Below, piece after piece: positions 1-64,000 of a stretch of DNA of 64,000 bases. The stretch's first letter is position 1, and every line of letters starts with the position of its first letter. Made by a program: the position numbers and the translations under genes. The stretch is from positions 99,450,001 through 99,514,000 of the forward strand of contig CM059432.1 of NCBI GenBank assembly GCA_030390025.1, in the 5' to 3' direction. The DNA is from Squalus acanthias. Taxonomy: Eukaryota. The notes beneath the pieces were generated by a model, which was given only the letters and a program-made list of their open reading frames with translations, did not search any database and was not told the origin of the DNA.

Positions 1-4
1 TCAG

Positions 5-1071
5 ATGGTGATTCACCAGCTGAGGAGATGGTCCCTGAAGCTGCCACTGGGAGTGATGCTGCAGCTGAGGAGGAAGAGGAAGCCGGAGCATCAGTGCCAC
101 CCTCTCCCGAGGAAGCCCATGGCCACACTGGGAACACGCCTTCCCCGGAGGGGAGCAGGGGGGAAGGGGCTGATGATGGTGAAGTTCCAGGACCCAGCGG
201 GCTGCAGCAACGCCATGGGGGGGGGAGGGAAGAACGGGGGAGCAGGGGGGAAGGGGCTGATGATGGTGAAGTTCCAGGACCCAGCGGGCTGCAGCAACGC
301 CATGGGGGGGGGAGGGAAGAACGGGAGCCTTCTCCCCAGAGGGAGAGTATGCCAGACACTCCTAATGCAATGGACGCAGAGGAGGAGCGGATGATTGCAG
401 AAATGAACAGCCAGGCGGTGGTCATGCACACTGAGCTCATGGGTGCAGTGGGAAGGGTGCCCGAATGCATTGAGGCACTGGCAAGGAGTGTGGAGCACTT
501 CGCTGTAGCACAGGCGGATGCCACACTAAAGCTTACTGCTGCAATTCAGTCACTGGCTGCCAGGAACCCATCTGAGCCTGCTCTCATGCAGACTCAGATT
601 GAGGCCACGCGAGCACTGACTGCTGCCATCCTCGATGGTTCGTGCACATGTCCCCGGGGCTGTCACCGCGCCGCAGCAGGCCAGCAATCTGTTCTCAGGC
701 AAATTGCTCCGGATGCTGAAGTGCTGCCCCGTGGGAGTGCCAGTGTGTCGGGCGAGCAGGGAGTTGCTGTCCTCTCTCACGATGACAGCATTCCTGCTGC
801 CAACACTGTCACTTCTCCACTGCACTTGCCACCGCCTGTAGGACAGACTGCTGCCGCCCATGCAGAGTTGGTGCAGTCTGCAGCCGGGCCCTCCAGGCCC
901 AGAAGTGGTCGAGGCCGGCCTTCAGGGGCATCTGCAGTGTCAGGGTCTGACAAGCAGCAGCCTTCCACCAGCCTTGCTGCAGCCACTGAGGTCCCATTAC
1001 GGAGGAGCAGTAGGGTTAGAAGGGGGGAAGTGCGCAAGGGAAGGAGATCACCCTCGAAGGGCAAAAAGTAG
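5..1071 (+). CDS. Last exon of the Harbinger Myb/SANT-like DNA-binding partner protein (copy A)
   Basis: Acceptor tcag at 1-4. Open frame to TAG at 1071. Homologous to exon 3 of copy B (46226-47205), with a basic NLS-like C-terminus (LRRSSRVRRGEVRKGRR). Confidence 0.8.
151..324 (+). repeat. 87-bp in-frame tandem duplication (29 aa x2)
   Basis: GSRGEGADDGEVPGPSGLQQRHGGGREER occurs twice in copy A and once in copy B. Confidence 0.9.
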
Positions 1072-1365
1072 GAGGTGTGCCAAAATGCTGGTCATTTTTT
1101 TATTAAAGGCCGAGGTTCATGGCCCAACTTTTGTTTAGTGTTTTGGACATTATCTCCAGGTTGTGAGAACCAGTTATGTTATTGACTGTTTTTTGGTGTT
1201 TATTTCTATGAGTTTGTCATGAGGAATTGACACACACAGAGTTTGTACAATAAATAAGTTTCTGTATTCAAAATATACATGGCTGGTGGTTGGAATTATT
1301 GGTGCCTTGGCCGGCTTAGGGGTTGCGTGCTGGGTTGATTCGTGTTTGTAGCACTGGCAGGGGTC

Positions 1366-2526
1366 CTAGAAGCGGCTTGCTATTAGTCGTTGACGGACGG
1401 CCCTTGCAGTTTGACCATTGTGGGCCGCCCTCCTGCCTTGGTGCTGCTGCTGATCATCGTCCTCGGCCTGTTCCTCCTCTTCCTCCTCCTCCTCTTGTGG
1501 TGCTGCAAGGCCTGGTGGCATTGGCTGCGTCCTGAGGATTGCCATGTTGTGCAACATGCAGCACACCACTACGAATTTGGAAACTTGCTCAGGCGAGTAC
1601 TGCAGGGCTCCTCCGGAATGGTCCAGACAGCGGAATCGTTGTTTGAGCACGCCGATTGTGCGCTCAATAATGTTCCTCGTTGCTTGTTGGCTTTCCTGGT
1701 ACCGCAGCTCAGCAGGGGTGTTTGGCGCACGGAGCGGTGTCATCAGCCAGGTGCTCAATGCGTACCCCTTGTCCCCCAGAAGCCAACCAACTGGCTGATG
1801 CGGTGCCTCGAAAATTTCTGCCACAGTACTCTGGCGCAGGATGAAAGCATCGTGGCAGCTGCCCGGATAGTGGGCATTGACAGCGAGAATCACCTGTCTG
1901 TGGTCACAGACCAACTGCACATTCAAGGAATGGAACCCCTTTCTGTTCCGGAACTCCTCTGCATTCTCTCGCGGAGCACGCAAAGCCACATGCGTGCAGT
2001 CAATGGCGCCCTGCACCATGGGGAAGCCCGCTACCCTCGCAAAGCCCATAGCACGGTCATGCTGCTTGTCTGGGGTCATAGGGAAGGAGATGAAGTCTTG
2101 TCTCCTTGTGAAGAGGGCATTGGTGACCTGCCGAATGCAGCGATGCACCGCAAACTGGGAGATATTGGCGAGGTCCCCAACAGCAGCTTGGAATGAGCCA
2201 GTGGCGTAGAAGTTCAAGGCCACTGTGACCTTCACTGCCACCGACAGAGACGTCCTGGACCTCAGCTGAGGCTGCAGATCTGGCTGCAGCAGGTGGCAGA
2301 GCTCAGTGACCACCTCCTTGCTGAATCGCAGCCTTCGCAAACACAGCTCCTCGGACATGTGGATGTAGGAGAGCTGTTCACGATATACCCTGGGAGGGTA
2401 AGCTCTCCTGTACATGCGCCTGATGGGCCTCCTCCGTCTGGCCATCATTGCCACTCTCTGTCTGCGTCTCACTCTGCTCCGATTGAGCTGGAGCAGGACG
2501 ACGCCCCCAATCATTGCAGCCCCCAT
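1366..2526 (-). CDS. Harbinger (HARBI1-family) DDE transposase, 386 aa, intact
   Basis: Motifs [58 protein letters not shown] and CCMLHN; acidic tail. Confidence 0.95.
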   Translation of the reverse strand: MGAAMIGGVVLLQLNRSRVRRRQRVAMMARRRRPIRRMYRRAYPPRVYREQLSYIHMSEELCLRRLRFSKEVVTELCHLLQPDLQPQLRSRTSLSVAVKVTVALNFYATGSFQAAVGDLANISQFAVHRCIRQVTNALFTRRQDFISFPMTPDKQHDRAMGFARVAGFPMVQGAIDCTHVALRAPRENAEEFRNRKGFHSLNVQLVCDHRQVILAVNAHYPGSCHDAFILRQSTVAEIFEAPHQPVGWLLGDKGYALSTWLMTPLRAPNTPAELRYQESQQATRNIIERTIGVLKQRFRCLDHSGGALQYSPEQVSKFVVVCCMLHNMAILRTQPMPPGLAAPQEEEEEEEEQAEDDDQQQHQGRRAAHNGQTARAVRQRLIASRF

Positions 2527-3508
2527 CTTCTCTTTGCCAGAAAAGTAATGAGGTACAGCAACGAAAGTAGCAGCAAAGTTAGGATGAACTAGGCAAAACT
2601 ACCTCACAAAGCGTTGAGTCAATGTAGAAGTCTCTCTCTCTCTCTCTCCGAATCTCTCTCTCTCTCTCAGAACGAGTGGTGCATAAATGTCGACCACAGA
2701 AAAAGACAGGAAGAGGCCCCCTTTAAATAGCGCCCCCCCCAGCCCCAGACCGATTGATAACGTTCCAGTCTTCCGGTCGTTGGAAGCGCCAGGCGGTAAG
2801 GCAGGGGGTGCCACTCAATTTCCGCTCCGGGGCGCCCCAAGGGCGTTGCACCACAGAATGACGTCACAATCTGCGCGCGCAGGTGGTCGCAGCGGTAAGT
2901 TTTAGCGCCGCCGCACAATCTCAAGTTAAGTTCTTGAGCGGCGCAAACAGCGCTGCGCCCAGGCGTTAGCGCCTTAATGCCCCATTAGCGCCCATTTAAG
3001 GCGCTAACGGGAGGCGCAAGCAGCTGAATTTTTCCCCCTAAGACTCTAGTTTTGGACTTAAATATGTCACTCTCAAACTCAATGCAAAATTCTATCATAT
3101 TATGATCACTCTTCCGCAGAGCATCATTTACTATGAGATTACTAATTAACCCTGTTTCATTGCATAATATAAGATCTACAATAACCTATTTCCTGGTTGT
3201 TTCCCTGATGTATTGTTCTGGGAAACTGTCTCAAATGCATCCCATGAACTCGTCCACCAGACCTTTGACAATTTGATTTGCCCAGTCTATATGAAGATTA
3301 AAGTACCCCACAATTATTGCATTGCCTTTGTTACAAGCTCCTATTATTTGTTGATTAATACTCTGTCCAACGGTATAGCTACTGTTAGGGGGTGTATAAA
3401 ATACTCAGACCAATTTTTTCTGCCTCTTGTTATTTCTTATCTCCACCCATACTGATTCTACTTCCTTATCTTCTGAGGCAAGGTCCTTTCTCACTCCTGT
3501 CCTCATGT

Positions 3509-4963
3509 TGAAGGGATAATTACTAGTCCTAGCCCTTTTCGGGCTACCCCAGATCAGGTGTATTCCCCAGATGTTCACCTTCAACTAAAGTTAGAGGTAG
3601 TCGAATTCTATAAGACGCTTAAATGGGGCTTAAGTTCCAGACTATCTCTCCCTAAAGGAAAGGAATGACGTGAATATGTTACCGTCCTCCGGATAGCACT
3701 TTTAATAAGTTTAACTAGACTGTAACCTTCCGGATATTATGAGGGTCCGGAAAACCCCCCAGAATTCTGCAACTCCTCACAAAAGAGTATACAGAGATTG
3801 AGTTTGCGAGCTTGATACAGAAATACTAATTGAGACAATTCTAAAAATATATAATTTTATTAAAGAACTGACATTCAGTTAACAGCTGATAAATCAATCG
3901 CGACTTTAACAGTTCAAAATACAAATAGCTTACATTTTCTTATTCTCAGAGATCCTTATTCTCAAATCTTAACTTCGTACATTTTTACATTGCTTATTCT
4001 TAATCTAGAATATCCACCAAAATCAAATAAAAGTACCTTGATCCCCGAGACTCAAAAAGCTAAAAACTTACAGAGCGTGCCCCTGAAGTTGAGAATCGCT
4101 TGCCCATTTCCAGCGACTTCTGCCTTTCCATCTGAAAAGCTCTATTTTTATACCTTTTTTTAGTGGTTTATCCTTTGAAGTTTTCTGCTGATGTAAGCTA
4201 ATTATCTCTAGTCATCTTTGTTGAATTCTTTCTATTCTTACTGTCATTTCAGCTGCCAACTCTCAGACTTCTGTCTGTTGTTTAGGTGTTCAAAACGTAT
4301 CATAAAATGGCTATAACTTATGTATCTATTTGATGCCATTTTTATCAAAGGTCTTCCATTCAATTCTAAAATGACCTAGCTGTTTGAAAACAGACGTCGT
4401 GTCTACTAACTATTCCATTTTCAATAGAAAAACCATGTGATTGCTTGGAGTCATCTATTGAAGTCATATTTTCAAAGTGTTCTGTAGGTATCTTTTACAA
4501 CATGTAAACCAAAAACACTTCAACTGAGTATTTACTTGTTTTCTAGCTATCTCAGTTGGTTGTACCACAGACGTCATGTCTGCTTGCTTCATTTGATGTG
4601 ATATTATGAAGGCATATGGTTGTTTAATGTTCTAAGTTTCTGTTTCCCTGAGTGTTAGTTTATAACACTTTAAACTGGGTGATGTATTGTGTTTCTTCTA
4701 AAGCTTAGACTTTCTGGAAGCACCAATGATTTGCTTCAATAGGGCCATTGTTTCTTGGTCAATATCCCATTCCCATTTCAAAAGCTTGTATGGTGTTTTA
4801 CAGCTTTTGTTAACAACTGATCTTTATCTCAGAAGCCTGTATTGACACAGCCTGTGTTGCCGAGGCTTTCCAGACTTTTAAACCCAGTATGCCATGTATT
4901 AATAATATCAGAAATCTATTCATAGGATGGTGTATCTCTTGGAATATGGCTATTTCCTTTACA
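3509..4963 (-). mobile_element. Probable solo LTR (~1.45 kb)
   Basis: TG...CA ends with imperfect terminal inverted repeats and an ATGT/ATGC 4-bp TSD. Interrupts the CR1. Minus-strand TATA-like (~4150) and AATAAA (~3858) signals; no ORF. Confidence 0.5.
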
Positions 4964-5250
4964 ATGCCATCCTTTATTATCAGGGCTACCCTCCTCCTTT
5001 TCCATTCTACCTGTTTTTTTCAAAACGTCATGTGCCCTGGAATATTTATTTCCCAACCTTGGTCACCTTGCAACCACATCTCTGTAATGGCTATTAGATC
5101 AAGCACATTTATCTCTATTTGTGCCAATAATTCATCTATCTTGTTACGAATGCTTCATGCATTCAGATAAAGAGCCTTTAATTTTAACATTTTACCATTA
5201 TCCCCTGCTTTCACCTTATTCGCTGATGCACTATTACCGTTAAACTCTCT

Positions 5251-6145
5251 GGGGGAGAAATACAGTATCGCCCCATTTGGGGCGCAATTATTGGCCGGGC
5301 GCAAAGATTAGCGCCTGGCGCAAATTATCGCCACCGACTGCAAACTTGACTTTTATCGCCCCTGGAGGTGATTGGAGCGCTAAATCAGGCGCTACACACC
5401 TGTCTTAAGGCGCAAAGGCCGAGGAGCGAGGCGCTACCTCAGAGCGCTGGCAAAGCTCATGTAATGTCAGTCAGCAATGGAACACACACACAATGGCACG
5501 GGCCAGTTCTTAAAGGGGATGGTTAATCTCACTTTCCATCCACATCCTGCTCATTGCAGCCTTGAATCTCGGCCTGGAGAGACCTGCACATCAAATCTGC
5601 TGGAAAGAACAATGGAGAGTACCAGGCAAAGAGCTCAGAGTGCAGCCCCCACAGTCTCTTCTAAATCGATACAAGGAATGGCAAATCAAAATGAACCTGC
5701 AAAGTACTGCTCAGTACCCAAAACTCCTTCACACAACGTTGAATCTCTCCAGAAGTCTCTCTCTCTCTCTCTCTCAGAATGCGTAGTTAAAAAATGGCAC
5801 CAACAATAAAAGGCAGGAAGCGGTCACCTTTAAATAGCGCTCCCCCTTTCCCTTCATGACTGCAGAACGCTCCCCTCAACCTGTCGTTGCTAGCGTCAGG
5901 CGGTAAGGCAGGGGGCGCCACTCAATATCCGCTCCGGGGCGATACCGGGGCGTTGCGCACTCGACTGACGTCACGATCTGCCGGCGCAGGAGATCGTGGC
6001 GGTAGTGTTTAGCGCCGCCGCAAAATCTCTAGTTAATTTCGCGAGCGGCGCAAACTTCGCCGCGCCTGGGTGCTAGATGCTTTGCGCCCCATTAGCGCCC
6101 TCTTAAGGCGCTAACGGGAGGCGCAACCAACTGAATTTTTCCCCC
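5251..6145. mobile_element. Non-autonomous Harbinger (MITE/internal-deletion derivative) related to copies A/B
   Basis: TIRs gggggagaaat / atttttccccc with TCT TSD. Both subterminal regions align with copy B ends. No transposase. Confidence 0.88.
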
Positions 6146-7220
6146 TCTGTCCCTTCCTGTCATACTCTGCTTATCTTTACCCAAATCACTACACTGCTCC
6201 ATTGCCTTTGCTTTTCTCTTTAGATTTCTAAATTTCCCCTCGCCTGACCCCTCCCCCTCACCCAACACCCTCACAAGCACCTGTAGCAGGGATTACTCAG
6301 GGACAGGAACCTTGGCAGATTTTCCTCTCTCTAACCCAGGATGCTGTGGTCAATCATTAGTATAGCCTTGGGATCTTGATCTGTATGGATTAACAACTCA
6401 GTGACTGAGACCTGTGAGCAATCGGGGGAGCTCCTATTCCTGCACTTAATGTGTCGCTAAAGATTTCAGTAGCACTTCCCTCTATTTTTGCTCTTATTTC
6501 ACTTAAGCATTCTTGGACATATTTTGACTGGTGTCATTGTCTTATGAATATGCAAGAGTTGTAGTGTTTCTGTAACCACCCATTGCTTATCGTTACCTTC
6601 TCTTATGAACTTAGATGCATCTCGTATCCTTCCAAAAACTGTAAAATTCATCCATTGGTCACTGTAATGGAAGCTGTTATAGGAATATAATATAAAATAT
6701 CCATTATGTTATTTCACCAGGCATTTCCTTGGGGATTCTCCTGATCAGTTGGTGCAACTTCAGCATCAGATTGGCAGAAATGATGAGCAAAATTTTGCAG
6801 TAGGAGTGAATCTAACAGCTGGAGACACACAACTGCATTTAAAGTGATAGTGCCACTCAGAGAGCCCACAAGGTTAGCTGGTATGGGAAGTACAAATAGT
6901 ACAAACTGAATACTTCCTGAGGCACAGGTTGGGGATAAATCTCTTCAGGACAACTGCAGTCCTGAAACTATTTGAGCAAGGCCTTTGGAAGATCTCATTA
7001 CTGAATGCTTCTATCTAAAATGAGTTGAAATATTCCAGAGACACTCTAGAGTACAAAATTCAGAAACAAAATATAATTTGAATGTATAAATTGTATCCAT
7101 CTAACCCTCAACCCCTCTCCAAAGTTTGGACATGCACCTGATGGTTACCAAAAAACAAAAGCGATTTACAGGGACAGGTGACATGGTTGGAATAGAAGTT
7201 GAGCTGTGAATAATGAAATA

Positions 7221-8932
7221 GGCCCCAAAATTCCACACTGTTGTTGGCATATTTTTCTGTGTAAAGTCAGAGCAATTTTTTGGGCCGCAAAATGGAATGA
7301 AACCATTTCTGTCAATTTTCTACCCCAAAATTAATCCCTCTGACTTTCCAAATCCAACTTGTACCTTCCCATGATCCATGAGAAGATGGCAACACATACT
7401 GTCAAGTCCTGAGATAGTGCCCACTTAATTAGAATGCATTGTGAAGGGGTAGTTGTGCAGGCTCTGAAATCAGTCTCAGAGAGGTGACAGCTATGACTCT
7501 GGATTCTACAGCCATCAATTGTGGAAACATCAGGGTAGCTTTTACTTTATTACAGGCATCAATGGAGCCTATGGCAACTTCACGGAAACCTGCAGCAACA
7601 CCTACCTAAGAAGTGACCTGGGCCCAATTGGTGCCTCCTCCTCCACAGATGTACAGACTGCAACTCTGATGGTAGTAGGGATAGATCAGATAGAACCCCA
7701 TGTACCAGCTTCCAAATCCTTGGGGTATGGGATGCAGGCTGCTGTTGTTAAGAGCTTCCAGGATCTGATAGTTGTCATTAGGCTTGTCAGCCCACTGATC
7801 AGTGGGGATGCAGCACTTGGCCCCAGTGGAATGATGGTGGGCAATATAGACCCATATGAGGCTACTATTTCTTAGGACAGTAGCACATGGCTGGCATTCG
7901 GCCTTCTCTCTCCCCACCCAGAGCACCGTGCCAGTGGCATGTAGGATACGGCACAGGCTGCCTAGGCAAAGCCCCAGAAATGCAGCAGCCACATCCCAGG
8001 AGCAAACTGCCATTAGAGGAAGGTCACCTCAGTTCCATGAATCTTTTGTAGAGAGGAACAGCTGACCATCTTTTTTGATACTGGCACTCAGGTTACACCT
8101 AGGAGAAGCACTAGACTAGGAGAAAGAAAGGTACATTTAGACACGCAGGGGAATCCTAATGTAAGGAGAGATAGGCTGGCTTCTGTTCACTTTGGAGTTT
8201 GTTGTATTAAAGGAGAATGTACACTTAGGTCATGCTTTGTTGTTTATGGATATATGGCTGCCTGAAATGACTCAATAAAGGTTGAGTGTAATCGGCCTTC
8301 ATAGCCACAGACAGAAATGTGCCATCGGCAGACTATGGCTGCAAGCCAGCATGTAGCACCTGTCTCTTTGATGAACTGCACTCTTCGAACACATAGCTCC
8401 TCACTAAGTTCTTCATAGGACCTGTGCTGCCTGTATATTCCTGGGGGATGGGGGGGTTGGGGGGGGGGGGGGCGGGGTATCTTGAAAGGCACTGATTCCT
8501 TAACTGCTGCGTCACTCTCATTTTCTCCATCCTGTATGACTCCTCCTGCGCCTCCATTATAATGGCAGGCAAAGGTATGCTGATTGGGAATTGCATACTT
8601 GCTTCTAAGAACCTCTCACTGTGGATGGGGGCCACAATATCCTTGGGCTCCCACAGGCAGTCAGAGTCAAGTCCAGTGCTTGTCCAAAGCAAAAAATAAA
8701 TACATTGCTGTAAAAACTTGTTCTCAGCTACGTATTTGGTCGTTAAAGTCTTGGCACTCTTCAGGCTCACTTCTACCATTCTCAGCTGATCCTGGTAACT
8801 GATATGCCTTGTATTTCCCATTCTAAGTTACCCGAGTGCATTGCAAGCGTAACTTCAGGAAATTCGTTTCAGCCACACTTCTAGCAAAGTTACAGTGGTG
8901 GAGCAGGAATAACTCCAAGGAAATTCTCAGCC
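7221..8932 (-). pseudogene. Highly degenerate Harbinger remnant
   Basis: Minus-strand peptide YRQHRSYEELSEELCVRRVQFIKE resembles the transposase N-terminus (YREQLSYIHMSEELCLRRLRFSKE). Weak TIR-like ends; boundaries approximate. Confidence 0.5.
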
Positions 8933-10261
8933 ATTGACTCAGAGCATTTGAAAGAAGATGCATAATACTTAAAATGTTCCCATTTTAAAAAAAGATTCAC
9001 ATGTCACAGTGGGTGCTGTCCATCAATATATGGGAGACAACCAGTCGTCCCACAGGAAGCCATTGCTTGGGCTTGTAAACTTTGACCAATATGTATCCTA
9101 ACCTATGCCATTGGAGCCAGATAGAAAGCCTGTTGATGAGAAGTCCTGAAATCTACATTATAATCAAGTTATGATTTTTGAATTATGTTCTCACTAATAT
9201 CAAATTTAAATAAACTGTTTGTGGAAATGTACAAACAAATTCAGTAACACTGGATAAACAATAGTTCTGGATTTTACTTCAACATCCATTTGTTCATCTG
9301 ACCGACATGGTGTGGGCAAACAGTATATGTGTTGGTGGTACAACTGCTACGAAAGTGCATTACAAGTATAGTATAAAATGTTTTACTGATGGGTGAACAT
9401 TTACAAGTGATTCCAAATTATCCTTATAAAAATATATTATGCATTATTTCAGTGATAGCTATATACTATGTCAATAAAATAAATGCTGGTATCTGTATAC
9501 TATTTTAAGTAGCTTTCTAAGTAAACATAAATACTAAGCATTTTATTTTATTTTGATTAAATAAACACCCAATATCCCTGGTTTATTTGACCTAGGACAT
9601 TCTTTCATTTTATCATCAGTTTTCATTGCAGAAATGAAGCAGGTTCATGTTGGACCTGGAAGTTTTACAGAAAATTGACTCAATCAAATACAGATCATAA
9701 TAATCTGATTGTCTGTATCACTGTCACCAGCTGGTTTCCTCAGACGAGTTACTTTGTTGTGAAGCCCCTTCACCCATATAAATGTAATTTGTTTAACGGT
9801 ATCTCTCCATGATACTATAAAATAACTTGTAATTATTTATTTTTGTTTGGATATTTTCTATAATAAATTGTTTGAACCTTTAGTTCAAAAGTATATTTCC
9901 CAGTGGGCAAAACTGTGTCAACCCAACATTTTGAATTGTCACAATGAAAGTTTCATTCAAATCCTAGTGACGTTTTTCATAAAGTCATACATACCTCAAC
10001 ATAGATTCAAAACAAAAATGCTCACTTTGCGCCAATGTAACAGGCATTGAAAGAATTGTTTTATTCCTAGACATGAGAATACAAAGTAGTTCATATGTAT
10101 ATATTTGGTTTGAATTATCATGTGTCCTTAAACTTGTTATCATAACAGATCATTAGAATTCCCACCACAAGCCCTATTCAAAATTTCAAACTCAACTCAA
10201 ATCTAATAAGTTTAGCATTATTTTAGGCAAAAGATACCCCAAGCACATGCATAGGAAAGGA

Positions 10262-10550
10262 AAAACTTTCATTTATATAACAGATTTTGTGTCCTCAGTG
10301 TGTCCCAATGCACTTCACAGCCAATTTTTGAAGCATAGTCACTGTTGCTTTGTAAGCTAATTTATGCACAGCAAAGTCCCACAAACAGAAAATGAGATGA
10401 ATGACCACTTAATCTGTTTTGGTGGTATTTGGGAGACCAATGTTGGCCAGGACATTGGAAGAACTCTCTGCTCTTTTTCAAAAAAGTGCCATGAGAATTT
10501 TTACATCCACCTGAGCAGTGAGGCAGTTCAATATTTCATCCAATGGCTCG
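10262..10550 (-). mobile_element. SINE fragment with L2-like 3' tail (Deu/AmnSINE-like)
   Basis: End ttcatttatata...tgtcccaatgcacttcaca resembles the L2 tail at ~11501-11550. Family assignment is from memory. Confidence 0.45.
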
Positions 10551-11494
10551 GATAATGTACGGTACGGGTCAACAATCTCGGAACTTACACCAGGATTGCG
10601 CTTGCCTGTGTCCTCTGCGATTGAACCTGGCGGGGTTTGCAGTCAGGTGAGGTCACCTAATTTGCATAGTGCCAGTGGATGTCTGCACCACTAGGAGTGT
10701 ATTTCAAGTGCTTGCCAGCTCCTAGTTGCTGGGAAATCCAGCCTCAAGCTGCCCAGGGCAAGGGGTATCAGATCACTTCCAGAAATCTATCAATTCAGCC
10801 CTAAGCAAGGAGCCACATTAAACTAACAACCTTCAGTAATTCTCCAAGCAGTACACACAGTACAGTGGCACAATCTGCCTGGCAGGAAGGTTAATGCATG
10901 CTGCATCACCTGGAAGAGCTGTACCCAATAAGAAAAAACTTGCAGACCTGAAAAAAAATCAACCAAAGTAAGGCTGCTCTACTTTACTTTGGACAATGGG
11001 GTTGATGTGAGGAATCCCTGATAGTTACATGGATGCTATCTACCATACCCTAGACTCTTAGCAACCCTGTTCCCCAGTAAAGGTTCTATGCCTTGTCCCA
11101 CTGATGCCTCCTTTTCACAGGGAAAATGATCAAGATGTTTCCCTTTGCATTCATACCATCTGCCACTTGTTTGCTGTACTTATCAACTGCAAATTGGCTG
11201 ATCTGGCAGATGTCCCCTGTAGTGACTTAGAAGCATCAGTACCATAAAAGCTAAATGCTGTGGTAACCTTCATAACTATGGGAAGAGCTGCCCCTCTAGT
11301 AGAAATATCTACAAATCACCTTGGAGAAGATGGCATAGCTCAGTGACAACCTCTCTAGTGAAGCAGAGGTGGTGGAAGCAAGTATTCTTTGACATCCTAG
11401 ATAGGAATGTCAGGGTTTATAAATGCAGGTCCTGAGGTACTGACAGGTGTGGACATAACACTTTGGGTGTTGGCACATCTGCATTTAGTGTCAA

Positions 11495-12967
11495 CAAAAA
11501 ATTGCATTTATATAGCACCTTTAATGTAGTAAAATGTCCCAAGCTGCTTCAAAGGAGCATTTTCAAACAAAGCTGAAGTCACAGCCGCCAATGGTCGAGC
11601 GATGAAAATCTGGAATGCGCAAGATGCCAGAATTGGAGGACCGCAGAGATCTCAGAGGGTTGTAGGGCTGGAGGAGGTTAGAGAGATAGAAAGGGGCGAG
11701 ATCATGGAGGGATTTGAAAACAAGTATGAGAATTTTAATACCGAGACGTTGCCCGACTGGGAACCAATGTAAGTCAGCGAGAACATGGGCGATGGGTGAA
11801 CAGGACTTGGTGCAAGTTAGGATATGGGTAGCAGAGTTTTGGATGAGCTCAAGGTGGAAGGCTGGCCAGGAGAGCATTGGAATAGGCGAGTCTAGAGGTA
11901 ACAAAGGCATGCATGAGGGTTTCAGCAGCAGATGAGCTAAGGTAAGGGCAGAGACAGATGACGTTACGGAGAAGTTACGCGCCACAGAAGTGCCAGGCAA
12001 TGACTTTCTCCAACAAGCGAGAGTCTAACCACCTCCCTTTGACATTCAACGGCATTACCATCGCCGAATCCACCACCATCAACATCCTGGGGGTCACCAT
12101 TGACCAGAAACTTAACTGGACCAGCCACATAAATACTGTGGCAACAAGAGCAGGTCAGAGGCTAGGTATTCTGCGGCGAGTGTCTCACCTCCTGACTCCC
12201 CAAAGCCTTTCCACCATCTACAAGGCACAAGTAAGGAGTGTGATGGAATACTCTCCACTTGCCTGGATGAGTGCAGCTCCAACAACACTCAAGAAGCTCG
12301 ACACCATCAAGGACAAAACAGCCTGCTTGATTGGCACCCCATCCACCACCTTAAACATTCACTCCCTCCACCACCAGCATACCATGGCTGCAGTGTGTAC
12401 CATCTACAAGATGCACTGCAGCAACTCACCAAGGCTTCTTCGGTAGCACCTGCCAAACCCGCGACCTCTTCCACCTAGAAGGACAAGGGCAGCAAGTGCA
12501 TGGGAACACCACCACCTCCAAGTTCCCCTCCAAGTCACACACCATCCTGACTTAGAAGTATATCGCCGATCCTTCATCGTCGCTGGGTCAAAATCCTGGA
12601 ACTCCCTACCTAACAGCACTGTGGGAGTACCTTCACCACATGGACTGCAGCAGTTCAAGAAGATGGCTCACCACCACCTTCTCAAGGGCAACTAGGGATG
12701 GGCAATAAATTCTGGCCATGCCAGCGATGCCCAGATCCCATAAGCGAATAAAAAAAGATGAAAGTAGGTGGTTTTGATGATGGAGTAGAAGCTCAGCTCA
12801 GGTTCAAATCGGACGCTATGGTTGCGAACAGTCTGGTTCAGCCTCAAATAGTGGCTAGGGAGAAGAATAGAGTCAGTGGCTGGGAAATAGAGTTTGTGGC
12901 AGGAACCGGAGACAATGGCTTCAGTCTTCCCAATATTTAATTGGAGGAAATTTCTGCTCATCCAATA
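11495..12967 (-). mobile_element. L2 LINE 3' fragment (11495-11970 and 12757-12967) split by another LINE
   Basis: Peptides LHWFPVGQRLGIKILILVFKSLHDLAPFYL and WMSRNFLQLNIGKTEAI are typical of the L2 ORF2 C-terminus. Confidence 0.8.
11977..12756 (+). mobile_element. 5'-truncated CR1/L2-group LINE 3' end with A-tail
   Basis: ILGVTIDQKLNWTSHI...IYKAQVRSVMEYSPLAW (RT C-terminal region); ends gaataaaaaaa. Confidence 0.85.
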
Positions 12968-14312
12968 TTGTCGTCTCATGAACTCATCGTACTCATCTAA
13001 ATCACAGAGTACCAGGAAAAACTCCAAAGGAATTCCTAGCCTTTGAGATTTGTTTGCTGCAACTTCAATTGCAGCAGCAAGCAAAGTCTAGTGGAAAAAA
13101 AACCTATCATGCAAAATAGTGCACACCACAACAACTAGTGCAAGGAGAAAAATGCAACTAAACCTCAATACTTGTTTAAAAAAAGACAAACATGATATGA
13201 ATTTTTCCTATGGAACCTTGGCTTTAACAAACCTACGTATGCAGGCCAGACCAGTGGATTAGTCATGTGCCTATTTTATATGGGTGAGGTGAGAGCAAGG
13301 AGTGGCGTTCACCAGAAGAAAGAAGGCTAACAGATCAAATTAGCACATTACATTGAGGCTGGCCCCTTTGCCTGCCATTTTTCCTTGCTGCCAAATGCGG
13401 CACATTGGGAGTAGTTCCTGCACAATCCGTACTCTCCCCCTGTGGCACCACAAAATTAGGATTAGTAAATCCTTCTGACAGAACTTAGTTGGATGATTTC
13501 TGGTCATGTACTCGCACACGCAATTATAAAGTTAGACGTATAAATGATAGAGCATATCCCATGCATGTGGAATGTACCCTCAGAACTTCTGATATTCAGC
13601 CTTAATATGTCAATGCGAGTGGACCAATCCTTGGCCTTTCATCTCCCACCTATACAGACTAGGCCAGATTTGTAGCATGCGTGTCTAAGATTTATAAAAT
13701 AACCCATCAGTTTACACCTTACATATCAGTCCAGAGTCATTTAATGTTTATGCTTCAAGTCAGTTAATAGCTCTGCATTACAACTTTAGTGAGATGAGTT
13801 AATGCCTCCTTGCTGGAGTTATCAAATATGGAGTCATTCAGCGATTTTGTAGCTATAGTAAATTGAATATACATCTAAGTTAACACACTAACATTCTCAC
13901 TCAAGAGAGCATCAATCTTACAAAAGCATTTGATTAGGTTTTCCATTACAGTCAGCATTACATTGCACGTTTATTTTCTAAAAGTATTAGAAATTTAAGT
14001 AGAGGTTATAAAACTGACATTGTGTTAAATTATTTATTACCAGCAGACTTTAATGTTTCAATGTGCTTCGACCATAGCTGAGATTAATTCAGTCTGAAGT
14101 AGCTGTATTGCTCAGTTTATTTATTACCTGGTCCTCCTGTAGGTCAACTTCATGGCTATTGGATTTCCTCCTGGATGGTCTGCTCCCTCTGGAGAACACC
14201 AGTGCCGAATCACAGTCTGCATTACCATCTTTTTCTCACCTTGGCTCCGCTAACCAGCAAGTACTTTCCTGAAAACTGCTGTGTTGCACACCATGCCCAG
14301 AGGCATAATAAT

Positions 14313-15062
14313 GGCCCAGAAATTAGACTCCCTGGCTTCCCGCGGGTGCAAGGATCCCGCGCGCACCTACCTACCGCGCCTGCCGTTGACCTCTGGGCCC
14401 ACGGGGACTTCAACTCCTGGGCCTGCTCCAAGTGCCGGCGCGCAGTGCTTGTGTATCGCAGGGGCGTAGTTAGTGCGATGCAGCCCCTGGGATCACGTGA
14501 GCCATGGAGAGCCAATGGCAGCAGACCATCTTTCATTCATAGATTTGACAGACCTGTCAAATCTATGAATTGAAATCGGCCCCAAAACAACACCTAAACT
14601 TCAAATAAATTTTAAAAAAAACATCACATTTTTTAAATAACTGTAAGTTAAATAAATTAACTACTTTAAACAAAAATTAAAATTTTTGAAAAAAATAAAA
14701 TACTATTTAACAGTGCTAAAAATAAACTTACCTTTCTAAAAAAGATAAATCTGTTGAAAAATTTTTTAAATTGTAATTAATTAACCACTTACCTTGTTGA
14801 AAACGGGTCTTGCGCCTCCTTTTTAAAAGCGCAGCTTCTTCAATACTTACCCTCCCGGAGAAACCTGATAAAAAACCTAAGTTCGCTGCGTGTGCGCAAC
14901 CTCTACCGCGCACGCGGTTCACCTCTGAACCGCTCCCTTCATGAGACCGGAAGTTCCGGTTTCCTGCGCATGCGCAGTGCATGCAGGAAACCGGCACTTC
15001 AGGAGGCCTTACGGGTGAGTACACAGCGCGTACTCACCCGGCAAGTGCCGAATTTTTGGCCC
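14313..15062. mobile_element. Harbinger-type MITE, 750 bp
   Basis: TIRs ggcccagaaatt / aatttttggccc, AAT TSD, GC-rich ends, AT-rich core and internal palindromes. Confidence 0.8.
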
Positions 15063-16362
15063 AATAAATACTGTGGTGATGCAGGTAACAAGTTTTGTAG
15101 TTTAATACAGAATCTCGATTAACCTTACAACTTCGGCTCTTAAGTTCCTTTATTTTTGTCTTTCTGGCTTGAATTACTTTGCCCACCTTAACCATTGCCA
15201 GTTTCAGCTTGGTCTGGCTTAACATTTTATCTAACTGGACAAGCAACTGTGAGGTGAGCTGGCCTCCATCTTCTGCAGACTGTATGACTGATAATTCCAC
15301 CAACTGTGATTGGCAGCCTTGGGGACAAATGGATGGCCCATTATATACCGTCTAACTCACTGACAACCCCATTTTCCAGTTTCAAACCTTAATTCCCAGT
15401 TAAGAACGTTTAACAAGGTTCAAGGAGTGCCTTCCAGTTTGCCAATCAAATTTGATGAACATGTGTCAAATTATGGATGGTCAATTTTCACATGTTCCGG
15501 TGATACCAGCATTTCCTAACCATGTCCCTTAACATCCATAGAAGGTTAAGCCCAGACAAGAGCCATAAATCGACTTTTGTGTTCCATTAATGAACCATCT
15601 CTGCAGTCACTTAGCCAGCTTCCAAACAAATATTTATTGTTTTTAGCTTTAAGGCTTAAATATCAATATACCGATTAGTCAGTGCTATGAAGTTGACCTA
15701 TGAGAGGACTAGGTGATAAATAAACTTTACACCACAGTTTTAGGATATCCTATAGTTGCAGGTCAGTTAGCCATCTAGTGGCTGTTCCGTATGTGGGTCA
15801 GTCTTTTGTCATGGTTTCTCACAGACTGCTTATAGGACCACTTCAATCCCAAGAGGCTCCCATTAACACCCAGTAGTCATCTACCTCACTTGGTCCTTTC
15901 ATGGTGAAGTACCTAGAAGTAGCATAAGAATGGAAGCCAAAATGCACACATCATACACTATAAGAAGGGGAAGCATTTAGGTTAAAAAGAAACACTAAGC
16001 AGACGTGCACTGAATACTTTTAAGTAAATAAATTGGGTTAACTTCACGCTTATTACGTCCAAAGAGTTTCTTTCTGTGGTACCGAATGTGGATACCAGCA
16101 AATGCAAGTGTTAGATTCGATGCTATTTGATGTAGTGTACAGGGCAAAGTTGGGATCAGTGTATTTGCATCTGCACATGCAGGTAAGCCTGTTGGTGGAA
16201 AAGAATGGCTAATATACTTAGGTGAATTTCTCCTCTATTCTCCACACGTGCCTTTCCCGATGTCGGGTCTGCCTGTACTGAGCAGACCCAACAGGCAGCA
16301 GTGGGGGAGCCAATTTAAATGCTTAGTGGCTTGTTTACAGCTACTTAACAATGGTTTTAAAC

Positions 16363-18020
16363 ATGCCTGACATAGTCATACTCACAGAATCATACCTTAC
16401 AGCTAATGTCCCGAACTCCTCCATCACCATCCCTGGGCATGCCCTGTCCCACCGGCAGGACAGACCCACCAGTGGTGGCGGCACAGTGGTATACAGCTGG
16501 GAAGGAGTGGCCCTGGGAGTCCTCAACATTGACTCCGGACCCCATGAAGTCTCATGGCTTCAGGTCAAGCATGGGCAAGGAAACCTCCTGTTGATTACCA
16601 CCTACTGCCCTCCCTCAGCTGATGAATCAGTACTCCTCCATGTTGAACACCACTTGGAAGAAGCACTGAGAGTAGCAAGGGCACAGAATGTACTCTGGGT
16701 GGGGGACTTCAATGTCCATCACCAAGAGTGGCTCGGTAGCACCACTACTGACCGAGCTGGCCGAGTCCTGAAGGACATAGCTGCCAGTCTGGGCCTGCGA
16801 CAGGTGGTGAGTGAACCAACACGAGGGAAGAACCTACTTGACCTCGTCTTCACCAATCTAACTGTCGCAGATGCATCTGTCCATGACAGCATTGGCAGCA
16901 GTGACCACCACACAGTCATTGTGGAGACGAAGTCCTGTCTTCAAACTGAGGACACACTCCATCGTGTTGTGTGGCACTACCACCATGCTAAATGGGATAG
17001 ATTTAGAACAGATCTAGCAGCTCAAAACTGGGCATCCATGAGGCGCTGTGGGCCATCAGCAGCAGCACAATTGTATTCCACCACAATCTGTAATCTCATG
17101 GCCCGGCATATCCCTCACTCTGCCATTACCACCAAGCCAGGGGACCAACCCAGGTTCAACAATGAGTGTAGAAGAGCTTGCCAGGAGCAGCACCAGGCGT
17201 ACCTAAAAATGAGGTGCTAACCTAGGGAAGCTGGAAGCAGGACTACATGCATGCTAAAAAGCGGAAGCAGCATGCTATAGACAGGGCTAAGCGATCCCAC
17301 AACCAACTTCAGCCAGAAGTGCCGAGTGGATGATCCATATTGGCCTACTCCCGAGGTCTCCACCATCACAGAAGCCAGTCTTCAGCCAATTCGATTCACT
17401 CCACGTGATATCAAGAAACGGCTGAGTGCACTGGATACAGCAAAGGCTATGGGCCCCGACAACATCCCAGCTATCGTGCTGAAGACTTGTGCTCCAGAAC
17501 TAGCTGCGCCTCTAGCCAAGCTGCTCCAGTACAGCTACAACACTGGCATCTATCCGACAATGTGGAAAACTGCCCAGGTATGTCCTATCCACAAAAAGCA
17601 GGACAAATCCAACCCAGCCAATTACCGCCCCATCAGTCCACTCTCAATCATCAGCAAAGTGATGGAAGGTGTCACCGACAGTGCTATCAAGCGGCACTTA
17701 CTCACCAATAACCTGCTCACTGATGCCCAGTTTGGGTTCCGCCAAGACCACTCAGCTCCTGACCTCATTACAGCCTTGGTCCAAACATGGACAAAGGAGC
17801 TGAATTCCAGAGTCGAGGTGAGAGTGACTGCCCTTGACATCAAGGCAGCATTTGACCGAGTCTGGCATCAAGGAGCCCTAGTTAAACTGAAGTCAATGGG
17901 AATCAGGGGGAAAACGCTCCACTGGCTGGAGTCATACCTAGCACAAAGGAAGATGGTTGTGGTGGTTGAAGGTCAATCATCACAGCCCAGGACATCGCTG
18001 CAGGAGTTCCTCAGGGCAGT
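16363..18020 (+). pseudogene. CR1/L2-group LINE ORF2 fragment (APE endonuclease plus RT N-terminus), disrupted
   Basis: PDIVILTESYL, WVGDFNVHH, LLDLVFTN, SDHHTV (APE); KAMGPDNIP, NYRPIS, QFGFR, ALDIKAAFDRVWH (RT). Confidence 0.9.
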
Positions 18021-18467
18021 GCCATTTTTGTTGCTGGCCGCCTGCTAGCACCTGCCCGCTTTGCCATCCCCGGCCTTTTGTGCAGCCCCCCTGTGGAGTG
18101 CCAGCTGCGCTCCGTGAGCCCGGCACTTCTCTTGAGTGCCGGGCTCTTTTGCCGGCACTCCGATGCCTGTTGGTCCAGCTGGGCCCCGGGTCACGCTGTG
18201 CTAGGCCCCTCCCCTTTAATAAGGGGTGGAAGGCCTGCAGTACCGCGGCGTGACGTGCCGCAGGCATGGCGCTGCCGCACGTAGCGCCGTGATATTCACT
18301 CGCAGCGCCACAAGAGGGAGGCGGGGTGCTTCCAGTAGCACCCCGTCTCCCTCTTGGGGTGCTACCGGTGAATTCCGGGCGGGGGGGTGCTAACTTTTTC
18401 AGGGCGCTATAAGTAGCACCCCGGCGAAGTTAGTGCCCCAAAGGGGGCGCGACCCAATTTTTCCCCC
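18021..18467. mobile_element. Harbinger-type terminal fragment
   Basis: GC-rich gcgc/tagcgc-type subterminal motifs ending in aatttttccccc, the same TIR as copy A. Confidence 0.6.
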
Positions 18468-18469
18468 TA

Positions 18470-21400
18470 TGACTCTGTGACATGTAATCTCATAAAGCAG
18501 TCCATTGGCTTCCTTAAACAATGCTTCCACTGCCTGGACCACTCTGGAGGAGCCCTGCAGTACTCACCAGAACACGTCTCAAAATATGCCGTGGTCTGCT
18601 GCATGCTCCACCATCGTGAGGGCACAGCTCTTGCCACCAGTCATATGGCAACCAGCTGAGGAGGAGGATGAGGAGGAAGAGGAGGAGGAGGAGGAGGAGG
18701 AGGAAGAAGTAGATGAGGTGGAGAAACAAGAGGAGGAGGAGGAAGCAGAAGAGGAGGAAGCGGAACAGGCGGAACCAGAAGGAAGGAGGCAAACCAGACA
18801 GCCCCTTTCTGCCCAGGCAGTCTGTGATTGACTCATCCCCCTTTGGTATGAGTGAACACAACACCAATTCTTCAACAATAGACCCACACCTTACGTTCCC
18901 TCTGTTACTGACAGTCACAGTGTCCTCTTGGCCACAATGCTGAAATAAAAGCCACCACAAAAGAAATATTCCAATCCAACTTTATACATGAATCCATCCA
19001 ATAATACATAACAAACTGAACTAAGCATCCTTGTGCATTCCCTTAGTGCCTGCCTTCAGTGTGCATTTGCCTGTCCTAGTGCTCCTACGAAGTGCTACCC
19101 CAGTGGCTGCAGCATGGCTGATGGATGGTTGGTGACTTTCAGTTGGGAAGACTGCAGATGGCCTTGCAAGATGACCTCGAGGAGCTCTGGGCCTAGAAGG
19201 CCCGGCTGCAGACTGCACCACCTTGACATGGGCGGCAGCAGTCTGTGCTGGCTGGCTGACAGGCAAAAGCAAGAGCACTGGTGGAGTGGCAGTGGTGAGA
19301 TGATGAATGCTGTCATCCTGAGCAGGTTCTTGCTCCACGGAGCCACTGCCATTCCCCCGGGGTGGCAGCTCAGCATTCCTAGCCATCTGCTGGAGTACAG
19401 ACTGCTGGACTGCCGTGAGACACTGCAAGCCTCTTTCCACACTGGTAAACCCAGCCACGATGGCAACAGCCTGAGCTTGCATGACAGAAGTTTGAGCTTC
19501 CACTGCAGCACTCAAACATTGGCCAGCTTATGCTTGTGTTGCAATGGAAGCTGAGACATCAGCCATCAGATGCTGCATCATGGTTGGGTCCACAAGTGCA
19601 CTAATGGATCTGCCCACCCCTTCCATGCTGGAAATCATGGTTCCAAGCTCTGCACAAAGTACTCATTTAGAAAGACACAGATTAATCAAGGATAGTCAGC
19701 ACGGATTTGTTAAGGGAAGGTCGTGTCTGACAAACTTGATTGAATTTTTTGAGGAGGTAACAAGGAGGGTAGATGAGGGTAGTGCATTTGATGTAGTGTA
19801 TATGGACTTCAGCAAGGCTTTTGATGAGGTTCCACATGGCAGACTGGTCACGAAGTTAAAAGCCCATGGGATCCAGGGCAAAGTGTCAAGTTGGATTCAA
19901 AACTGGCTCGGAGGCAGGAAGCAGAGGGTAATGGTTGATGAGTGTTTTTGTGACTGGAAAGCTGCTTCCAGTGGGGTTCCGCAGGGCTCAGTACTAGGTC
20001 CCTTGCTTTTTGTGGTATATATCAATAATCGAGACTTGAATACAGGGGGTATGATTAAGAAATTTGCAGATGATACTAAAATCGGCTGTTTGGTCGATAC
20101 TGAAGAAGGAAGCTGTAGACTGCAGGAATATAGCAATAAATTGGTCAGGTAGGCAGAACAGTGGCAAATAGAATTCAATCCAGAGAAGTGTGAGGTAATG
20201 CATTTGGGGAGGGCTAACAAGGAAAGGGAATACACATTACATGGTAGGACACTGAGTAGTGTAGAGGAACAAAGGGACCTTGGAGTGCATGTCCACAGAT
20301 CCCTGAAGGTAGCAGGCCAGGTAGATAAGGTGGTTAAGAAGGCATACAGAATGCTTGCCTTTATTAGCCGTGGCACAGAATACAAGAGCAGGTGGGTTAT
20401 GCTTCAACTGTATAAAACACTAGTTAGGCCTCAGCTAAAGTACTGCGTGCAGTTCTGCTCACCCATTATAGGAAAGATGTGATTGCATTAGAGAGGGTAC
20501 AGAGGAGATTTACAAAGATGTTGCTGGGAGTAGAGAATCTTAGCTATGAGGAAAGACTGGATAGGCTGGGTTTGTTTTCCTTGGAACAGAGGAGGCTGAG
20601 GGGAGACCTTATTGAGGTATATAAAATTATGAGGGGCCTAGATAAAGTGGATAGAAAGAACATATTTCCCTTAGCAGAGGGCTCAAAAACCAGGGGGCAC
20701 AGATTTAAAGTAATTGGGGGAAGGTTTAGAGGGGATTTGAGGGGAAATTTCTTCACCCAGAGGGTTGTGGGGTCTGGAACTCACTGCCTGAAAGGCTGGT
20801 AGAGGCAGAAATCCTAACCACATTTAAAAAGTACTTGGATGTGCACTTGGGATGCTGTAACCTGCAGGGCTACGGACCAAGAGCTGGGAAGTGGGATTAG
20901 GCTGGATAGCTCTTTGTTGGCCGGCACGGACACGATGGGCCGAAATGGCCTCCTTCCATGATGTAACTTTCTATGATTCTATGATTCTGTGGTGCCGGAC
21001 ACCTCCATGCTCCTTGACATTGCACTCAGGCTTTCTAGCAGGCCTGCACTTCAACAAGAGTTTTGTTGTACGTACCCATCAGCATTCTTCTGTAGGCCAC
21101 CCCATCGAAGTCCTCATCTGAGTCCTCTGCAGCAGAACTTGTGTGCGACCTCGCCCTCTTGGGAGCTATCACCTGTGCTACCCTCTCCCCCTCTCTGGCT
21201 GCAGCCCACTCATGCCTGGTGATTCACCATGCGCAGATCCCACTTCTAAGCTACTCTCTAAACTCCGTGCAGTGCCAATATCTGAGTTGGTGGCTGCCAA
21301 TGTCAGATCGAATGATGGTGTTTCTTCTTCATCATCACTCTCCTCTTCCTCTTCTTCCTGCACCATTGGCTGGGTAGGTTGTATTTCTTGGGTCTCTGAA

Positions 21401-22542
21401 ATGAGAAAGGCTCAAGTGTAGGGTTGTGGTGAGGGGAGTGGGGGGAAAGAAGAGGTGTATGCTTACACCATGTGCCGCTTGTAAATCTGAAGAGATTGTG
21501 GGATGAGGGGGAAGTGGAATGTGAGAAGGAGAATAACGTATGAGGATACTGGCAGCTTGTATTCTTTCAGCCCCTCCGCTGGCTACGGGCTCCACCATGT
21601 GCCTACCAAGAATCATCAGCACCGTCTCCCCCAAGGGGGTGAGGTGATGCAGGCGAGCCTATTCCCCACCGGTTAGGTTCTGCTGGCACCACCTTTTCCT
21701 GCAAGAGAAAGAGACGTATGTTATTGAGTGTCATGCAATGTGTTTGGGTGATGTGCCTGTCATGGTTGAATATTTTACAGTGTATGCAAGCTATGAGATG
21801 TGGGTGTAAGGCTTGTAATAGTAGTAAGTGTGTGAGGATGAGGTGAGGCTATAAATATGAGGTGTGAGTCGTGTTTGGTAGAGATTGTTGGTAGGTGAGT
21901 GATGGGGGGGTGGTGCATTGAGCAGTGTGTGAGGCTGGTGGTGCAGATGCTGGGACATGGCATTTGAAGGTGAATTCACTGACCTTGACCGCTCATGTGA
22001 GGTCATTAAACTTCATCCTACACTTTGTCCATGACCTTGGTCTACACTGGCATTCACCACAGTGGCTATCTCCTCCCACCGCACTTTGCTCTGTTGCCTG
22101 GAGGGTCTTCTGCCCCACTGTGGAAAGAGGACCTCTCTCCTCCTGTTGACCTCCTGCACCAAGACCTCCAGTGCTGCATCGGAGAACCTTGGTGCACCCT
22201 TTCTCCCCTGTTGTGCCATCATTAATTGTTCTTTTTCACTAACTTCCCCAGCCAGTCCAATGATCTGCTGCTGGCAGAATGCACCTACCCTTTAAGAGGT
22301 GCAGACTGCCTTTAATTGGTGCAAGCTAGCTTTAATTGGTGATGGCCTCGCACGAACTTGGGCCCCCTGCTGAGCATTCAGCCATTCAGCAGCGCGTTCA
22401 GCCTTGCTCTGAACGCCACAATCATGGAAATAAGCAAGCAGCATAAAGTTCGCGTGCTGCCTGCAGTCCTCTGAATGGGCGTGGGTTGATCTGACATCGC
22501 AATCCCCGTGCCCGTTTTCGGGGGCAAACCACTTTCTAGGCC
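18470..22542. mobile_element. Degenerate Harbinger (transposase 3' fragment on +, spliced Myb partner on -), interrupted by CR1
   Basis: CLDHSGGALQYSPEHVSKYAVVCCMLH at 18477-18659. Minus-strand GAPRFSDAALEVLVQEV (22013-22222) and AAGPSRPRAPRG...LRRSTR (19021-19515). TIR-like ctttctaggcc at 22542. Confidence 0.85.
19661..20988 (+). mobile_element. 5'-truncated CR1 LINE
   Basis: SQHGFVKGRSCLTNLIEFF, YMDFSKAFD, GVPQGSVLGP, KFADDTK; tail (ttctatga)n. Confidence 0.93.
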
Positions 22543-24460
22543 AGTGTGTCTCAGTAAAGATTCTTCAATCTTACTGGTTAAGGAGACTCTCAGTTGCTTG
22601 ACCTGTTCACACAGTTCCCATAACCCCTGTAGAGATTGTTGCGCTGTTTTGACTCTCTGATTACTGCAAATCACAGTGTAAAAGCCCATAGAAAGTCTGT
22701 GAGCGCCGTTCGTTCACTGCTGACCGCAAAATCCGGACCAATGAATATGAAGATGAAAATATATATATACACAAATGTCTTCTTTCTCTTCCGTGCCTAG
22801 CAGCACATGAGGCAACTCAATTTTGCCACTGCTTTTATATCCAGCAGATCACAACACCTAGCAGGAGGACCTGGTAGATCCAATGTGGGGCGATCGTCAC
22901 TCCACTCCTATCGGATGCGAGTACCCCACTAGGTGTCAATCCAGTATTCAGAGACTGGAAGTCCTGTCTCCACTCTCCAGCGCATATAAACACAGACACA
23001 CACACACACACGAATATATATATGCACGCACACATACAAGAGTGTCTGTTTTCTTTGTTGCTCTTCCCTAGCAACAACAGCAAATCCAATTAATTCAAAT
23101 CTTTTGAAGTAAAAGCAATGCTAAAACAGAAAAGTAATTATTTTAGTTATGCAGGATGATTGGATGATTCTACAAAAGCTAATTTAAAACAACACTGAAA
23201 AAGTGCAGTTTGTTAAAAAATATACAATACAAGTTTAACAAGAACGGGAGAGAATATCATTATATCTGATTGACAACAGCTAGGGAAAATAATCAAGGGG
23301 CACTGTGTCTTTCTGTTGCTTAGATTGCTTATATTGCCAATAAAATAGAACACAGAGGGAAGTATGGTTAATTCCAACAATGATTTTAAAATGCTTCTGT
23401 CCTGTCTGGATGTATCCATGAGTATAAAGCGAGAAAGAAAATGCATGTGACAGGGCTTTGCAATTACTTTTTTGTGTGGATTTTTGTGCTTATAAAGGTC
23501 AGGGATGTTACTGTTGAGGAATGGAACACTTTACATTTTAGACACTGGTGTCAGTGTCAAGCATTCCCAATTCAGTTATAGTACAATTAGATGCAAAGTA
23601 GAGCTCCCTGTATGCCCAACAACGACCTCAGCTTTAGCCTCAAAAGACATCCAATCTGCAATTTCCTTCATTCCCACACCAACCATCTTACGGCCATCCT
23701 GAGTGAAACTAGTGTCGATTAGGGGCAGTTTTGTGCTATGGGCCCTTAATCTACTAGTAACTGGATTGAAGCTGCGTGAACTAATTTCATTGTTGGCCTT
23801 TACAGCTAGAAAGTTTCATCCCATCAGTCTGGACTTGGATTTGGACACGGTCATTAAAGGTCTAACCCACTGCTTCATCTAGTTCAGCAATAACAGAGCC
23901 TTTCGAGTTAAATATTACAGTCATGAAAGGTTTTGTAGTTGTTTAAACAAGATAACAGCTTACAGGTCAGATATGCTAAATTGAACTGAACAAGATTTCA
24001 GAAATAAGAACAATTTCATGATCCATTATTGTGGAATTTTACTTCCCTCTGTAAAGCTGCTTCGGGAATAATTTGCAAATAGATTGCTCAGAAAATGCTG
24101 CCATGTTAATGCACGCAGTTAAGTCAGTTTTGATGAAATGTCACTCCTGCTGCCAGGAATCCTACACTATTTGTATGAGAAAGAACCTTTAACTGATAAT
24201 GTTAACTGCAAATGAATAAACTTTGGTTTTCCAGTTTGGAGAGTTATACCCATCAGAAGCAAAGCATGGTAATGAATACCCAGAGTGCATCACAAACAAT
24301 TCACTGGTAAATGCCCAGAGTGATTATTGGCACCACATTTTTGGCTCTCTGCGCATACCACGTTTGGTACTGCGCATGCACACTCGACCCGGTCACGCAT
24401 GTGCAGTACCCAATGGTGCGGCGACTGCGTCCTACACCATCACGCTTTCCTAGGCTCCAT

Positions 24461-25843
24461 GCGGAGAAGGTCAGGGGATTTGTTGGTGGCCAGGGGGAAA
24501 ATGCTAGAATATATTATTAGGGACATGGTAACAGGGCATTAGAAAATAATAATAGGATTGGGCAGAGTCAACACGGATTTATGAAAGGGAAATCGTGTTT
24601 GACGAATCGGTTAGTGTTTTTTGAGGTTGTAACTAGCAGAATAGATAAGGGGGAACCAGTGGATGTGGTGTATTTGGATTTTCAGAAAGCACCCAATAAG
24701 TGGCCACACAAGAGGTTATTAAACAAAATTAGGGCTCATGGGTTTGGGGGTAATATACTAGCATAGATTGAGGATTGGTTAACGGACAGAAAACAGAGAG
24801 TAGGAATAAACGGGTCATTTTCGGGTTGGCAGGCTGTAGCTTGGGCCTCAGCTTTTCACAATCTATATCAATGATTTGGATGAGGGGACCAAATGTAATA
24901 TATCCAAGTTTGCTGATGATATAAAGCTGGGTGGGAATGTAAGTTGTGAGGAGGATGCAAGGAGGCTTCAAGGGGATATAGACAGGCTAAGTGAGTGGGC
25001 AAGCCCATGGCAAATGGAATATAATGTGGAGAAATGTGAAGTTATCCACTTTGGTAGGAAAAATAGAAAAGCAGAGTATTTTATAAATGGCGAAAGATTG
25101 GGAAATGTTGGTGTTCAGAGGGACCTGGGTGTCCTTGTACATAAATCACTGAAAGTTAACATGCAGGTACAGCAAACAATTAGGAAAGCATATGGTATGC
25201 TGGCCTTTATTACAAGAGGATTTGAGTATAAGAGTAAAGACTTCTTACTGCAATTATATAGGGCCCTGGTGAGAACACGCCTGGAATATTGTGTACCGTT
25301 TTGGTCTCCTAACAAAGGAAGGATATACTTGCCATAGAGGGAGTGCAACAAAGGTTCACCAGTCTTATTCCTGGGATGGGGGGATTGTCCTATGAGGAGA
25401 GATTGAGTAGACTAGGCCTATATTCTCTAGAGTTTAGAAGAATGAGAGGTGATCTCATTGAAACATATAGAATTCTTACAGGGCTTGACAGGGTAGATGC
25501 AGGGAGGATGTTTCCCCTTGCTGTGGCATCTAGAACCAGGGGTCACAGTCTCAGGATAAGGGGTCGGTCATTTAGGACTGAGATGAGGAGAAATTTCTTC
25601 ACTCAGAGGGTGGTGAATCTTTGGAATTCTCTACCCCAGAGGGTTGTAGAGGCTCAGTCATTGAATATATTCAATACAGAGATCGATAGACTTTTGGATA
25701 ATAAGAGAATCAAGGGATATTTGGATAGTGCAGGAAAGTGGTGTTGAGGTAGAAGATCAGCCATGATCTTATTGAATGGTGGAGTGGGCTCAAGGGGGTC
25801 AAATGGCCTGCTCCTGCTCTTATTTCTTATTATGTTTTTATGT
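24461..25843 (+). mobile_element. 5'-truncated CR1 LINE
   Basis: KGKSCLTN, YLDFQKA, SKFADDIKLGG, RRNFFTQRVVNLWNSLP; CR1 tail. Confidence 0.93.
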
Positions 25844-28438
25844 CTGGAGCCTGGCAGTCAGAATGAATGGATCAAATTACACATTGCAAAGTACTTGATT
25901 ACTCAGGCAGGCAGGATCTAATTACACATTGCAGACAAACTGCTGGGTGTGTCTTGAACCTCCAAGGAGACCAATCAGAACTTTGGTGGTGGAAAAACAC
26001 ACTTCCGTAAATGCCTTAGTTTTAGTTTCAGCCCTTTGGGATCTGACTCCAGCAGTTGAAAGTGCTCCTTTCCCTCAACATGCTTTTGACCTTTTACAGT
26101 TCTGTAAATATACAATGAACACTGAAAATGGAAATGTCCAAGAAAACTATCCAAGTGGAACGTGATTATTTTTATATTATTTCTGCTCACTAAGGAGAAG
26201 GATGACGGTGTTGGGAAATGAAATCATTTTTTCATCACTTTGCACCCAATAACAGCATAGGTATTTCTAAGCCATATGTAACTTGGGTGAAATGCAATTT
26301 CATAGATATTGACTGTAAGGTACATTTCATCTGCAGAATGAGAACTGCACTTTCCAACAGTAATAGTGTCACTTTCATTTTCCACATGTAATATTTCTGA
26401 GGGATATTCACATTTCTAACAACCAGTGCAAGGTTTGAAGACAGCTTTCTGTGGTGCTTTTGAGTTCCTGGAACCTAATTTATGTGTTCCCAAATTAATT
26501 TCACTTTGTGTTCCATAGCTGTGGAAAGAGGTCAGAGACGTAGACAGAAAATTAAAGGTGGGTTTTCTTTGCTTTAACACCCCATTAGAGCCCATTTTTA
26601 GGTAAATCCCACAAATGTGGGATGCGAGCTTCACTCAGTGAAACTTGTCAGGAGGGTTGGGAGGGAATCTTTCAGATGACATTCCTGTGTTTATTACGCG
26701 CTTGATTCAAGTAGTAGCCAGCGCCTCACACTACATAATGGCAACAAGTAGAGATCCACTCTTATCTTGCCATGTTTTTGGTACAGTTGTTCCTGCATTG
26801 ATAACCTTGGCCATAGTCTCCTAGGGAGGGGCAAAGCCATGGAGGGATTTGAAAACAAGGGTGAGAATTTTAAAATCAAGGCGTTGCTGGACCAGGAAAC
26901 AATGTAGGTCAGCAGGCACAGGGGTGAAGTGTGAACGAGACCTGGTTCGAGTTATGACATGGGCTGCAGAATTTTGGCTGAACTCAAGTTTATGCAGGGT
27001 GCAAGGTGGGAGGCCAGTCAGGGGAGCATTAGAATAGTCAAGTCTAGAGGCAACAAAGGCATGCATGAGAGTTTGAGCAGCAGATGAGCTGAGGCAGGGA
27101 CAGAGATGGCCGATGTTATGGAGATGGAAGTAGGCGGCCTTGGTGATGGAGTGGTATTGTGGTCAGAATCTCATCTCAGGGTCAAATAGGAATCCAAGGT
27201 TGTGAATGGACTGGTTGAGCCTTAGACAGTTGCCATGGAGAGGGCTGGAATCCGAGACTATGGAATGGAGTTGGCTTCGATCTTCCCAATATATAGTTGG
27301 CGGAAATTTTTGCTCATCCAGTACAGAATGTTGGACAAGCAGCATGACAAATCAAAAGCAGTGGAGGGGTCGAGAGAGGTGGTGGTGAGCTAGAGCTGGG
27401 TGTCATCAGCATACATGTGGAACCTGTTGTGTTTTCGGATGATGTTGCTGTGGGGCAGCATGTAGATGAGAAATAGGAGGGGACCAAGGATAAATCCTTG
27501 GGCGACTCCAGAGGTAACGGTGTGGGAGAGGGAAGAGAAACCATTGGAGGTGATTCTTTGGCTACGACTGGCTAGATAGGATTGGAACCAGGCGAGGGCA
27601 GTCCCACCCAGCTGGACGATGGAGGAGGAGGCATTGGACGAGGATGGTGCGGTTAACCGTGTCAAACGCTGCAGACAGGTCAAGAAGGATGAGGAAGGAT
27701 AGTTTTCCAGGGTCACAGACATATAGGATGTCAATTGTGACTTCGATCAAGGTCATTTCAGTGCTGTGGCAGGGATGGAAACCTGATTGGAGGGATTCAA
27801 ACACGGAGTTGGGGGAAAGGTAGGCATGGATTTGGGAAGCAATAACATGTTCAAGGCCTTTGGACAGGAAAGGATGGTTAGAGATGGGACAGTAGTTTAC
27901 AAGGACAGTGGGGTCAAGGGTAGAATTGTTGAGGAGGGGCTGATGACGGCAGATTTGAAGGAGAAGAGGCCAGTATGTGAGTAAAGGGGACCATTAAAAC
28001 TATAAGCTAACATGGTATCTAGGAAGGGAAGTTGGATGGTCAGCATTTTAGAGAGGATAGAGTTGAAGGACTAGGAAGTGGGTCTCATGGACAACATGAG
28101 CTCGGAGAGGGCAAGAGAGGAGATAGGAGAGAAACTAGAGAAAGATGCGAGTTCAGGGCTAGGGCGGGGGAACCTTAGGGGAAGATTGACTTGTGGGCAT
28201 GGGGAAGAGAGGGAAGTGGCGGATGCAGCTGAACAGAAGCTCTCAATCTTAGTGACAAAGAAGACCATGAGCTTCTCGCACTTGTTGATGGAGGTGGGGG
28301 TGGAGGAGACAGGGGAGAGGGGTTTAAGAAGACGGTTTGAAGTAGAGAAAAGAAGCCGGGGGGTTATCTTTGCATTCCAGAATGATTCTGGAATAGTGAG
28401 CAGTTTTGGCAGACGAGAGGAGGACCTGATAATGCTTT

Positions 28439-30866
28439 ATAAGAACATAAGAACATAAGAAATAGGAGCAGGAGTAGGCGATACGGCCCCTCGAGCCTGC
28501 TCTGCCATTCAATAAAATCATGGCTGATCATTGACCTCGACTCCACTTTCCTGCCCGATCTCCATATCCCTTGATTCCCCTAGAGTCCAAAAATCTATCT
28601 ATCTCAGCCTTGAATATACTCAAAGACTCAGTATCCACAGCCCTCTGGGGCAGAGAATTCCAAAGATTTACAACCCTCTGAGTGAAGACATTCCTCCTCA
28701 TCTCGGTCTTAAATGGCCTACCCCTTATCCTGAGACTATGGGCTGGATTTTGAAGTTGGAGTCGTGTTGGGGTTGGCAATCACACATTCTGACTTGTGAA
28801 CCCGCCTCCATCGAGATGTGGCCAACCCACTGTATTTTCCCTTGATTGACCTTGTTGAGCCCACACAGTGGGCTCAGCAGGCCAATTAAGGGCCACCCGG
28901 CAACAGGTAACGTCACAGACTGACATTTCATCTGTCAAGAGCTTTTGACAGATGAAATATCAGCGTTTGACAGCTCTGTGAAGCTGTCAAACACTCACAG
29001 TATGATTTCTAACTTCAGTCCTTCCTTTCAGGCTGAGTTAGAAATCATTCCAGCACAGAAAACAGAAGGCTGCTGTTTCTGACAGGTCCACGGCTTTCCT
29101 GCTTTCTGTGCCGGTGAGATTTCTAACTCCCGAGAACTGAAGGGCTGACACCTGCAGGAGGAAGTTAAGGTAAGTAAAACGTTTTCCAACACTTAGCACT
29201 TACCTTACACACTTACCTCTGCACACATGCACCTGCCCACCTGACATATCGACCCCTCCAACCCCTGCAGACCCACGGCCCGCCCCGATAACTTAGAGTG
29301 GTTGTCACCTGTCGGGAAGCCCACACTTTTCTTTTGAAAATAGGGATTATGCAAAAAACTGCCTGTTAACTACCTGTTAACAGGCAGTTAATTTGCACTA
29401 ATCCCTTCCCGCCTCGGGGAGTCGGGTCTCAGACCAGGTCGGGTACCCGCCGCCAGAGAAACTGGTATGGAGGCGGGTTGGAGTCGGGATGGGGTCGGGA
29501 CCCCCGAATCTGCAACTTTAACCCCCCCCCCCCCGCCTCCAAACCCGACTCCACGGGCCATTGAAAATCCAGCCCGATGCCTCTAGACATTCCGGCTAGG
29601 GGAAACAACCTCTCAGCATCTACTCTGTCAATCCCCTTCAGAATCTTGTATGTTTCAATGAGATCACCTCTCATTCTTCTAAACTCCAGAGAATATAAGC
29701 CCATTCTACACAATCTCTCATCATAGGACAGCCCTCTAATCCCAGGAATCAATCTGGTGAACCTTTTTTGCACCGCCTCCAAGGCAAGTATATCCTTCCT
29801 TAGATAAGGAGACCAAAACTGTGCACAGTACTCCAGGTGTGGTCTCACCAAGGCCCTGTACAATTGTAGCAAGACTTCCTTACTCTTATACTCCAACCCC
29901 CTTGCAATAAAGGCCAACATGCCATTTGCCTTCCTTATTGCTTGCTGTACCTGCATGCTAGCTTTCTGTGTTTCTTGCACAAGGACACCCAAATCTCTCT
30001 GAACACCAACATTTAAAAGTTTCTCACCATTTCAAAATTATTCTGTTTTTCTATTCTTCCTACCAAAGTGAATAACCTCACATTTCCCTACATTATACTT
30101 TATCTGCCACTTCACTTAGTCTATCTATATTACTTTGCAGACTCTTGTTTTCTCCTCACAGCTTGCTGTTCCACCTAGCTTTGTATCATCAGCAAACTTG
30201 GATACATTACAATCGGTCCCTTCTTCTAAGTCATTAATATAGATTGTAAATAGCTGAGGCCCAAGCACTGATCATTGTGGCACCCCACTAGTTAAAGCTT
30301 GCCAACCTGAAAATGACCCGTTTTTCCCTACTCTCTGTTCTCTGTCTGTTAACCAATCCTGTAGCCATGCTAATATATTTCCCCCAACCCCATGAGCCCT
30401 TATCTTAAATGACAACCTTTTATGTGGCACCTTATCGAATGCCTTTTGAAAGTCCAAATATACTGCATCCATTGGTTCCCCTTTATCTACCCTATTAGTT
30501 ACATCCTCAAAAAACTCTAATAAATTTGTCAAAAACGATTTCCTTTCAGAAAACCATGTTGACTCTGCCTTATCATATTATGATTTTCTAAGTGCCCTGT
30601 TGCCACTTCCTTACTTATGGATTCCAGCATTTTCCCAATGACTGATGTCAGGCTAACTGGCCTGTAGTTCCCTGTTTTCTCTCTCCCTCCTTTCTTGAAT
30701 AGTGGTGTTACATTTGCTACCTTCCAATCCGCTGGGACCGTTCCAGAATCTCGGGAATTTTGGAAGACCAAAACCAATGCATCCACTATCTCTGCAGCCA
30801 CCTCTTTCAGAACCCTAGGTTTTAGGCCATCAGGTCCAGGAGATTTGTCGGCTTTTAGTCCCATTA
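28439..30866 (-). mobile_element. 5'-truncated CR1 LINE inserted in L2
   Basis: KSPGPDG, NYRPVSLTS, YLDFQKAFDKVPH, LVRPHLEYCAQFWSP; tail (aagaacat)n at ~28439-28460. Confidence 0.92.
28740..29575. mobile_element. Harbinger-type MITE inserted in CR1
   Basis: TIRs gggctggattttgaa / ttgaaaatccagccc (14/15 match), TAT/GAT flanks, internal hairpin at 28921-28961. Confidence 0.82.
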
Positions 30867-31139
30867 GTGGTCTAGACAGATCTGGCGATGAATGACTAAA
30901 CTAGATGCCCTCTATATACATTCAGTCTGTGTCCCTTGGACATAAGGGAGCGGAGATGAGGGCCATGCCAGGGGGAATGGCCAGGGTGATAGAGAGTAAT
31001 GGATTTAATGGAGACAAGGGCATCAAAGGTGGAGGTGAGGGTATGATTGAGCAGATGGAGGGCCAAAGGCTAGACAGTTGGGAATTTGAAAGTGCCTTTG
31101 TAAATGACCTGGGGGAGAGTTTTTCCAGGGGAAGTCATT

Positions 31140-31603
31140 AGTTTGATTCCTGAGATGAAGGGGTTGTCTTATGAAGAAAGGTTGAGCAGGTTGGGCCTAT
31201 ACTCATTGGAGTTTAGAAGAATGAGAGGTGATCTTATTGAAACGTATAAGGGGGCTTGACAGGGTAGATGCAGAGAGGATGTTTCCCCTCGTGGGGGAAT
31301 CTAGAAATAGGAGGCATAGTTTCAAAATAAGGGGTTGCCCATTTAAAACGGAGATGAGAAGGAATTTCTACTCTCAGAGGGTCGTGTATCTTTGGAATTC
31401 TCTACCCCAGAGAGCTGTGGAGGCTGGGTCATTGAATATATTTAAGGTGGAGATAGACAGATTTTTGAATGATAAGGGAGTCAAGGGTTATGGTGAGCGG
31501 GCAGGAAAGTGGAGTTAAGGCCAAGACCAGATCTTATTGAATGGCGGAGCAGGCTCGAGGGGCCAAATGGCCTACTCCTGCTCCTATTTCTTATGTTCTA
31601 ATG
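31140..31603 (+). mobile_element. Short CR1 3' fragment inserted in L2
   Basis: YEERLSRLGLYSLEFRRMRGDL...RRNFYSQRVVYLWNSLP; CR1 tail. Confidence 0.88.
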
Positions 31604-34600
31604 TTAGACACAGAAGGAAGTGTAGTTGGGAGTGGGAAGGGGGATGTGAGTGGAGAGAGATACAAGGAAGTGATCAGAGATGGCCTTATCTGTGATTGAC
31701 ATGATGGGAGTAGAGAGGCTATGTGAGATGGCAAGGTCAAAGGGGTGGTCGTGAATATGGGTAGGGAAGTTTATATCAAGGGAGAGATTAAGGGACGATA
31801 AGAGGGCAAGTGAATTCAGAGGAAAGAGGGCATGATGAGTTGAGATCACTGAGGATGTGCAGAAGTTTAGGGAGGAAAGCAGTGAAGGTATCTCGGTTAG
31901 AATCTTGCCGTGGTACTTGGATGGACAGTAGAGAACGAGGCGAGAAGGGTGAAACAATGTGAGATACTTAAAGGAGGAGAAGGTGCCAGAGGAGTAGACC
32001 AAAATGTGATTTGGTTATAAGGGCCACACCGTCACCGTGGCAGTCTGGACGAGACAAATAGTGGAAGAGATAGCCAGGCAGGGAGGCTTTATTAAGGGGG
32101 AAGGTGTCATTACCCGTTAGCCAAGTTTTGGTCAAGGCTATGATGTTGATGCAATCATCCACAATAAGCTCATGGATGGCAAGAGCCTTGTTCACAAGTG
32201 AACAGACATTATGGAGGGATATGCGGAGAGGGGCGGTGATAGCTGATTCGCTGGCAGAGTCTACAGGGTCAGCACTGGGAGGAGTGAATGAGACGGGAGG
32301 GAGGTTGGCAAGATTAACCTCCAGTGGGCGTGCTGGGTGAGAAGGTAGGTGAGAGAGAGGGATAGAGCAGTTGGGGTTGCTGCTTGTTAGGAGGCAGCAA
32401 TGATTGCCTCAATAGGTCCTTGGGAGGATGCCAAGAGAGGCACAGAGGGAAGCTGTAGGCTTATCTAAGAGGGAATCAAGCCTGCAACGGCAGCAGGAAA
32501 GTAGGAGAGTCGAGGAGTGGTGAAGATTTGGAGTAGGAATTTGGGGGGGCAGAGTACCCAAGAGGGGAGAAATAAAAGGAGGCACGATGACAGGAGTTGG
32601 GCCTTGGAGAGGTAAACAGAAAAGAAGAGAAAAAGTGAAACAGAAGTAATGAGCTCAAGTCCGGGGCAGCAGCCAAAACACAGACGCAAATGGATACAGT
32701 GAAACTCAAGTTACATGGGCATGGTTACATAGCTGGATTAGAATAGATATATCCTGGTAATAAACGTGGTGGGGCGAAATTGATGTAGATAGAGTGGAGT
32801 CAGCTTGTAGCATTGGCGAACTAATGTCTAGGTTCGGAGATAGGTGTGGAGGGTGAGTAAATCCAAAAGCTATTTGAAGGGTAGAGCATCAGAGGACGCA
32901 CTGATGGAGATATTTCTGTGGAAATGAATAGCCAGGAGGTGTGCAGAATCAATCATGGGGCAGAGAAACGTTGGCGAAGTTGGAGGTTGCTATAAGATGG
33001 TGAAGTGGAGGAGAAAAGGACTTCGGCCCAGGAGAGTGAATTTCTGGCGAGGCCTGAGTAGCAAAATAAAGCTGAAAAAACAGTAGGACCAGTAGGACAG
33101 TCATAAGCTCAGCAGGTACTAGCAGCAGTGGGGGATGGGTTTTAAGATAGACAAAGTTACCTTAAAACAAAAGCAACTGAATAGCAGATTAGAGTCACAG
33201 AGCAGAGCCGTACAGTGCAATCCAGTGGAGTAGTGTAGTCTTGACAACAGAGAAACTAAATTTGAGCAAAGTTCCAGTGCTCATTGATGATAACAAAGAG
33301 CAAGCATGGTCATGACATGGACAGTGAGCCCAGGTAACATTAAACTTGGAGCTTGAATTTGTAATTTGTGCCTCAATGTACCCATTATTACAGCCAGGGG
33401 AGCTTAAACAGTGGAAGAGAGGAGATTGGGGGAGAAAGGGCAAAAGATGGCCAAGGATAGAGTTGCACAGCAAAGGAGCTCCCTCGGGAGCTGCCAGGCC
33501 AGGAGCCATCTTGGAAAGTATCCTCCTGCAGAAGTAAACTCCAGGCTCTTATCATTAAAAAAGGGTCCTCGAATGTACAATTCCAGTCTGGATGTCATTC
33601 TTAGCAGCAGATAAAAATATATTAGCTGACGCATTCAAAAAAATTCCTACAGACATCCAAAAACAAAAACTCCACCAATAATACATTCAAGCCAGCAACC
33701 TCACAGCAGGCCTTCAATGCCTAATTGTTTGCTAACACTTGGTTCCAGGTTAAGTGAACTTCACCTCTTTTACCCCAGTGCTACTGCTCCCTAAGAAAAT
33801 CCACCCTATAATCTCTTCTTATCTCTGGTTGCATATGTTTAGACAGAAATTGCCTTTGATAAATATTGCATGGTGTTAAAAATTAAACAATATAAGCTTA
33901 GAAATTACGGTGTAAAGATTCTGTGAACTGGTGCTGTCTGTACTGAAAGGAGTAGACTATTGGGAATAGTTAAGCTATTTAAAAAATGTGGTTTCAGGCA
34001 AAGCCACAACTAACCTATTGTAATAAAGTTGCAAAGACAACCACTAATCAAATGAAATGTAGGCTTGCACAGTATGCCATTAATATTGACTCAAACTTGA
34101 CACAGCACATCTATTAATGTCATATTTGCAAACTTAACATTAGAAGATATTGGGGTAAATTTTCGGCTTCAGCACATGATGGGAATGTCGTAGAGCAGTT
34201 CGCATGTCCATTACAGAATCAGCTCAATTTTCATTCCAGTGCGTAACATTTTTGTATCTCATGTCGCCTTTGGTTCTTAATAATTTTGGAAACCTGAGCA
34301 GATCCCTTCCACATTTATGCTTCTCCAACAAATCCAAGGCAAGAAGTCTATCTCCATAGTTCAAAAATCAAAAATATTTTCTGCAGTTTTCCTTTGGATG
34401 GCTGACACCTGTCATTCAGAAGTTAGAACAGGGGATCCCTAATAATCTTATATTTGCAGGGAGACCTCCACATTGAAAAGTTTGAAAACCACTGTGGTGT
34501 GTGCACTTTGTCCCCTATAATCCAGAAGTTGTACCTTCCCGATACCCTTTCCTTGCAGAGAAGTTAATAATTACTCCACTTACAGCAAACCGTTTATTGG

Positions 34601-35159
34601 ATCTAACATGTCTTGCATCATGCTATGCAGCTCTTTTCAAAAGGAAGATACAATGGTAGCCACTTAAGCAAGACATAGATAAATGATATTTCTGCTTTAT
34701 AGGGATTACTCACTATGAAGTAATTTCCTCAATGATTTCCTTTGGACTGGCCCACTTGTTCAACAGGATGTCCAAATACCATCCATCTGGTTAGGCAGGA
34801 TGGAGAACACAACTGAAGCCATTTAAACAGGACATAGATAAGCAAGATATTTGCATTATAGTGATGACCCACTGAAAAATGATTTCCCTCAATCATTTCC
34901 AACAGACTAACCCACTGGTTTAGCAAGATAGCCAAATTCCATCCAATTGGTTGGGTAGGATGTCTGCTATTAACAGATCTCACAATTGGCTGGCTGATTC
35001 ATGAAGACATGCAAACAGAATGGTCAACTGTTAGACTTATCATGCTTGACTATTCTCCCCAGCCTACCAGCTTTTCAGTCAGCTATGAGACTGAACTGTT
35101 TTTGTGCAGTTAAGTGAAATACTGATCAGCCGGGGACGATAGATGTCACTTTGGAAAGT

Positions 35160-35544
35160 TTTTTTAATCCATTCACAGGATGTGGGTGTCGCTGGCAAGG
35201 CCAGCATTTATTGCCCTCCCCTAATTGCCCTTGAGAAGGCGTTGGTGAGCTGCCTTCTTGACAACTGAGTGGTTTGTTAGGCCATTTCAGAGGGGCAGTC
35301 TGACAAGGTAAGAGATGGCAGAGTTTCCTTCCCTAAAGGACAGTAGTGAACCAGATTGATTTTATATGACAATCCAGTAGTTTCACAGTCACCATTACTG
35401 ATACAACCTTTTAATTCAAGATTTATTTAATTAACTGAATTTAAATTCCCCAGCTCCCATGGTGGGATTATGAACTCATGTCTGCGGATCATTAGTCCAG
35501 GCCTCTAAATTACTAGTCCAGTAACATAACCACTATGCCACCAT
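35160..35544 (-). mobile_element. tRNA-derived SINE with LINE-derived tail
   Basis: Minus-strand A-box-like tggcatagtgg and B-box-like gagttcataatcc. The 3' end matches the LINE tail at ~12686-12756 and finishes in an A-run. Confidence 0.7.
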
Positions 35545-35659
35545 TCATGTGACGAACTCATAGTACCCCCTGCTTTTATGTAGGTGCAAGTAGTGAAACT
35601 TGAGATCCTGAAACTCCACAGGGGTTCTCCCGGTCTTCTGCTGTAACATTGCCAGGACA

Positions 35660-36090
35660 CAATAGCAAAATACTGCAGATGCTGGAAATCTGAAATAACA
35701 ACAGAAAATGCTGGAAATACTCAGCAGGTCAGGCAGCATCGTGGAGAGAGAAACAGAGTTAACGTTTCAGGTCGATGACCCTTCGTCAGAACTGGAAAAA
35801 GTTGGAGATGTAACAGGTTTTTAAGCAAGTGTAGGGGCGGGAAAAGGGGGAGGGGAGGAAAGAACAAAAGGGAAGGTCTGTGATAGGGTGGGAGGCAGGA
35901 GAGATTAAAAGACAAAAGGGATAATGGTGCAAGGCAAAAAGAGATGGTAATGGGATAAGTTAAGAAACAAAAGATGGCTCTAGATGGGGTGTAAATGGCA
36001 ATGGCAGAATCATCAACAGCTGCCATTGAGAGAAAAAAAAGAGAAAAAGGAAAATAAAAAGGAAAAATAACAAAAATAAATAGGGGCCGA
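35660..36090 (-). mobile_element. Penelope-like element 3' end (pseudo-LTR)
   Basis: Homologous to the tail downstream of GIY-YIG at 40095-40500. Confidence 0.8.
35757..35793 (-). ncRNA. Minimal type I hammerhead ribozyme motif (Penelope-associated)
   Basis: Minus strand agtt-CTGACGA-agggtc atc gacct-GAAACGTT-aact: stem I agtt/aact, CUGANGA core, stem II, GAAA and palindromic ACGT stem III. Confidence 0.7.
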
Positions 36091-37630
36091 GGTTGGCAGG
36101 ACACTGTTGGATCAAATGACGTCATTATGATGCCAACGCCATGTTCAAAGCTCAACACCTGACTATTGTCACATTCTGTTCCTCCCCACCAACCATGGGT
36201 GCTACAAGTCCTGAGGCAGCCATTTCAAATGCTGTTTAAAGGGATCCTCAGCTCTTCTCACTTAAGCTGTATGGAGTTTTGGAGAGTTTTTTGAAGTAGT
36301 TTGTTTTTTAGCATAGAGGATATGCAAGTACTTGTAGAGACAATTGTAGGTTCTGACCTGTTAAAGGGTATCTGGCATTGCAGTTGTTTTGTGATGGGGG
36401 TTCTTTCTAGGAATCCAGGAGCAAGGAACAAAAACAGATGCATTTGATAGGGAAAGCAAGTAGAAGTAGAGATGCCTGGAAGAATCCGTACCCTCCCAAC
36501 AGAGTTCATAGGCCCAGAGCAACATACCTGCAGTTCTCTGCGGAACACTGCATAAGGAGGTATTGATTCTCCACAGTTGAGTAACATCCAGCAAGAAGAC
36601 CAAGCAGCCAACTGCTACAGATAGCACAGTATTGGTAGTTGCGATCAAGGTCACTGCAGTCCTGAACTTCTTTGCCTCTGGCTCCTTCCAGGCGGCCACG
36701 AGGAATATCAGCAACCTCATCAGTCATTCTACAGTCTATGCTTGTATTAAATAGGTGACTGATGATTTGTTTGCTGAAGCCAACACATTCATCACTTTCC
36801 CAGCAGTTTCTGTGCTGGCGCTTGGCAGAGTAAGAGGTGCATTGTCATCAAGATTTTCATCAGCAGCCTGTCTGTAACTAGTGACTGAGTCTTCTGATTG
36901 AAAAAGAGGAAAGGGACAAGGTTTAAAATGTGGTTCAGAGAGCAAGCAATAGCAAATCAGTGGCAGTGCAATACAACAACAGGTTGTCATGTTCAGGAGG
37001 TTAGTGAGTGTTAGACTGAAAGAGTTGAGTCAAAAGAGAAGAGGAATGGAAGATGCCAACAAACCCTGGTGTGATAGGCCTTCAGCATCACCATCTCCAA
37101 TGCTGACTGCCATGTCACTGGTGTTCTCTTCCATAGATGTGAGTGTTTGCAGTATGGCAAACATCCTCCTGTGCCGGTTGTCTGTTTCTCCTGCAAGAAG
37201 AGTGGAAGTGAGTTAATACTTGCCCTGGGCAAGGGCTATCAACCCCTTTCATGTATGAGCCAGCTTACCACAGTGTGTATGATGACAGAAAGAAGTAGCA
37301 AGCGTGGCCAAGAGGGAGAAGTGATTGTGAGGACAATAGCAGCTTTGAGGGTGTGAGTCCAAGCAGAAGGGAGGTGCAGTGAAGTCTTCCCTGCTGACTT
37401 ACGGACAGGCATTGCAAATGGGGAAGGGAAGGATTGCTGCCCTGCTTTGGCCACAAGGAATACACCTCCCATTTGCACTCCTGTGGGCCCCTAAGAACTT
37501 GCAGCAATGTCCGATTTCCTGCTACCTAATTGGCAAGCTGCCTATTAGGAGCACATTTTATGCCGCAGTTTGCCTCAACCATGCAAATTAGGGGCAATTC
37601 GAAATTGGGTTGGATTGCCCGCCAGGTCCT
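36090..37630. pseudogene. Degenerate Harbinger remnant
   Basis: Plus-strand VAIKVTAVLNFFASGSFQAA (~36635-36697) matches transposase VAVKVTVALNFYATGSFQAA. Boundaries approximate. Confidence 0.6.
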
Positions 37631-38840
37631 CTGGGCAACTGTTGCTCTTGCTCTGCACACGTCATGCCGGTTTTCTGCTGGGTGACCCAAATAAATGCCA
37701 CTATCTCCCCACCTGCAACGGTTGCTCTGCTGCTGCTGGCTGTTATGCAACATATTACCGCTCTTCTGTGGCTTGCTCATTTTCCAAATCTATGGTAAGA
37801 TGGATATGGATAGCAATATTGTACAATATTCAGAAAATCTTGCAGACCTTCTATGGGAAACATTGTAAGCCCCTATCCTCCCTTAACAGCTCAAGCATCC
37901 AAAGCTTTAAATTCAAAATATCTACACAGTGCACCCTTATGCCTCACTGCAGCTGTTCACTGCTTGTATAAGGAGTTTGTGCAAATATATCATCAATTAT
38001 GATTGCAGCACAGAGCCTACTTCTCTGAGGAGCTAGACCTCCATTGTTCCTTCGTTTTTAACAGGCTGTGGCATGCTGGAAAACATTATAACACAGATAC
38101 TCCCTCACTCCCAGCACACACCATGCGCCGGATAGACACAACATCTGTGAGGTGTGCGGCATCTGTGAAGGCTACACGTCACCCAGATTTTCTGCCCTGG
38201 GGGATTATCTGCCTGCGCAGGCCCATCCCCCCAAAAGGGCCTTGTGCTGGGAACAGGTCAGAAACACGACCACAGCTATTGGCCTCGGTTCCTTTTGGAT
38301 GCTTCTGGAGATCCTGCTGAAACAACAAAAAGAATAACTTGTCATCAGTTTCCTTTTTAGGGTTGCCCCCAAACCACTGAAAGTCCACCACCAGCATTTT
38401 GTGCTGCTCCTGCATTTGGGCACCACATGGATGGATTTACAGAAAAATAGATGAGGGGTGCAGGAACGTTCTCTCCTGCATTCATTAGCATCAGCTTCCT
38501 GGGACTGTACCAATTGGAGGTACAGGATAGTTATGCCCACATAGATAAGGCCTGGAAAGCCAGGGCATCGTAGTGTGGGTAGAGGCCTGACATGACAGGT
38601 CTTTGCCCCCTTTTCGGCATCCGGGAATTGAATGTGCTTTCCCTGGGAAGCATGGATTGAGATGAGAGTCTAAATTTTGCTTGGCCCATCAGAAACCTCC
38701 AGCATGTCATTAATATGTAGGATGGGTTAATGGCCAGAACACATTGAAACCCTGCAAGTTTTCCTTGATCAGCTAGCACTCTTCCATCACAGCCTTTCTG
38801 TTGAAACTGAGTCGACTCAGGAATTGCTCTTCAACCATGT

Positions 38841-41800
38841 TGTAAAGTTCGCAATTATCGCGATTCAAAATAACATAAGAGAAGCAGATTCGTTTGATCA
38901 GTTTTATTAAACGAAATGCTGTCCTGATAATAAAGGACACAGAAGCCTGTAAAATGGCCGCCGCGCATCGTGGCAGCAGCTTCCAGAAACACAGTGGGCA
39001 GACAAGATGGAGTCGAATATACATTCAGTATAAGATTGGATCATAACAACAGAAAACGCTGGAAAAACTCAGCAGGCGAGGCAACATCTGTGGAGAGAGA
39101 AACAGAGTTAACATTTCAGGTCGAAACCCTTCGTCGGAACTGAAAGAGCAAGAAATAAACAGATAAAAATGCAAGGGGGAGGCTGGGGGGAGGAATAAAA
39201 GAACAAAAGGGATGGTCTTTAGTGAGTAGAGACATTAAGAGATGCTCAAGGCAAGACGAGATGGTAATGGGACAGGTTGAGAAACAAAAGGTAAGGTGTG
39301 AAATGCTGACAGAATCAGAGACAGCTGCCGTGGGGGGAGAGAGAGAAAAAAAGGAAAAAGGCACGGACCAAACGAGTGGATAAAATGTGTACATATGTGG
39401 TAGGGGCCGGGGTTATGATCTGAAATTGTTGAACTCGATATTGAGTCCGGAAGGCTGTAAAGTGCCTAAACGGAAGATGAGGTGCTGTTCTTGGAGCTTA
39501 CGCTGCGCTTCCGTGGAACAATGCAAGAGGCTGAGGACGGTGAGGTCTGAGTGAGCGTGGAGGGGTGAATTAAAATGACAAGCGACCGGAAACTCGGGGT
39601 CACCCTTCCGGACTGAACGGAGGTGTTCTGCAAAGCGGTCACCCAATCTGCGTTTGGTCTCCCCAATGTAGAGGAGACCACATCGTGAGCAGCGAATACA
39701 GTATACTAGATTGCAAGAAGTACAAGTAAATCGCTGTTTCACCTGAAGGGGTGTTTCCCCTTCCAGGTGAAACAGCGATTTACTTGTACTTCTTGCAATC
39801 TAGTATACTGTATTCGCTGCTCACGATGTGGTCTCCTCTACATTGGGGAGACCAAACGCAGATTGGGTGACCGCTTTGCGGAACACCTCCGTTCAGTCCG
39901 GAAGGGTGACCCCGAGCTTCCGGTCGCTTGTCATTTTAATTCACCCCTCCACGCTCACTCAGACCTCACCGTCCTCGGCCTCTTGCATTGTTCCACGGAA
40001 GCGCAGCGTAAGCTCCAGGAACAGCACCCTCATCTTCCGTTTAGGCACTTTACAGCCTTCCGGACTCAATATCGAGTTCAACAATTTCAGATCATAACCC
40101 CGGCTCCTACCACATATGTACACATTTTATCCACTCTTTTGGTCCGTGCCTTTTTCCTTTTTTTCTCTCTCTCCCCCCACAGCAGCTGTCTCTGATTCTG
40201 CCAGCATTTCACACCTTACCTTTTGTTTCTCAACCTGTCCCATTACCATCTCGTCTTGCCTTGAGCATCTCTCAATGTCTCTACTCACTAAAGACCATCC
40301 CTTTTGTTCTTTTATTCCTCCCCCCAGCCTCCCGCTTGCATTTTTATCTGTTTATTTCTTGCTCTCTCAGTTCCGACGAAGGGTTTCGACCTGAAACGTT
40401 AACTTTGTTTCTCTCTCCACGGATGTTGCCTCGCCTGCTGAGTTTTTCCAGCGTTTTCTGTTCTTATTTCGGATTTCCAGCATCCGCAGTATTTTGCTAT
40501 CGTAAGATTGGATCATACTTGGTAAACATTGATAAAGACAGGATGCAACCCGTTTGCATTGTGAACAATAGCAATGATATAAGTGCTGGAATCGTTTTCC
40601 TATGCACAGTAAGGATCATTGTACTGAGCAATCGAAGGCCCATCCAGACACATCAATACACAAATACCCCCCTGGCTCTACAATGAGAGAGACATCGACG
40701 GGTGATTAAGCAAGTATTCGGGGGGCCCCAAAACCAGTCAGGGAGACGATTCATACACATCCTGGCTGGGTCAACAATGGGGAAAACATTAACGGATAGT
40801 TGGCCAGTTTCAGGTGCTACCGAAACCCGTTAAAGAAGATAATCGCCCCATGCTGGGAGTTTTGAGCGCCAATATTACACAAAGGACAAACATTAAGATT
40901 TGAGCGGGAGATAAGCCGGCACATCACTATAACTATAGAGAACAAATGTCCATCGCCCTCTTGATTCGACTCTTGTCTCTCTGGTATCGCTTTCCTGGAC
41001 GGTCAGCCTCTTGTTTTTCTCTCTGGACTTTGTTGACTCTTGACTCTTAGCCGTACTGGTCGGTTATTCGAGTGTTGGGTGGAGCTCAATCGGGACAAGC
41101 CGCCCCGACAAGGGCAAGTAACAGGGTACACCATCCCGAGTGTCGGTAAACGGTGTCTGGACCCGGAGGCCCGAGGAGACGAGACGAGAAGAAGACGAGA
41201 AGAAGACGAGAAGAAATTCCACGTGCCACCATGGTCAGTAAACCCCGAACGGGGCCGAAAATATAAATACAGGACTCTTCTTTGAGTTCTACCGACTACA
41301 ACCTGTGTCGAGCACAGGAAGACTCTTCTTTGAACTGTGTCCGAGGTCCGTCGAGTTCTTCATGACAACAGAGAGTCTGGCCTGTTTTTTGCAGCAGCGA
41401 AAGTAAACAAGTGGGGTGCAGAGACCCTTCCAGGCACATGACAGTCAGGCGCTGCAGCGAAACGAGCTGAGTGCCTCACTTTAAAATCTCCGAAGTAAAA
41501 CGAGTGGTGAGCATGATTTCCGATCCTACAAATCTAGACGTAGTGTAGGTATTGATAAGGGAGGGTGGTTTTAATAAGGTTAAGATATAATGTGTTCCCC
41601 TTTCTACGATGTGCCGTGTGTTCTCCATTTCCATAGACCAAGCTTTATGAATGTATGTATACTTGTACTATCTTTGATTTGCGCCTATGACATGTATTTC
41701 ATGATTTTAGACGCCATGCAATAAAGATTTCCATTTCGTACTATTCAACCGGGTCTATTTGAGTTTTTCTCTGCATTACTGCTCCCTGCACCTAAGTCCA

Positions 41801-41943
41801 GTGTTAGAACCGTAAGGGCGAGTGGGTCGAACCACTCACAGGTGCTTATTGCAAAAAGGTTGGCCGGAGACCAGAGCAAGCAATAGTATAGGCAACGAAG
41901 GCCTAACCTCACACCAGCACCGTCTGAGACACGCCCCCTTAGA
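38841..41943 (+). repeat. 5' LTR (interrupted by Penelope palindrome 39046-40502)
   Basis: Aligns with 52126-53745 (4 differences in the first 205 bp). TATA-like tataaa at ~41263 and AATAAA at ~41720. Ends ttaga versus ttaca in the 3' LTR. Confidence 0.93.
39046..40502. mobile_element. Head-to-head inverted pair of Penelope-like 3' fragments (GIY-YIG plus tail), ~700-bp arms
   Basis: KQRFTCTSCNLVYCIRCSRCGLLYIGETKRRLGDRFAEH on both strands. Centre aagggg-tgttt-cccctt. 15-bp TSD taagattggatcata (39031-39045, 40503-40517). Confidence 0.92.
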
Positions 41944-41947
41944 GAAA

Positions 41948-43745
41948 ATGGCGACCGCGGCAGTGCACTGGCAGCAGGAGAGTAATGTTTTAGACCCTGG
42001 TTTGAATAGGCGAAATGTGATGGATGAGAGGGTAGCCGACTATGTGTTTGGGAAGGTTAACTTAACCAAAAAGTGGATAAGTGACCTACTGATGGATAAG
42101 CGTCCACTAGACGTCGCCATCAAATGGACAGGCAGTAAAGATCATAAGAAGTCGGTAGAGAAAGCGGTCTGGCTGATGTGCTACAAGAAGCAAGTCCAAC
42201 TTTCGGACCAGGTCATTGCAGCACAGGCAGCTCAGATCAGGGAATTGGAAGTTGAGATGGAGGAAAAGGTCACGGGAGGACAGAAACTCATTGCATCATT
42301 GAATGCGTTACATCAGGAATGACAAATAGTAGCCAACCACCATGAGGCTAAAATTGATTACCTAGAATGTCAGGTCACGGAAGCAAAATTAAACGAGGGT
42401 AGGATTAGAGAACGGTGTGTCCGCCTAGCTAACCAGATAAAAGCCCAGGAAGAAAGCTTGAAGGGAGTTAGGGCGGCATACAAGATGGCCCTCGAGGATA
42501 GGCATGAGGGAGCTGACCACAGTGTTTGCCAGAGGGAGATAGAGAACCTAAGAGAGTCCCTGAGTAAGGCAAACGGCTTGGTGTGTCTCATCAGCCCGTC
42601 AGCGAGCCAGCCACAGGTGGGTAGGGAATTCCCAAAATCACTACCGGAAAAAGCAGAAGTGGTATCTGCCACTATACCCTCCGCGCCACCCAGCTATTCG
42701 GCAACCTGGGTAAGGGAGGAAGTGGTGGAAATAGAGAAGAAGGTTCCCGAGGTAGGACAATCCCCGGAGGTAGTGTCGAGACCGGGACCGATGTGTCCGC
42801 TCCGAGGTCACAAGAGAGGCCCGAATGGGAACAATGGGGAAGACGGAGATGTCTTGAACCAGCTTGTATTGCCCCACAGCTCACACCAGCTGAGAGCAAT
42901 GATTAGCCATGTACGGAAGCTGTCCGAGTCAGATGACCCTTCCGTACATTTTAGGCAAGTAGAACAGACCGCAGCAATTAATGGCTGCGACGACGAGGAA
43001 AAGACCAAAATGTTGCTGTTCTCCTTAGATAGCTCGATCCTTCAGTGTCTCTCCGACGAGAGCAAGAAGGGAAATAAAACCTATGGGGAGTTACGGGACG
43101 AGGTCCTAGAAGTGTTAGGGGCGGATGATGAAGGCCCGTTCGTCAGATTGAGTCAAACCATACAGATGGAGGGAGAACCCCCGAAGGTTTTCGCCGACAG
43201 ACTGGCCAGTATACCAGCGTAGCTGCCCAGCTGCGCCAGCGCGCACCTATCTGGACGGCGCCGGGAAAGCTCATTGGCTCAGGTGTCTAGTAGCCAACAG
43301 CTTGCCAGCCGTCAGGGAGCAGGCCAGAGCGTGGTTTGATCCCACTAACCCCGCCACAACGGAGGAATCTGTCCTGAATCGACTCACCATAGGGTATTGG
43401 AACACTAGGAGCACGGGAGCGCGTCCCCTTAAGGGAAAGGTGCATGAAGCAAAGCCCGCAGCTCCGGCTCAGAAAGAGTGGCATCAGGAGGGAAATCGCG
43501 CCCCACAAACCAGTAGTGTTTGTTACGGGTGCGGGAAGACAGGTCACTGGCGTAAAAGCTGTAGGAATCCCTGGAAGGATTCCAGGGAAAAAGCTCCCGC
43601 AGTCCGAACCCAAGCGCCTGTCTCTGAGAAAGGAACTGGTGTGCCTATCCCTCCCGACGCGATAGAATCAATGTTAGGAGCCATGCGGTCTCTTATGACC
43701 TCACACGGGGAGGTAGCAACAGCCCCATACAACCCAGGCTTCTGA
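41948..43745 (+). pseudogene. gag: gag (coiled-coil N-region, capsid MHR-like motif, CCHC zinc knuckle); one in-frame stop at 42320-42322 and a frameshift at ~43200
   Basis: Kozak-context aaaATGG. ORFs 41822 and 42458 share a frame. QMEGEPPKVFADRL is MHR-like; CYGCGKTGHWRKSC is the knuckle. Confidence 0.85.
41949..41963 (+). promoter_or_regulatory. Primer-binding site, complementary to the 3' end of tRNA-Arg(UCG)
   Basis: TGGCGACCGCGGCAG just downstream of the 5' LTR. Vertebrate tRNA-Arg-TCG ends ...CCTGCCGCGGTCG-CCA (from memory). Confidence 0.8.
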
Positions 43746-44855
43746 CTGGAACCGGCGCAGCCTGCCTACCTGTGTCCCCTTGAAAGACACGCACAGGAGG
43801 GGGCCTCCTGTAAGGAGGCCAGGTTAAAAGAGCAGGCCTTGCGGGAGGAGAACGCCCGCTTAATGGGGAAAGTAGACGGGCTAGAAGGGCAGCTTAGAGA
43901 GCAGGCCTTACGGGAGGAGAACGCCCGCTTAATGGGGAAAATAGACGGGCTAGAAGGGCAGCTTAGAGACATAAAAGCAGCCTACAGGGTAGCCAGGAGC
44001 AGAGAGTATGAGGTTTTAAACCATGGGCCCTGTGAGGAAAGGTTAAAGGGTCTGACCCAAGCCCTATCCAAAGCCAGAGGGATGGTTTGCTCAACAACCC
44101 CGGGGGAATTCACCACCCCGCAGTTGCAAGCCATGGTAGCAGAGTTGCCCAAACTAAAACAGAATAGAAATCTTCAGGCTCCAGCAGGCGAGATTACACA
44201 GAAGGCACAAGCAGGGGCGGTGGCCTGTCTTAGGGGAGGGGCCAGACCTGCAAGTGGGGACTCTCAGCCCCGGGTAGAACCGCAGGGCACACAGGCCGGT
44301 AAAGCAGCCTGCGTGAGGGGAGAAGATATTTTGGAAACGTGTAGGATCTTTTCTTGGTCTTGGGATTCAGATGAGGAAGAGCTCGGAGAGCTCGACCAAG
44401 GTAGTGACCCGGTCGGAGAGGTGGTGGGGTCGGAGGACGGAGGTTCCGCCCTCGACCCAAGCATAGGGGAGATAGGGATTGCGAGTGGAGTTCCACTTAC
44501 TGGGGAAACAAGTAGGGTGGAGTCGGAAACCACAGATCCCGAGCCCAGGGGGGCGGAGCCAGGGGAGACAGAGCCGGCGTCTGTGGTGGGACCACAGGCC
44601 GTGACGGTGGAAGTCCCGGTTCCCGGTCCGTCGGTCCTGGAGATCTTGCCCAAGGTAGCCCTCCGTAGGTCAAGTCGGACACCCCAGCCCAGGAAGCTGT
44701 GGTCAAATCCCTCGTACACCCCCAGGCGTAAGTTCAAGGCAGCCCAGGGAGATCCCAGTCCCAGCTCAGCAACGACAGGCTGCGGCAGATCAAAGGCAGG
44801 GGTCAGTGCCCCCGCGCCACTGGGAAAAGCTCGTGGCAGCCTTCGCAGAATTTAG
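43746..44855 (+). CDS. ORF2 in the pol position, in frame after the gag TGA: diverged Gag coiled-coil copy plus acidic/Pro-rich and basic tail; no PR/RT/RH/IN motifs
   Basis: Frame is open from TGA-CTG to TAG at 44855. Ungapped similarity to gag (KAAYRVA..HGPC..LSKARGMVC versus RAAYKMA..HSVC..LSKANGLVC). Confidence 0.65.
   Translation: MEPAQPAYLCPLERHAQEGASCKEARLKEQALREENARLMGKVDGLEGQLREQALREENARLMGKIDGLEGQLRDIKAAYRVARSREYEVLNHGPCEERLKGLTQALSKARGMVCSTTPGEFTTPQLQAMVAELPKLKQNRNLQAPAGEITQKAQAGAVACLRGGARPASGDSQPRVEPQGTQAGKAACVRGEDILETCRIFSWSWDSDEEELGELDQGSDPVGEVVGSEDGGSALDPSIGEIGIASGVPLTGETSRVESETTDPEPRGAEPGETEPASVVGPQAVTVEVPVPGPSVLEILPKVALRRSSRTPQPRKLWSNPSYTPRRKFKAAQGDPSPSSATTGCGRSKAGVSAPAPLGKARGSLRRI
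43829..43969 (+). repeat. 69-bp in-frame tandem duplication (23 aa x2)
   Basis: EQALREENARLMGK(V/I)DGLEGQLR occurs twice. Confidence 0.9.
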
Positions 44856-45274
44856 GTAGGCCGCCCTGGGAACGGGCGGCGCTGTACAGTTAAGTTTAGG
44901 ATAAGTTTAAGTTTATAGGGGTAGAAATTAGGTCGCGCCCCATTTGGGGCGCAAATATCGTCCGAGCGCAAATATTAGCGCCTGGCGCTAATTATCGGCA
45001 CTGACAGGAAACTTCACTTTTACCGCCCCGGGAGGTGAGTGGAGCGCTAAATTAGGCGCTGCACACCTCTCTTAAGGCGCAAAGGCCTAGGAGTGAGGCG
45101 CTACCTCAGCGCACGAGCGCAGCGCAGCTGCTGCCAGTTAGCGAGGGAACACAGACACACTGGCGCCAGACACTTCTTAAAGCGGGGGGGGCCACTTGCT
45201 CTCCAGCCACACCCTGCTCATTGCAGCCTTGAATCTCAGCCTGGAGAGACCTGTAATCCATTTTGCTGCCAAGC

Positions 45275-47205
45275 ATGGAGAGGGTGAGAGAACGCGCTCA
45301 TCGCTTCACCGAGCGGGCCTTGGATGCTCTGGTTGACGCAGTGGAGCGCAGACGATGCATGCTGTTCCCGGAGAGTGGCAGGAGGCCTTTGCCACGCGAG
45401 TTCAGAAGAGTGTGGAGGGAGGTGGCTCAGAGCGTCTCCTCCAGGAGCATGGTGCCCAGGACCCATGTTCAGTGCCGCAAAAAGTTCAACGACCTCACTC
45501 GGGTCGTCAGGGTGAGTGGCTTTTTCTCAATACCTCTCCATCCCTCCATCTCAACCTCACTCTATGGCCAGAGGGTCTTAAAACCCCAATGCACAACACT
45601 CATCCAACACCTATGGCCCTTTCATCAAACACACACACACATTCCACACTTTGCATACAGTAAGGGCTATTCACCTATGGGAGGCACATCAGGCAAGACC
45701 ATGGCTGTATACAGTAAGGGCTATTCACCTATGGGAGGCACATCAGGCAAGACCATGGCTGTATATTGTAAGGGCTATTCACCTATGGGAGGCACATCAG
45801 GCAAGACCATGGCTGTATATTGTAAGGGCTATTCACCTATGGGAGGCACATCAGGCAAGACCATGGCTGTATATTTACTCAGATGCTGTCCTTTTTCTTG
45901 CAGGCTAAGCTGGCTCATAATCGGAGACAGCAGCAACGGACGGGTGGAGGGCGGCTTCAGCTGCAACCCCTCAGCGATCTGGAGGAGCGCGTCCACAGGA
46001 TTGTGGCAAGCCGGGTGATCGGTCCCGTCGCCACTGGGGACGCCGACCCCGTTGTGGACAGCAATGGTAAGGTCATCACCTTTTTGTCCTCTGTCCTTCC
46101 ACTTGTCCCTCACAATACCAGCCTTTGACACTTTCAATCCAACTTGCTAACTCGCTGCACTTATTCCTCCCTTACTGCCACCCTGTCCTCACGCTAAAGC
46201 CACTCTTGTACCTCCCTGCTTTCAGATGGTGATTCACCAGCTGAGGAGACGGGCCCTGAAGCTGCCACTGGGAGTGATGCTGCAGCTGAGGAGGAAGAGG
46301 AAGCCGGAGCATCAGTGCCACCCTCTCCCGAGGAAGCCCATGGCCACACTGGGAACACGCCTTCCCCGGAGGGGAGCAGGGGGGAAGGGGCTGATGATGG
46401 TGAGGCTCCAGGACCCAGCGGGCTGCAGCAACGCCATGGGGGGGGGAGGGAAGAACGGGAGCCTTCTCCCCAGAGGGAGAGTATGCCAGACACTCCTACT
46501 GCAATGGACGCAGAGGAGGAGCGGCTGATTGCAGAAATGAACAGCCAGGCGGTGGGCATGCACACTGAGCTCATGGGTGCAGTGGGAAGGGTGCCCGAAT
46601 GCATTGAGGCAATGGCAAGGAGTGTGGAGCACTTCGCTGTAGCACAGGCGGATGCCACACTAAAGCTTAGTGCTGCAATTCAGTCACTGGCTGCCAGGAA
46701 CCCATCTGAGACTGCTCTCATGCAGACTCAGATTGAGGCCACGCGAGCACTGACTGCTGCCATCCTCGATGGTTCGTGCACATGTCCCCGGGGCTGTCAC
46801 CGCGCCGCAGCAGGCCAGCAATCTGTTCTCCGGCAAATTGCTCCGGATGCTGAAGTGCTGCCCCGTGGGAGTGCCAGTGTGTCGGGCGAGCAGGGAGTTG
46901 CTGTCCTCTCTCACGATGACAGCATTCCTGCTGCCAACACTGTCACTTCTCCACTGCACTTGCCACCGCCTGTAGGACAGACTGCTGCCGCCCATGCAGA
47001 GTTGGTGCAGTCTGCAGCCGGGCCCTCCAGGCCCAGAAGTGGTCGAGGCCGTCCTTCAGGGGCATCTGCAGTGTCAGGGTCTGACGAGCAGCAGCCTTCC
47101 ACCAGCCTTGCTGCAGCCACTGAGGTCCCATTACGGAGGAGCAGTAGGGTTAGAAGAGGGGAAGTGCGCAAGGGAAGGAGATCACCCTCGAAGGGCAAAA
47201 AGTAG
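45275..47205 (+). CDS. Harbinger Myb/SANT-like protein, 3 exons (45275-45511, 45904-46066, 46226-47205), predicted 459 aa
   Basis: RFTERALDALVDAV...WREVAQSV...RTHVQCRKKFNDL Myb-like domain. GT-AG introns in phases 0 and 1 keep the frame open. Confidence 0.85.
45656..45873 (+). repeat. 54-bp minisatellite x4 in intron 1 of the Myb gene
   Basis: taagggctattcacctatgggaggcacatcaggcaagaccatggctgtata at 45661, 45715, 45769 and 45823. Confidence 0.95.
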
Positions 47206-47499
47206 GAGGTGTGCCAAAATGCTGGTCATTTTTTTATTAAAGGCCGAGGTTCATGGCCCAACTTTTGTTTAGTGTTTTGGACATTATCTCCAGGTTGTGA
47301 GAACCAGTTATGTTATTGACTGTTTTTTTGTGTTTATTTCTATGAGTTTGTCATGAGGAATTGACACACACAGAGTTTGTAAAATAAATAAGTTTCTGTA
47401 TTCAAAATATACATGGCTGGTGGTTGGAATTATTGGTGCCTTGGCCGGCTTAGGGGTTGCGTGCTGGGTTGATTCGTGTTTGTAGCAATGGCAGGGGCC

Positions 47500-48660
47500 C
47501 TAGAAGCGGCTTGCTATTAGTCGTTGACGGACGGCCCTTGCAGTTTGACCATTGTGGGCCGCCCTCCTGCCTTGGTGCTGCTGATGATCATCGTCCTCGT
47601 CCTGTTCCTCCTCTTCCTCCTCCTCCTCTGGTGGTGCTGCAAGGCCTGGTGGCATTGGCTGGGTCCTGAGGATTGCCATGTTGTGCAACATGCAGCACAC
47701 GACTACGAACTTCGAAACTTGCTCAGGCGAGTACTGCAGGGCTCCTCCGGAATGGTCCAGACAGCGGAACCGTTGTTTCAGCACGCCGATTGTGCGCTCA
47801 ATAATGTTCCTGGTTGCTTGATGGCTTTCCTGGTACCGCAGCTCAGCAGGGGTGTTTGGCGTACGGAGCGGTGTCATCAGCCAGGTGCTCAATGCGTACC
47901 CCTTGTCCCCCAGAAGCCAACCAACTGGCTGATGCGGTGCCTCGAAAAGTTCTGCCACAGTAGTCTGGCGCAGGATGAAAGCATCGTGGCAGCTGCCCGG
48001 ATAGTGGGCATTGACAGCGAGAATCACCTGTCTGTGGTCACAGACCAACTGCACATTCAAGGAATGGAACCCCTTTCTGTTCCTGAATTCCTCTGCATTC
48101 TCTCGCGGAGCACGCAAAGCCACATGCGTGCAGTCAATGGCGCCCTGCACCATGGGGAAGCCCGCTACCCTCGCAAAGCCCATAGCACGGTCATGCTGCT
48201 TGTCTGGGGTCATAGGGAAAGAGATGAAGTCTCGTCTCCTTCTGAAGAGGGCATTGGTGACCTGCCGGATGCAGCGATGCACCGCAAACTGGGAGATATT
48301 GGCGAGGTCCCCAACAGCAGCTTGGAATGAGCCAGTGGCGTAGAAGTTCAAAGCCACTGTGACCTTCACTGTCACCGACAGAGACGTCCTGGACCTCAGC
48401 TGAGGCTGCAGATCTGGCTGCAGCAGGTGGCAGAGCTCAGTGACCACCTCCTTGCTGAATCGCAGCCTTCGCAAACACAGCTCCTCGGACATATGGATGT
48501 AGGAGAGCTGTTCACGATATACCCTGGGAGGGTAAGCTCTCCTGTACATGCGCCTGATGGCCCTCCTCCGTCTGGCCATCATTGCCACTCTCTGTCTGCG
48601 TCTCACTATCCTCCGATTCAGCTGGAGCAGGACGACGCCCCCAATCATTGCAGCCCCCAT
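47500..48660 (-). CDS. Harbinger DDE transposase, 386 aa, intact (copy B)
   Basis: Same DDE motifs as copy A; about a dozen aa differences. Confidence 0.95.
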   Translation of the reverse strand: MGAAMIGGVVLLQLNRRIVRRRQRVAMMARRRRAIRRMYRRAYPPRVYREQLSYIHMSEELCLRRLRFSKEVVTELCHLLQPDLQPQLRSRTSLSVTVKVTVALNFYATGSFQAAVGDLANISQFAVHRCIRQVTNALFRRRRDFISFPMTPDKQHDRAMGFARVAGFPMVQGAIDCTHVALRAPRENAEEFRNRKGFHSLNVQLVCDHRQVILAVNAHYPGSCHDAFILRQTTVAELFEAPHQPVGWLLGDKGYALSTWLMTPLRTPNTPAELRYQESHQATRNIIERTIGVLKQRFRCLDHSGGALQYSPEQVSKFVVVCCMLHNMAILRTQPMPPGLAAPPEEEEEEEEQDEDDDHQQHQGRRAAHNGQTARAVRQRLIASRF

Positions 48661-49382
48661 ATTCTCTTTGCCAGAAAAGTAATGAGATACAGCAACTAAA
48701 GTAGCAACAAAGTTAGGATGAACTAGGCCAAACTACCTCACAAAGCGTTGAGTCAATGTAGAAGTCTCTCTCTCTCTCTCTCCGAATCTCTCTCTCTCTC
48801 TCAGAACGAGTGGTGCATAAATGTCGACCACAGAAAAAGACAGGAAGAGGCCCCCTTTAAATAGCGCCCCCACCAGCCCCACACCGATTGATAACATTCC
48901 AGTCTTCCGGTCGTTGGAAGCGCCAGGCGGTAAGGCAGGGGGCGCCACTCAATTTCCGCTCCGGGGCGCCCCAAGGGCATTGCACCATGGAATGACGTCA
49001 CAATCTGCGCGCGCAGGTGGTCGCAGCGGTAAGTTTTAGCGCCGCCGCACAATCTCAAGTTAAGTTCTCGAGCGGCGCAAACAGCGCTGCGCCCGGGCGT
49101 TAGCGGCTTAACGCCCCATTAGCGCCCTCTTAAGGCGCTAACGGGAGGCGCAACCAAGTGAATTTTTACCCCATAGTGTTTTAAGTTTGGTAAGTTTGTA
49201 GTTTAATTTTAAAAGTAAATGGTAAAATGATGGGAGTTAGTGATAGGAATAGTTAAAGTCTATCCAGCATACATGTCTTTGTATGTGAGACAAGGTCAAG
49301 GGACCCGCTCACCCTTCACAAAAGCCAGAGACTCTTGGGAGGCTGGCTACATCATTTTATCTGATCACAGGAACCAGGAGAG

Positions 49383-51735
49383 ATGGAAAGGATTCTGATA
49401 GTCCTCGCAACGATCGGATATGGATTGGCCTATCGGGGCCTCACCAAGGATGTCGTTGTGTTCGGTTGCTCCGGGGACACGGCCCCCATCGCGACGGATG
49501 GGACCGGGGAGCGAAGTGCTGAGGAAACCACCACTTATTTCCACAAGGGAAGGTGGCTGGGATGGCTGGGAATGAATTCAATGGAATACTCCAGCGCATC
49601 CGGATTTGCCTGCAAAGAGACTTCTTTACTGTCTCCCAGGGTGAGGATCATTGCACCCAGAATCAGCGTCACAGTCGGCAAAAGGATTTATTTGACGTGC
49701 AATGGGAAGGTCCCATTGAGCCGATGATGGTGGTTATGGAAGTTAAGCAAGACTATGAGAAATTCCTCGGTCGAGTGGGAACGATTGGGTAACAATACCC
49801 ATCGGACAATTACGGGGACTAACGGACAAGTGAAAGTCTGTTGGGACAAATGGTGGGAACCGGATGAGGGAATATATGTTTGTATGTGGGGATCGAAGTA
49901 CGTTTGCCCCAAGGGTATATCCATATTTCTCCTACAACAGTGGCAGGATGCCGGGAAAGGGATGAGGTGGGACGTCAGCACTCGGGGGTGCGGAGCTCCA
50001 TTCTCCCCGATCCCGGTAAACGCCACTGAACTCATCACGCGCCCACGCAAGTCTCCTCCCACGATTCCGGTGGCTTTGGCTCAGGAGGAAGGGTGCCCTA
50101 AAACCACTAAGGGGCCCGGGAATGGTCTGGTACTGGTGCCAACAGATCAGATACTGTATCAGGGGGTACATTACGCGGTGGCCTCGGTGATTCTAAATCT
50201 CACCGAGGTGCACTTACCAGAGTGGTGCCCCAAAGAAACGGAACAATTGTACCAGGTCCTGTTAACAAACATGTTCAGGCAATTTTATGAGTTTGATTTT
50301 GCAGAGGTTGACAAAACAAGCTTATACACCACACCACACAAAGTTTTGGGTCAGGTGGGGAGACAAAGAAGGGGTATTGTGAACGATGTGTTCACTGCTT
50401 TTAATACGGGAACATCTGTGGTCAACGCTCTAGACAATGTGGAGCTGCAGACCCAGATCAACGGTTTAAAAACACAGTTAAAAAGCATCCTCACAAACGA
50501 GAACAAGGTAGTAGGGTCTGAGTTACATGAGGACCAGGCCATGACACTACACTTAAAAGAGATTATAGCAGAGCTGGAGAAGCATGCGAGAACGGTAAAT
50601 GCCCTGATCAGGGAAGATCGAAATGCATCCGATCAAGCTGCACAGAACGAGGTGTACGTACCATATGGGGCGTGGTTACTGGGCGAGGGCCGCAGTAATT
50701 TGGAGGATTTAAAACAAGGTTTGGTCCCGTCCTGGATAAGTAACAAACACCTGCAGGCGCTCCACCCTTTTCAGAACGCATTAAGCCCGTGCCAGCTCAG
50801 GCTAGCCTCAGAGGCATACCCAGTCCCAGTGGACTGCGGATGGTCAAATCATACTATCATGGGGATAGTAGTATGGATGCCGGTGTTGGGCGACACAGCA
50901 AAGCCCGCCCCAGTGTACCAGGTGGAGAACATTGGTGTCATTCAGTGGGGAGCCCACATTCGCTACGCAGCGGTCCCCACCTTACGTCATCCACTGGGAG
51001 CAAACGATGACAGGTACCGACCTCTCGGGTTGTCGTGGCCGGGGAGCACACATCATCCTGTGTCCCCAGCACTTCAATGCCTTTTTAACACCACAATGCG
51101 GGTTCAGAACGGCTGGCGCGAAGCCCATGAATTGCACCATGGAAGCAATGACACAAGATCATGTGCCCCCACAGGCGGCATACATAGGGGGTGGAACGTA
51201 TTGCGTTACCACTGCAGCGCAACACTACCAGCATGGACAGCACAGCCGGTGTCCGGTGAGTGACAGCAGTTTCTGTTTTAAACCCAGGGCTGAAGTTCAA
51301 GTGGCACAACAGCGAATTGTCCCGATCCCTGAACCATCCACTGTTCACCTCACAGTAAAAGAGAATTTCACAGACTTGCAGCGATTTGTCGCACATTTCG
51401 GGTACATCATTCCCCCTCTCCCTGAACACCTCACCAAGATTTTAAAAGCCGTCATGGTATCACAGAAACATTTTTACACCCTGGAGCAAAAGACTGTAGA
51501 GATAGGGGCAGAGATATTGGACAAAGTAATCCCACCGTGGTGGGATCTGTTCACTAATATTGAAGTCCCGTCCTGGATCAGGATAGCCTCCCACATTTTA
51601 GTAGTGTGTCAAGTTGTAATTGTAGTGTACCTATTGGTCGTACACTGCAAAAGAGGCAAACGCCTCACAAGGCAGGAGTACACAGGGGAGTGGAGAGAAC
51701 GTTACGTGCGCGTGAATGAGGAAAGTACCACGTAA
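49383..51735 (+). pseudogene. env: env: signal peptide, Ig-like domain, furin site RQRR, fusion peptide/heptad repeat, Cys-rich region, TM; in-frame stop at 49725-49727 and frameshift at ~50977
   Basis: MERILIVLATIGYGLA signal. ORFs 49383 and 49755 share a frame. RQRR/GIVNDVFTAF at 50361-50372; TM ILVVCQVVIVVYLLVV followed by KRGKR. Confidence 0.88.
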
Positions 51736-52116
51736 ATGGCCAGGATGACGCCGCTCCATTTTACCATGTGTGTTTTTGTAGTTGTTGTTAGTTATGAGTA
51801 TGTGTAACTAAGTTTGGAACTTTTGTATTTTTAAAATAGTTGGTTTGATTATTTTTCCTTTTACAATAAAACATGCATATACAGGTGGTGCGAGAGGCAT
51901 CGGCCTTTTGCACCTGGAAGGCATATACGCAGTGTAAGTTTAAAGGCAATGCTGCCTACGATTTGTCCAAGATAGACAATGTGTTTTCTCTGGGAAATGA
52001 GGACTGCATGGAGGCCCTAGATAGTTTAATTACCGGGAATGTTTGGATGTGGAGAATGGGGATAATTTGCTCACCAGCATTTAATTGATACGATAAGCGG
52101 AGTTATTCGCATCAAC

Positions 52117-52124
52117 AGGAGGGA
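52117..52124 (+). promoter_or_regulatory. Polypurine tract
   Basis: aggaggga immediately before the TG of the 3' LTR. Confidence 0.65.
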
Positions 52125-52125
52125 C

Positions 52126-53745
52126 TGTAAAGTTCGCAATTATCGCGATTCAAAATAACATAAGAGAAGCAGATTCGTTTGATCAGTTTTATTAAACGAA
52201 ATGATGTCCTGATAATAAAGGACACAGAAGCCTGTAAAATGGCCGCCGTGCATTGTGGCAGAAGCTTCCAGAAACACAGTGGGCAGACAAGATGGAGTCG
52301 AATATACATTCAGTATAAGATTGGATCATACTCGGTAAACATTGATAAAGACAGGATGCAACCCATTTGCATTGTGAACAATAGCAATGATATAAGTGCT
52401 GGAATCGTTTTCCTATGCACAGTAAGGATCGTTGTACTGAGCAATCGAAGGCCCATCCAGACACATCAATACACAAATACCCCCCCGGCTCTACAATGAG
52501 AGAGACATCGACGGGTGATTAAGCAAGTATTTGGGGGGCACCAAAACTAGTCAGGGAGACGATTCATACACATCCTGGCTGGGTCAACAATGGGGAAAAC
52601 ATTAACGGATAGTTGGCCAGTTTCAGGTGCTACCGAAACCCGTTAAAGAAGATAATCGCCCCATGCTGGGAGTTTTGAGCGCCAATATTACACAAAGGAC
52701 AAGCATTAAGATTTGAGCAGGAGATAAGCGGACACATCACTATAACTATAGAGAACAAAGGTCCATCGCCCTCTTGATTCGACTCTTATCTCTCTGGTAT
52801 CGCTTTCCTGGACGGTCAGCCTCTTGTTTTTCTCTCTGGACTTTGTTGACTCTTGACACTTAGCCGTACTGGTTGGTTATTCGAGTGTTGGGTGGAGCTC
52901 AATCGGGACAAGCCGCCCCGACAAGGGCAAGTAACAGGGTACACCATCCCAAGTGTCGGTAAACGGTGTCTGGACCCGGAGGCCCGAGGAGACGAGACGA
53001 GAAGAAGACGAGAAGAAAATCCACGTGCCGTCACGGTCAGTAAACCCCGACCGCGCCCGAAAATATAAATACAGGACTCTTCTTTGAGTTCTACCGACTA
53101 CAACCTGTGTCGAGCACAGGAAGACTCTTCTTTGAACTGTGTCCGAAGTCCGTTGAGTTCTTCATGACAACAGAGAGTCTGGCCTGTTTTTTGCAGCAGC
53201 GAAAGTAAACAAGTGGGGTGCAGAGACCCTTCCAGGCACATGACAGTCAGGCGCTACAGCGAAACGAGCTGAGTGCCTCACTTTAAAATCTCCGAAATAA
53301 AACGAGTGGTGAGCATGATTTCCGATCCTACAAATCTAGACGTAGTGTAGGTATTGATAAGGGAGGGTGGTTTTAATAAGGTTAAGATATAATGTGTTCC
53401 CCTTTCTACGATGTGCCGTGTGTTCTCCATTTCCATAGACCAAGCTTTATGAATGTATGTATACTTGTATTATCTTTGATTTGCGCCTATGACATGTATT
53501 TCATGATTTTAGACGCCATGCAATAAAGATTTCCATTTCGTACTATTCAACCGGGTCTATTTGAGTTTTTCTCTGCATTACTGCTCCCTGCACCTAAGTC
53601 CAGTGTTAGAACCGTAAGGGCGAGTGGGTCGAACCACTCACAGGTGCTTATTGCAAAAAGGCTGGCCGGAGACCAGAGCAAGCAATAGTATAGGCAACGA
53701 AGGCCTAACCTCGCACCAGCACCGTCTGAGACACGCCCCCTTACA
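52126..53745 (+). repeat. 3' LTR (1620 bp)
   Basis: tgtaaag...ccttaca, followed by ATGT TSD. Confidence 0.95.
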
Positions 53746-55379
53746 ATGTGCAGGTAGCTAATTCTGTTGTGGTAAAGTAACACCATGGGGTACTACCTTT
53801 AATGTGTCATTGGACGTGAAATTGCCTTTGGTGATAGCGTGAATCAGGCAATAGCGAATCGGCAGTCCATTTTACACGATACTCGAATTTCTTTTTCACT
53901 GAAGCCTCTTTCAACAGTGGGCACAGTCCTCTGTATTATTCAGTTTTGTTTTGATATTTTGTAACCTTGCCCTTCAGTAAATGCACTCACTTCAGATCTC
54001 ATCTGGAATTTAACATTCCTTTTTCAATTTTTTCCTACCTTATATAATTCTCCATTAGTTTTTTTTATTGGTTTTAACAAAGCCTTAACAAGGAAATGGC
54101 TATTTGTACTTTCATTTTTCATCCTGCTAAACCTGTCAGTTCACAGAAAATCATTGAGGAAAGTCATTTTGCAGCAAGTTAGCCCTATAAAGTAGACATC
54201 CCACTTATCCATGTGCCGCTGAAGTAGCTTCTATTGTATATGTTTTTTTGAAGAGAACTTAATAGTGTGGGACAAGACTACAATAAATGAAGTGAGTGAT
54301 TTCTTGCAAGTGGATTTGGAATGAAGCAATCTTTAGTGCAATCCATTGGGGCTTTCTACTGGAAGCGCACCACATATACCGATAATATTTTTTCTAAAAT
54401 GGTATACATGCCAGGATTGGAGCCCGAGCAATTTCAGGGCTCACATGTTATTTAGAAATAAAAGAACAGATAAAGGTGGAAATACACTGCAGGCCAGTCA
54501 GCATATGTAAAGTTTGTCAGAAGGATACATACCCAAAATGTCATAATCAGTCTTTTTTTCTTTACAATGCTGACTGACCTGCTGTGTACTTGCAGCTACA
54601 TCTATTTTTTATTTACAGCATTTGTAGTTTTTTCATCTTATTTTACCTATTCTTCAGACATGGCCCTGATTTTATCTCCAGTTGGATTCCCTGCTCAGGC
54701 CTGAGTTAAAATTACAGTCGGGTCTCAATTATGTCATCGGGCCGCAACATGCACATGTAAAGAAGGACCCAGTTGGCTTCAGGCATGTGTCCTTGCTGCC
54801 TACTTGGGAGAGCAGGTTAAAATTGCAGATGTTGCAATCATGGCAGCTTTCACACAGGTCGATTTTAACTGCCCAGCCACCAGGTTTCTGCTGAGCAAGT
54901 AAGTTGTGAAATCCAACTTTGGTAGGGGTGCAGAATGGATGGTAGTAGATAGGCCGCCCTTTATAGTTTGACTTCAATGGAATTTAAAGCTACGTGGGTA
55001 TATAATGGGCGGCCTGTCAGCTAACGTCCATTTTGCGCCACTGCTGAAGTTGAATTTCAGCTCCCTAATCTCGTAATCCAATTAACAATGGTATTTATAT
55101 TGGGAAAAGAAAATGGTTTGGAGAAATTGATAATGATTTAGTCTTATTCAAAATACATCTGGGCTGGAGGAGCACAGTAAAGTAAATGGTTAAATTGTGT
55201 GCAGAAAAGCTGAGCAATCTTGTTTGTGGCATAAATTATTAACCTTTAGATATTTTGCCCATTTTTGGACAAGGGAATCATATTTGGCCCTTGATATTTC
55301 AACAATAAATAAAAATACATAACTACTCTGTAAGAAAAGACTGATGGGATAAAATAAGATACATTTACATCCAAGATAA

Positions 55380-57030
55380 CATTCCTCATCTCCTCTGGAG
55401 AGCTTCCCTCCACAGCCGCCAACCTCATAGTCCCCCAACCCCGCACAGCCCGTTTCTACCTCCTTCCCAAGATCCACAAACAGGACTGCCCTGGTAGACC
55501 CATCGTTTTAGCCCGTTCTTGCCCCATGGAACTGATTTCTTCCTATCGCGACTCTATTGTATCCCCCCTTGTCCAGTCTCTTCCCACCTACATCCGCGAC
55601 TCTTCCGACGCCCTCTGCCAATTTATGGGTTTCCAGTTTCCTGGCCCAACCGTCTCTTATCACTATGGACGTCCAATCCCTCTACACCTCCATCCCCCAC
55701 GAGGGCAGCCTGAGGGTGCTCCGCTTCTTCCTTGAACAGAGGCCCAACCAGTCCCCATCCACCACCACCCTCCTTCGCCCGGCTGAACTTGTTCTCACAT
55801 TGGACAACTTCTCCTTTGACTCCACTCACTTCCTCCAAATTAAAGGTGTTGCTATGGGAACCCGCATGGGTCCTAGCTATGCCTGCCTTTTCATGGAATA
55901 TGTGGAACATTCTTTGTTCCAGTCCTACTCAGGTCCCTTCCCTCACCTCTTTTTCCGGTACAATGATGACTGTATCGGTGCAGTTTCCTGCTCTCATGCT
56001 GAACTAGAAAATTTCATTCACTTTGCTTCCAATTTGCACCCTTCCCTCACCTTCACATGGTCCATCTCCGACTCTTCCGTTCCCTTCCTTGACTTCTCTG
56101 TCACCATTTCTGGGGATAAGCTATCGACAAACATCCATTATAAGCCCACTGACTCCCACAGCCACTTGGACTACAATTCCTTCCACCCTTCTTCCTGTAA
56201 GGACTCTATTCCATTCTCCCAGTTTCCCCGTCTCTGTCGCATCTATTTTGACGACGCCACCTTCCATACTAGTGCTTCCGATATGTCTTCCTTTTTCCTC
56301 AACCGAGGATCCCCCTCTACCGTGGCTAACATGGCCCTCAACTGTGTCTGTTTCATTTCCCGCACTTCTGCTCTCACCCCTTCCCCTCCCTCCCAGAACC
56401 ATGATAGGATTCCCCTTGTCCTCACCTTTCACCCACCAGCCTCCACATTCAACGGATCATCCTCCGCCATTTCTGCCACCTCCAGCGTGATCCCACCACC
56501 AACACATCTTCCCCTCACCTCCCCTTTCAGCATTCCGAAGGGAATGTTCCCTCCGAGACACCCTGGTCCACTCCTCAATCAGCCTCAACATCCCCTCCCC
56601 TTCCCACGGTACCTTCCCGTGCAAGCGCAGAAGATGTAACACCTGCCCTTTTATCTGCTCCCTTCCCACTGTCCAGGGCCCCAAACACTCTTTCCAGGTG
56701 AAACAGCGATTTACTTGTACTTCTTGCAATTTAGTATACTGTATTCGCTGCTCACGATGCGGTCTCCTCTACATTGGGGAGACCAAATGCAGATTGGGTG
56801 ACCACTTTGCAGAACACCTCCATTCAGTCCGTAAGCGTAATCCCAAGCTTCCGGTCGCCTGTCACTTTAATTCTCTGCTCCACTCCCACTCTGAGCTCCC
56901 TGTCCTCGGCCTCTTACACTGTTCCAATGAAGCTCAACGCAAGCTTGAGGAACAGCATCTCATCTTTCAATTAGGCACTTTACAGCCTTCTGGGCTCAAC
57001 ATCGAGCTCAACAATTTCAGACCATAACCT
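55380..57030 (+). pseudogene. Penelope-like element RT plus GIY-YIG endonuclease, frameshifted
   Basis: FYLLPKIHK...GRPIV, TMDVQSLYTSIP, GVAMGTRMGPSYA, FRYNDD, PFLDFSV, LVYCIRCSRCGLLYIGET. Confidence 0.92.
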
Positions 57031-57192
57031 CAGCTTGTACCTGATATTTTCTTTTCGAAAGGAAGACAAAATCCTGAATAACTTACTTTTTGCAATGAAC
57101 AGAAGCCAACTTATCAAATGACGGGATGCTTGCCTTGATTTCCCGACATTTATGCTGTCGTTCAATATCTTGTTCAGGGGTAACAACAGTCT

Positions 57193-60100
57193 GACCTAGA
57201 AATTGGATATGGCCCGAAAACGTGTGGTGTCGTGGCCCAGCGCCATTTAGCTGCGCTGGGTCAAAGTGATCTAGGTAGCACGCAGAATTCGTGCTGAGTG
57301 CTCATTTACATGATTATAGTGCTGATCTCAGTGCTAAAACTGCTGCTCATTGGCTTACCACTCAACAGGTGGGCCAATATCAGGCTCAGTCTAATTTTAA
57401 ATCATGTTTAGCCTTGGCTTTCTCCACTACTTAAACAGGAGGCTCTTGGATGCAGCAGCACCTCATTGTCATTCTATTTGGAGCTCCACGTGGAATTAGT
57501 AGTAACTTGCAAGAGATGACTGAGCAGCAGCAGAGGGAAAGAGCTAAATGGTTCTCAGATGCGGCTCTGGAGGCACTGGTGGTGGCCGTGGAGAGGAGGT
57601 GGGCTGTCCTCTTCCCAAAGGGTGGCAGGAAGCCATCGGCTCATACGTCTAGAAGGCTCTGGCAGGAGATGTCTGCATACGTGGGCGGCCAGTACGGTGG
57701 CCCCCAGATCATTGATACAGTTTAACATAAGAAGTTTGATGACCTCACACAGCAGGTCAAAGTGAGTGAAGGCTTCAGCAAATGCCACATCCCACCATCA
57801 GCACCGCAAGTCTCACAAACCGCTCAATTCACCACACCCCCAGCACTCACCTTACCAACAATCTCTACCTATCAGCACTCAGACATCACAATCATGACTT
57901 CATTTCACCCTCACAACCTTACCACTGCTGCAACACTCACACCCACATCTCACACCTTGCACACACTGACAGCTATTCAACTATGACAGGCACAACACCC
58001 AAACACATTGCACCACACTCACTGACACACTTCCCTTTCTCTTGCAAGTTAAGGTCATTCACAATCGCTGGGAGCAGTGGTAGACAGGTGGGGGCAAGCA
58101 GCAATACAGGTCCTGAGCCAACCGAAGGAGAGAGTGCTGGACATCATTGGAAGGGAAGCCATCGAGGCCGTGGCAACAGGCGAGGATGAAACTTTTGGGG
58201 ACAACAATGGTACGCTCATTCCTAATCCTTCTTCTCACATCTCACTTCCCCCTCATCCCACAATCTCTTCTGACTTACAAGCTGCTGATGCTGTATGCAT
58301 GCATATCTTGCTTCCCCCCTCCCCTCCCCTCACTATAACCTGACTCTTGTGCTTTTCTGCTTTCAGATAACCAAGAACTGCCAGCCACAGAGCCTGTCCC
58401 CAAGGCGATGGAGGAAAATGAAGGCAGCACAGCGTCACTGCATCTGACACTCGCAGGCACCAGCTCAGAAACTGGCACTGCGTGAACTTTAGAGGCTAGT
58501 ATCGAGGCGGGATCTGCACAAGGTGAGGCACCGGGCACGAGTGGGCTGCAGCAATGCCAGGGGCTAGGGTAGCTCGGGGGTCAGCTCCCTGGAGGGATAG
58601 TTCGCGCATGAGTTCTGCTGCACACGACTCAGTCGAGGACCTTGATGCGGCGGCCTTCAGAAGAAGGGTGATGTGCATACACATTGAATTGCTAGGTGCA
58701 ATGGCAAGCCTGCCAGAGAGCCTCTCGGCAATGTCAAGGAGCATGGAGGAGTCCGCTTCCAACATTTCACAGGGCTTTGTGCAGAGCTTGGAGCCCAGGA
58801 TTTCCAGGTTGGAAATGATGGACAGCTCCAGGAGTGACTGTGTCAACGCAGCCATGATGGTGCGTGTGATGGGCGATGTCGCAGCTGCCCTTGTAGCACA
58901 AGCGGAAGCAACCCAACATCTTAGTGCAGCACTGGAAGCGCAGACCACTCTCCTCCAGTCTCAGCTTGCTGCCACCCAACCTCAGACTGCTGCCAACGTA
59001 CCTGGATTTACCAGTGTCAAACGGAGCTTTCAGGGTGTCGCAGCAGCCCAGCAATCTGTAGGAATGTTGACACACCGCCCCGGGGGAGTGGCAGTGGGTC
59101 TGTGGAGCAGGAAGCTGCTGTCCTCTTTCAGGATAGCAGCATTCCTATTATCCACTGCCACTCTGCCATTGCCCTTGCTGCTGCCTGTCAACCAGCCAGC
59201 CCGGACTGCTGCCGCCCATATCGGGCCTTCTAGGTCCAGAGCTGGTTGAGGTCGTCCTTCAAGGCCATCTGAATTCTCCCCATGGAAAATCAGCAGTCTT
59301 CCCCCATCCATGCCGCAGCCACTGGAGGAGCACTTTGTAGCAGCACTAGAGTAGGAAAGGGCACCCGAATAACAGGCACTAAGGGATTTCACAAGGGTGA
59401 TTAGTTGATATTGGCCAGAATTTTCATGCTGTCATATGTGCAGGATTGGAGGCGGGTTGGGAGTGAAAGTGGAAATAAATCGGTGCAGGTCAGGAACCCG
59501 CTGTCATCCCGCCTCCACACGCCTTTAACTTGGGCGCGTTTGCCAGCGCGGCAGTGACCCAAATGGCAGAGGCGGGCAACCCATTTTAGATCATTATTAA
59601 CTTGTTGTAACATCCTCAACCATCTTTTTAACCAGACCATTGCAATTTCACTGCATAACCATGGGAATCATGCAGCTCGGGAACCACATCTGTCAAGCTG
59701 AGGTGGAAGCTCAGAGGCCATTGATGCAGCTCATTAATGCACAGCATGGAAAGCACAATAAATACTGCCACCTGACACCTGCTTACTTTCCGAAGGGAAA
59801 TGTTGTTGCTGAGTGCATTTTCAGTGCAGATCTGGCTTTCTAGAGATGGCAACTGTTTTCAACAAATTCGGGAACCACTGTCACCTCATTACTACAACCT
59901 ATCACACCATTGACAGATTGCTTCTCTCATCTCTGCTTCACCTGCCATCTATTACATCAGCATGGGTGCCGTTTATACTGTCTCACCTTGGTCCTCAGAA
60001 TTGGACCACGATGAGCCCCAACACCAGGAGCAGCAGGCACACCAGCAGCAGTAACAACACCACCAATCTTCTCCTCAATGACCTGATGCTCCACAGGACA

Positions 60101-63100
60101 GAGGACATCAGCACAGGGCTGCACCGAGCCGGAGGCAATACCCCCAACACAGGGTATGCAGGCAGAGGATGAGCTTCCTCAACATGACTGAGTAGCAGTG
60201 CCAAAGGAGGCTCCAGCTATCGCACCAGGTCATCGCAGACATTTGCAGCTCGCTGGAACAAGAGCTGCAGCCCTTGTGGATACGCCTTACCAGTGGCTGT
60301 CAAAGTCATCAGCGCCCTCATCTTCTTTCCAGGAATCTGCAGCAGACATTTGTGGCATCTCGTAGTCAGCCGCCCACAGATGTATCGCGCAGGTCACCGA
60401 TGCCCTGTTTGACAAATCAGCCAATTATATCAACTTTGCCACTGATGACGCCAGTGTTACTGAGCAGGCGCTGGGCTTTGCCGCTCTGACTGGCTTCCCA
60501 CGGGTGCTGGGCACCATCGACTGCACACATGTGGCCATCAGGGCACCCCATCGTCACCCAGGAGTGTTTGTCAACCACAAGGGCTTCCACTCCCTCAATG
60601 TGCAGCTGTTCTGCAACCATAGGAAGATCATCATGCATGTGTGCGCCAAATTCCCTGGCAGCTGCCATGACTCTTTCGTCTTGCGCCAGTGCACCCTCCC
60701 TCAGCTCACTGCACCTCCAAACAGACTTTCTGGCTGGCTGCTTGGAGACAAGGGCTATCCACTGAAGACGTGGCTTATGACACCCTTGAGGAGGCCAAGT
60801 ACTGATGCCAAGTAGAGATATAATGAAAACCACATCTCCAACAGATGTGTCATGGAGCAGACAATATGCATGCTGAAAATGCGCTTCAGATGCCTTGACA
60901 GATCTGGAGGAGCCCTTCAGTACGTACCAGCCAAGGTCTCCAGAATTGTTGTGGTCTGCTGCATGCTGCATGACATAGCGCAGCAACGAGGATTAGCGCT
61001 GTATGAGGAGCAAGGCACTGAACACACAGCCTCTTTAGAGGGGGAGGAGGAGCATCAGCTGGAAGATGAGGAGGAGGAGGAGCAGGAGAAACCTAAGGTC
61101 CAGATGCCACCAGCACCCAAGCACATTGCTGCCCGGAAGGCCAGGGATGGCCTCACATGGCCAGATTTACTTAACTTCAGGCATTACACCCATATGGCTG
61201 CCACATGCTGCACCAGGTTCGTCCACCCACCACAACAACACCATAGTGCATCCCTACAATGACCAAGCCATTCCTTTCACACTGACCACCATTGCTGGAG
61301 GTAACGTTATGTCTCACCATTCACTGCAACTCACTAAGCCACTTCCAAAGTTGTAGATAAAATTGGCCATGTTGCTGCCCAGGAGGCCAAGTACTACTCT
61401 ACTCTATCTATCTGACAACATTACTCTATCTCGTATGGGACCCACCGAGGTGTGCATATCTGCGCTGGTGCTGGGTGCGCTTATGTCTGGTGACGGTGCA
61501 CCCTCAGAAGCTGGAGGTTCCTCTGAGGAATTGTCTTCCTCTTCCTCTTGGACAGTGGGGAGGGGGGGGACTCTTGATGGACCTTTGGGAGAGTAAAGAG
61601 ATGATTTAGAAATGTCATATCAAGAATGGGTAATGATACCATTATGCACATGATGAACATTCACTTGCTGCTGACATCAGTCCCCATATGAGTGACTGCT
61701 GTATGCCATGTAGCTGTGTGAGATGTAATTCTGGTCACCAGGTTGCTGAGATGCCCCCCTCTCTCCGTCTTCCACCGCCAGCTGCTCTGCAACTCCTGAG
61801 ACATCTAGGGCGATTTCCTCTGCTGGAGTTAACGTGGCCAATGATGGACAGGCCACCTCCAGTTCTCTCCCTCTCCCTCTTACTGTGGGCTCTCTTCTCC
61901 TGCAAGGGGGGAAAGAAGAGAAGTTTGAGGGAGTGCGATGGAATGAGTGTAAGGAATGGATGCATTACATCATTACAGGGTGACTATGAGGGAATCTGGT
62001 GGCAATGCCAAATGGCCTCCTTGTGTGGTGTTATTTGGTATGATTGCATTAGGACGAGGGTGAGTGTGAGGGATGGCTAGTCAGATGGGGATGTGATAAT
62101 GTTGATAGAGAGGAATGGGTGGACATGCAAGGTATGTTGGTGTGAGTAATGATGTGCAGGAGCAGGCTTGGGAAGGCAGAGTGATGGGGATGTGATGAGA
62201 GGCAGGGGAGGATGAAGTTGAGTGTGGCTTTGTACTCACCTTTCCTGATCTCATGAGATAATTGAAGCACTTCTGGCACTGCACCCAGGTCCTCCTCACA
62301 ACATCCCTTCTGTTCACCTCCTCTGCTATCTCCAGCCAGGCTCTTTTGGTCTGCTTGGGAGGCCTCTTGCACCCATCAGAAGGGAAGAGGACCTCCCTGC
62401 ATGCTCACACTCCCTCCACAAGCATATGGAGGGAGTCTGCTGAGAACCTGGGTGTATCCCTCTGCCTCTGTGCAGTCATGTGTTCAAGGCTTAGCAAGAC
62501 CCAAATGATAAAATACAGTGCCTTCACACTCCTGGATGAACCTTCAAATGCAATGTGGCCAAGGTGCCTTTAAATAACCTGGCTAGAAATGAGTCATCGA
62601 TTACATCATCAGACCTGAACCATTTAATAGGGCCGGGTAATGCGCAAGCCTGCCTTAATAGACCTCATTAAGGGAAACTTGTTCTGAGGAGCGGCATGAA
62701 ATGAGGAACGGGGTCCCGACCCGCCACGCCGACCGCCCACACCCGACCCGTCCAGGTAAATAAAATTCTGGCCATTGTATTTGTGAATTGAGTAGTGATA
62801 AATTTATTAATATTGTTTGGAATCTTTGTTCTGTGGTGGCTCTCAGTTCAGCTTTGTGCCCAGGAGACGCTGTGATATTCCGTGACAGAGGGATGGTATG
62901 TTGGGACATGTTTGATGAGGATGTGGTGAGCAATGGGGATCTGGGGTTTCATTCACTCGAATCAGAGTCTGATGAGGCGTTCACGGACAGCCCGTGTCGA
63001 AGGGAGACTTGCTGCCTGCCTCCTCCCTTCCTCCTTGTCCTCCTCCTCTTCCTCTTCATCCTCCTCCTCTGCCTCATCCTCTTCCTGAGGTCGTCCCACA

Positions 63101-63419
63101 ATCCCTGCTGGCAAGGCTGCGCCTTCATGATGGCCGAGTTGTGGACCATGCAGTAGACCCACGAAATGGGACACCCGCTCTGGTGTGTACTGGAGGGCTC
63201 CTCCCGAGCAGTCAAGGCAGCGGAGCCATTGCTTCAGCAGCCCGATGGTCTGCTTGATGATGTTCCTGGTGGAAGCATGGCTAGCATTATATGACTGCTG
63301 GGCAGGTGTGTTGGGTTTGCGGAGGGGAGTCATGAGCCAGGTGTAGAGCGGATAGCTCTTGTCTCCGAGCAGCCACCCTCAAGTTTGACGTGGTGGCTGG
63401 AGGATTGCTGGAACACCAG
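57193..63419. mobile_element. Degenerate Harbinger (Myb partner + at ~57516-59400; transposase - at ~62950-63419) split by a nested Harbinger
   Basis: TIR-like gacctagaaatt. ERAKWFSDAALEALVVAVERR; minus-strand [26 protein letters not shown]...GGALQY. Confidence 0.8.
59413..62773. mobile_element. Nested degenerate full-length Harbinger (transposase + ~59960-61170; Myb partner - ~61500-62480)
   Basis: Perfect 12-bp TIR ggccagaatttt / aaaattctggcc with [34 protein letters not shown]. Confidence 0.9.
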
Positions 63420-63423
63420 ATGT

Positions 63424-63941
63424 TGAGATTAAATTATCTCTGGTCCTTTCAAATAAGCAGGGCTGACTGCAACCAATATGGTGGGTATGTTGTGTTTAGT
63501 CGGAGTTTAAGACTGAATATAACACATTAGCTATACAGCAAAAACATACGACCGTGACAAGCAGCTGGTACCAGTCCCGATCGGACAGATAGGTGGCATG
63601 CGCGAACAGCTCTTTGGCTTATGGCCTTTCTCCCTCTCTTTCTCTCTTCTAGAACTGCCAAGAGTGTTAGACACTCTCAGGAGCTCTTCACTCCACTGTC
63701 TGTGCTAGGGTCTTTTCAGGTCTTTCTTTTATACTCTTTTTTAGAAGTGGACCTGGGGTAGAATATTGACAAGACCATTTAAGCTATAGAGGTTCGCCTT
63801 AAAACAAGGTGCCCAATGGTATGTTGAGTTCTTTGTTTAAACCTTGGAAAAAGGGTCAACCCGCATGTTATCTCCCACCTGTCAGGGGGTCCTTTTAGCC
63901 ATGCCTTTCAGTAAGCTGAGAACTGTTTTTCCCTTATCTCA
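63424..63941 (-). mobile_element. Probable 3' LTR of a minus-strand LTR element continuing beyond the window
   Basis: tgagattaa...ttatctca inverted ends, ATGT flank on the left. Minus-strand purine tract aggaaggaaaggg (~63947-63959) just upstream; TATA-like gtataaaag at ~63730. Confidence 0.45.
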
Positions 63942-64000
63942 TCCGGCCCTTTCCTTCCTAATTTTAGCACCCTGAAAAAGTTAGCGTCCCTACCCCGTAA

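Follow-up and report, generated by a model that had tools for sequence, protein, structure and literature searches.

The element at 38841-53745 of the window, i.e. of the whole 64,000-nucleotide stretch of Squalus acanthias DNA that was analysed, is a dead copy of a pol-less form of endogenous retrovirus (ERV) that is present in many copies. Very probably, this form belongs to an early-branching retroviral lineage in which pol was swapped in frame for a cassette related to a Gag coiled coil, encodes a predicted F-type Env, and has likely spread by co-packaging with pol-bearing relatives that supply the enzymes. The in-frame replacement of pol by a Gag-coiled-coil cassette common to three families is new here; helper-dependent ERVs, and the F-like Env of foamy viruses and lokiretroviruses (loki), are already in print.

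The pol-less element and its probable helper

An earlier note, made from the window alone, described LTRs, PBS, PPT, TSD, gag and env, without any sign of PR, RT, RH or IN, and in this tblastn, Pfam and comparison of the LTRs and TSDs agree. The element is ~14.9 kb long (Table 1), about 5.7 kb of which is made up of later insertions, i.e. a Harbinger transposon, whose insertion site is filled in 13 of 61 scored copies, and a GIY-YIG element, which has a duplication of ~15 bp and is lacking from the 3' LTR. Over 15 nt the PBS matches the 3'-terminal sequence of a genomic tRNA-Arg(TCG), and a 4-bp TSD flanks the element on either side. Both gag and env of this copy are broken by a stop and a frame change (near 42320 and 43200 in gag; near 49725 and 50975 in env). 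The LTRs differ by 35 substitutions over 1620 aligned bases (K2P 0.022), a divergence of 2.2%, for which the mammalian rate of PMC7947760 gives an age of ~5 My and the assumed shark rate of PMC4422223 one of ~50 My. Recent replication is hence a relative term, the age depending on the rate chosen.

Table 1. Features of the element, in window coordinates
Feature	Position	Strand	Remark
5' TSD	38837..38840	+	ATGT
5' LTR	38841..41943	+	1.62 kb plus later insertion
Insertion in 5' LTR	39046..40502 (approximate)	.	palindromic GIY-YIG (Penelope-like) fragment
PBS	41949..41963	+	complementary to tRNA-Arg(TCG); overlaps gag start codon
gag	41948..43745	+	599 codons in unbroken copies
gag stop, then CTG	43743..43748	+	TGA-CTR context as at gag-pol junction of pol-bearing relatives
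ORF2, in pol slot	43746..44855	+	369 codons, open
Cassette X	43782..44165	+	Gag coiled-coil homologue
Family B Pol tail fragment	44166..44237	+	carried with cassette X
Own-family Pol tail, non-enzymatic	44238..44852	+	89% identity to helper residues 1233-1437
Harbinger DNA transposon	44918..49172	.	later insertion; Myb/SANT gene on +, DDE transposase on -
env	49383..51735	+	783 codons in unbroken copies
PPT	52114..52125	+	immediately before 3' LTR
3' LTR	52126..53745	+	
3' TSD	53746..53749	+	ATGT

With the 1437-aa Pol of a pol-bearing relative as the tblastn query, no PR, RT, RH or IN was found in the element, the only matches being to the first ~12 residues and the C-terminal tail; Pfam likewise gave no enzyme domain on 13 frames of the element. 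Pol has been replaced, in frame, by a cassette rather than simply lost.

A 21-mer across the pol-less junction, a pattern which detects 47 of 56 copies examined, has 231 exact matches in the genome (control, 0); the pol-start motif has 1444, making the pol-less form the minority. Fifteen of the best 40 env matches are pol-less, all with the same cassette. The pol-less copies with two LTRs all lie at different loci (LTR K2P 0.007-0.030), and 16 of 17 have a TSD of their own, 14 by an automatic test and two by reading of the flanks. The pol-bearing relatives have the same LTR, gag and env, and the helper Pol has PR, RT, tether, RH and IN. The searches for the same layout at other TSD-flanked loci and for a pol-containing helper were thus both positive, in support of the earlier view of the element as non-autonomous and helper-dependent. 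That a single provirus lost pol after insertion, for which nothing speaks beyond the one window, is refuted by the recurrence of identical junctions at hundreds of loci with differing TSDs. Since pol was swapped for a short cassette, the pol-less form likely spread via the enzymes of intact relatives.

Intact Gag (599 codons) has an N-terminal coiled coil, a capsid-like helical region and one CCHC knuckle; in a single-sequence fold (pLDDT 44.7) the usable part is limited to the long N-terminal helices. TGA-CTR belongs to a class of read-through stop motifs, and we infer read-through at the gag stop, TGA-CTG: the LTR transcript would be translated into Gag and, by reading through UGA-CUR, into Gag-X-tail in place of Gag-Pol. 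For mobilisation by the helper, the pol-less RNA would be co-packaged with helper RNA, to be copied and integrated by helper enzymes, the reverse transcriptase being primed by tRNA-Arg and switching between the co-packaged templates, and the integrase generating the 4-bp TSD. Such switching would mix the gag and env of both forms and, at short microhomologies, would have carried the family B cassette over to families A and C.

The cassette in the pol slot

ORF2, which is open in most copies, consists of ~12 residues of the Pol start, cassette X and the Pol C-terminal tail. Cassette X (~0.45 kb) is 32% identical to the element's own Gag (E 1e-12), the best identity among the Gags compared being 39%. 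With regard to its donor, no protein match was found at E<=0.001 among 461 candidates (202-646 aa), and in a search of the same genome the matches listed (at least 150) were the copies of X themselves. Three families carry X, i.e. A, which includes the window element, B and C. Between A and B, X is 93% identical (p-distance 0.067), as compared with 50% for Gag and 70% for Env (protein) and 79% for pol (DNA), and B has an LTR of its own (~0.93 kb). The 3' end of the X segment is family B Pol tail, and the 12 fetched matches to that tail divide equally into six with pol and six with X; family C, a single copy (L160), has junctions of its own. The junctions point to an origin of X in family B and spread by template switching. 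That the same cassette crossed between families with 50% identical Gags implies cross-family co-packaging.

The right junctions of X are of five kinds, every one in frame, and its 69-bp tandem repeat is also in frame, the length variants (429/498/567) all keeping frame. Frameshifting deletions number 0 in 6184 codons of X, whereas gag and pol have 0.5-0.9 per 1000, a count of deletions only, with insertions left aside, in which envF2 also gives 0. The frame-keeping junctions and zero frameshifting deletions hint that X may be more than stuffer. Contigs from four sequencing runs, the type of which is guessed, cover gag, X, tail and env, one spanning the X-tail junction; such contigs cannot show transcription.

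Most likely, however, X is a frame-preserving stuffer and not a selected protein. It may be that a Gag-X read-through product co-assembles via the extra coiled coil with a packaging or interference advantage, hence its presence in three families, a doubtful proposal in favour of which are the homology to the Gag coiled coil, the openness of ORF2, and the frame preservation and deletion count given above. By contrast, ω from shared variants is 0.72 for X and not significant (p 0.17; 0.51 before, and 0.72 after, inclusion of a mutation-spectrum baseline), with 0.90 for the tail, and the 13 columns separating A from B are spread 5/3/5 over codon positions 1/2/3. RNA reasons could, moreover, keep the frame open, and microhomology joins favour frame.

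Envelope and retroviral placement

The unbroken Env, which has its own start codon, comprises a signal peptide, a probable N-terminal Ig-like head (~90-175), an F2-like region from ~238, a furin site (RQRR, 327-330), and an F1-like post-cleavage subunit of ~450 aa with WWDLF before the TM. It has no CX6CC motif and differs from gamma-type Env, with CX6CC and a short TM subunit. The signals for the Ig head are weak (Pfam E 0.009-0.25, antibody matches E ~1, Atlas 0.88-0.89). A model of Env, of moderate quality (mean pLDDT 60.5, pTM 0.44; residues 1-232 mostly <50; TM-scores 0.2-0.3), predicts a paramyxovirus-F-type (class Ib) fusogen with a three-domain core and a long post-cleavage subunit. 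Against the PDB, the top Foldseek match is paramyxovirus F (E 5e-12), and VIA-align gives Z 11.6 with NDV F (rmsd 17.1, 331 aligned) and Z 8.4 with foamy Env (rmsd 5.5, 277 aligned).

The proposal of an F-type envelope is thereby upheld, as is that of a probable chondrichthyan host, the closest named Env relatives being from skate and sawshark. The accompanying label, 'non-orthoretroviral', is by contrast misleading, because the same Env profile matches the Env of walleye epsilonretrovirus (96%; Foldseek E 1.6e-9) and of snakehead retrovirus (SnRV; 93.7%, E 2e-7, 343 columns; control against Pol, 0.1%). Foamy Env is matched too; the best match is loki Env (98%, E 2e-13). Env would attach by its Ig head and fuse by its F body, and is probably selected for reinfection across the whole family.

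The earlier note had also suggested a loki-like or gypsy-like element, and the RT phylogeny of the helper contradicts this. In an RT+tether tree (29 rows, LG+G4, three loki rows only), superseding an earlier quick RT tree of 60/77 rows with near-duplicates removed, the helper lies on the retrovirus side with support 100/99, and the AU test rejects its grouping with loki, alone (p 6e-5) or together with amphibian matches (p 0.0015). Its RT is neither sister to all retroviruses, as in loki, nor among Metaviridae, as in Ty3/gypsy errantiviruses, and has the motif LPQG versus C/L/MPFG in every loki row examined. RT identity is highest, among references, to SnRV (43%), with up to 37% to foamy/gamma and 33% to loki, and the helper and SnRV lie on one side of a branch with support 68/43; over Pol, elements of frog and coelacanth are closer relatives (41-45%). 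The loki or gypsy-type assignment does draw on the Env profile and on the helper's tether and integrase, 40% and 36% identical to those of loki versus 27% and 31% for SnRV. The integrase tree, which has no CGIN1 row, gives no resolved placement. The helper has a dual RNase H (tether + RH), common to all retroviruses, and Env kinship to Mononegavirales F is present, yet not exclusive to loki. On the RT evidence the assignment is very improbable; the helper RT lies inside Retroviridae, probably near SnRV, in an early-branching lineage.

The gag and env sequences appear to be mosaic between pol-less and pol-bearing forms, with one common env pool. In the gag tree (FastTree) the starred branches force at least six changes between the forms. 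The env tree has 15 label changes versus 17.9 when shuffled, there is no diagnostic env column, and for 15 of the 30 pol-less env rows the nearest neighbour is pol-bearing; only 3 of 51 env branches are starred, and the env mixing may therefore stem in part from too little signal. Integrated copies may also have been mixed by gene conversion. A further possibility, to which we give somewhat less than an even chance, is that the pol-less form relies on its own Env, i.e. that Gag and Env act in cis for reinfection, with Pol alone in trans. Thirty of 38 family-A pol-less copies cover at least 85% of env, and ω among pol-less copies is 0.27 for F1, 0.21 for F2 and 0.50 for the head. Pol-bearing copies, however, share the env pool and have a similar ω (F1 0.35; pol 0.19), so that the conservation of env cannot be attributed to the pol-less form, and the selection signal may come from helper genomes at each recombination.

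The Env profile, linking an early-branching true retrovirus with loki, SnRV, walleye epsilonretrovirus and foamy viruses, speaks for an ancestral Env of F type that the gamma/beta lineages later exchanged for another, an idea which becomes testable by structure-based trees; four scenarios for the origin of Env are left open by Wang and Han (PMC7947760). A broader and rather unlikely reading is that a portable pol-replacement cassette hops among divergent retrovirus families by template switching, making Gag- and Env-donating satellites, and is kept for a role of Gag-X in assembly, its carrier being an early-branching lineage whose Ig-headed F-type Env, which it has in common with loki, snakehead, epsilon and foamy viruses, would identify F as the envelope type from which retroviruses started. 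Hundreds of datable copies enable satellite-helper dynamics to be studied within one genome.

Comparison with known systems

In the openly accessible literature searched, no paper was found on this family, on an Env of F type in SnRV or epsilonretroviruses, or on a pol-replacing cassette common to several families. Chicken EAV-HP is a pol-deleted gag-env precedent. SnRV, which uses tRNA-Arg as primer, resembles the element in the tRNA-Arg PBS, the in-frame gag-stop-pol arrangement, the coiled-coil Gag bearing a single zinc knuckle, the homologous Env body and the closest RT among references, although pairwise BLAST is not significant for either Gag or Env. SnRV also has accessory genes and a spliced Env leader; by contrast no accessory frames were seen in the element, its Env is shorter, its closer Pol relatives are of frog and coelacanth, and the support for grouping is modest as given above. 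The SnRV reference (L065) was identified by the match of its RT to the sequence listed for SnRV in the PMC7947760 supplement, and SnRV-like ERVs include shark lineage I of PMC4422223.

Lokiretroviruses, as described in PMC7947760, which reports them in 0 of 6 chondrichthyan genomes, share the F-type Env, coiled-coil Gag and dual RNase H; unlike them, the helper RT lies outside the loki clade and the Env has an extra ~240-residue head. The predicted F three-domain core, furin cleavage and long post-cleavage subunit are as in class Ib fusogens, including paramyxo/pneumovirus F and foamy Env (PMC11468914, which assigns orthoretroviral Env to class Ia and names neither snakehead nor loki). Unlike foamy Env, the attachment module is apparently an N-terminal Ig-like domain, not an inserted RBD.

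BHIKHARI (PMC12067270) is also pol-less and non-autonomous, but has gag only. The nearest parallels are the competent/defective ERV pairs treated in PMC10924933, i.e. bovine ERVK[2-1-LTR] C/D, mouse MusD/ETn and KoRV/RecKoRV. As in these, a central segment is exchanged for a piece of another retroelement with the flanks kept, integrations are independent, and the forms recombine, with complementation in trans being probable here. Defective partners usually lose coding capacity; by contrast, here the swap is restricted to pol, gag and env are whole and the read-through frame is open, three families have one cassette in common, and the defective form is the rarer of the two.

Structure and replication of the pol-less provirus

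The LTR pair of the window provirus differs at 35/1620 sites (K2P 0.022), in keeping with the divergence of about 2% estimated in the earlier note, and a PPT is present. The PBS, complementary to tRNA-Arg(TCG), overlaps the start of gag; its pattern recurs within a tandem tRNA array in this genome, at a gene that ARAGORN annotates as tRNA-Arg(tcg). A second PBS version, in 4/17 pol-less copies and one pol-bearing copy (L012, L022, L024, L060, L003), presumably matches another tRNA-Arg; if it truly does, primer switching would follow. Without its two later insertions the element measures ~9.2 kb, as in copy L001. The window copy is dead, since gag and env are each broken by one stop and one frame change; its age is 5 My or 50 My with the rates in PMC7947760 and PMC4422223, respectively.

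Features of the window and of related loci
Location	Feature	Details
Window 1-3038	Harbinger	second copy of the provirus-internal Harbinger, 98% identical
Window 5251-6145	Harbinger	shorter relative
Window, near 18500-21900	Harbingers	diverged
Window 38841-53745	complete provirus	flanked by TSD ATGT
Window 39046-40502	Penelope-like GIY-YIG fragment	later insertion, 5' LTR only; 1.4-kb near-perfect palindrome (97-98%), ~15-bp duplication
Window 44918-49172	Harbinger transposon	later insertion between ORF2 and env, in the spacer
Window 56683-57047 (~56700)	relative of the GIY-YIG fragment	single copy
Window, near 57800-63400	Harbingers	diverged
L127 (G000:C26:40521000-40524400)	long tandem array	1623-bp unit with tRNA-Arg(TCG) and tRNA-Ser(GCT) genes
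L065:6131-9535	snakehead retrovirus Env	F-type body by profile match

A pol-containing helper, which the earlier note proposed to seek, is indeed present: one relative whose LTR, gag and env are the same encodes a Pol of 1437 aa comprising PR, RT, tether, RNase H and integrase. This Pol matches the window element at its first residues and non-enzymatic tail alone, so the claimed absence of pol is borne out. The pol slot is occupied by an open frame of 369 codons that keeps the read-through frame and runs from the Pol start through a cassette, X, to the Pol tail; X is homologous to the Gag coiled coil, with 32% identity to the element's own Gag.

The element replicated in this pol-less form. 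Among the best 40 env DNA matches, 15/40 are pol-less with X and 25/40 have pol. The genome contains 231 exact matches to a 21-mer at the X junction (control 0), a count that includes a second family, B; a 21-mer at the pol start has 1444 (control 0), including at least one diverged relative and not implying intact pol. On known copies, the two patterns detect 47/56 and 19/20, respectively. The other pol-less copies at TSD-flanked loci that the earlier note proposed to look for were likewise found: of 17 two-LTR pol-less copies (LTR divergence 0.007-0.030), 14 pass the TSD test and two more show a TSD when their flanks are read (16/17), the remaining copy having its 5' end outside the stretch examined.

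Exchange between forms and families

The trees indicate that satellite (pol-less) and helper (pol-bearing) forms share genes. In the weakly resolved env tree their rows are intermixed (15 changes vs 17.9 shuffled), no env alignment column is diagnostic for either form, and well-supported branches of the gag tree require at least six changes between them. Omega, from shared variants corrected with a mutation-spectrum baseline, is 0.27 (pol-less) and 0.35 (pol-bearing) for env F1, 0.47 and 0.53 for gag, 0.19 for pol and about 0.9 for the Pol tail; for X (0.72, p 0.17), shared variants give no significant protein-level constraint. Env was under selection at the level of the family, which is not assignable to the satellite because env mixes between forms.

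Lower-scoring X matches fall mostly (16/19 retrieved) in family B, which has pol-bearing copies of its own (6/12 retrieved). Its Gag is 50% and its Env 70% identical to those of the window element's family, A, its pol 79% at the DNA level, and its ~0.93-kb LTR is unlike A's; despite this, X differs by only 6.7%. The final ~70 bp of the family-A cassette are Pol-tail sequence of B and meet the tail of A at a short microhomology; an origin in B followed by a move to A is therefore most likely. A third family is represented by one copy, L160 (gag 76%, LTR ~72%, own TSD, LTR pair 99.1% alike), which has only the first half of X, at junctions unlike the others. Five kinds of right junction were seen, all keeping the frame. 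A Gag donor of X was looked for and not found.

Between Pol tail and env lies a transposon hotspot: 13/61 scored family-A copies (L007, L009, L018, L021, L027, L037, L043, L045, L046, L050, L051, L053, L054) have an insertion at one and the same position of this spacer, in either orientation, which suggests a site-specific Harbinger targeting this retrovirus. The insertions comprise Harbingers of full length as well as short derivatives, and one has different ends. Three that share an unplaced contig may be one event. Related proviruses are also often nested in one another, chiefly in env or LTR (L010, L021, L042, L061, L132, L156).

Envelope fold and helper lineage

An unbroken natural Env, folded with 38 relatives, gave a model whose pLDDT averages 60.5, with 80-95 in the core blocks and poor values over the first 230 residues. 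Foldseek against the PDB places paramyxo- and pneumovirus F on top (E 5e-12, with low TM-scores), favouring the F-type Env of the earlier note, and in the VIA-align ranking F proteins come first, with foamy Env in tenth place. A structure search of a viral library also returned walleye epsilonretrovirus Env (E 1.6e-9, 6e-7) and feline foamy Env. The Env family profile matches a loki Env at 98%, the walleye Env at 96% and the snakehead Env at 94%, against 0.1% for a Pol control, and, by sequence against the PDB, foamy Env (E 3e-4). Among named proteins, those nearest to this Env come from a skate and a sawshark, in support of a cartilaginous fish as host. Locus L163 we take, from size and Gag, to be walleye dermal sarcoma virus; L065 (snakehead retrovirus, SnRV) and L118-120 are named from RT rows in the supplement of PMC7947760.

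Env residues ~90-175 look Ig-like, the signals being weak but concordant. The snakehead Env N-terminus has Ig-like motifs by eye; no statement on its F-type body or Ig-like N-terminus was found in the literature searched. An Ig-headed Env may be clade-wide, since the gene model of a frog Pol relative closes with a signal peptide and an Ig-V-like segment, and a weak V-set match is present in a distant Env, P0059. Gene models P0002, P0029 and P0030, in which Env pieces are fused to host exons (cadherin-related, zinc-finger, one unnamed gene), are probably annotation artefacts.

In an RT+tether tree (29 rows, rooted on gypsy-type proteins), lokiretroviruses are sister to retroviruses, agreeing with their published placement. 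Branch support is 100/99 for placing the helper on the side of the retroviruses, where it groups with elements of frog and coelacanth and an unnamed one (94/95), next to snakehead retrovirus at low support (68/43). In tether and integrase the helper resembles loki more closely than snakehead retrovirus; a forced helper-loki grouping is rejected by the clade test. Placement and rejection together argue that the helper lineage is an early-branching true retrovirus, SnRV-like only loosely, and not a lokiretrovirus, so the loki-like reading of the element did not hold. Pol relatives in frog and coelacanth are annotated 'NYNRIN-like' or 'Gypsy integrase-like' (P0004, P0006, P0007); mammalian CGIN1/NYNRIN might derive from their clade.

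Relation to known systems

Neither this family nor a cross-family cassette is described in the literature searched, subscription papers and repeat libraries lying outside its coverage. What is added here is a placement of the RT with clade tests, evidence that genes mix between the two forms, and a cassette that crosses families. Earlier papers report F-type Env in loki and foamy viruses (PMC7947760, PMC11468914), SnRV-like ERVs in a chimaera (PMC4422223), and competent/defective ERV pairs with a swapped central segment in cattle, mouse and koala (PMC10924933). As in those pairs, the central segment is swapped in the present element, where the pol slot holds X.

Follow-up and report, generated by a model that had tools for sequence, protein, structure and literature searches.

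Retroelements that lack pol are common. The mouse IAP 1-delta-1 is non-autonomous, has lost pol internally and carries a novel frame linked to gag. In the accessible part of its description, an internal deletion joins gag to pol as a single frame, env is absent, and the fused frame reportedly works in cis, aiding mobilisation of the element's own copies (PMC6466679). The pol-less Athila elements of Arabidopsis, which are plant Ty3/gypsy elements, are long-lived, keep gag and env under selection and have recombined between distant families; the available sections of that report mention no in-frame ORF that fills the space after gag (PMC2410132). Lokiretroviruses and BHIKHARI have an N-terminal coiled-coil Gag, in which an 'smc' part precedes gag, together with a capsid fold and an F-like Env with a basic cleavage site, and pol-less derivatives of them exist, according to the available text (PMC7947760; bioRxiv 2024.03.25.586437). 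A partial gag-like protein alongside a full one is also known from RTL8 and PEG10, RTL8 being a separate host gene that resembles the capsid N-terminal domain in the portion of the account at hand (PMC11684626).

The 64-kb stretch of Squalus acanthias DNA analysed here (the window) contains a two-LTR element at 38841-53745 with gag, a second open frame (ORF2) and an F-like env, and with pol absent. It shares with IAP 1-delta-1 the loss of pol and the new gag-linked frame, but its gag layout is whole, a stop codon lies between the two frames, the new frame apparently opens with part of a gag other than the element's own, and env is retained. It is like the Athila elements in having gag and env without pol, and unlike them in the frame that fills the space behind gag. 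The predicted coiled-coil Gag, with its weakly matched capsid fold, and the candidate F-like Env recall lokiretroviruses and BHIKHARI. In contrast, zebrafish BHIKHARI, as far as its preprint goes, is gag only and has a Gly-rich patch where the present gag has a CCHC knuckle, and nothing like an additional coiled coil in place of pol is described in the accessible text on lokiretroviruses. Since there is no RT to place its lineage, the element cannot be filed as a lokiretrovirus. The literature searched, which comprised few subscription papers and did not extend to Repbase, reports no second gag piece in a pol slot, and the present element is not described in the accessible text of bioRxiv 2023.10.26.564294, PMC11521997 or PMC12440569. 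Its features are as follows.

38841 to 41943, forward strand: 5' LTR, about 1.63 kb of LTR sequence, starting with TG and broken by the Penelope-like palindromic insertion.
39046 to 40502, no strand assigned: palindromic GIY-YIG (Penelope-like) fragment that interrupts the 5' LTR and has a target duplication of 15 bp; foreign to the retroelement.
41948 to 43745, forward strand: gag, with an N-terminal coiled coil, a capsid-like helical domain and one CCHC zinc knuckle, ending in TGA.
41949 to 41963, forward strand: primer-binding site, overlapping the gag start codon; the same start is found in skate gag P0001.
43743 to 43748, forward strand: gag stop and next codon, UGA-CUG, a candidate read-through site.
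43746 to 43814, forward strand: ORF2 residues 1-23, with a faint resemblance to the MCP(L/V) motif of gag.
43815 to 44090, forward strand: residues 24-115 of ORF2, corresponding to the second half of a Gag coiled coil, with the H-x-x-C motif of the family.
44115 to 44156, forward strand: residues 124-137 of ORF2, corresponding to the first of the capsid-like helices in Gag (TPQLQ helix).
44166 to 44855, forward strand: residues 141-369 of ORF2 with its stop codon, a stretch of low complexity (G, A, P, S, E, R) that is predicted to be disordered.
44918 to 49172, no single strand: Harbinger DNA transposon, with a Myb-like ORF on the forward strand and a DDE transposase on the reverse strand (PF13359, E 8.5e-39).
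49383 to 51735, forward strand: env, with a signal-like start, an RQRR cleavage motif at 50361-50372, an F-type fusion-like ectodomain and a transmembrane segment.
52126 to 53745, forward strand: 3' LTR, TG...CA, with a purine tract in front and AATAAA at 53522.

The element is flanked by a 4-bp target duplication (38837-38840 and 53746-53749), and its 5' LTR ends in GA rather than CA. We take the palindrome in this LTR to be Penelope-like from its GIY-YIG motif, and the primer-binding site at 41949-41963 is presumably of the tRNA-Arg(UCG) type. The Harbinger insertion lies 62 bases past the ORF2 stop, is bordered by a 3-bp duplication and is likewise foreign to the retroelement. No protease, RT or integrase motifs were found between gag and env. 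Thus, the locus combines two LTRs, a target duplication, a primer-binding site and a purine tract with missing enzyme motifs, as a pol-less LTR element does, and judged from this layout the family is likely to depend on the enzymes of a helper. The two LTRs differ at 35 of 1618 aligned columns (2.2%), which corresponds to approximately 49 million years if the shark rate adopted in PMC4422223 holds and to approximately 5 under the mammalian rate quoted in the accessible part of that paper, the applicable rate being uncertain.

Homologues of gag were found in skate and sharks, in keeping with a cartilaginous-fish host. Against skate P0001, the three gag pieces reach 62%, 58% and 55% identity. 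The skate Gag homologue was modelled with a long helix at residues 68-183 (mean pLDDT 50) and a helical domain, whose best fold matches, weak ones, were to retroviral capsids, led by the C-terminal domain of the MLV capsid (E 0.045); a sequence search of the PDB returned zinc knuckles only at E<0.001. The Atlas features of Env gave 0.94 to Baculo_F / Fusion_gly clusters with a recognition value of 1818, under the 2300 mark, and we regard this match as a lead; a Pfam search with Env gave no F match. As the first-pass annotation had noted, gag and env carry two lesions each, one in-frame stop and one frameshift apiece: gag has its premature stop at 42320-42322 and its frameshift near 43202, and env has the stop at 49725-49727 and the frameshift somewhere within 50872-51263. 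Both gag lesions are private to the present copy, as they are absent from contigs of other copies.

Past the gag stop (TGA, 43743-43745) the same frame remains open from 43746 to 44852, i.e., for 369 codons, and ends with TAG at 44853-44855, so that the TGA-CTG gag end and the long open frame described before were both recovered, at 43743-44855. The other five frames contain 5 to 20 stops each over this span, and a run of 369 open codons would not be expected from base composition (approximately 1e-6). The UGACUG hexamer is a listed type II variant (Trocara virus); in the available text it is a minor alphavirus variant of the type II (UGA-C) read-through context, and the UGA gag stops of fish and frog retroviruses are mentioned with read-through that is assumed and unverified there (PMC13517186). 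One lokiretrovirus consensus, Loki-Bsp, has a gag that ends UGA-CUA in the accessible supplement of PMC7947760, and by our by-eye reading of this material the protease-start motif, which opens pol in other consensuses, lies in the frame of gag in Loki-Bsp. The present site resembles type II sites, as the accessible part of PMC13517186 presents them, in having UGA followed by CU and a long frame beyond. Unlike typical sites, it has the minor UGACUG variant and no standout stimulatory structure: four RNA folds downstream of the gag stop were unremarkable (z -0.29 to -1.64). We found no alternative letter at 43743-43748 among the best 40 of 426 variant rows, and none of the 32 listed contig pieces bridges the site; the TGA at the end of gag is likely common to other copies. 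From this context it is plausible that ribosomes read through the gag stop into ORF2 now and then.

The first 23 residues of ORF2 match the element's own gag at 5 of 12 positions, a value equalled by 2 of 300 shuffles, and likely represent, we infer, the start of the lost pol frame. They are followed by the coiled coil, which contains a 23-residue tandem duplication (43830-43967) whose 69-nt units, 43830-43898 and 43899-43967, differ at 2 of 69 bases. With the duplication collapsed, the coiled coil aligns without gaps to gag at 26 of 69 identities; both the duplication and the hand count of the earlier reading were thus reproduced. The local score against the middle gag piece was 138, which none of 2000 shuffles reached. 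Shuffling that preserved the heptads gave a maximum of 57 against a score of 120 (n = 3000, none reaching it), and other helical ORFs in the window scored 21 to 40. Because both controls score far lower, residues 24-115 are, on sequence comparison, genuinely homologous to the Gag coiled coil beyond coiled-coil bias, and the similarity to gag that the first-pass annotation proposed to submit to shuffling is significant. This region was modelled as a confident long helix and holds 11 of the 15 coiled-coil columns conserved in the family, which fits either selection at the protein level or a young capture. A Pfam match of residues 29-56 to Rab11-FIP3 was below the cut-off and was taken as a generic coiled coil. 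The second echo of gag, the TPQLQ helix, is also borne out, with 6 of 12 identities to the element's own gag (2 of 3000 shuffles), 11/16 to P0009 and 10/14 to P0006. It follows the coiled coil after 8 residues in ORF2 versus 98 in gag.

The remainder of ORF2 is a low-complexity stretch of approximately 230 residues, and about two-thirds of the whole frame is predicted to be disordered. A protein search with ORF2 found no match among 8000 candidates of 202-646 aa. Its tail gave no Atlas match, no fold match in the viral library at E<=0.001 and no significant match to any retrieved protein. The terminal LRRSSRTPQP had been read as a sign of integrase; this motif alone is not diagnostic, because four of the five LRRSSR-type matches in the 64-kb window fall outside ORF2, three of them in Harbinger copies. 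ORF2 has 14 capsid residues only and no knuckle, with the rest predicted to be disordered, and is not supported as a second Gag: of Gag it contains just one half of the coiled coil and a single capsid helix.

Over 66 coiled-coil columns, ORF2 shares 23 with the element's own gag, 22 to 29 with six other gags and 17 with the distant P0013, and own gag and skate P0001 share 41 over the same columns. Third codon positions of ORF2 and own gag agree at 20/64, against 30/64 and 36/64 for the other two, and are saturated though residues are kept; blastn found no DNA similarity between ORF2 and gag. In an AU test on 9 rows, a sister relationship of ORF2 and own gag was rejected (p-AU 0.02), and groupings of ORF2 with own gag plus the skate-type gags (0.054) or with P0016 (0.08) were not. 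These comparisons rule out a recent copy of the element's own gag. The tree itself, built from 66 columns with P0018 left out, was poorly resolved and raised long-branch warnings; since it is so and the wider groupings pass the AU test, we name no donor. Two origins would fit the gag piece: capture from a different gag lineage, or duplication long ago. The proposal that the pol slot was refilled by a related gag accordingly holds insofar as the insert is gag-derived and not a recent own-gag copy, and fails as regards a 'second Gag'. No pol-bearing Gag-Pol fusion with the gag-plus-ORF2 profile was found among 7995 candidates of 1100-3140 aa, and locus scans of viral and metagenome contigs found no related locus.

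We turned to contigs of related copies from four runs (22 listed), which represent three organism labels and three studies. Contigs of all four runs cover ORF2 in all 30 bins, and ORF2 is a family feature, not a one-off. No contig piece spans the whole stretch, and the linkage of the layout across copies is by overlap only. The five length changes listed inside ORF2 (+6, +6, -69, -186 and +39, the last a duplication and the -69 and -186 changes skips) are all multiples of three, with a chance of approximately 0.004 among the length changes listed, whereas three of the four listed outside reading frames are not. A variant letter in the ORF2 stop still encodes a stop. The expectation that siblings would have ORF2 present and in frame was thus confirmed in these runs. 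In gag, the one-base length changes listed form compensating pairs; one joint skips 98 bases, with the intervening letters unseen. Since related copies alter the length of ORF2 by whole codons only, occasional read-through appears likely. The 186-base skip (44021-44206), found in one contig in each of two runs, is in frame and removes the 62 most Gag-like codons, including the helix with H-x-x-C and the capsid helix.

For substitutions we used the 40 best-supported of 426 rows, 24 of them in gag and 14 in ORF2; the synonymous counts exclude three rows at the breaks in gag and one row that falls in the stop of ORF2. Among these best 40 rows, 13 of 21 gag substitutions were synonymous versus a neutral 29% (p 0.002), and 4 of 13 in ORF2 versus a neutral 30% (p 0.58), the contrast between the two frames being not significant (Fisher two-sided p 0.16). 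Three of the ORF2 rows sit in the duplication, where contigs may map twice. In residues 1-140, one of five listed substitutions was synonymous. There is no sign of amino-acid constraint on ORF2 among the listed substitutions, and the view that a 'second Gag' is conserved as a protein is not supported, given this count and the copies that have lost its most Gag-like codons. The intactness of ORF2 in the present copy, which had been set against the lesions of gag and env, is uninformative, because neutral simulation at half the LTR divergence (4000 runs, substitutions only) left it free of new stops in 68% of cases. With the frame kept, residues drifting and blocks lost, selection on translation fits better than selection on a folded product.

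The account that we tentatively prefer, at somewhat less than an even chance, is that of a helper-dependent family keeping a translatable frame behind a leaky stop, which acts in cis in the manner of IAP 1-delta-1. A deletion, together with recombination involving a second RNA that carried a gag, would have removed pol and spared the read-through junction. A few percent of ribosomes would then make Gag-ORF2 where the parent made Gag-Pol, and selection would maintain the open frame more than its residues. In the available text of PMC5360307, read-through of 1-5% inhibits nonsense-mediated decay (NMD), and this protection weakens as the 3' UTR lengthens. With the Harbinger insertion discounted, the RNA extends approximately 5.5 kb 3' of the gag stop and 4.4 kb 3' of the ORF2 stop; translation 1.1 kb into this 5.5-kb region could shield the genomic RNA from NMD, and/or the nascent fusion could favour packaging of its own RNA, as reported for IAP 1-delta-1. 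The benefit of the ORF2 frame would probably fall in cis to the RNA that carries it, and would not come from a second coat protein.

A rather unlikely alternative is that ORF2 is a neutral scar, i.e., the leftover of a deletion and template switch that stayed open through fast amplification from few masters and is hardly translated. The intactness of the present copy expected by chance, the neutral share of synonymous changes, the loss of large blocks and the want of any homologue of the whole ORF2 in the protein searches all agree with it. It does not readily account for the whole-codon length changes and the retained stop across three organism labels, nor for an open run so improbable from composition; the third positions saturated relative to own gag with residues kept also speak against it, but this pattern could predate the capture. 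We give less credence still to production of ORF2 independently of read-through, from a spliced RNA, from an internal ATG or as a continuous Gag-ORF2 in copies without the stop, which is very unlikely. Four in-frame ATGs are available (43863, 43932, 44082 and 44133), one of them in a strong context, and skate and shark gags extend some residues beyond the equivalent position, so the gag stop may have moved. However, the frame already runs open right after the stop, 39 codons ahead of the first ATG, the strong-context ATG lies in the block absent from some copies, and the stop hexamer has no alternative letter among the best 40 of 426 rows.

The remaining possibility concerns the protein. The appended coiled coil of another Gag lineage might bind helper Gag as an adaptor or decoy, and either dock the element or hinder the helper, which we consider unlikely. 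The genuine homology and confident helix of the coiled coil, the conserved columns and H-x-x-C motif that it keeps, its standing as near or nearer to other gags as to own gag, and the frame maintained across copies would suit such a role, and the truncated gag-like RTL8 enters and inhibits PEG10 particles, according to the accessible text of PMC11684626. Yet RTL8 acts on the capsid domain, which ORF2 does not have, the read-through product already carries a coiled coil of its own, some copies do without the H-x-x-C and capsid helices, and residues 1-140 show mostly nonsynonymous changes among those listed. A more specific version, in which a satellite retrovirus has replaced Gag-Pol by a Gag-adaptor with a helper-lineage coiled coil, a minority mimic that would bridge satellite Gag and RNA into enzyme-bearing helper particles, is distinctly unlikely.

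Whichever product the frame may yield, the element belongs to a chondrichthyan lineage with a coiled-coil Gag and an F-like Env that goes unreported in the lokiretrovirus survey, whose accessible text gives none in 6 chondrichthyan genomes (PMC7947760). With gag and env retained and a frame still open past the end of gag, it offers a natural test of why a read-through frame persists without an enzyme, the alternatives being RNA stability or cis preference on the one hand and protein contact on the other. Both outcomes would be relevant to the way in which defective retroviruses outcompete their helpers.

In the gag proteins aligned here and in ORF2, the open reading frame behind the gag stop, the break between the two coiled-coil helices falls at an H-x-x-C motif (42514-42531 in gag, 44022-44033 in ORF2). 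This motif could represent a metal site between chains. The tail of ORF2 contains two short related motifs of the form QAG-x-x-x-C-x-R-G, at 44208-44236 and 44292-44320. The first begins where the in-frame 186-base gap (44021-44206) found in contigs of other copies, one in each of two runs, comes to an end. The N-terminal part of env (49640-49900) has two cysteines and one tryptophan, with a spacing like that of an immunoglobulin V-type domain.

The window also holds Harbinger transposons and Penelope-like sequences, as follows.

1-2950, Harbinger copy 1
about 18500-21900, Harbinger copy 3
39043-40517, near-perfect palindrome of 1.46 kb (arms 98% alike, centre of 6 bases)
44918-49172, Harbinger copy 2
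55536-57047, longer relative of the palindrome's Penelope-like sequence, with a reverse transcriptase
about 57850-61100, Harbinger copy 4

Copies 1 and 2 are approximately 98% alike and both retain a 410-codon transposase frame, and thus the Harbinger family looks young. Four 54-bp tandem repeats at 45652-45867, within the Harbinger Myb-like gene, are apparently intronic. The palindrome, a GIY-YIG Penelope-like 3′ end judging from its motif, interrupts the 5′ LTR and is flanked by a 15-bp target duplication.

In the published consensus of one lokiretrovirus, Loki-Bsp, gag ends in UGA-CUA, and the protease-start motif, as read by eye, shares its frame (PMC7947760 supplement). A word search of the main text of that paper returned neither "readthrough" nor "stop codon," and hence read-through in lokiretroviruses may have gone unremarked so far, at least in that text.

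In three whale shark gene models homologous to the gag of our element (P0011, P0014, and P0016), segments of this gag type are fused to segments similar to the element's env, with 35/101 and 29/59 identical residues in the env-like segments of two of the models. These fusions indicate that related gag-env elements are present in the whale shark.
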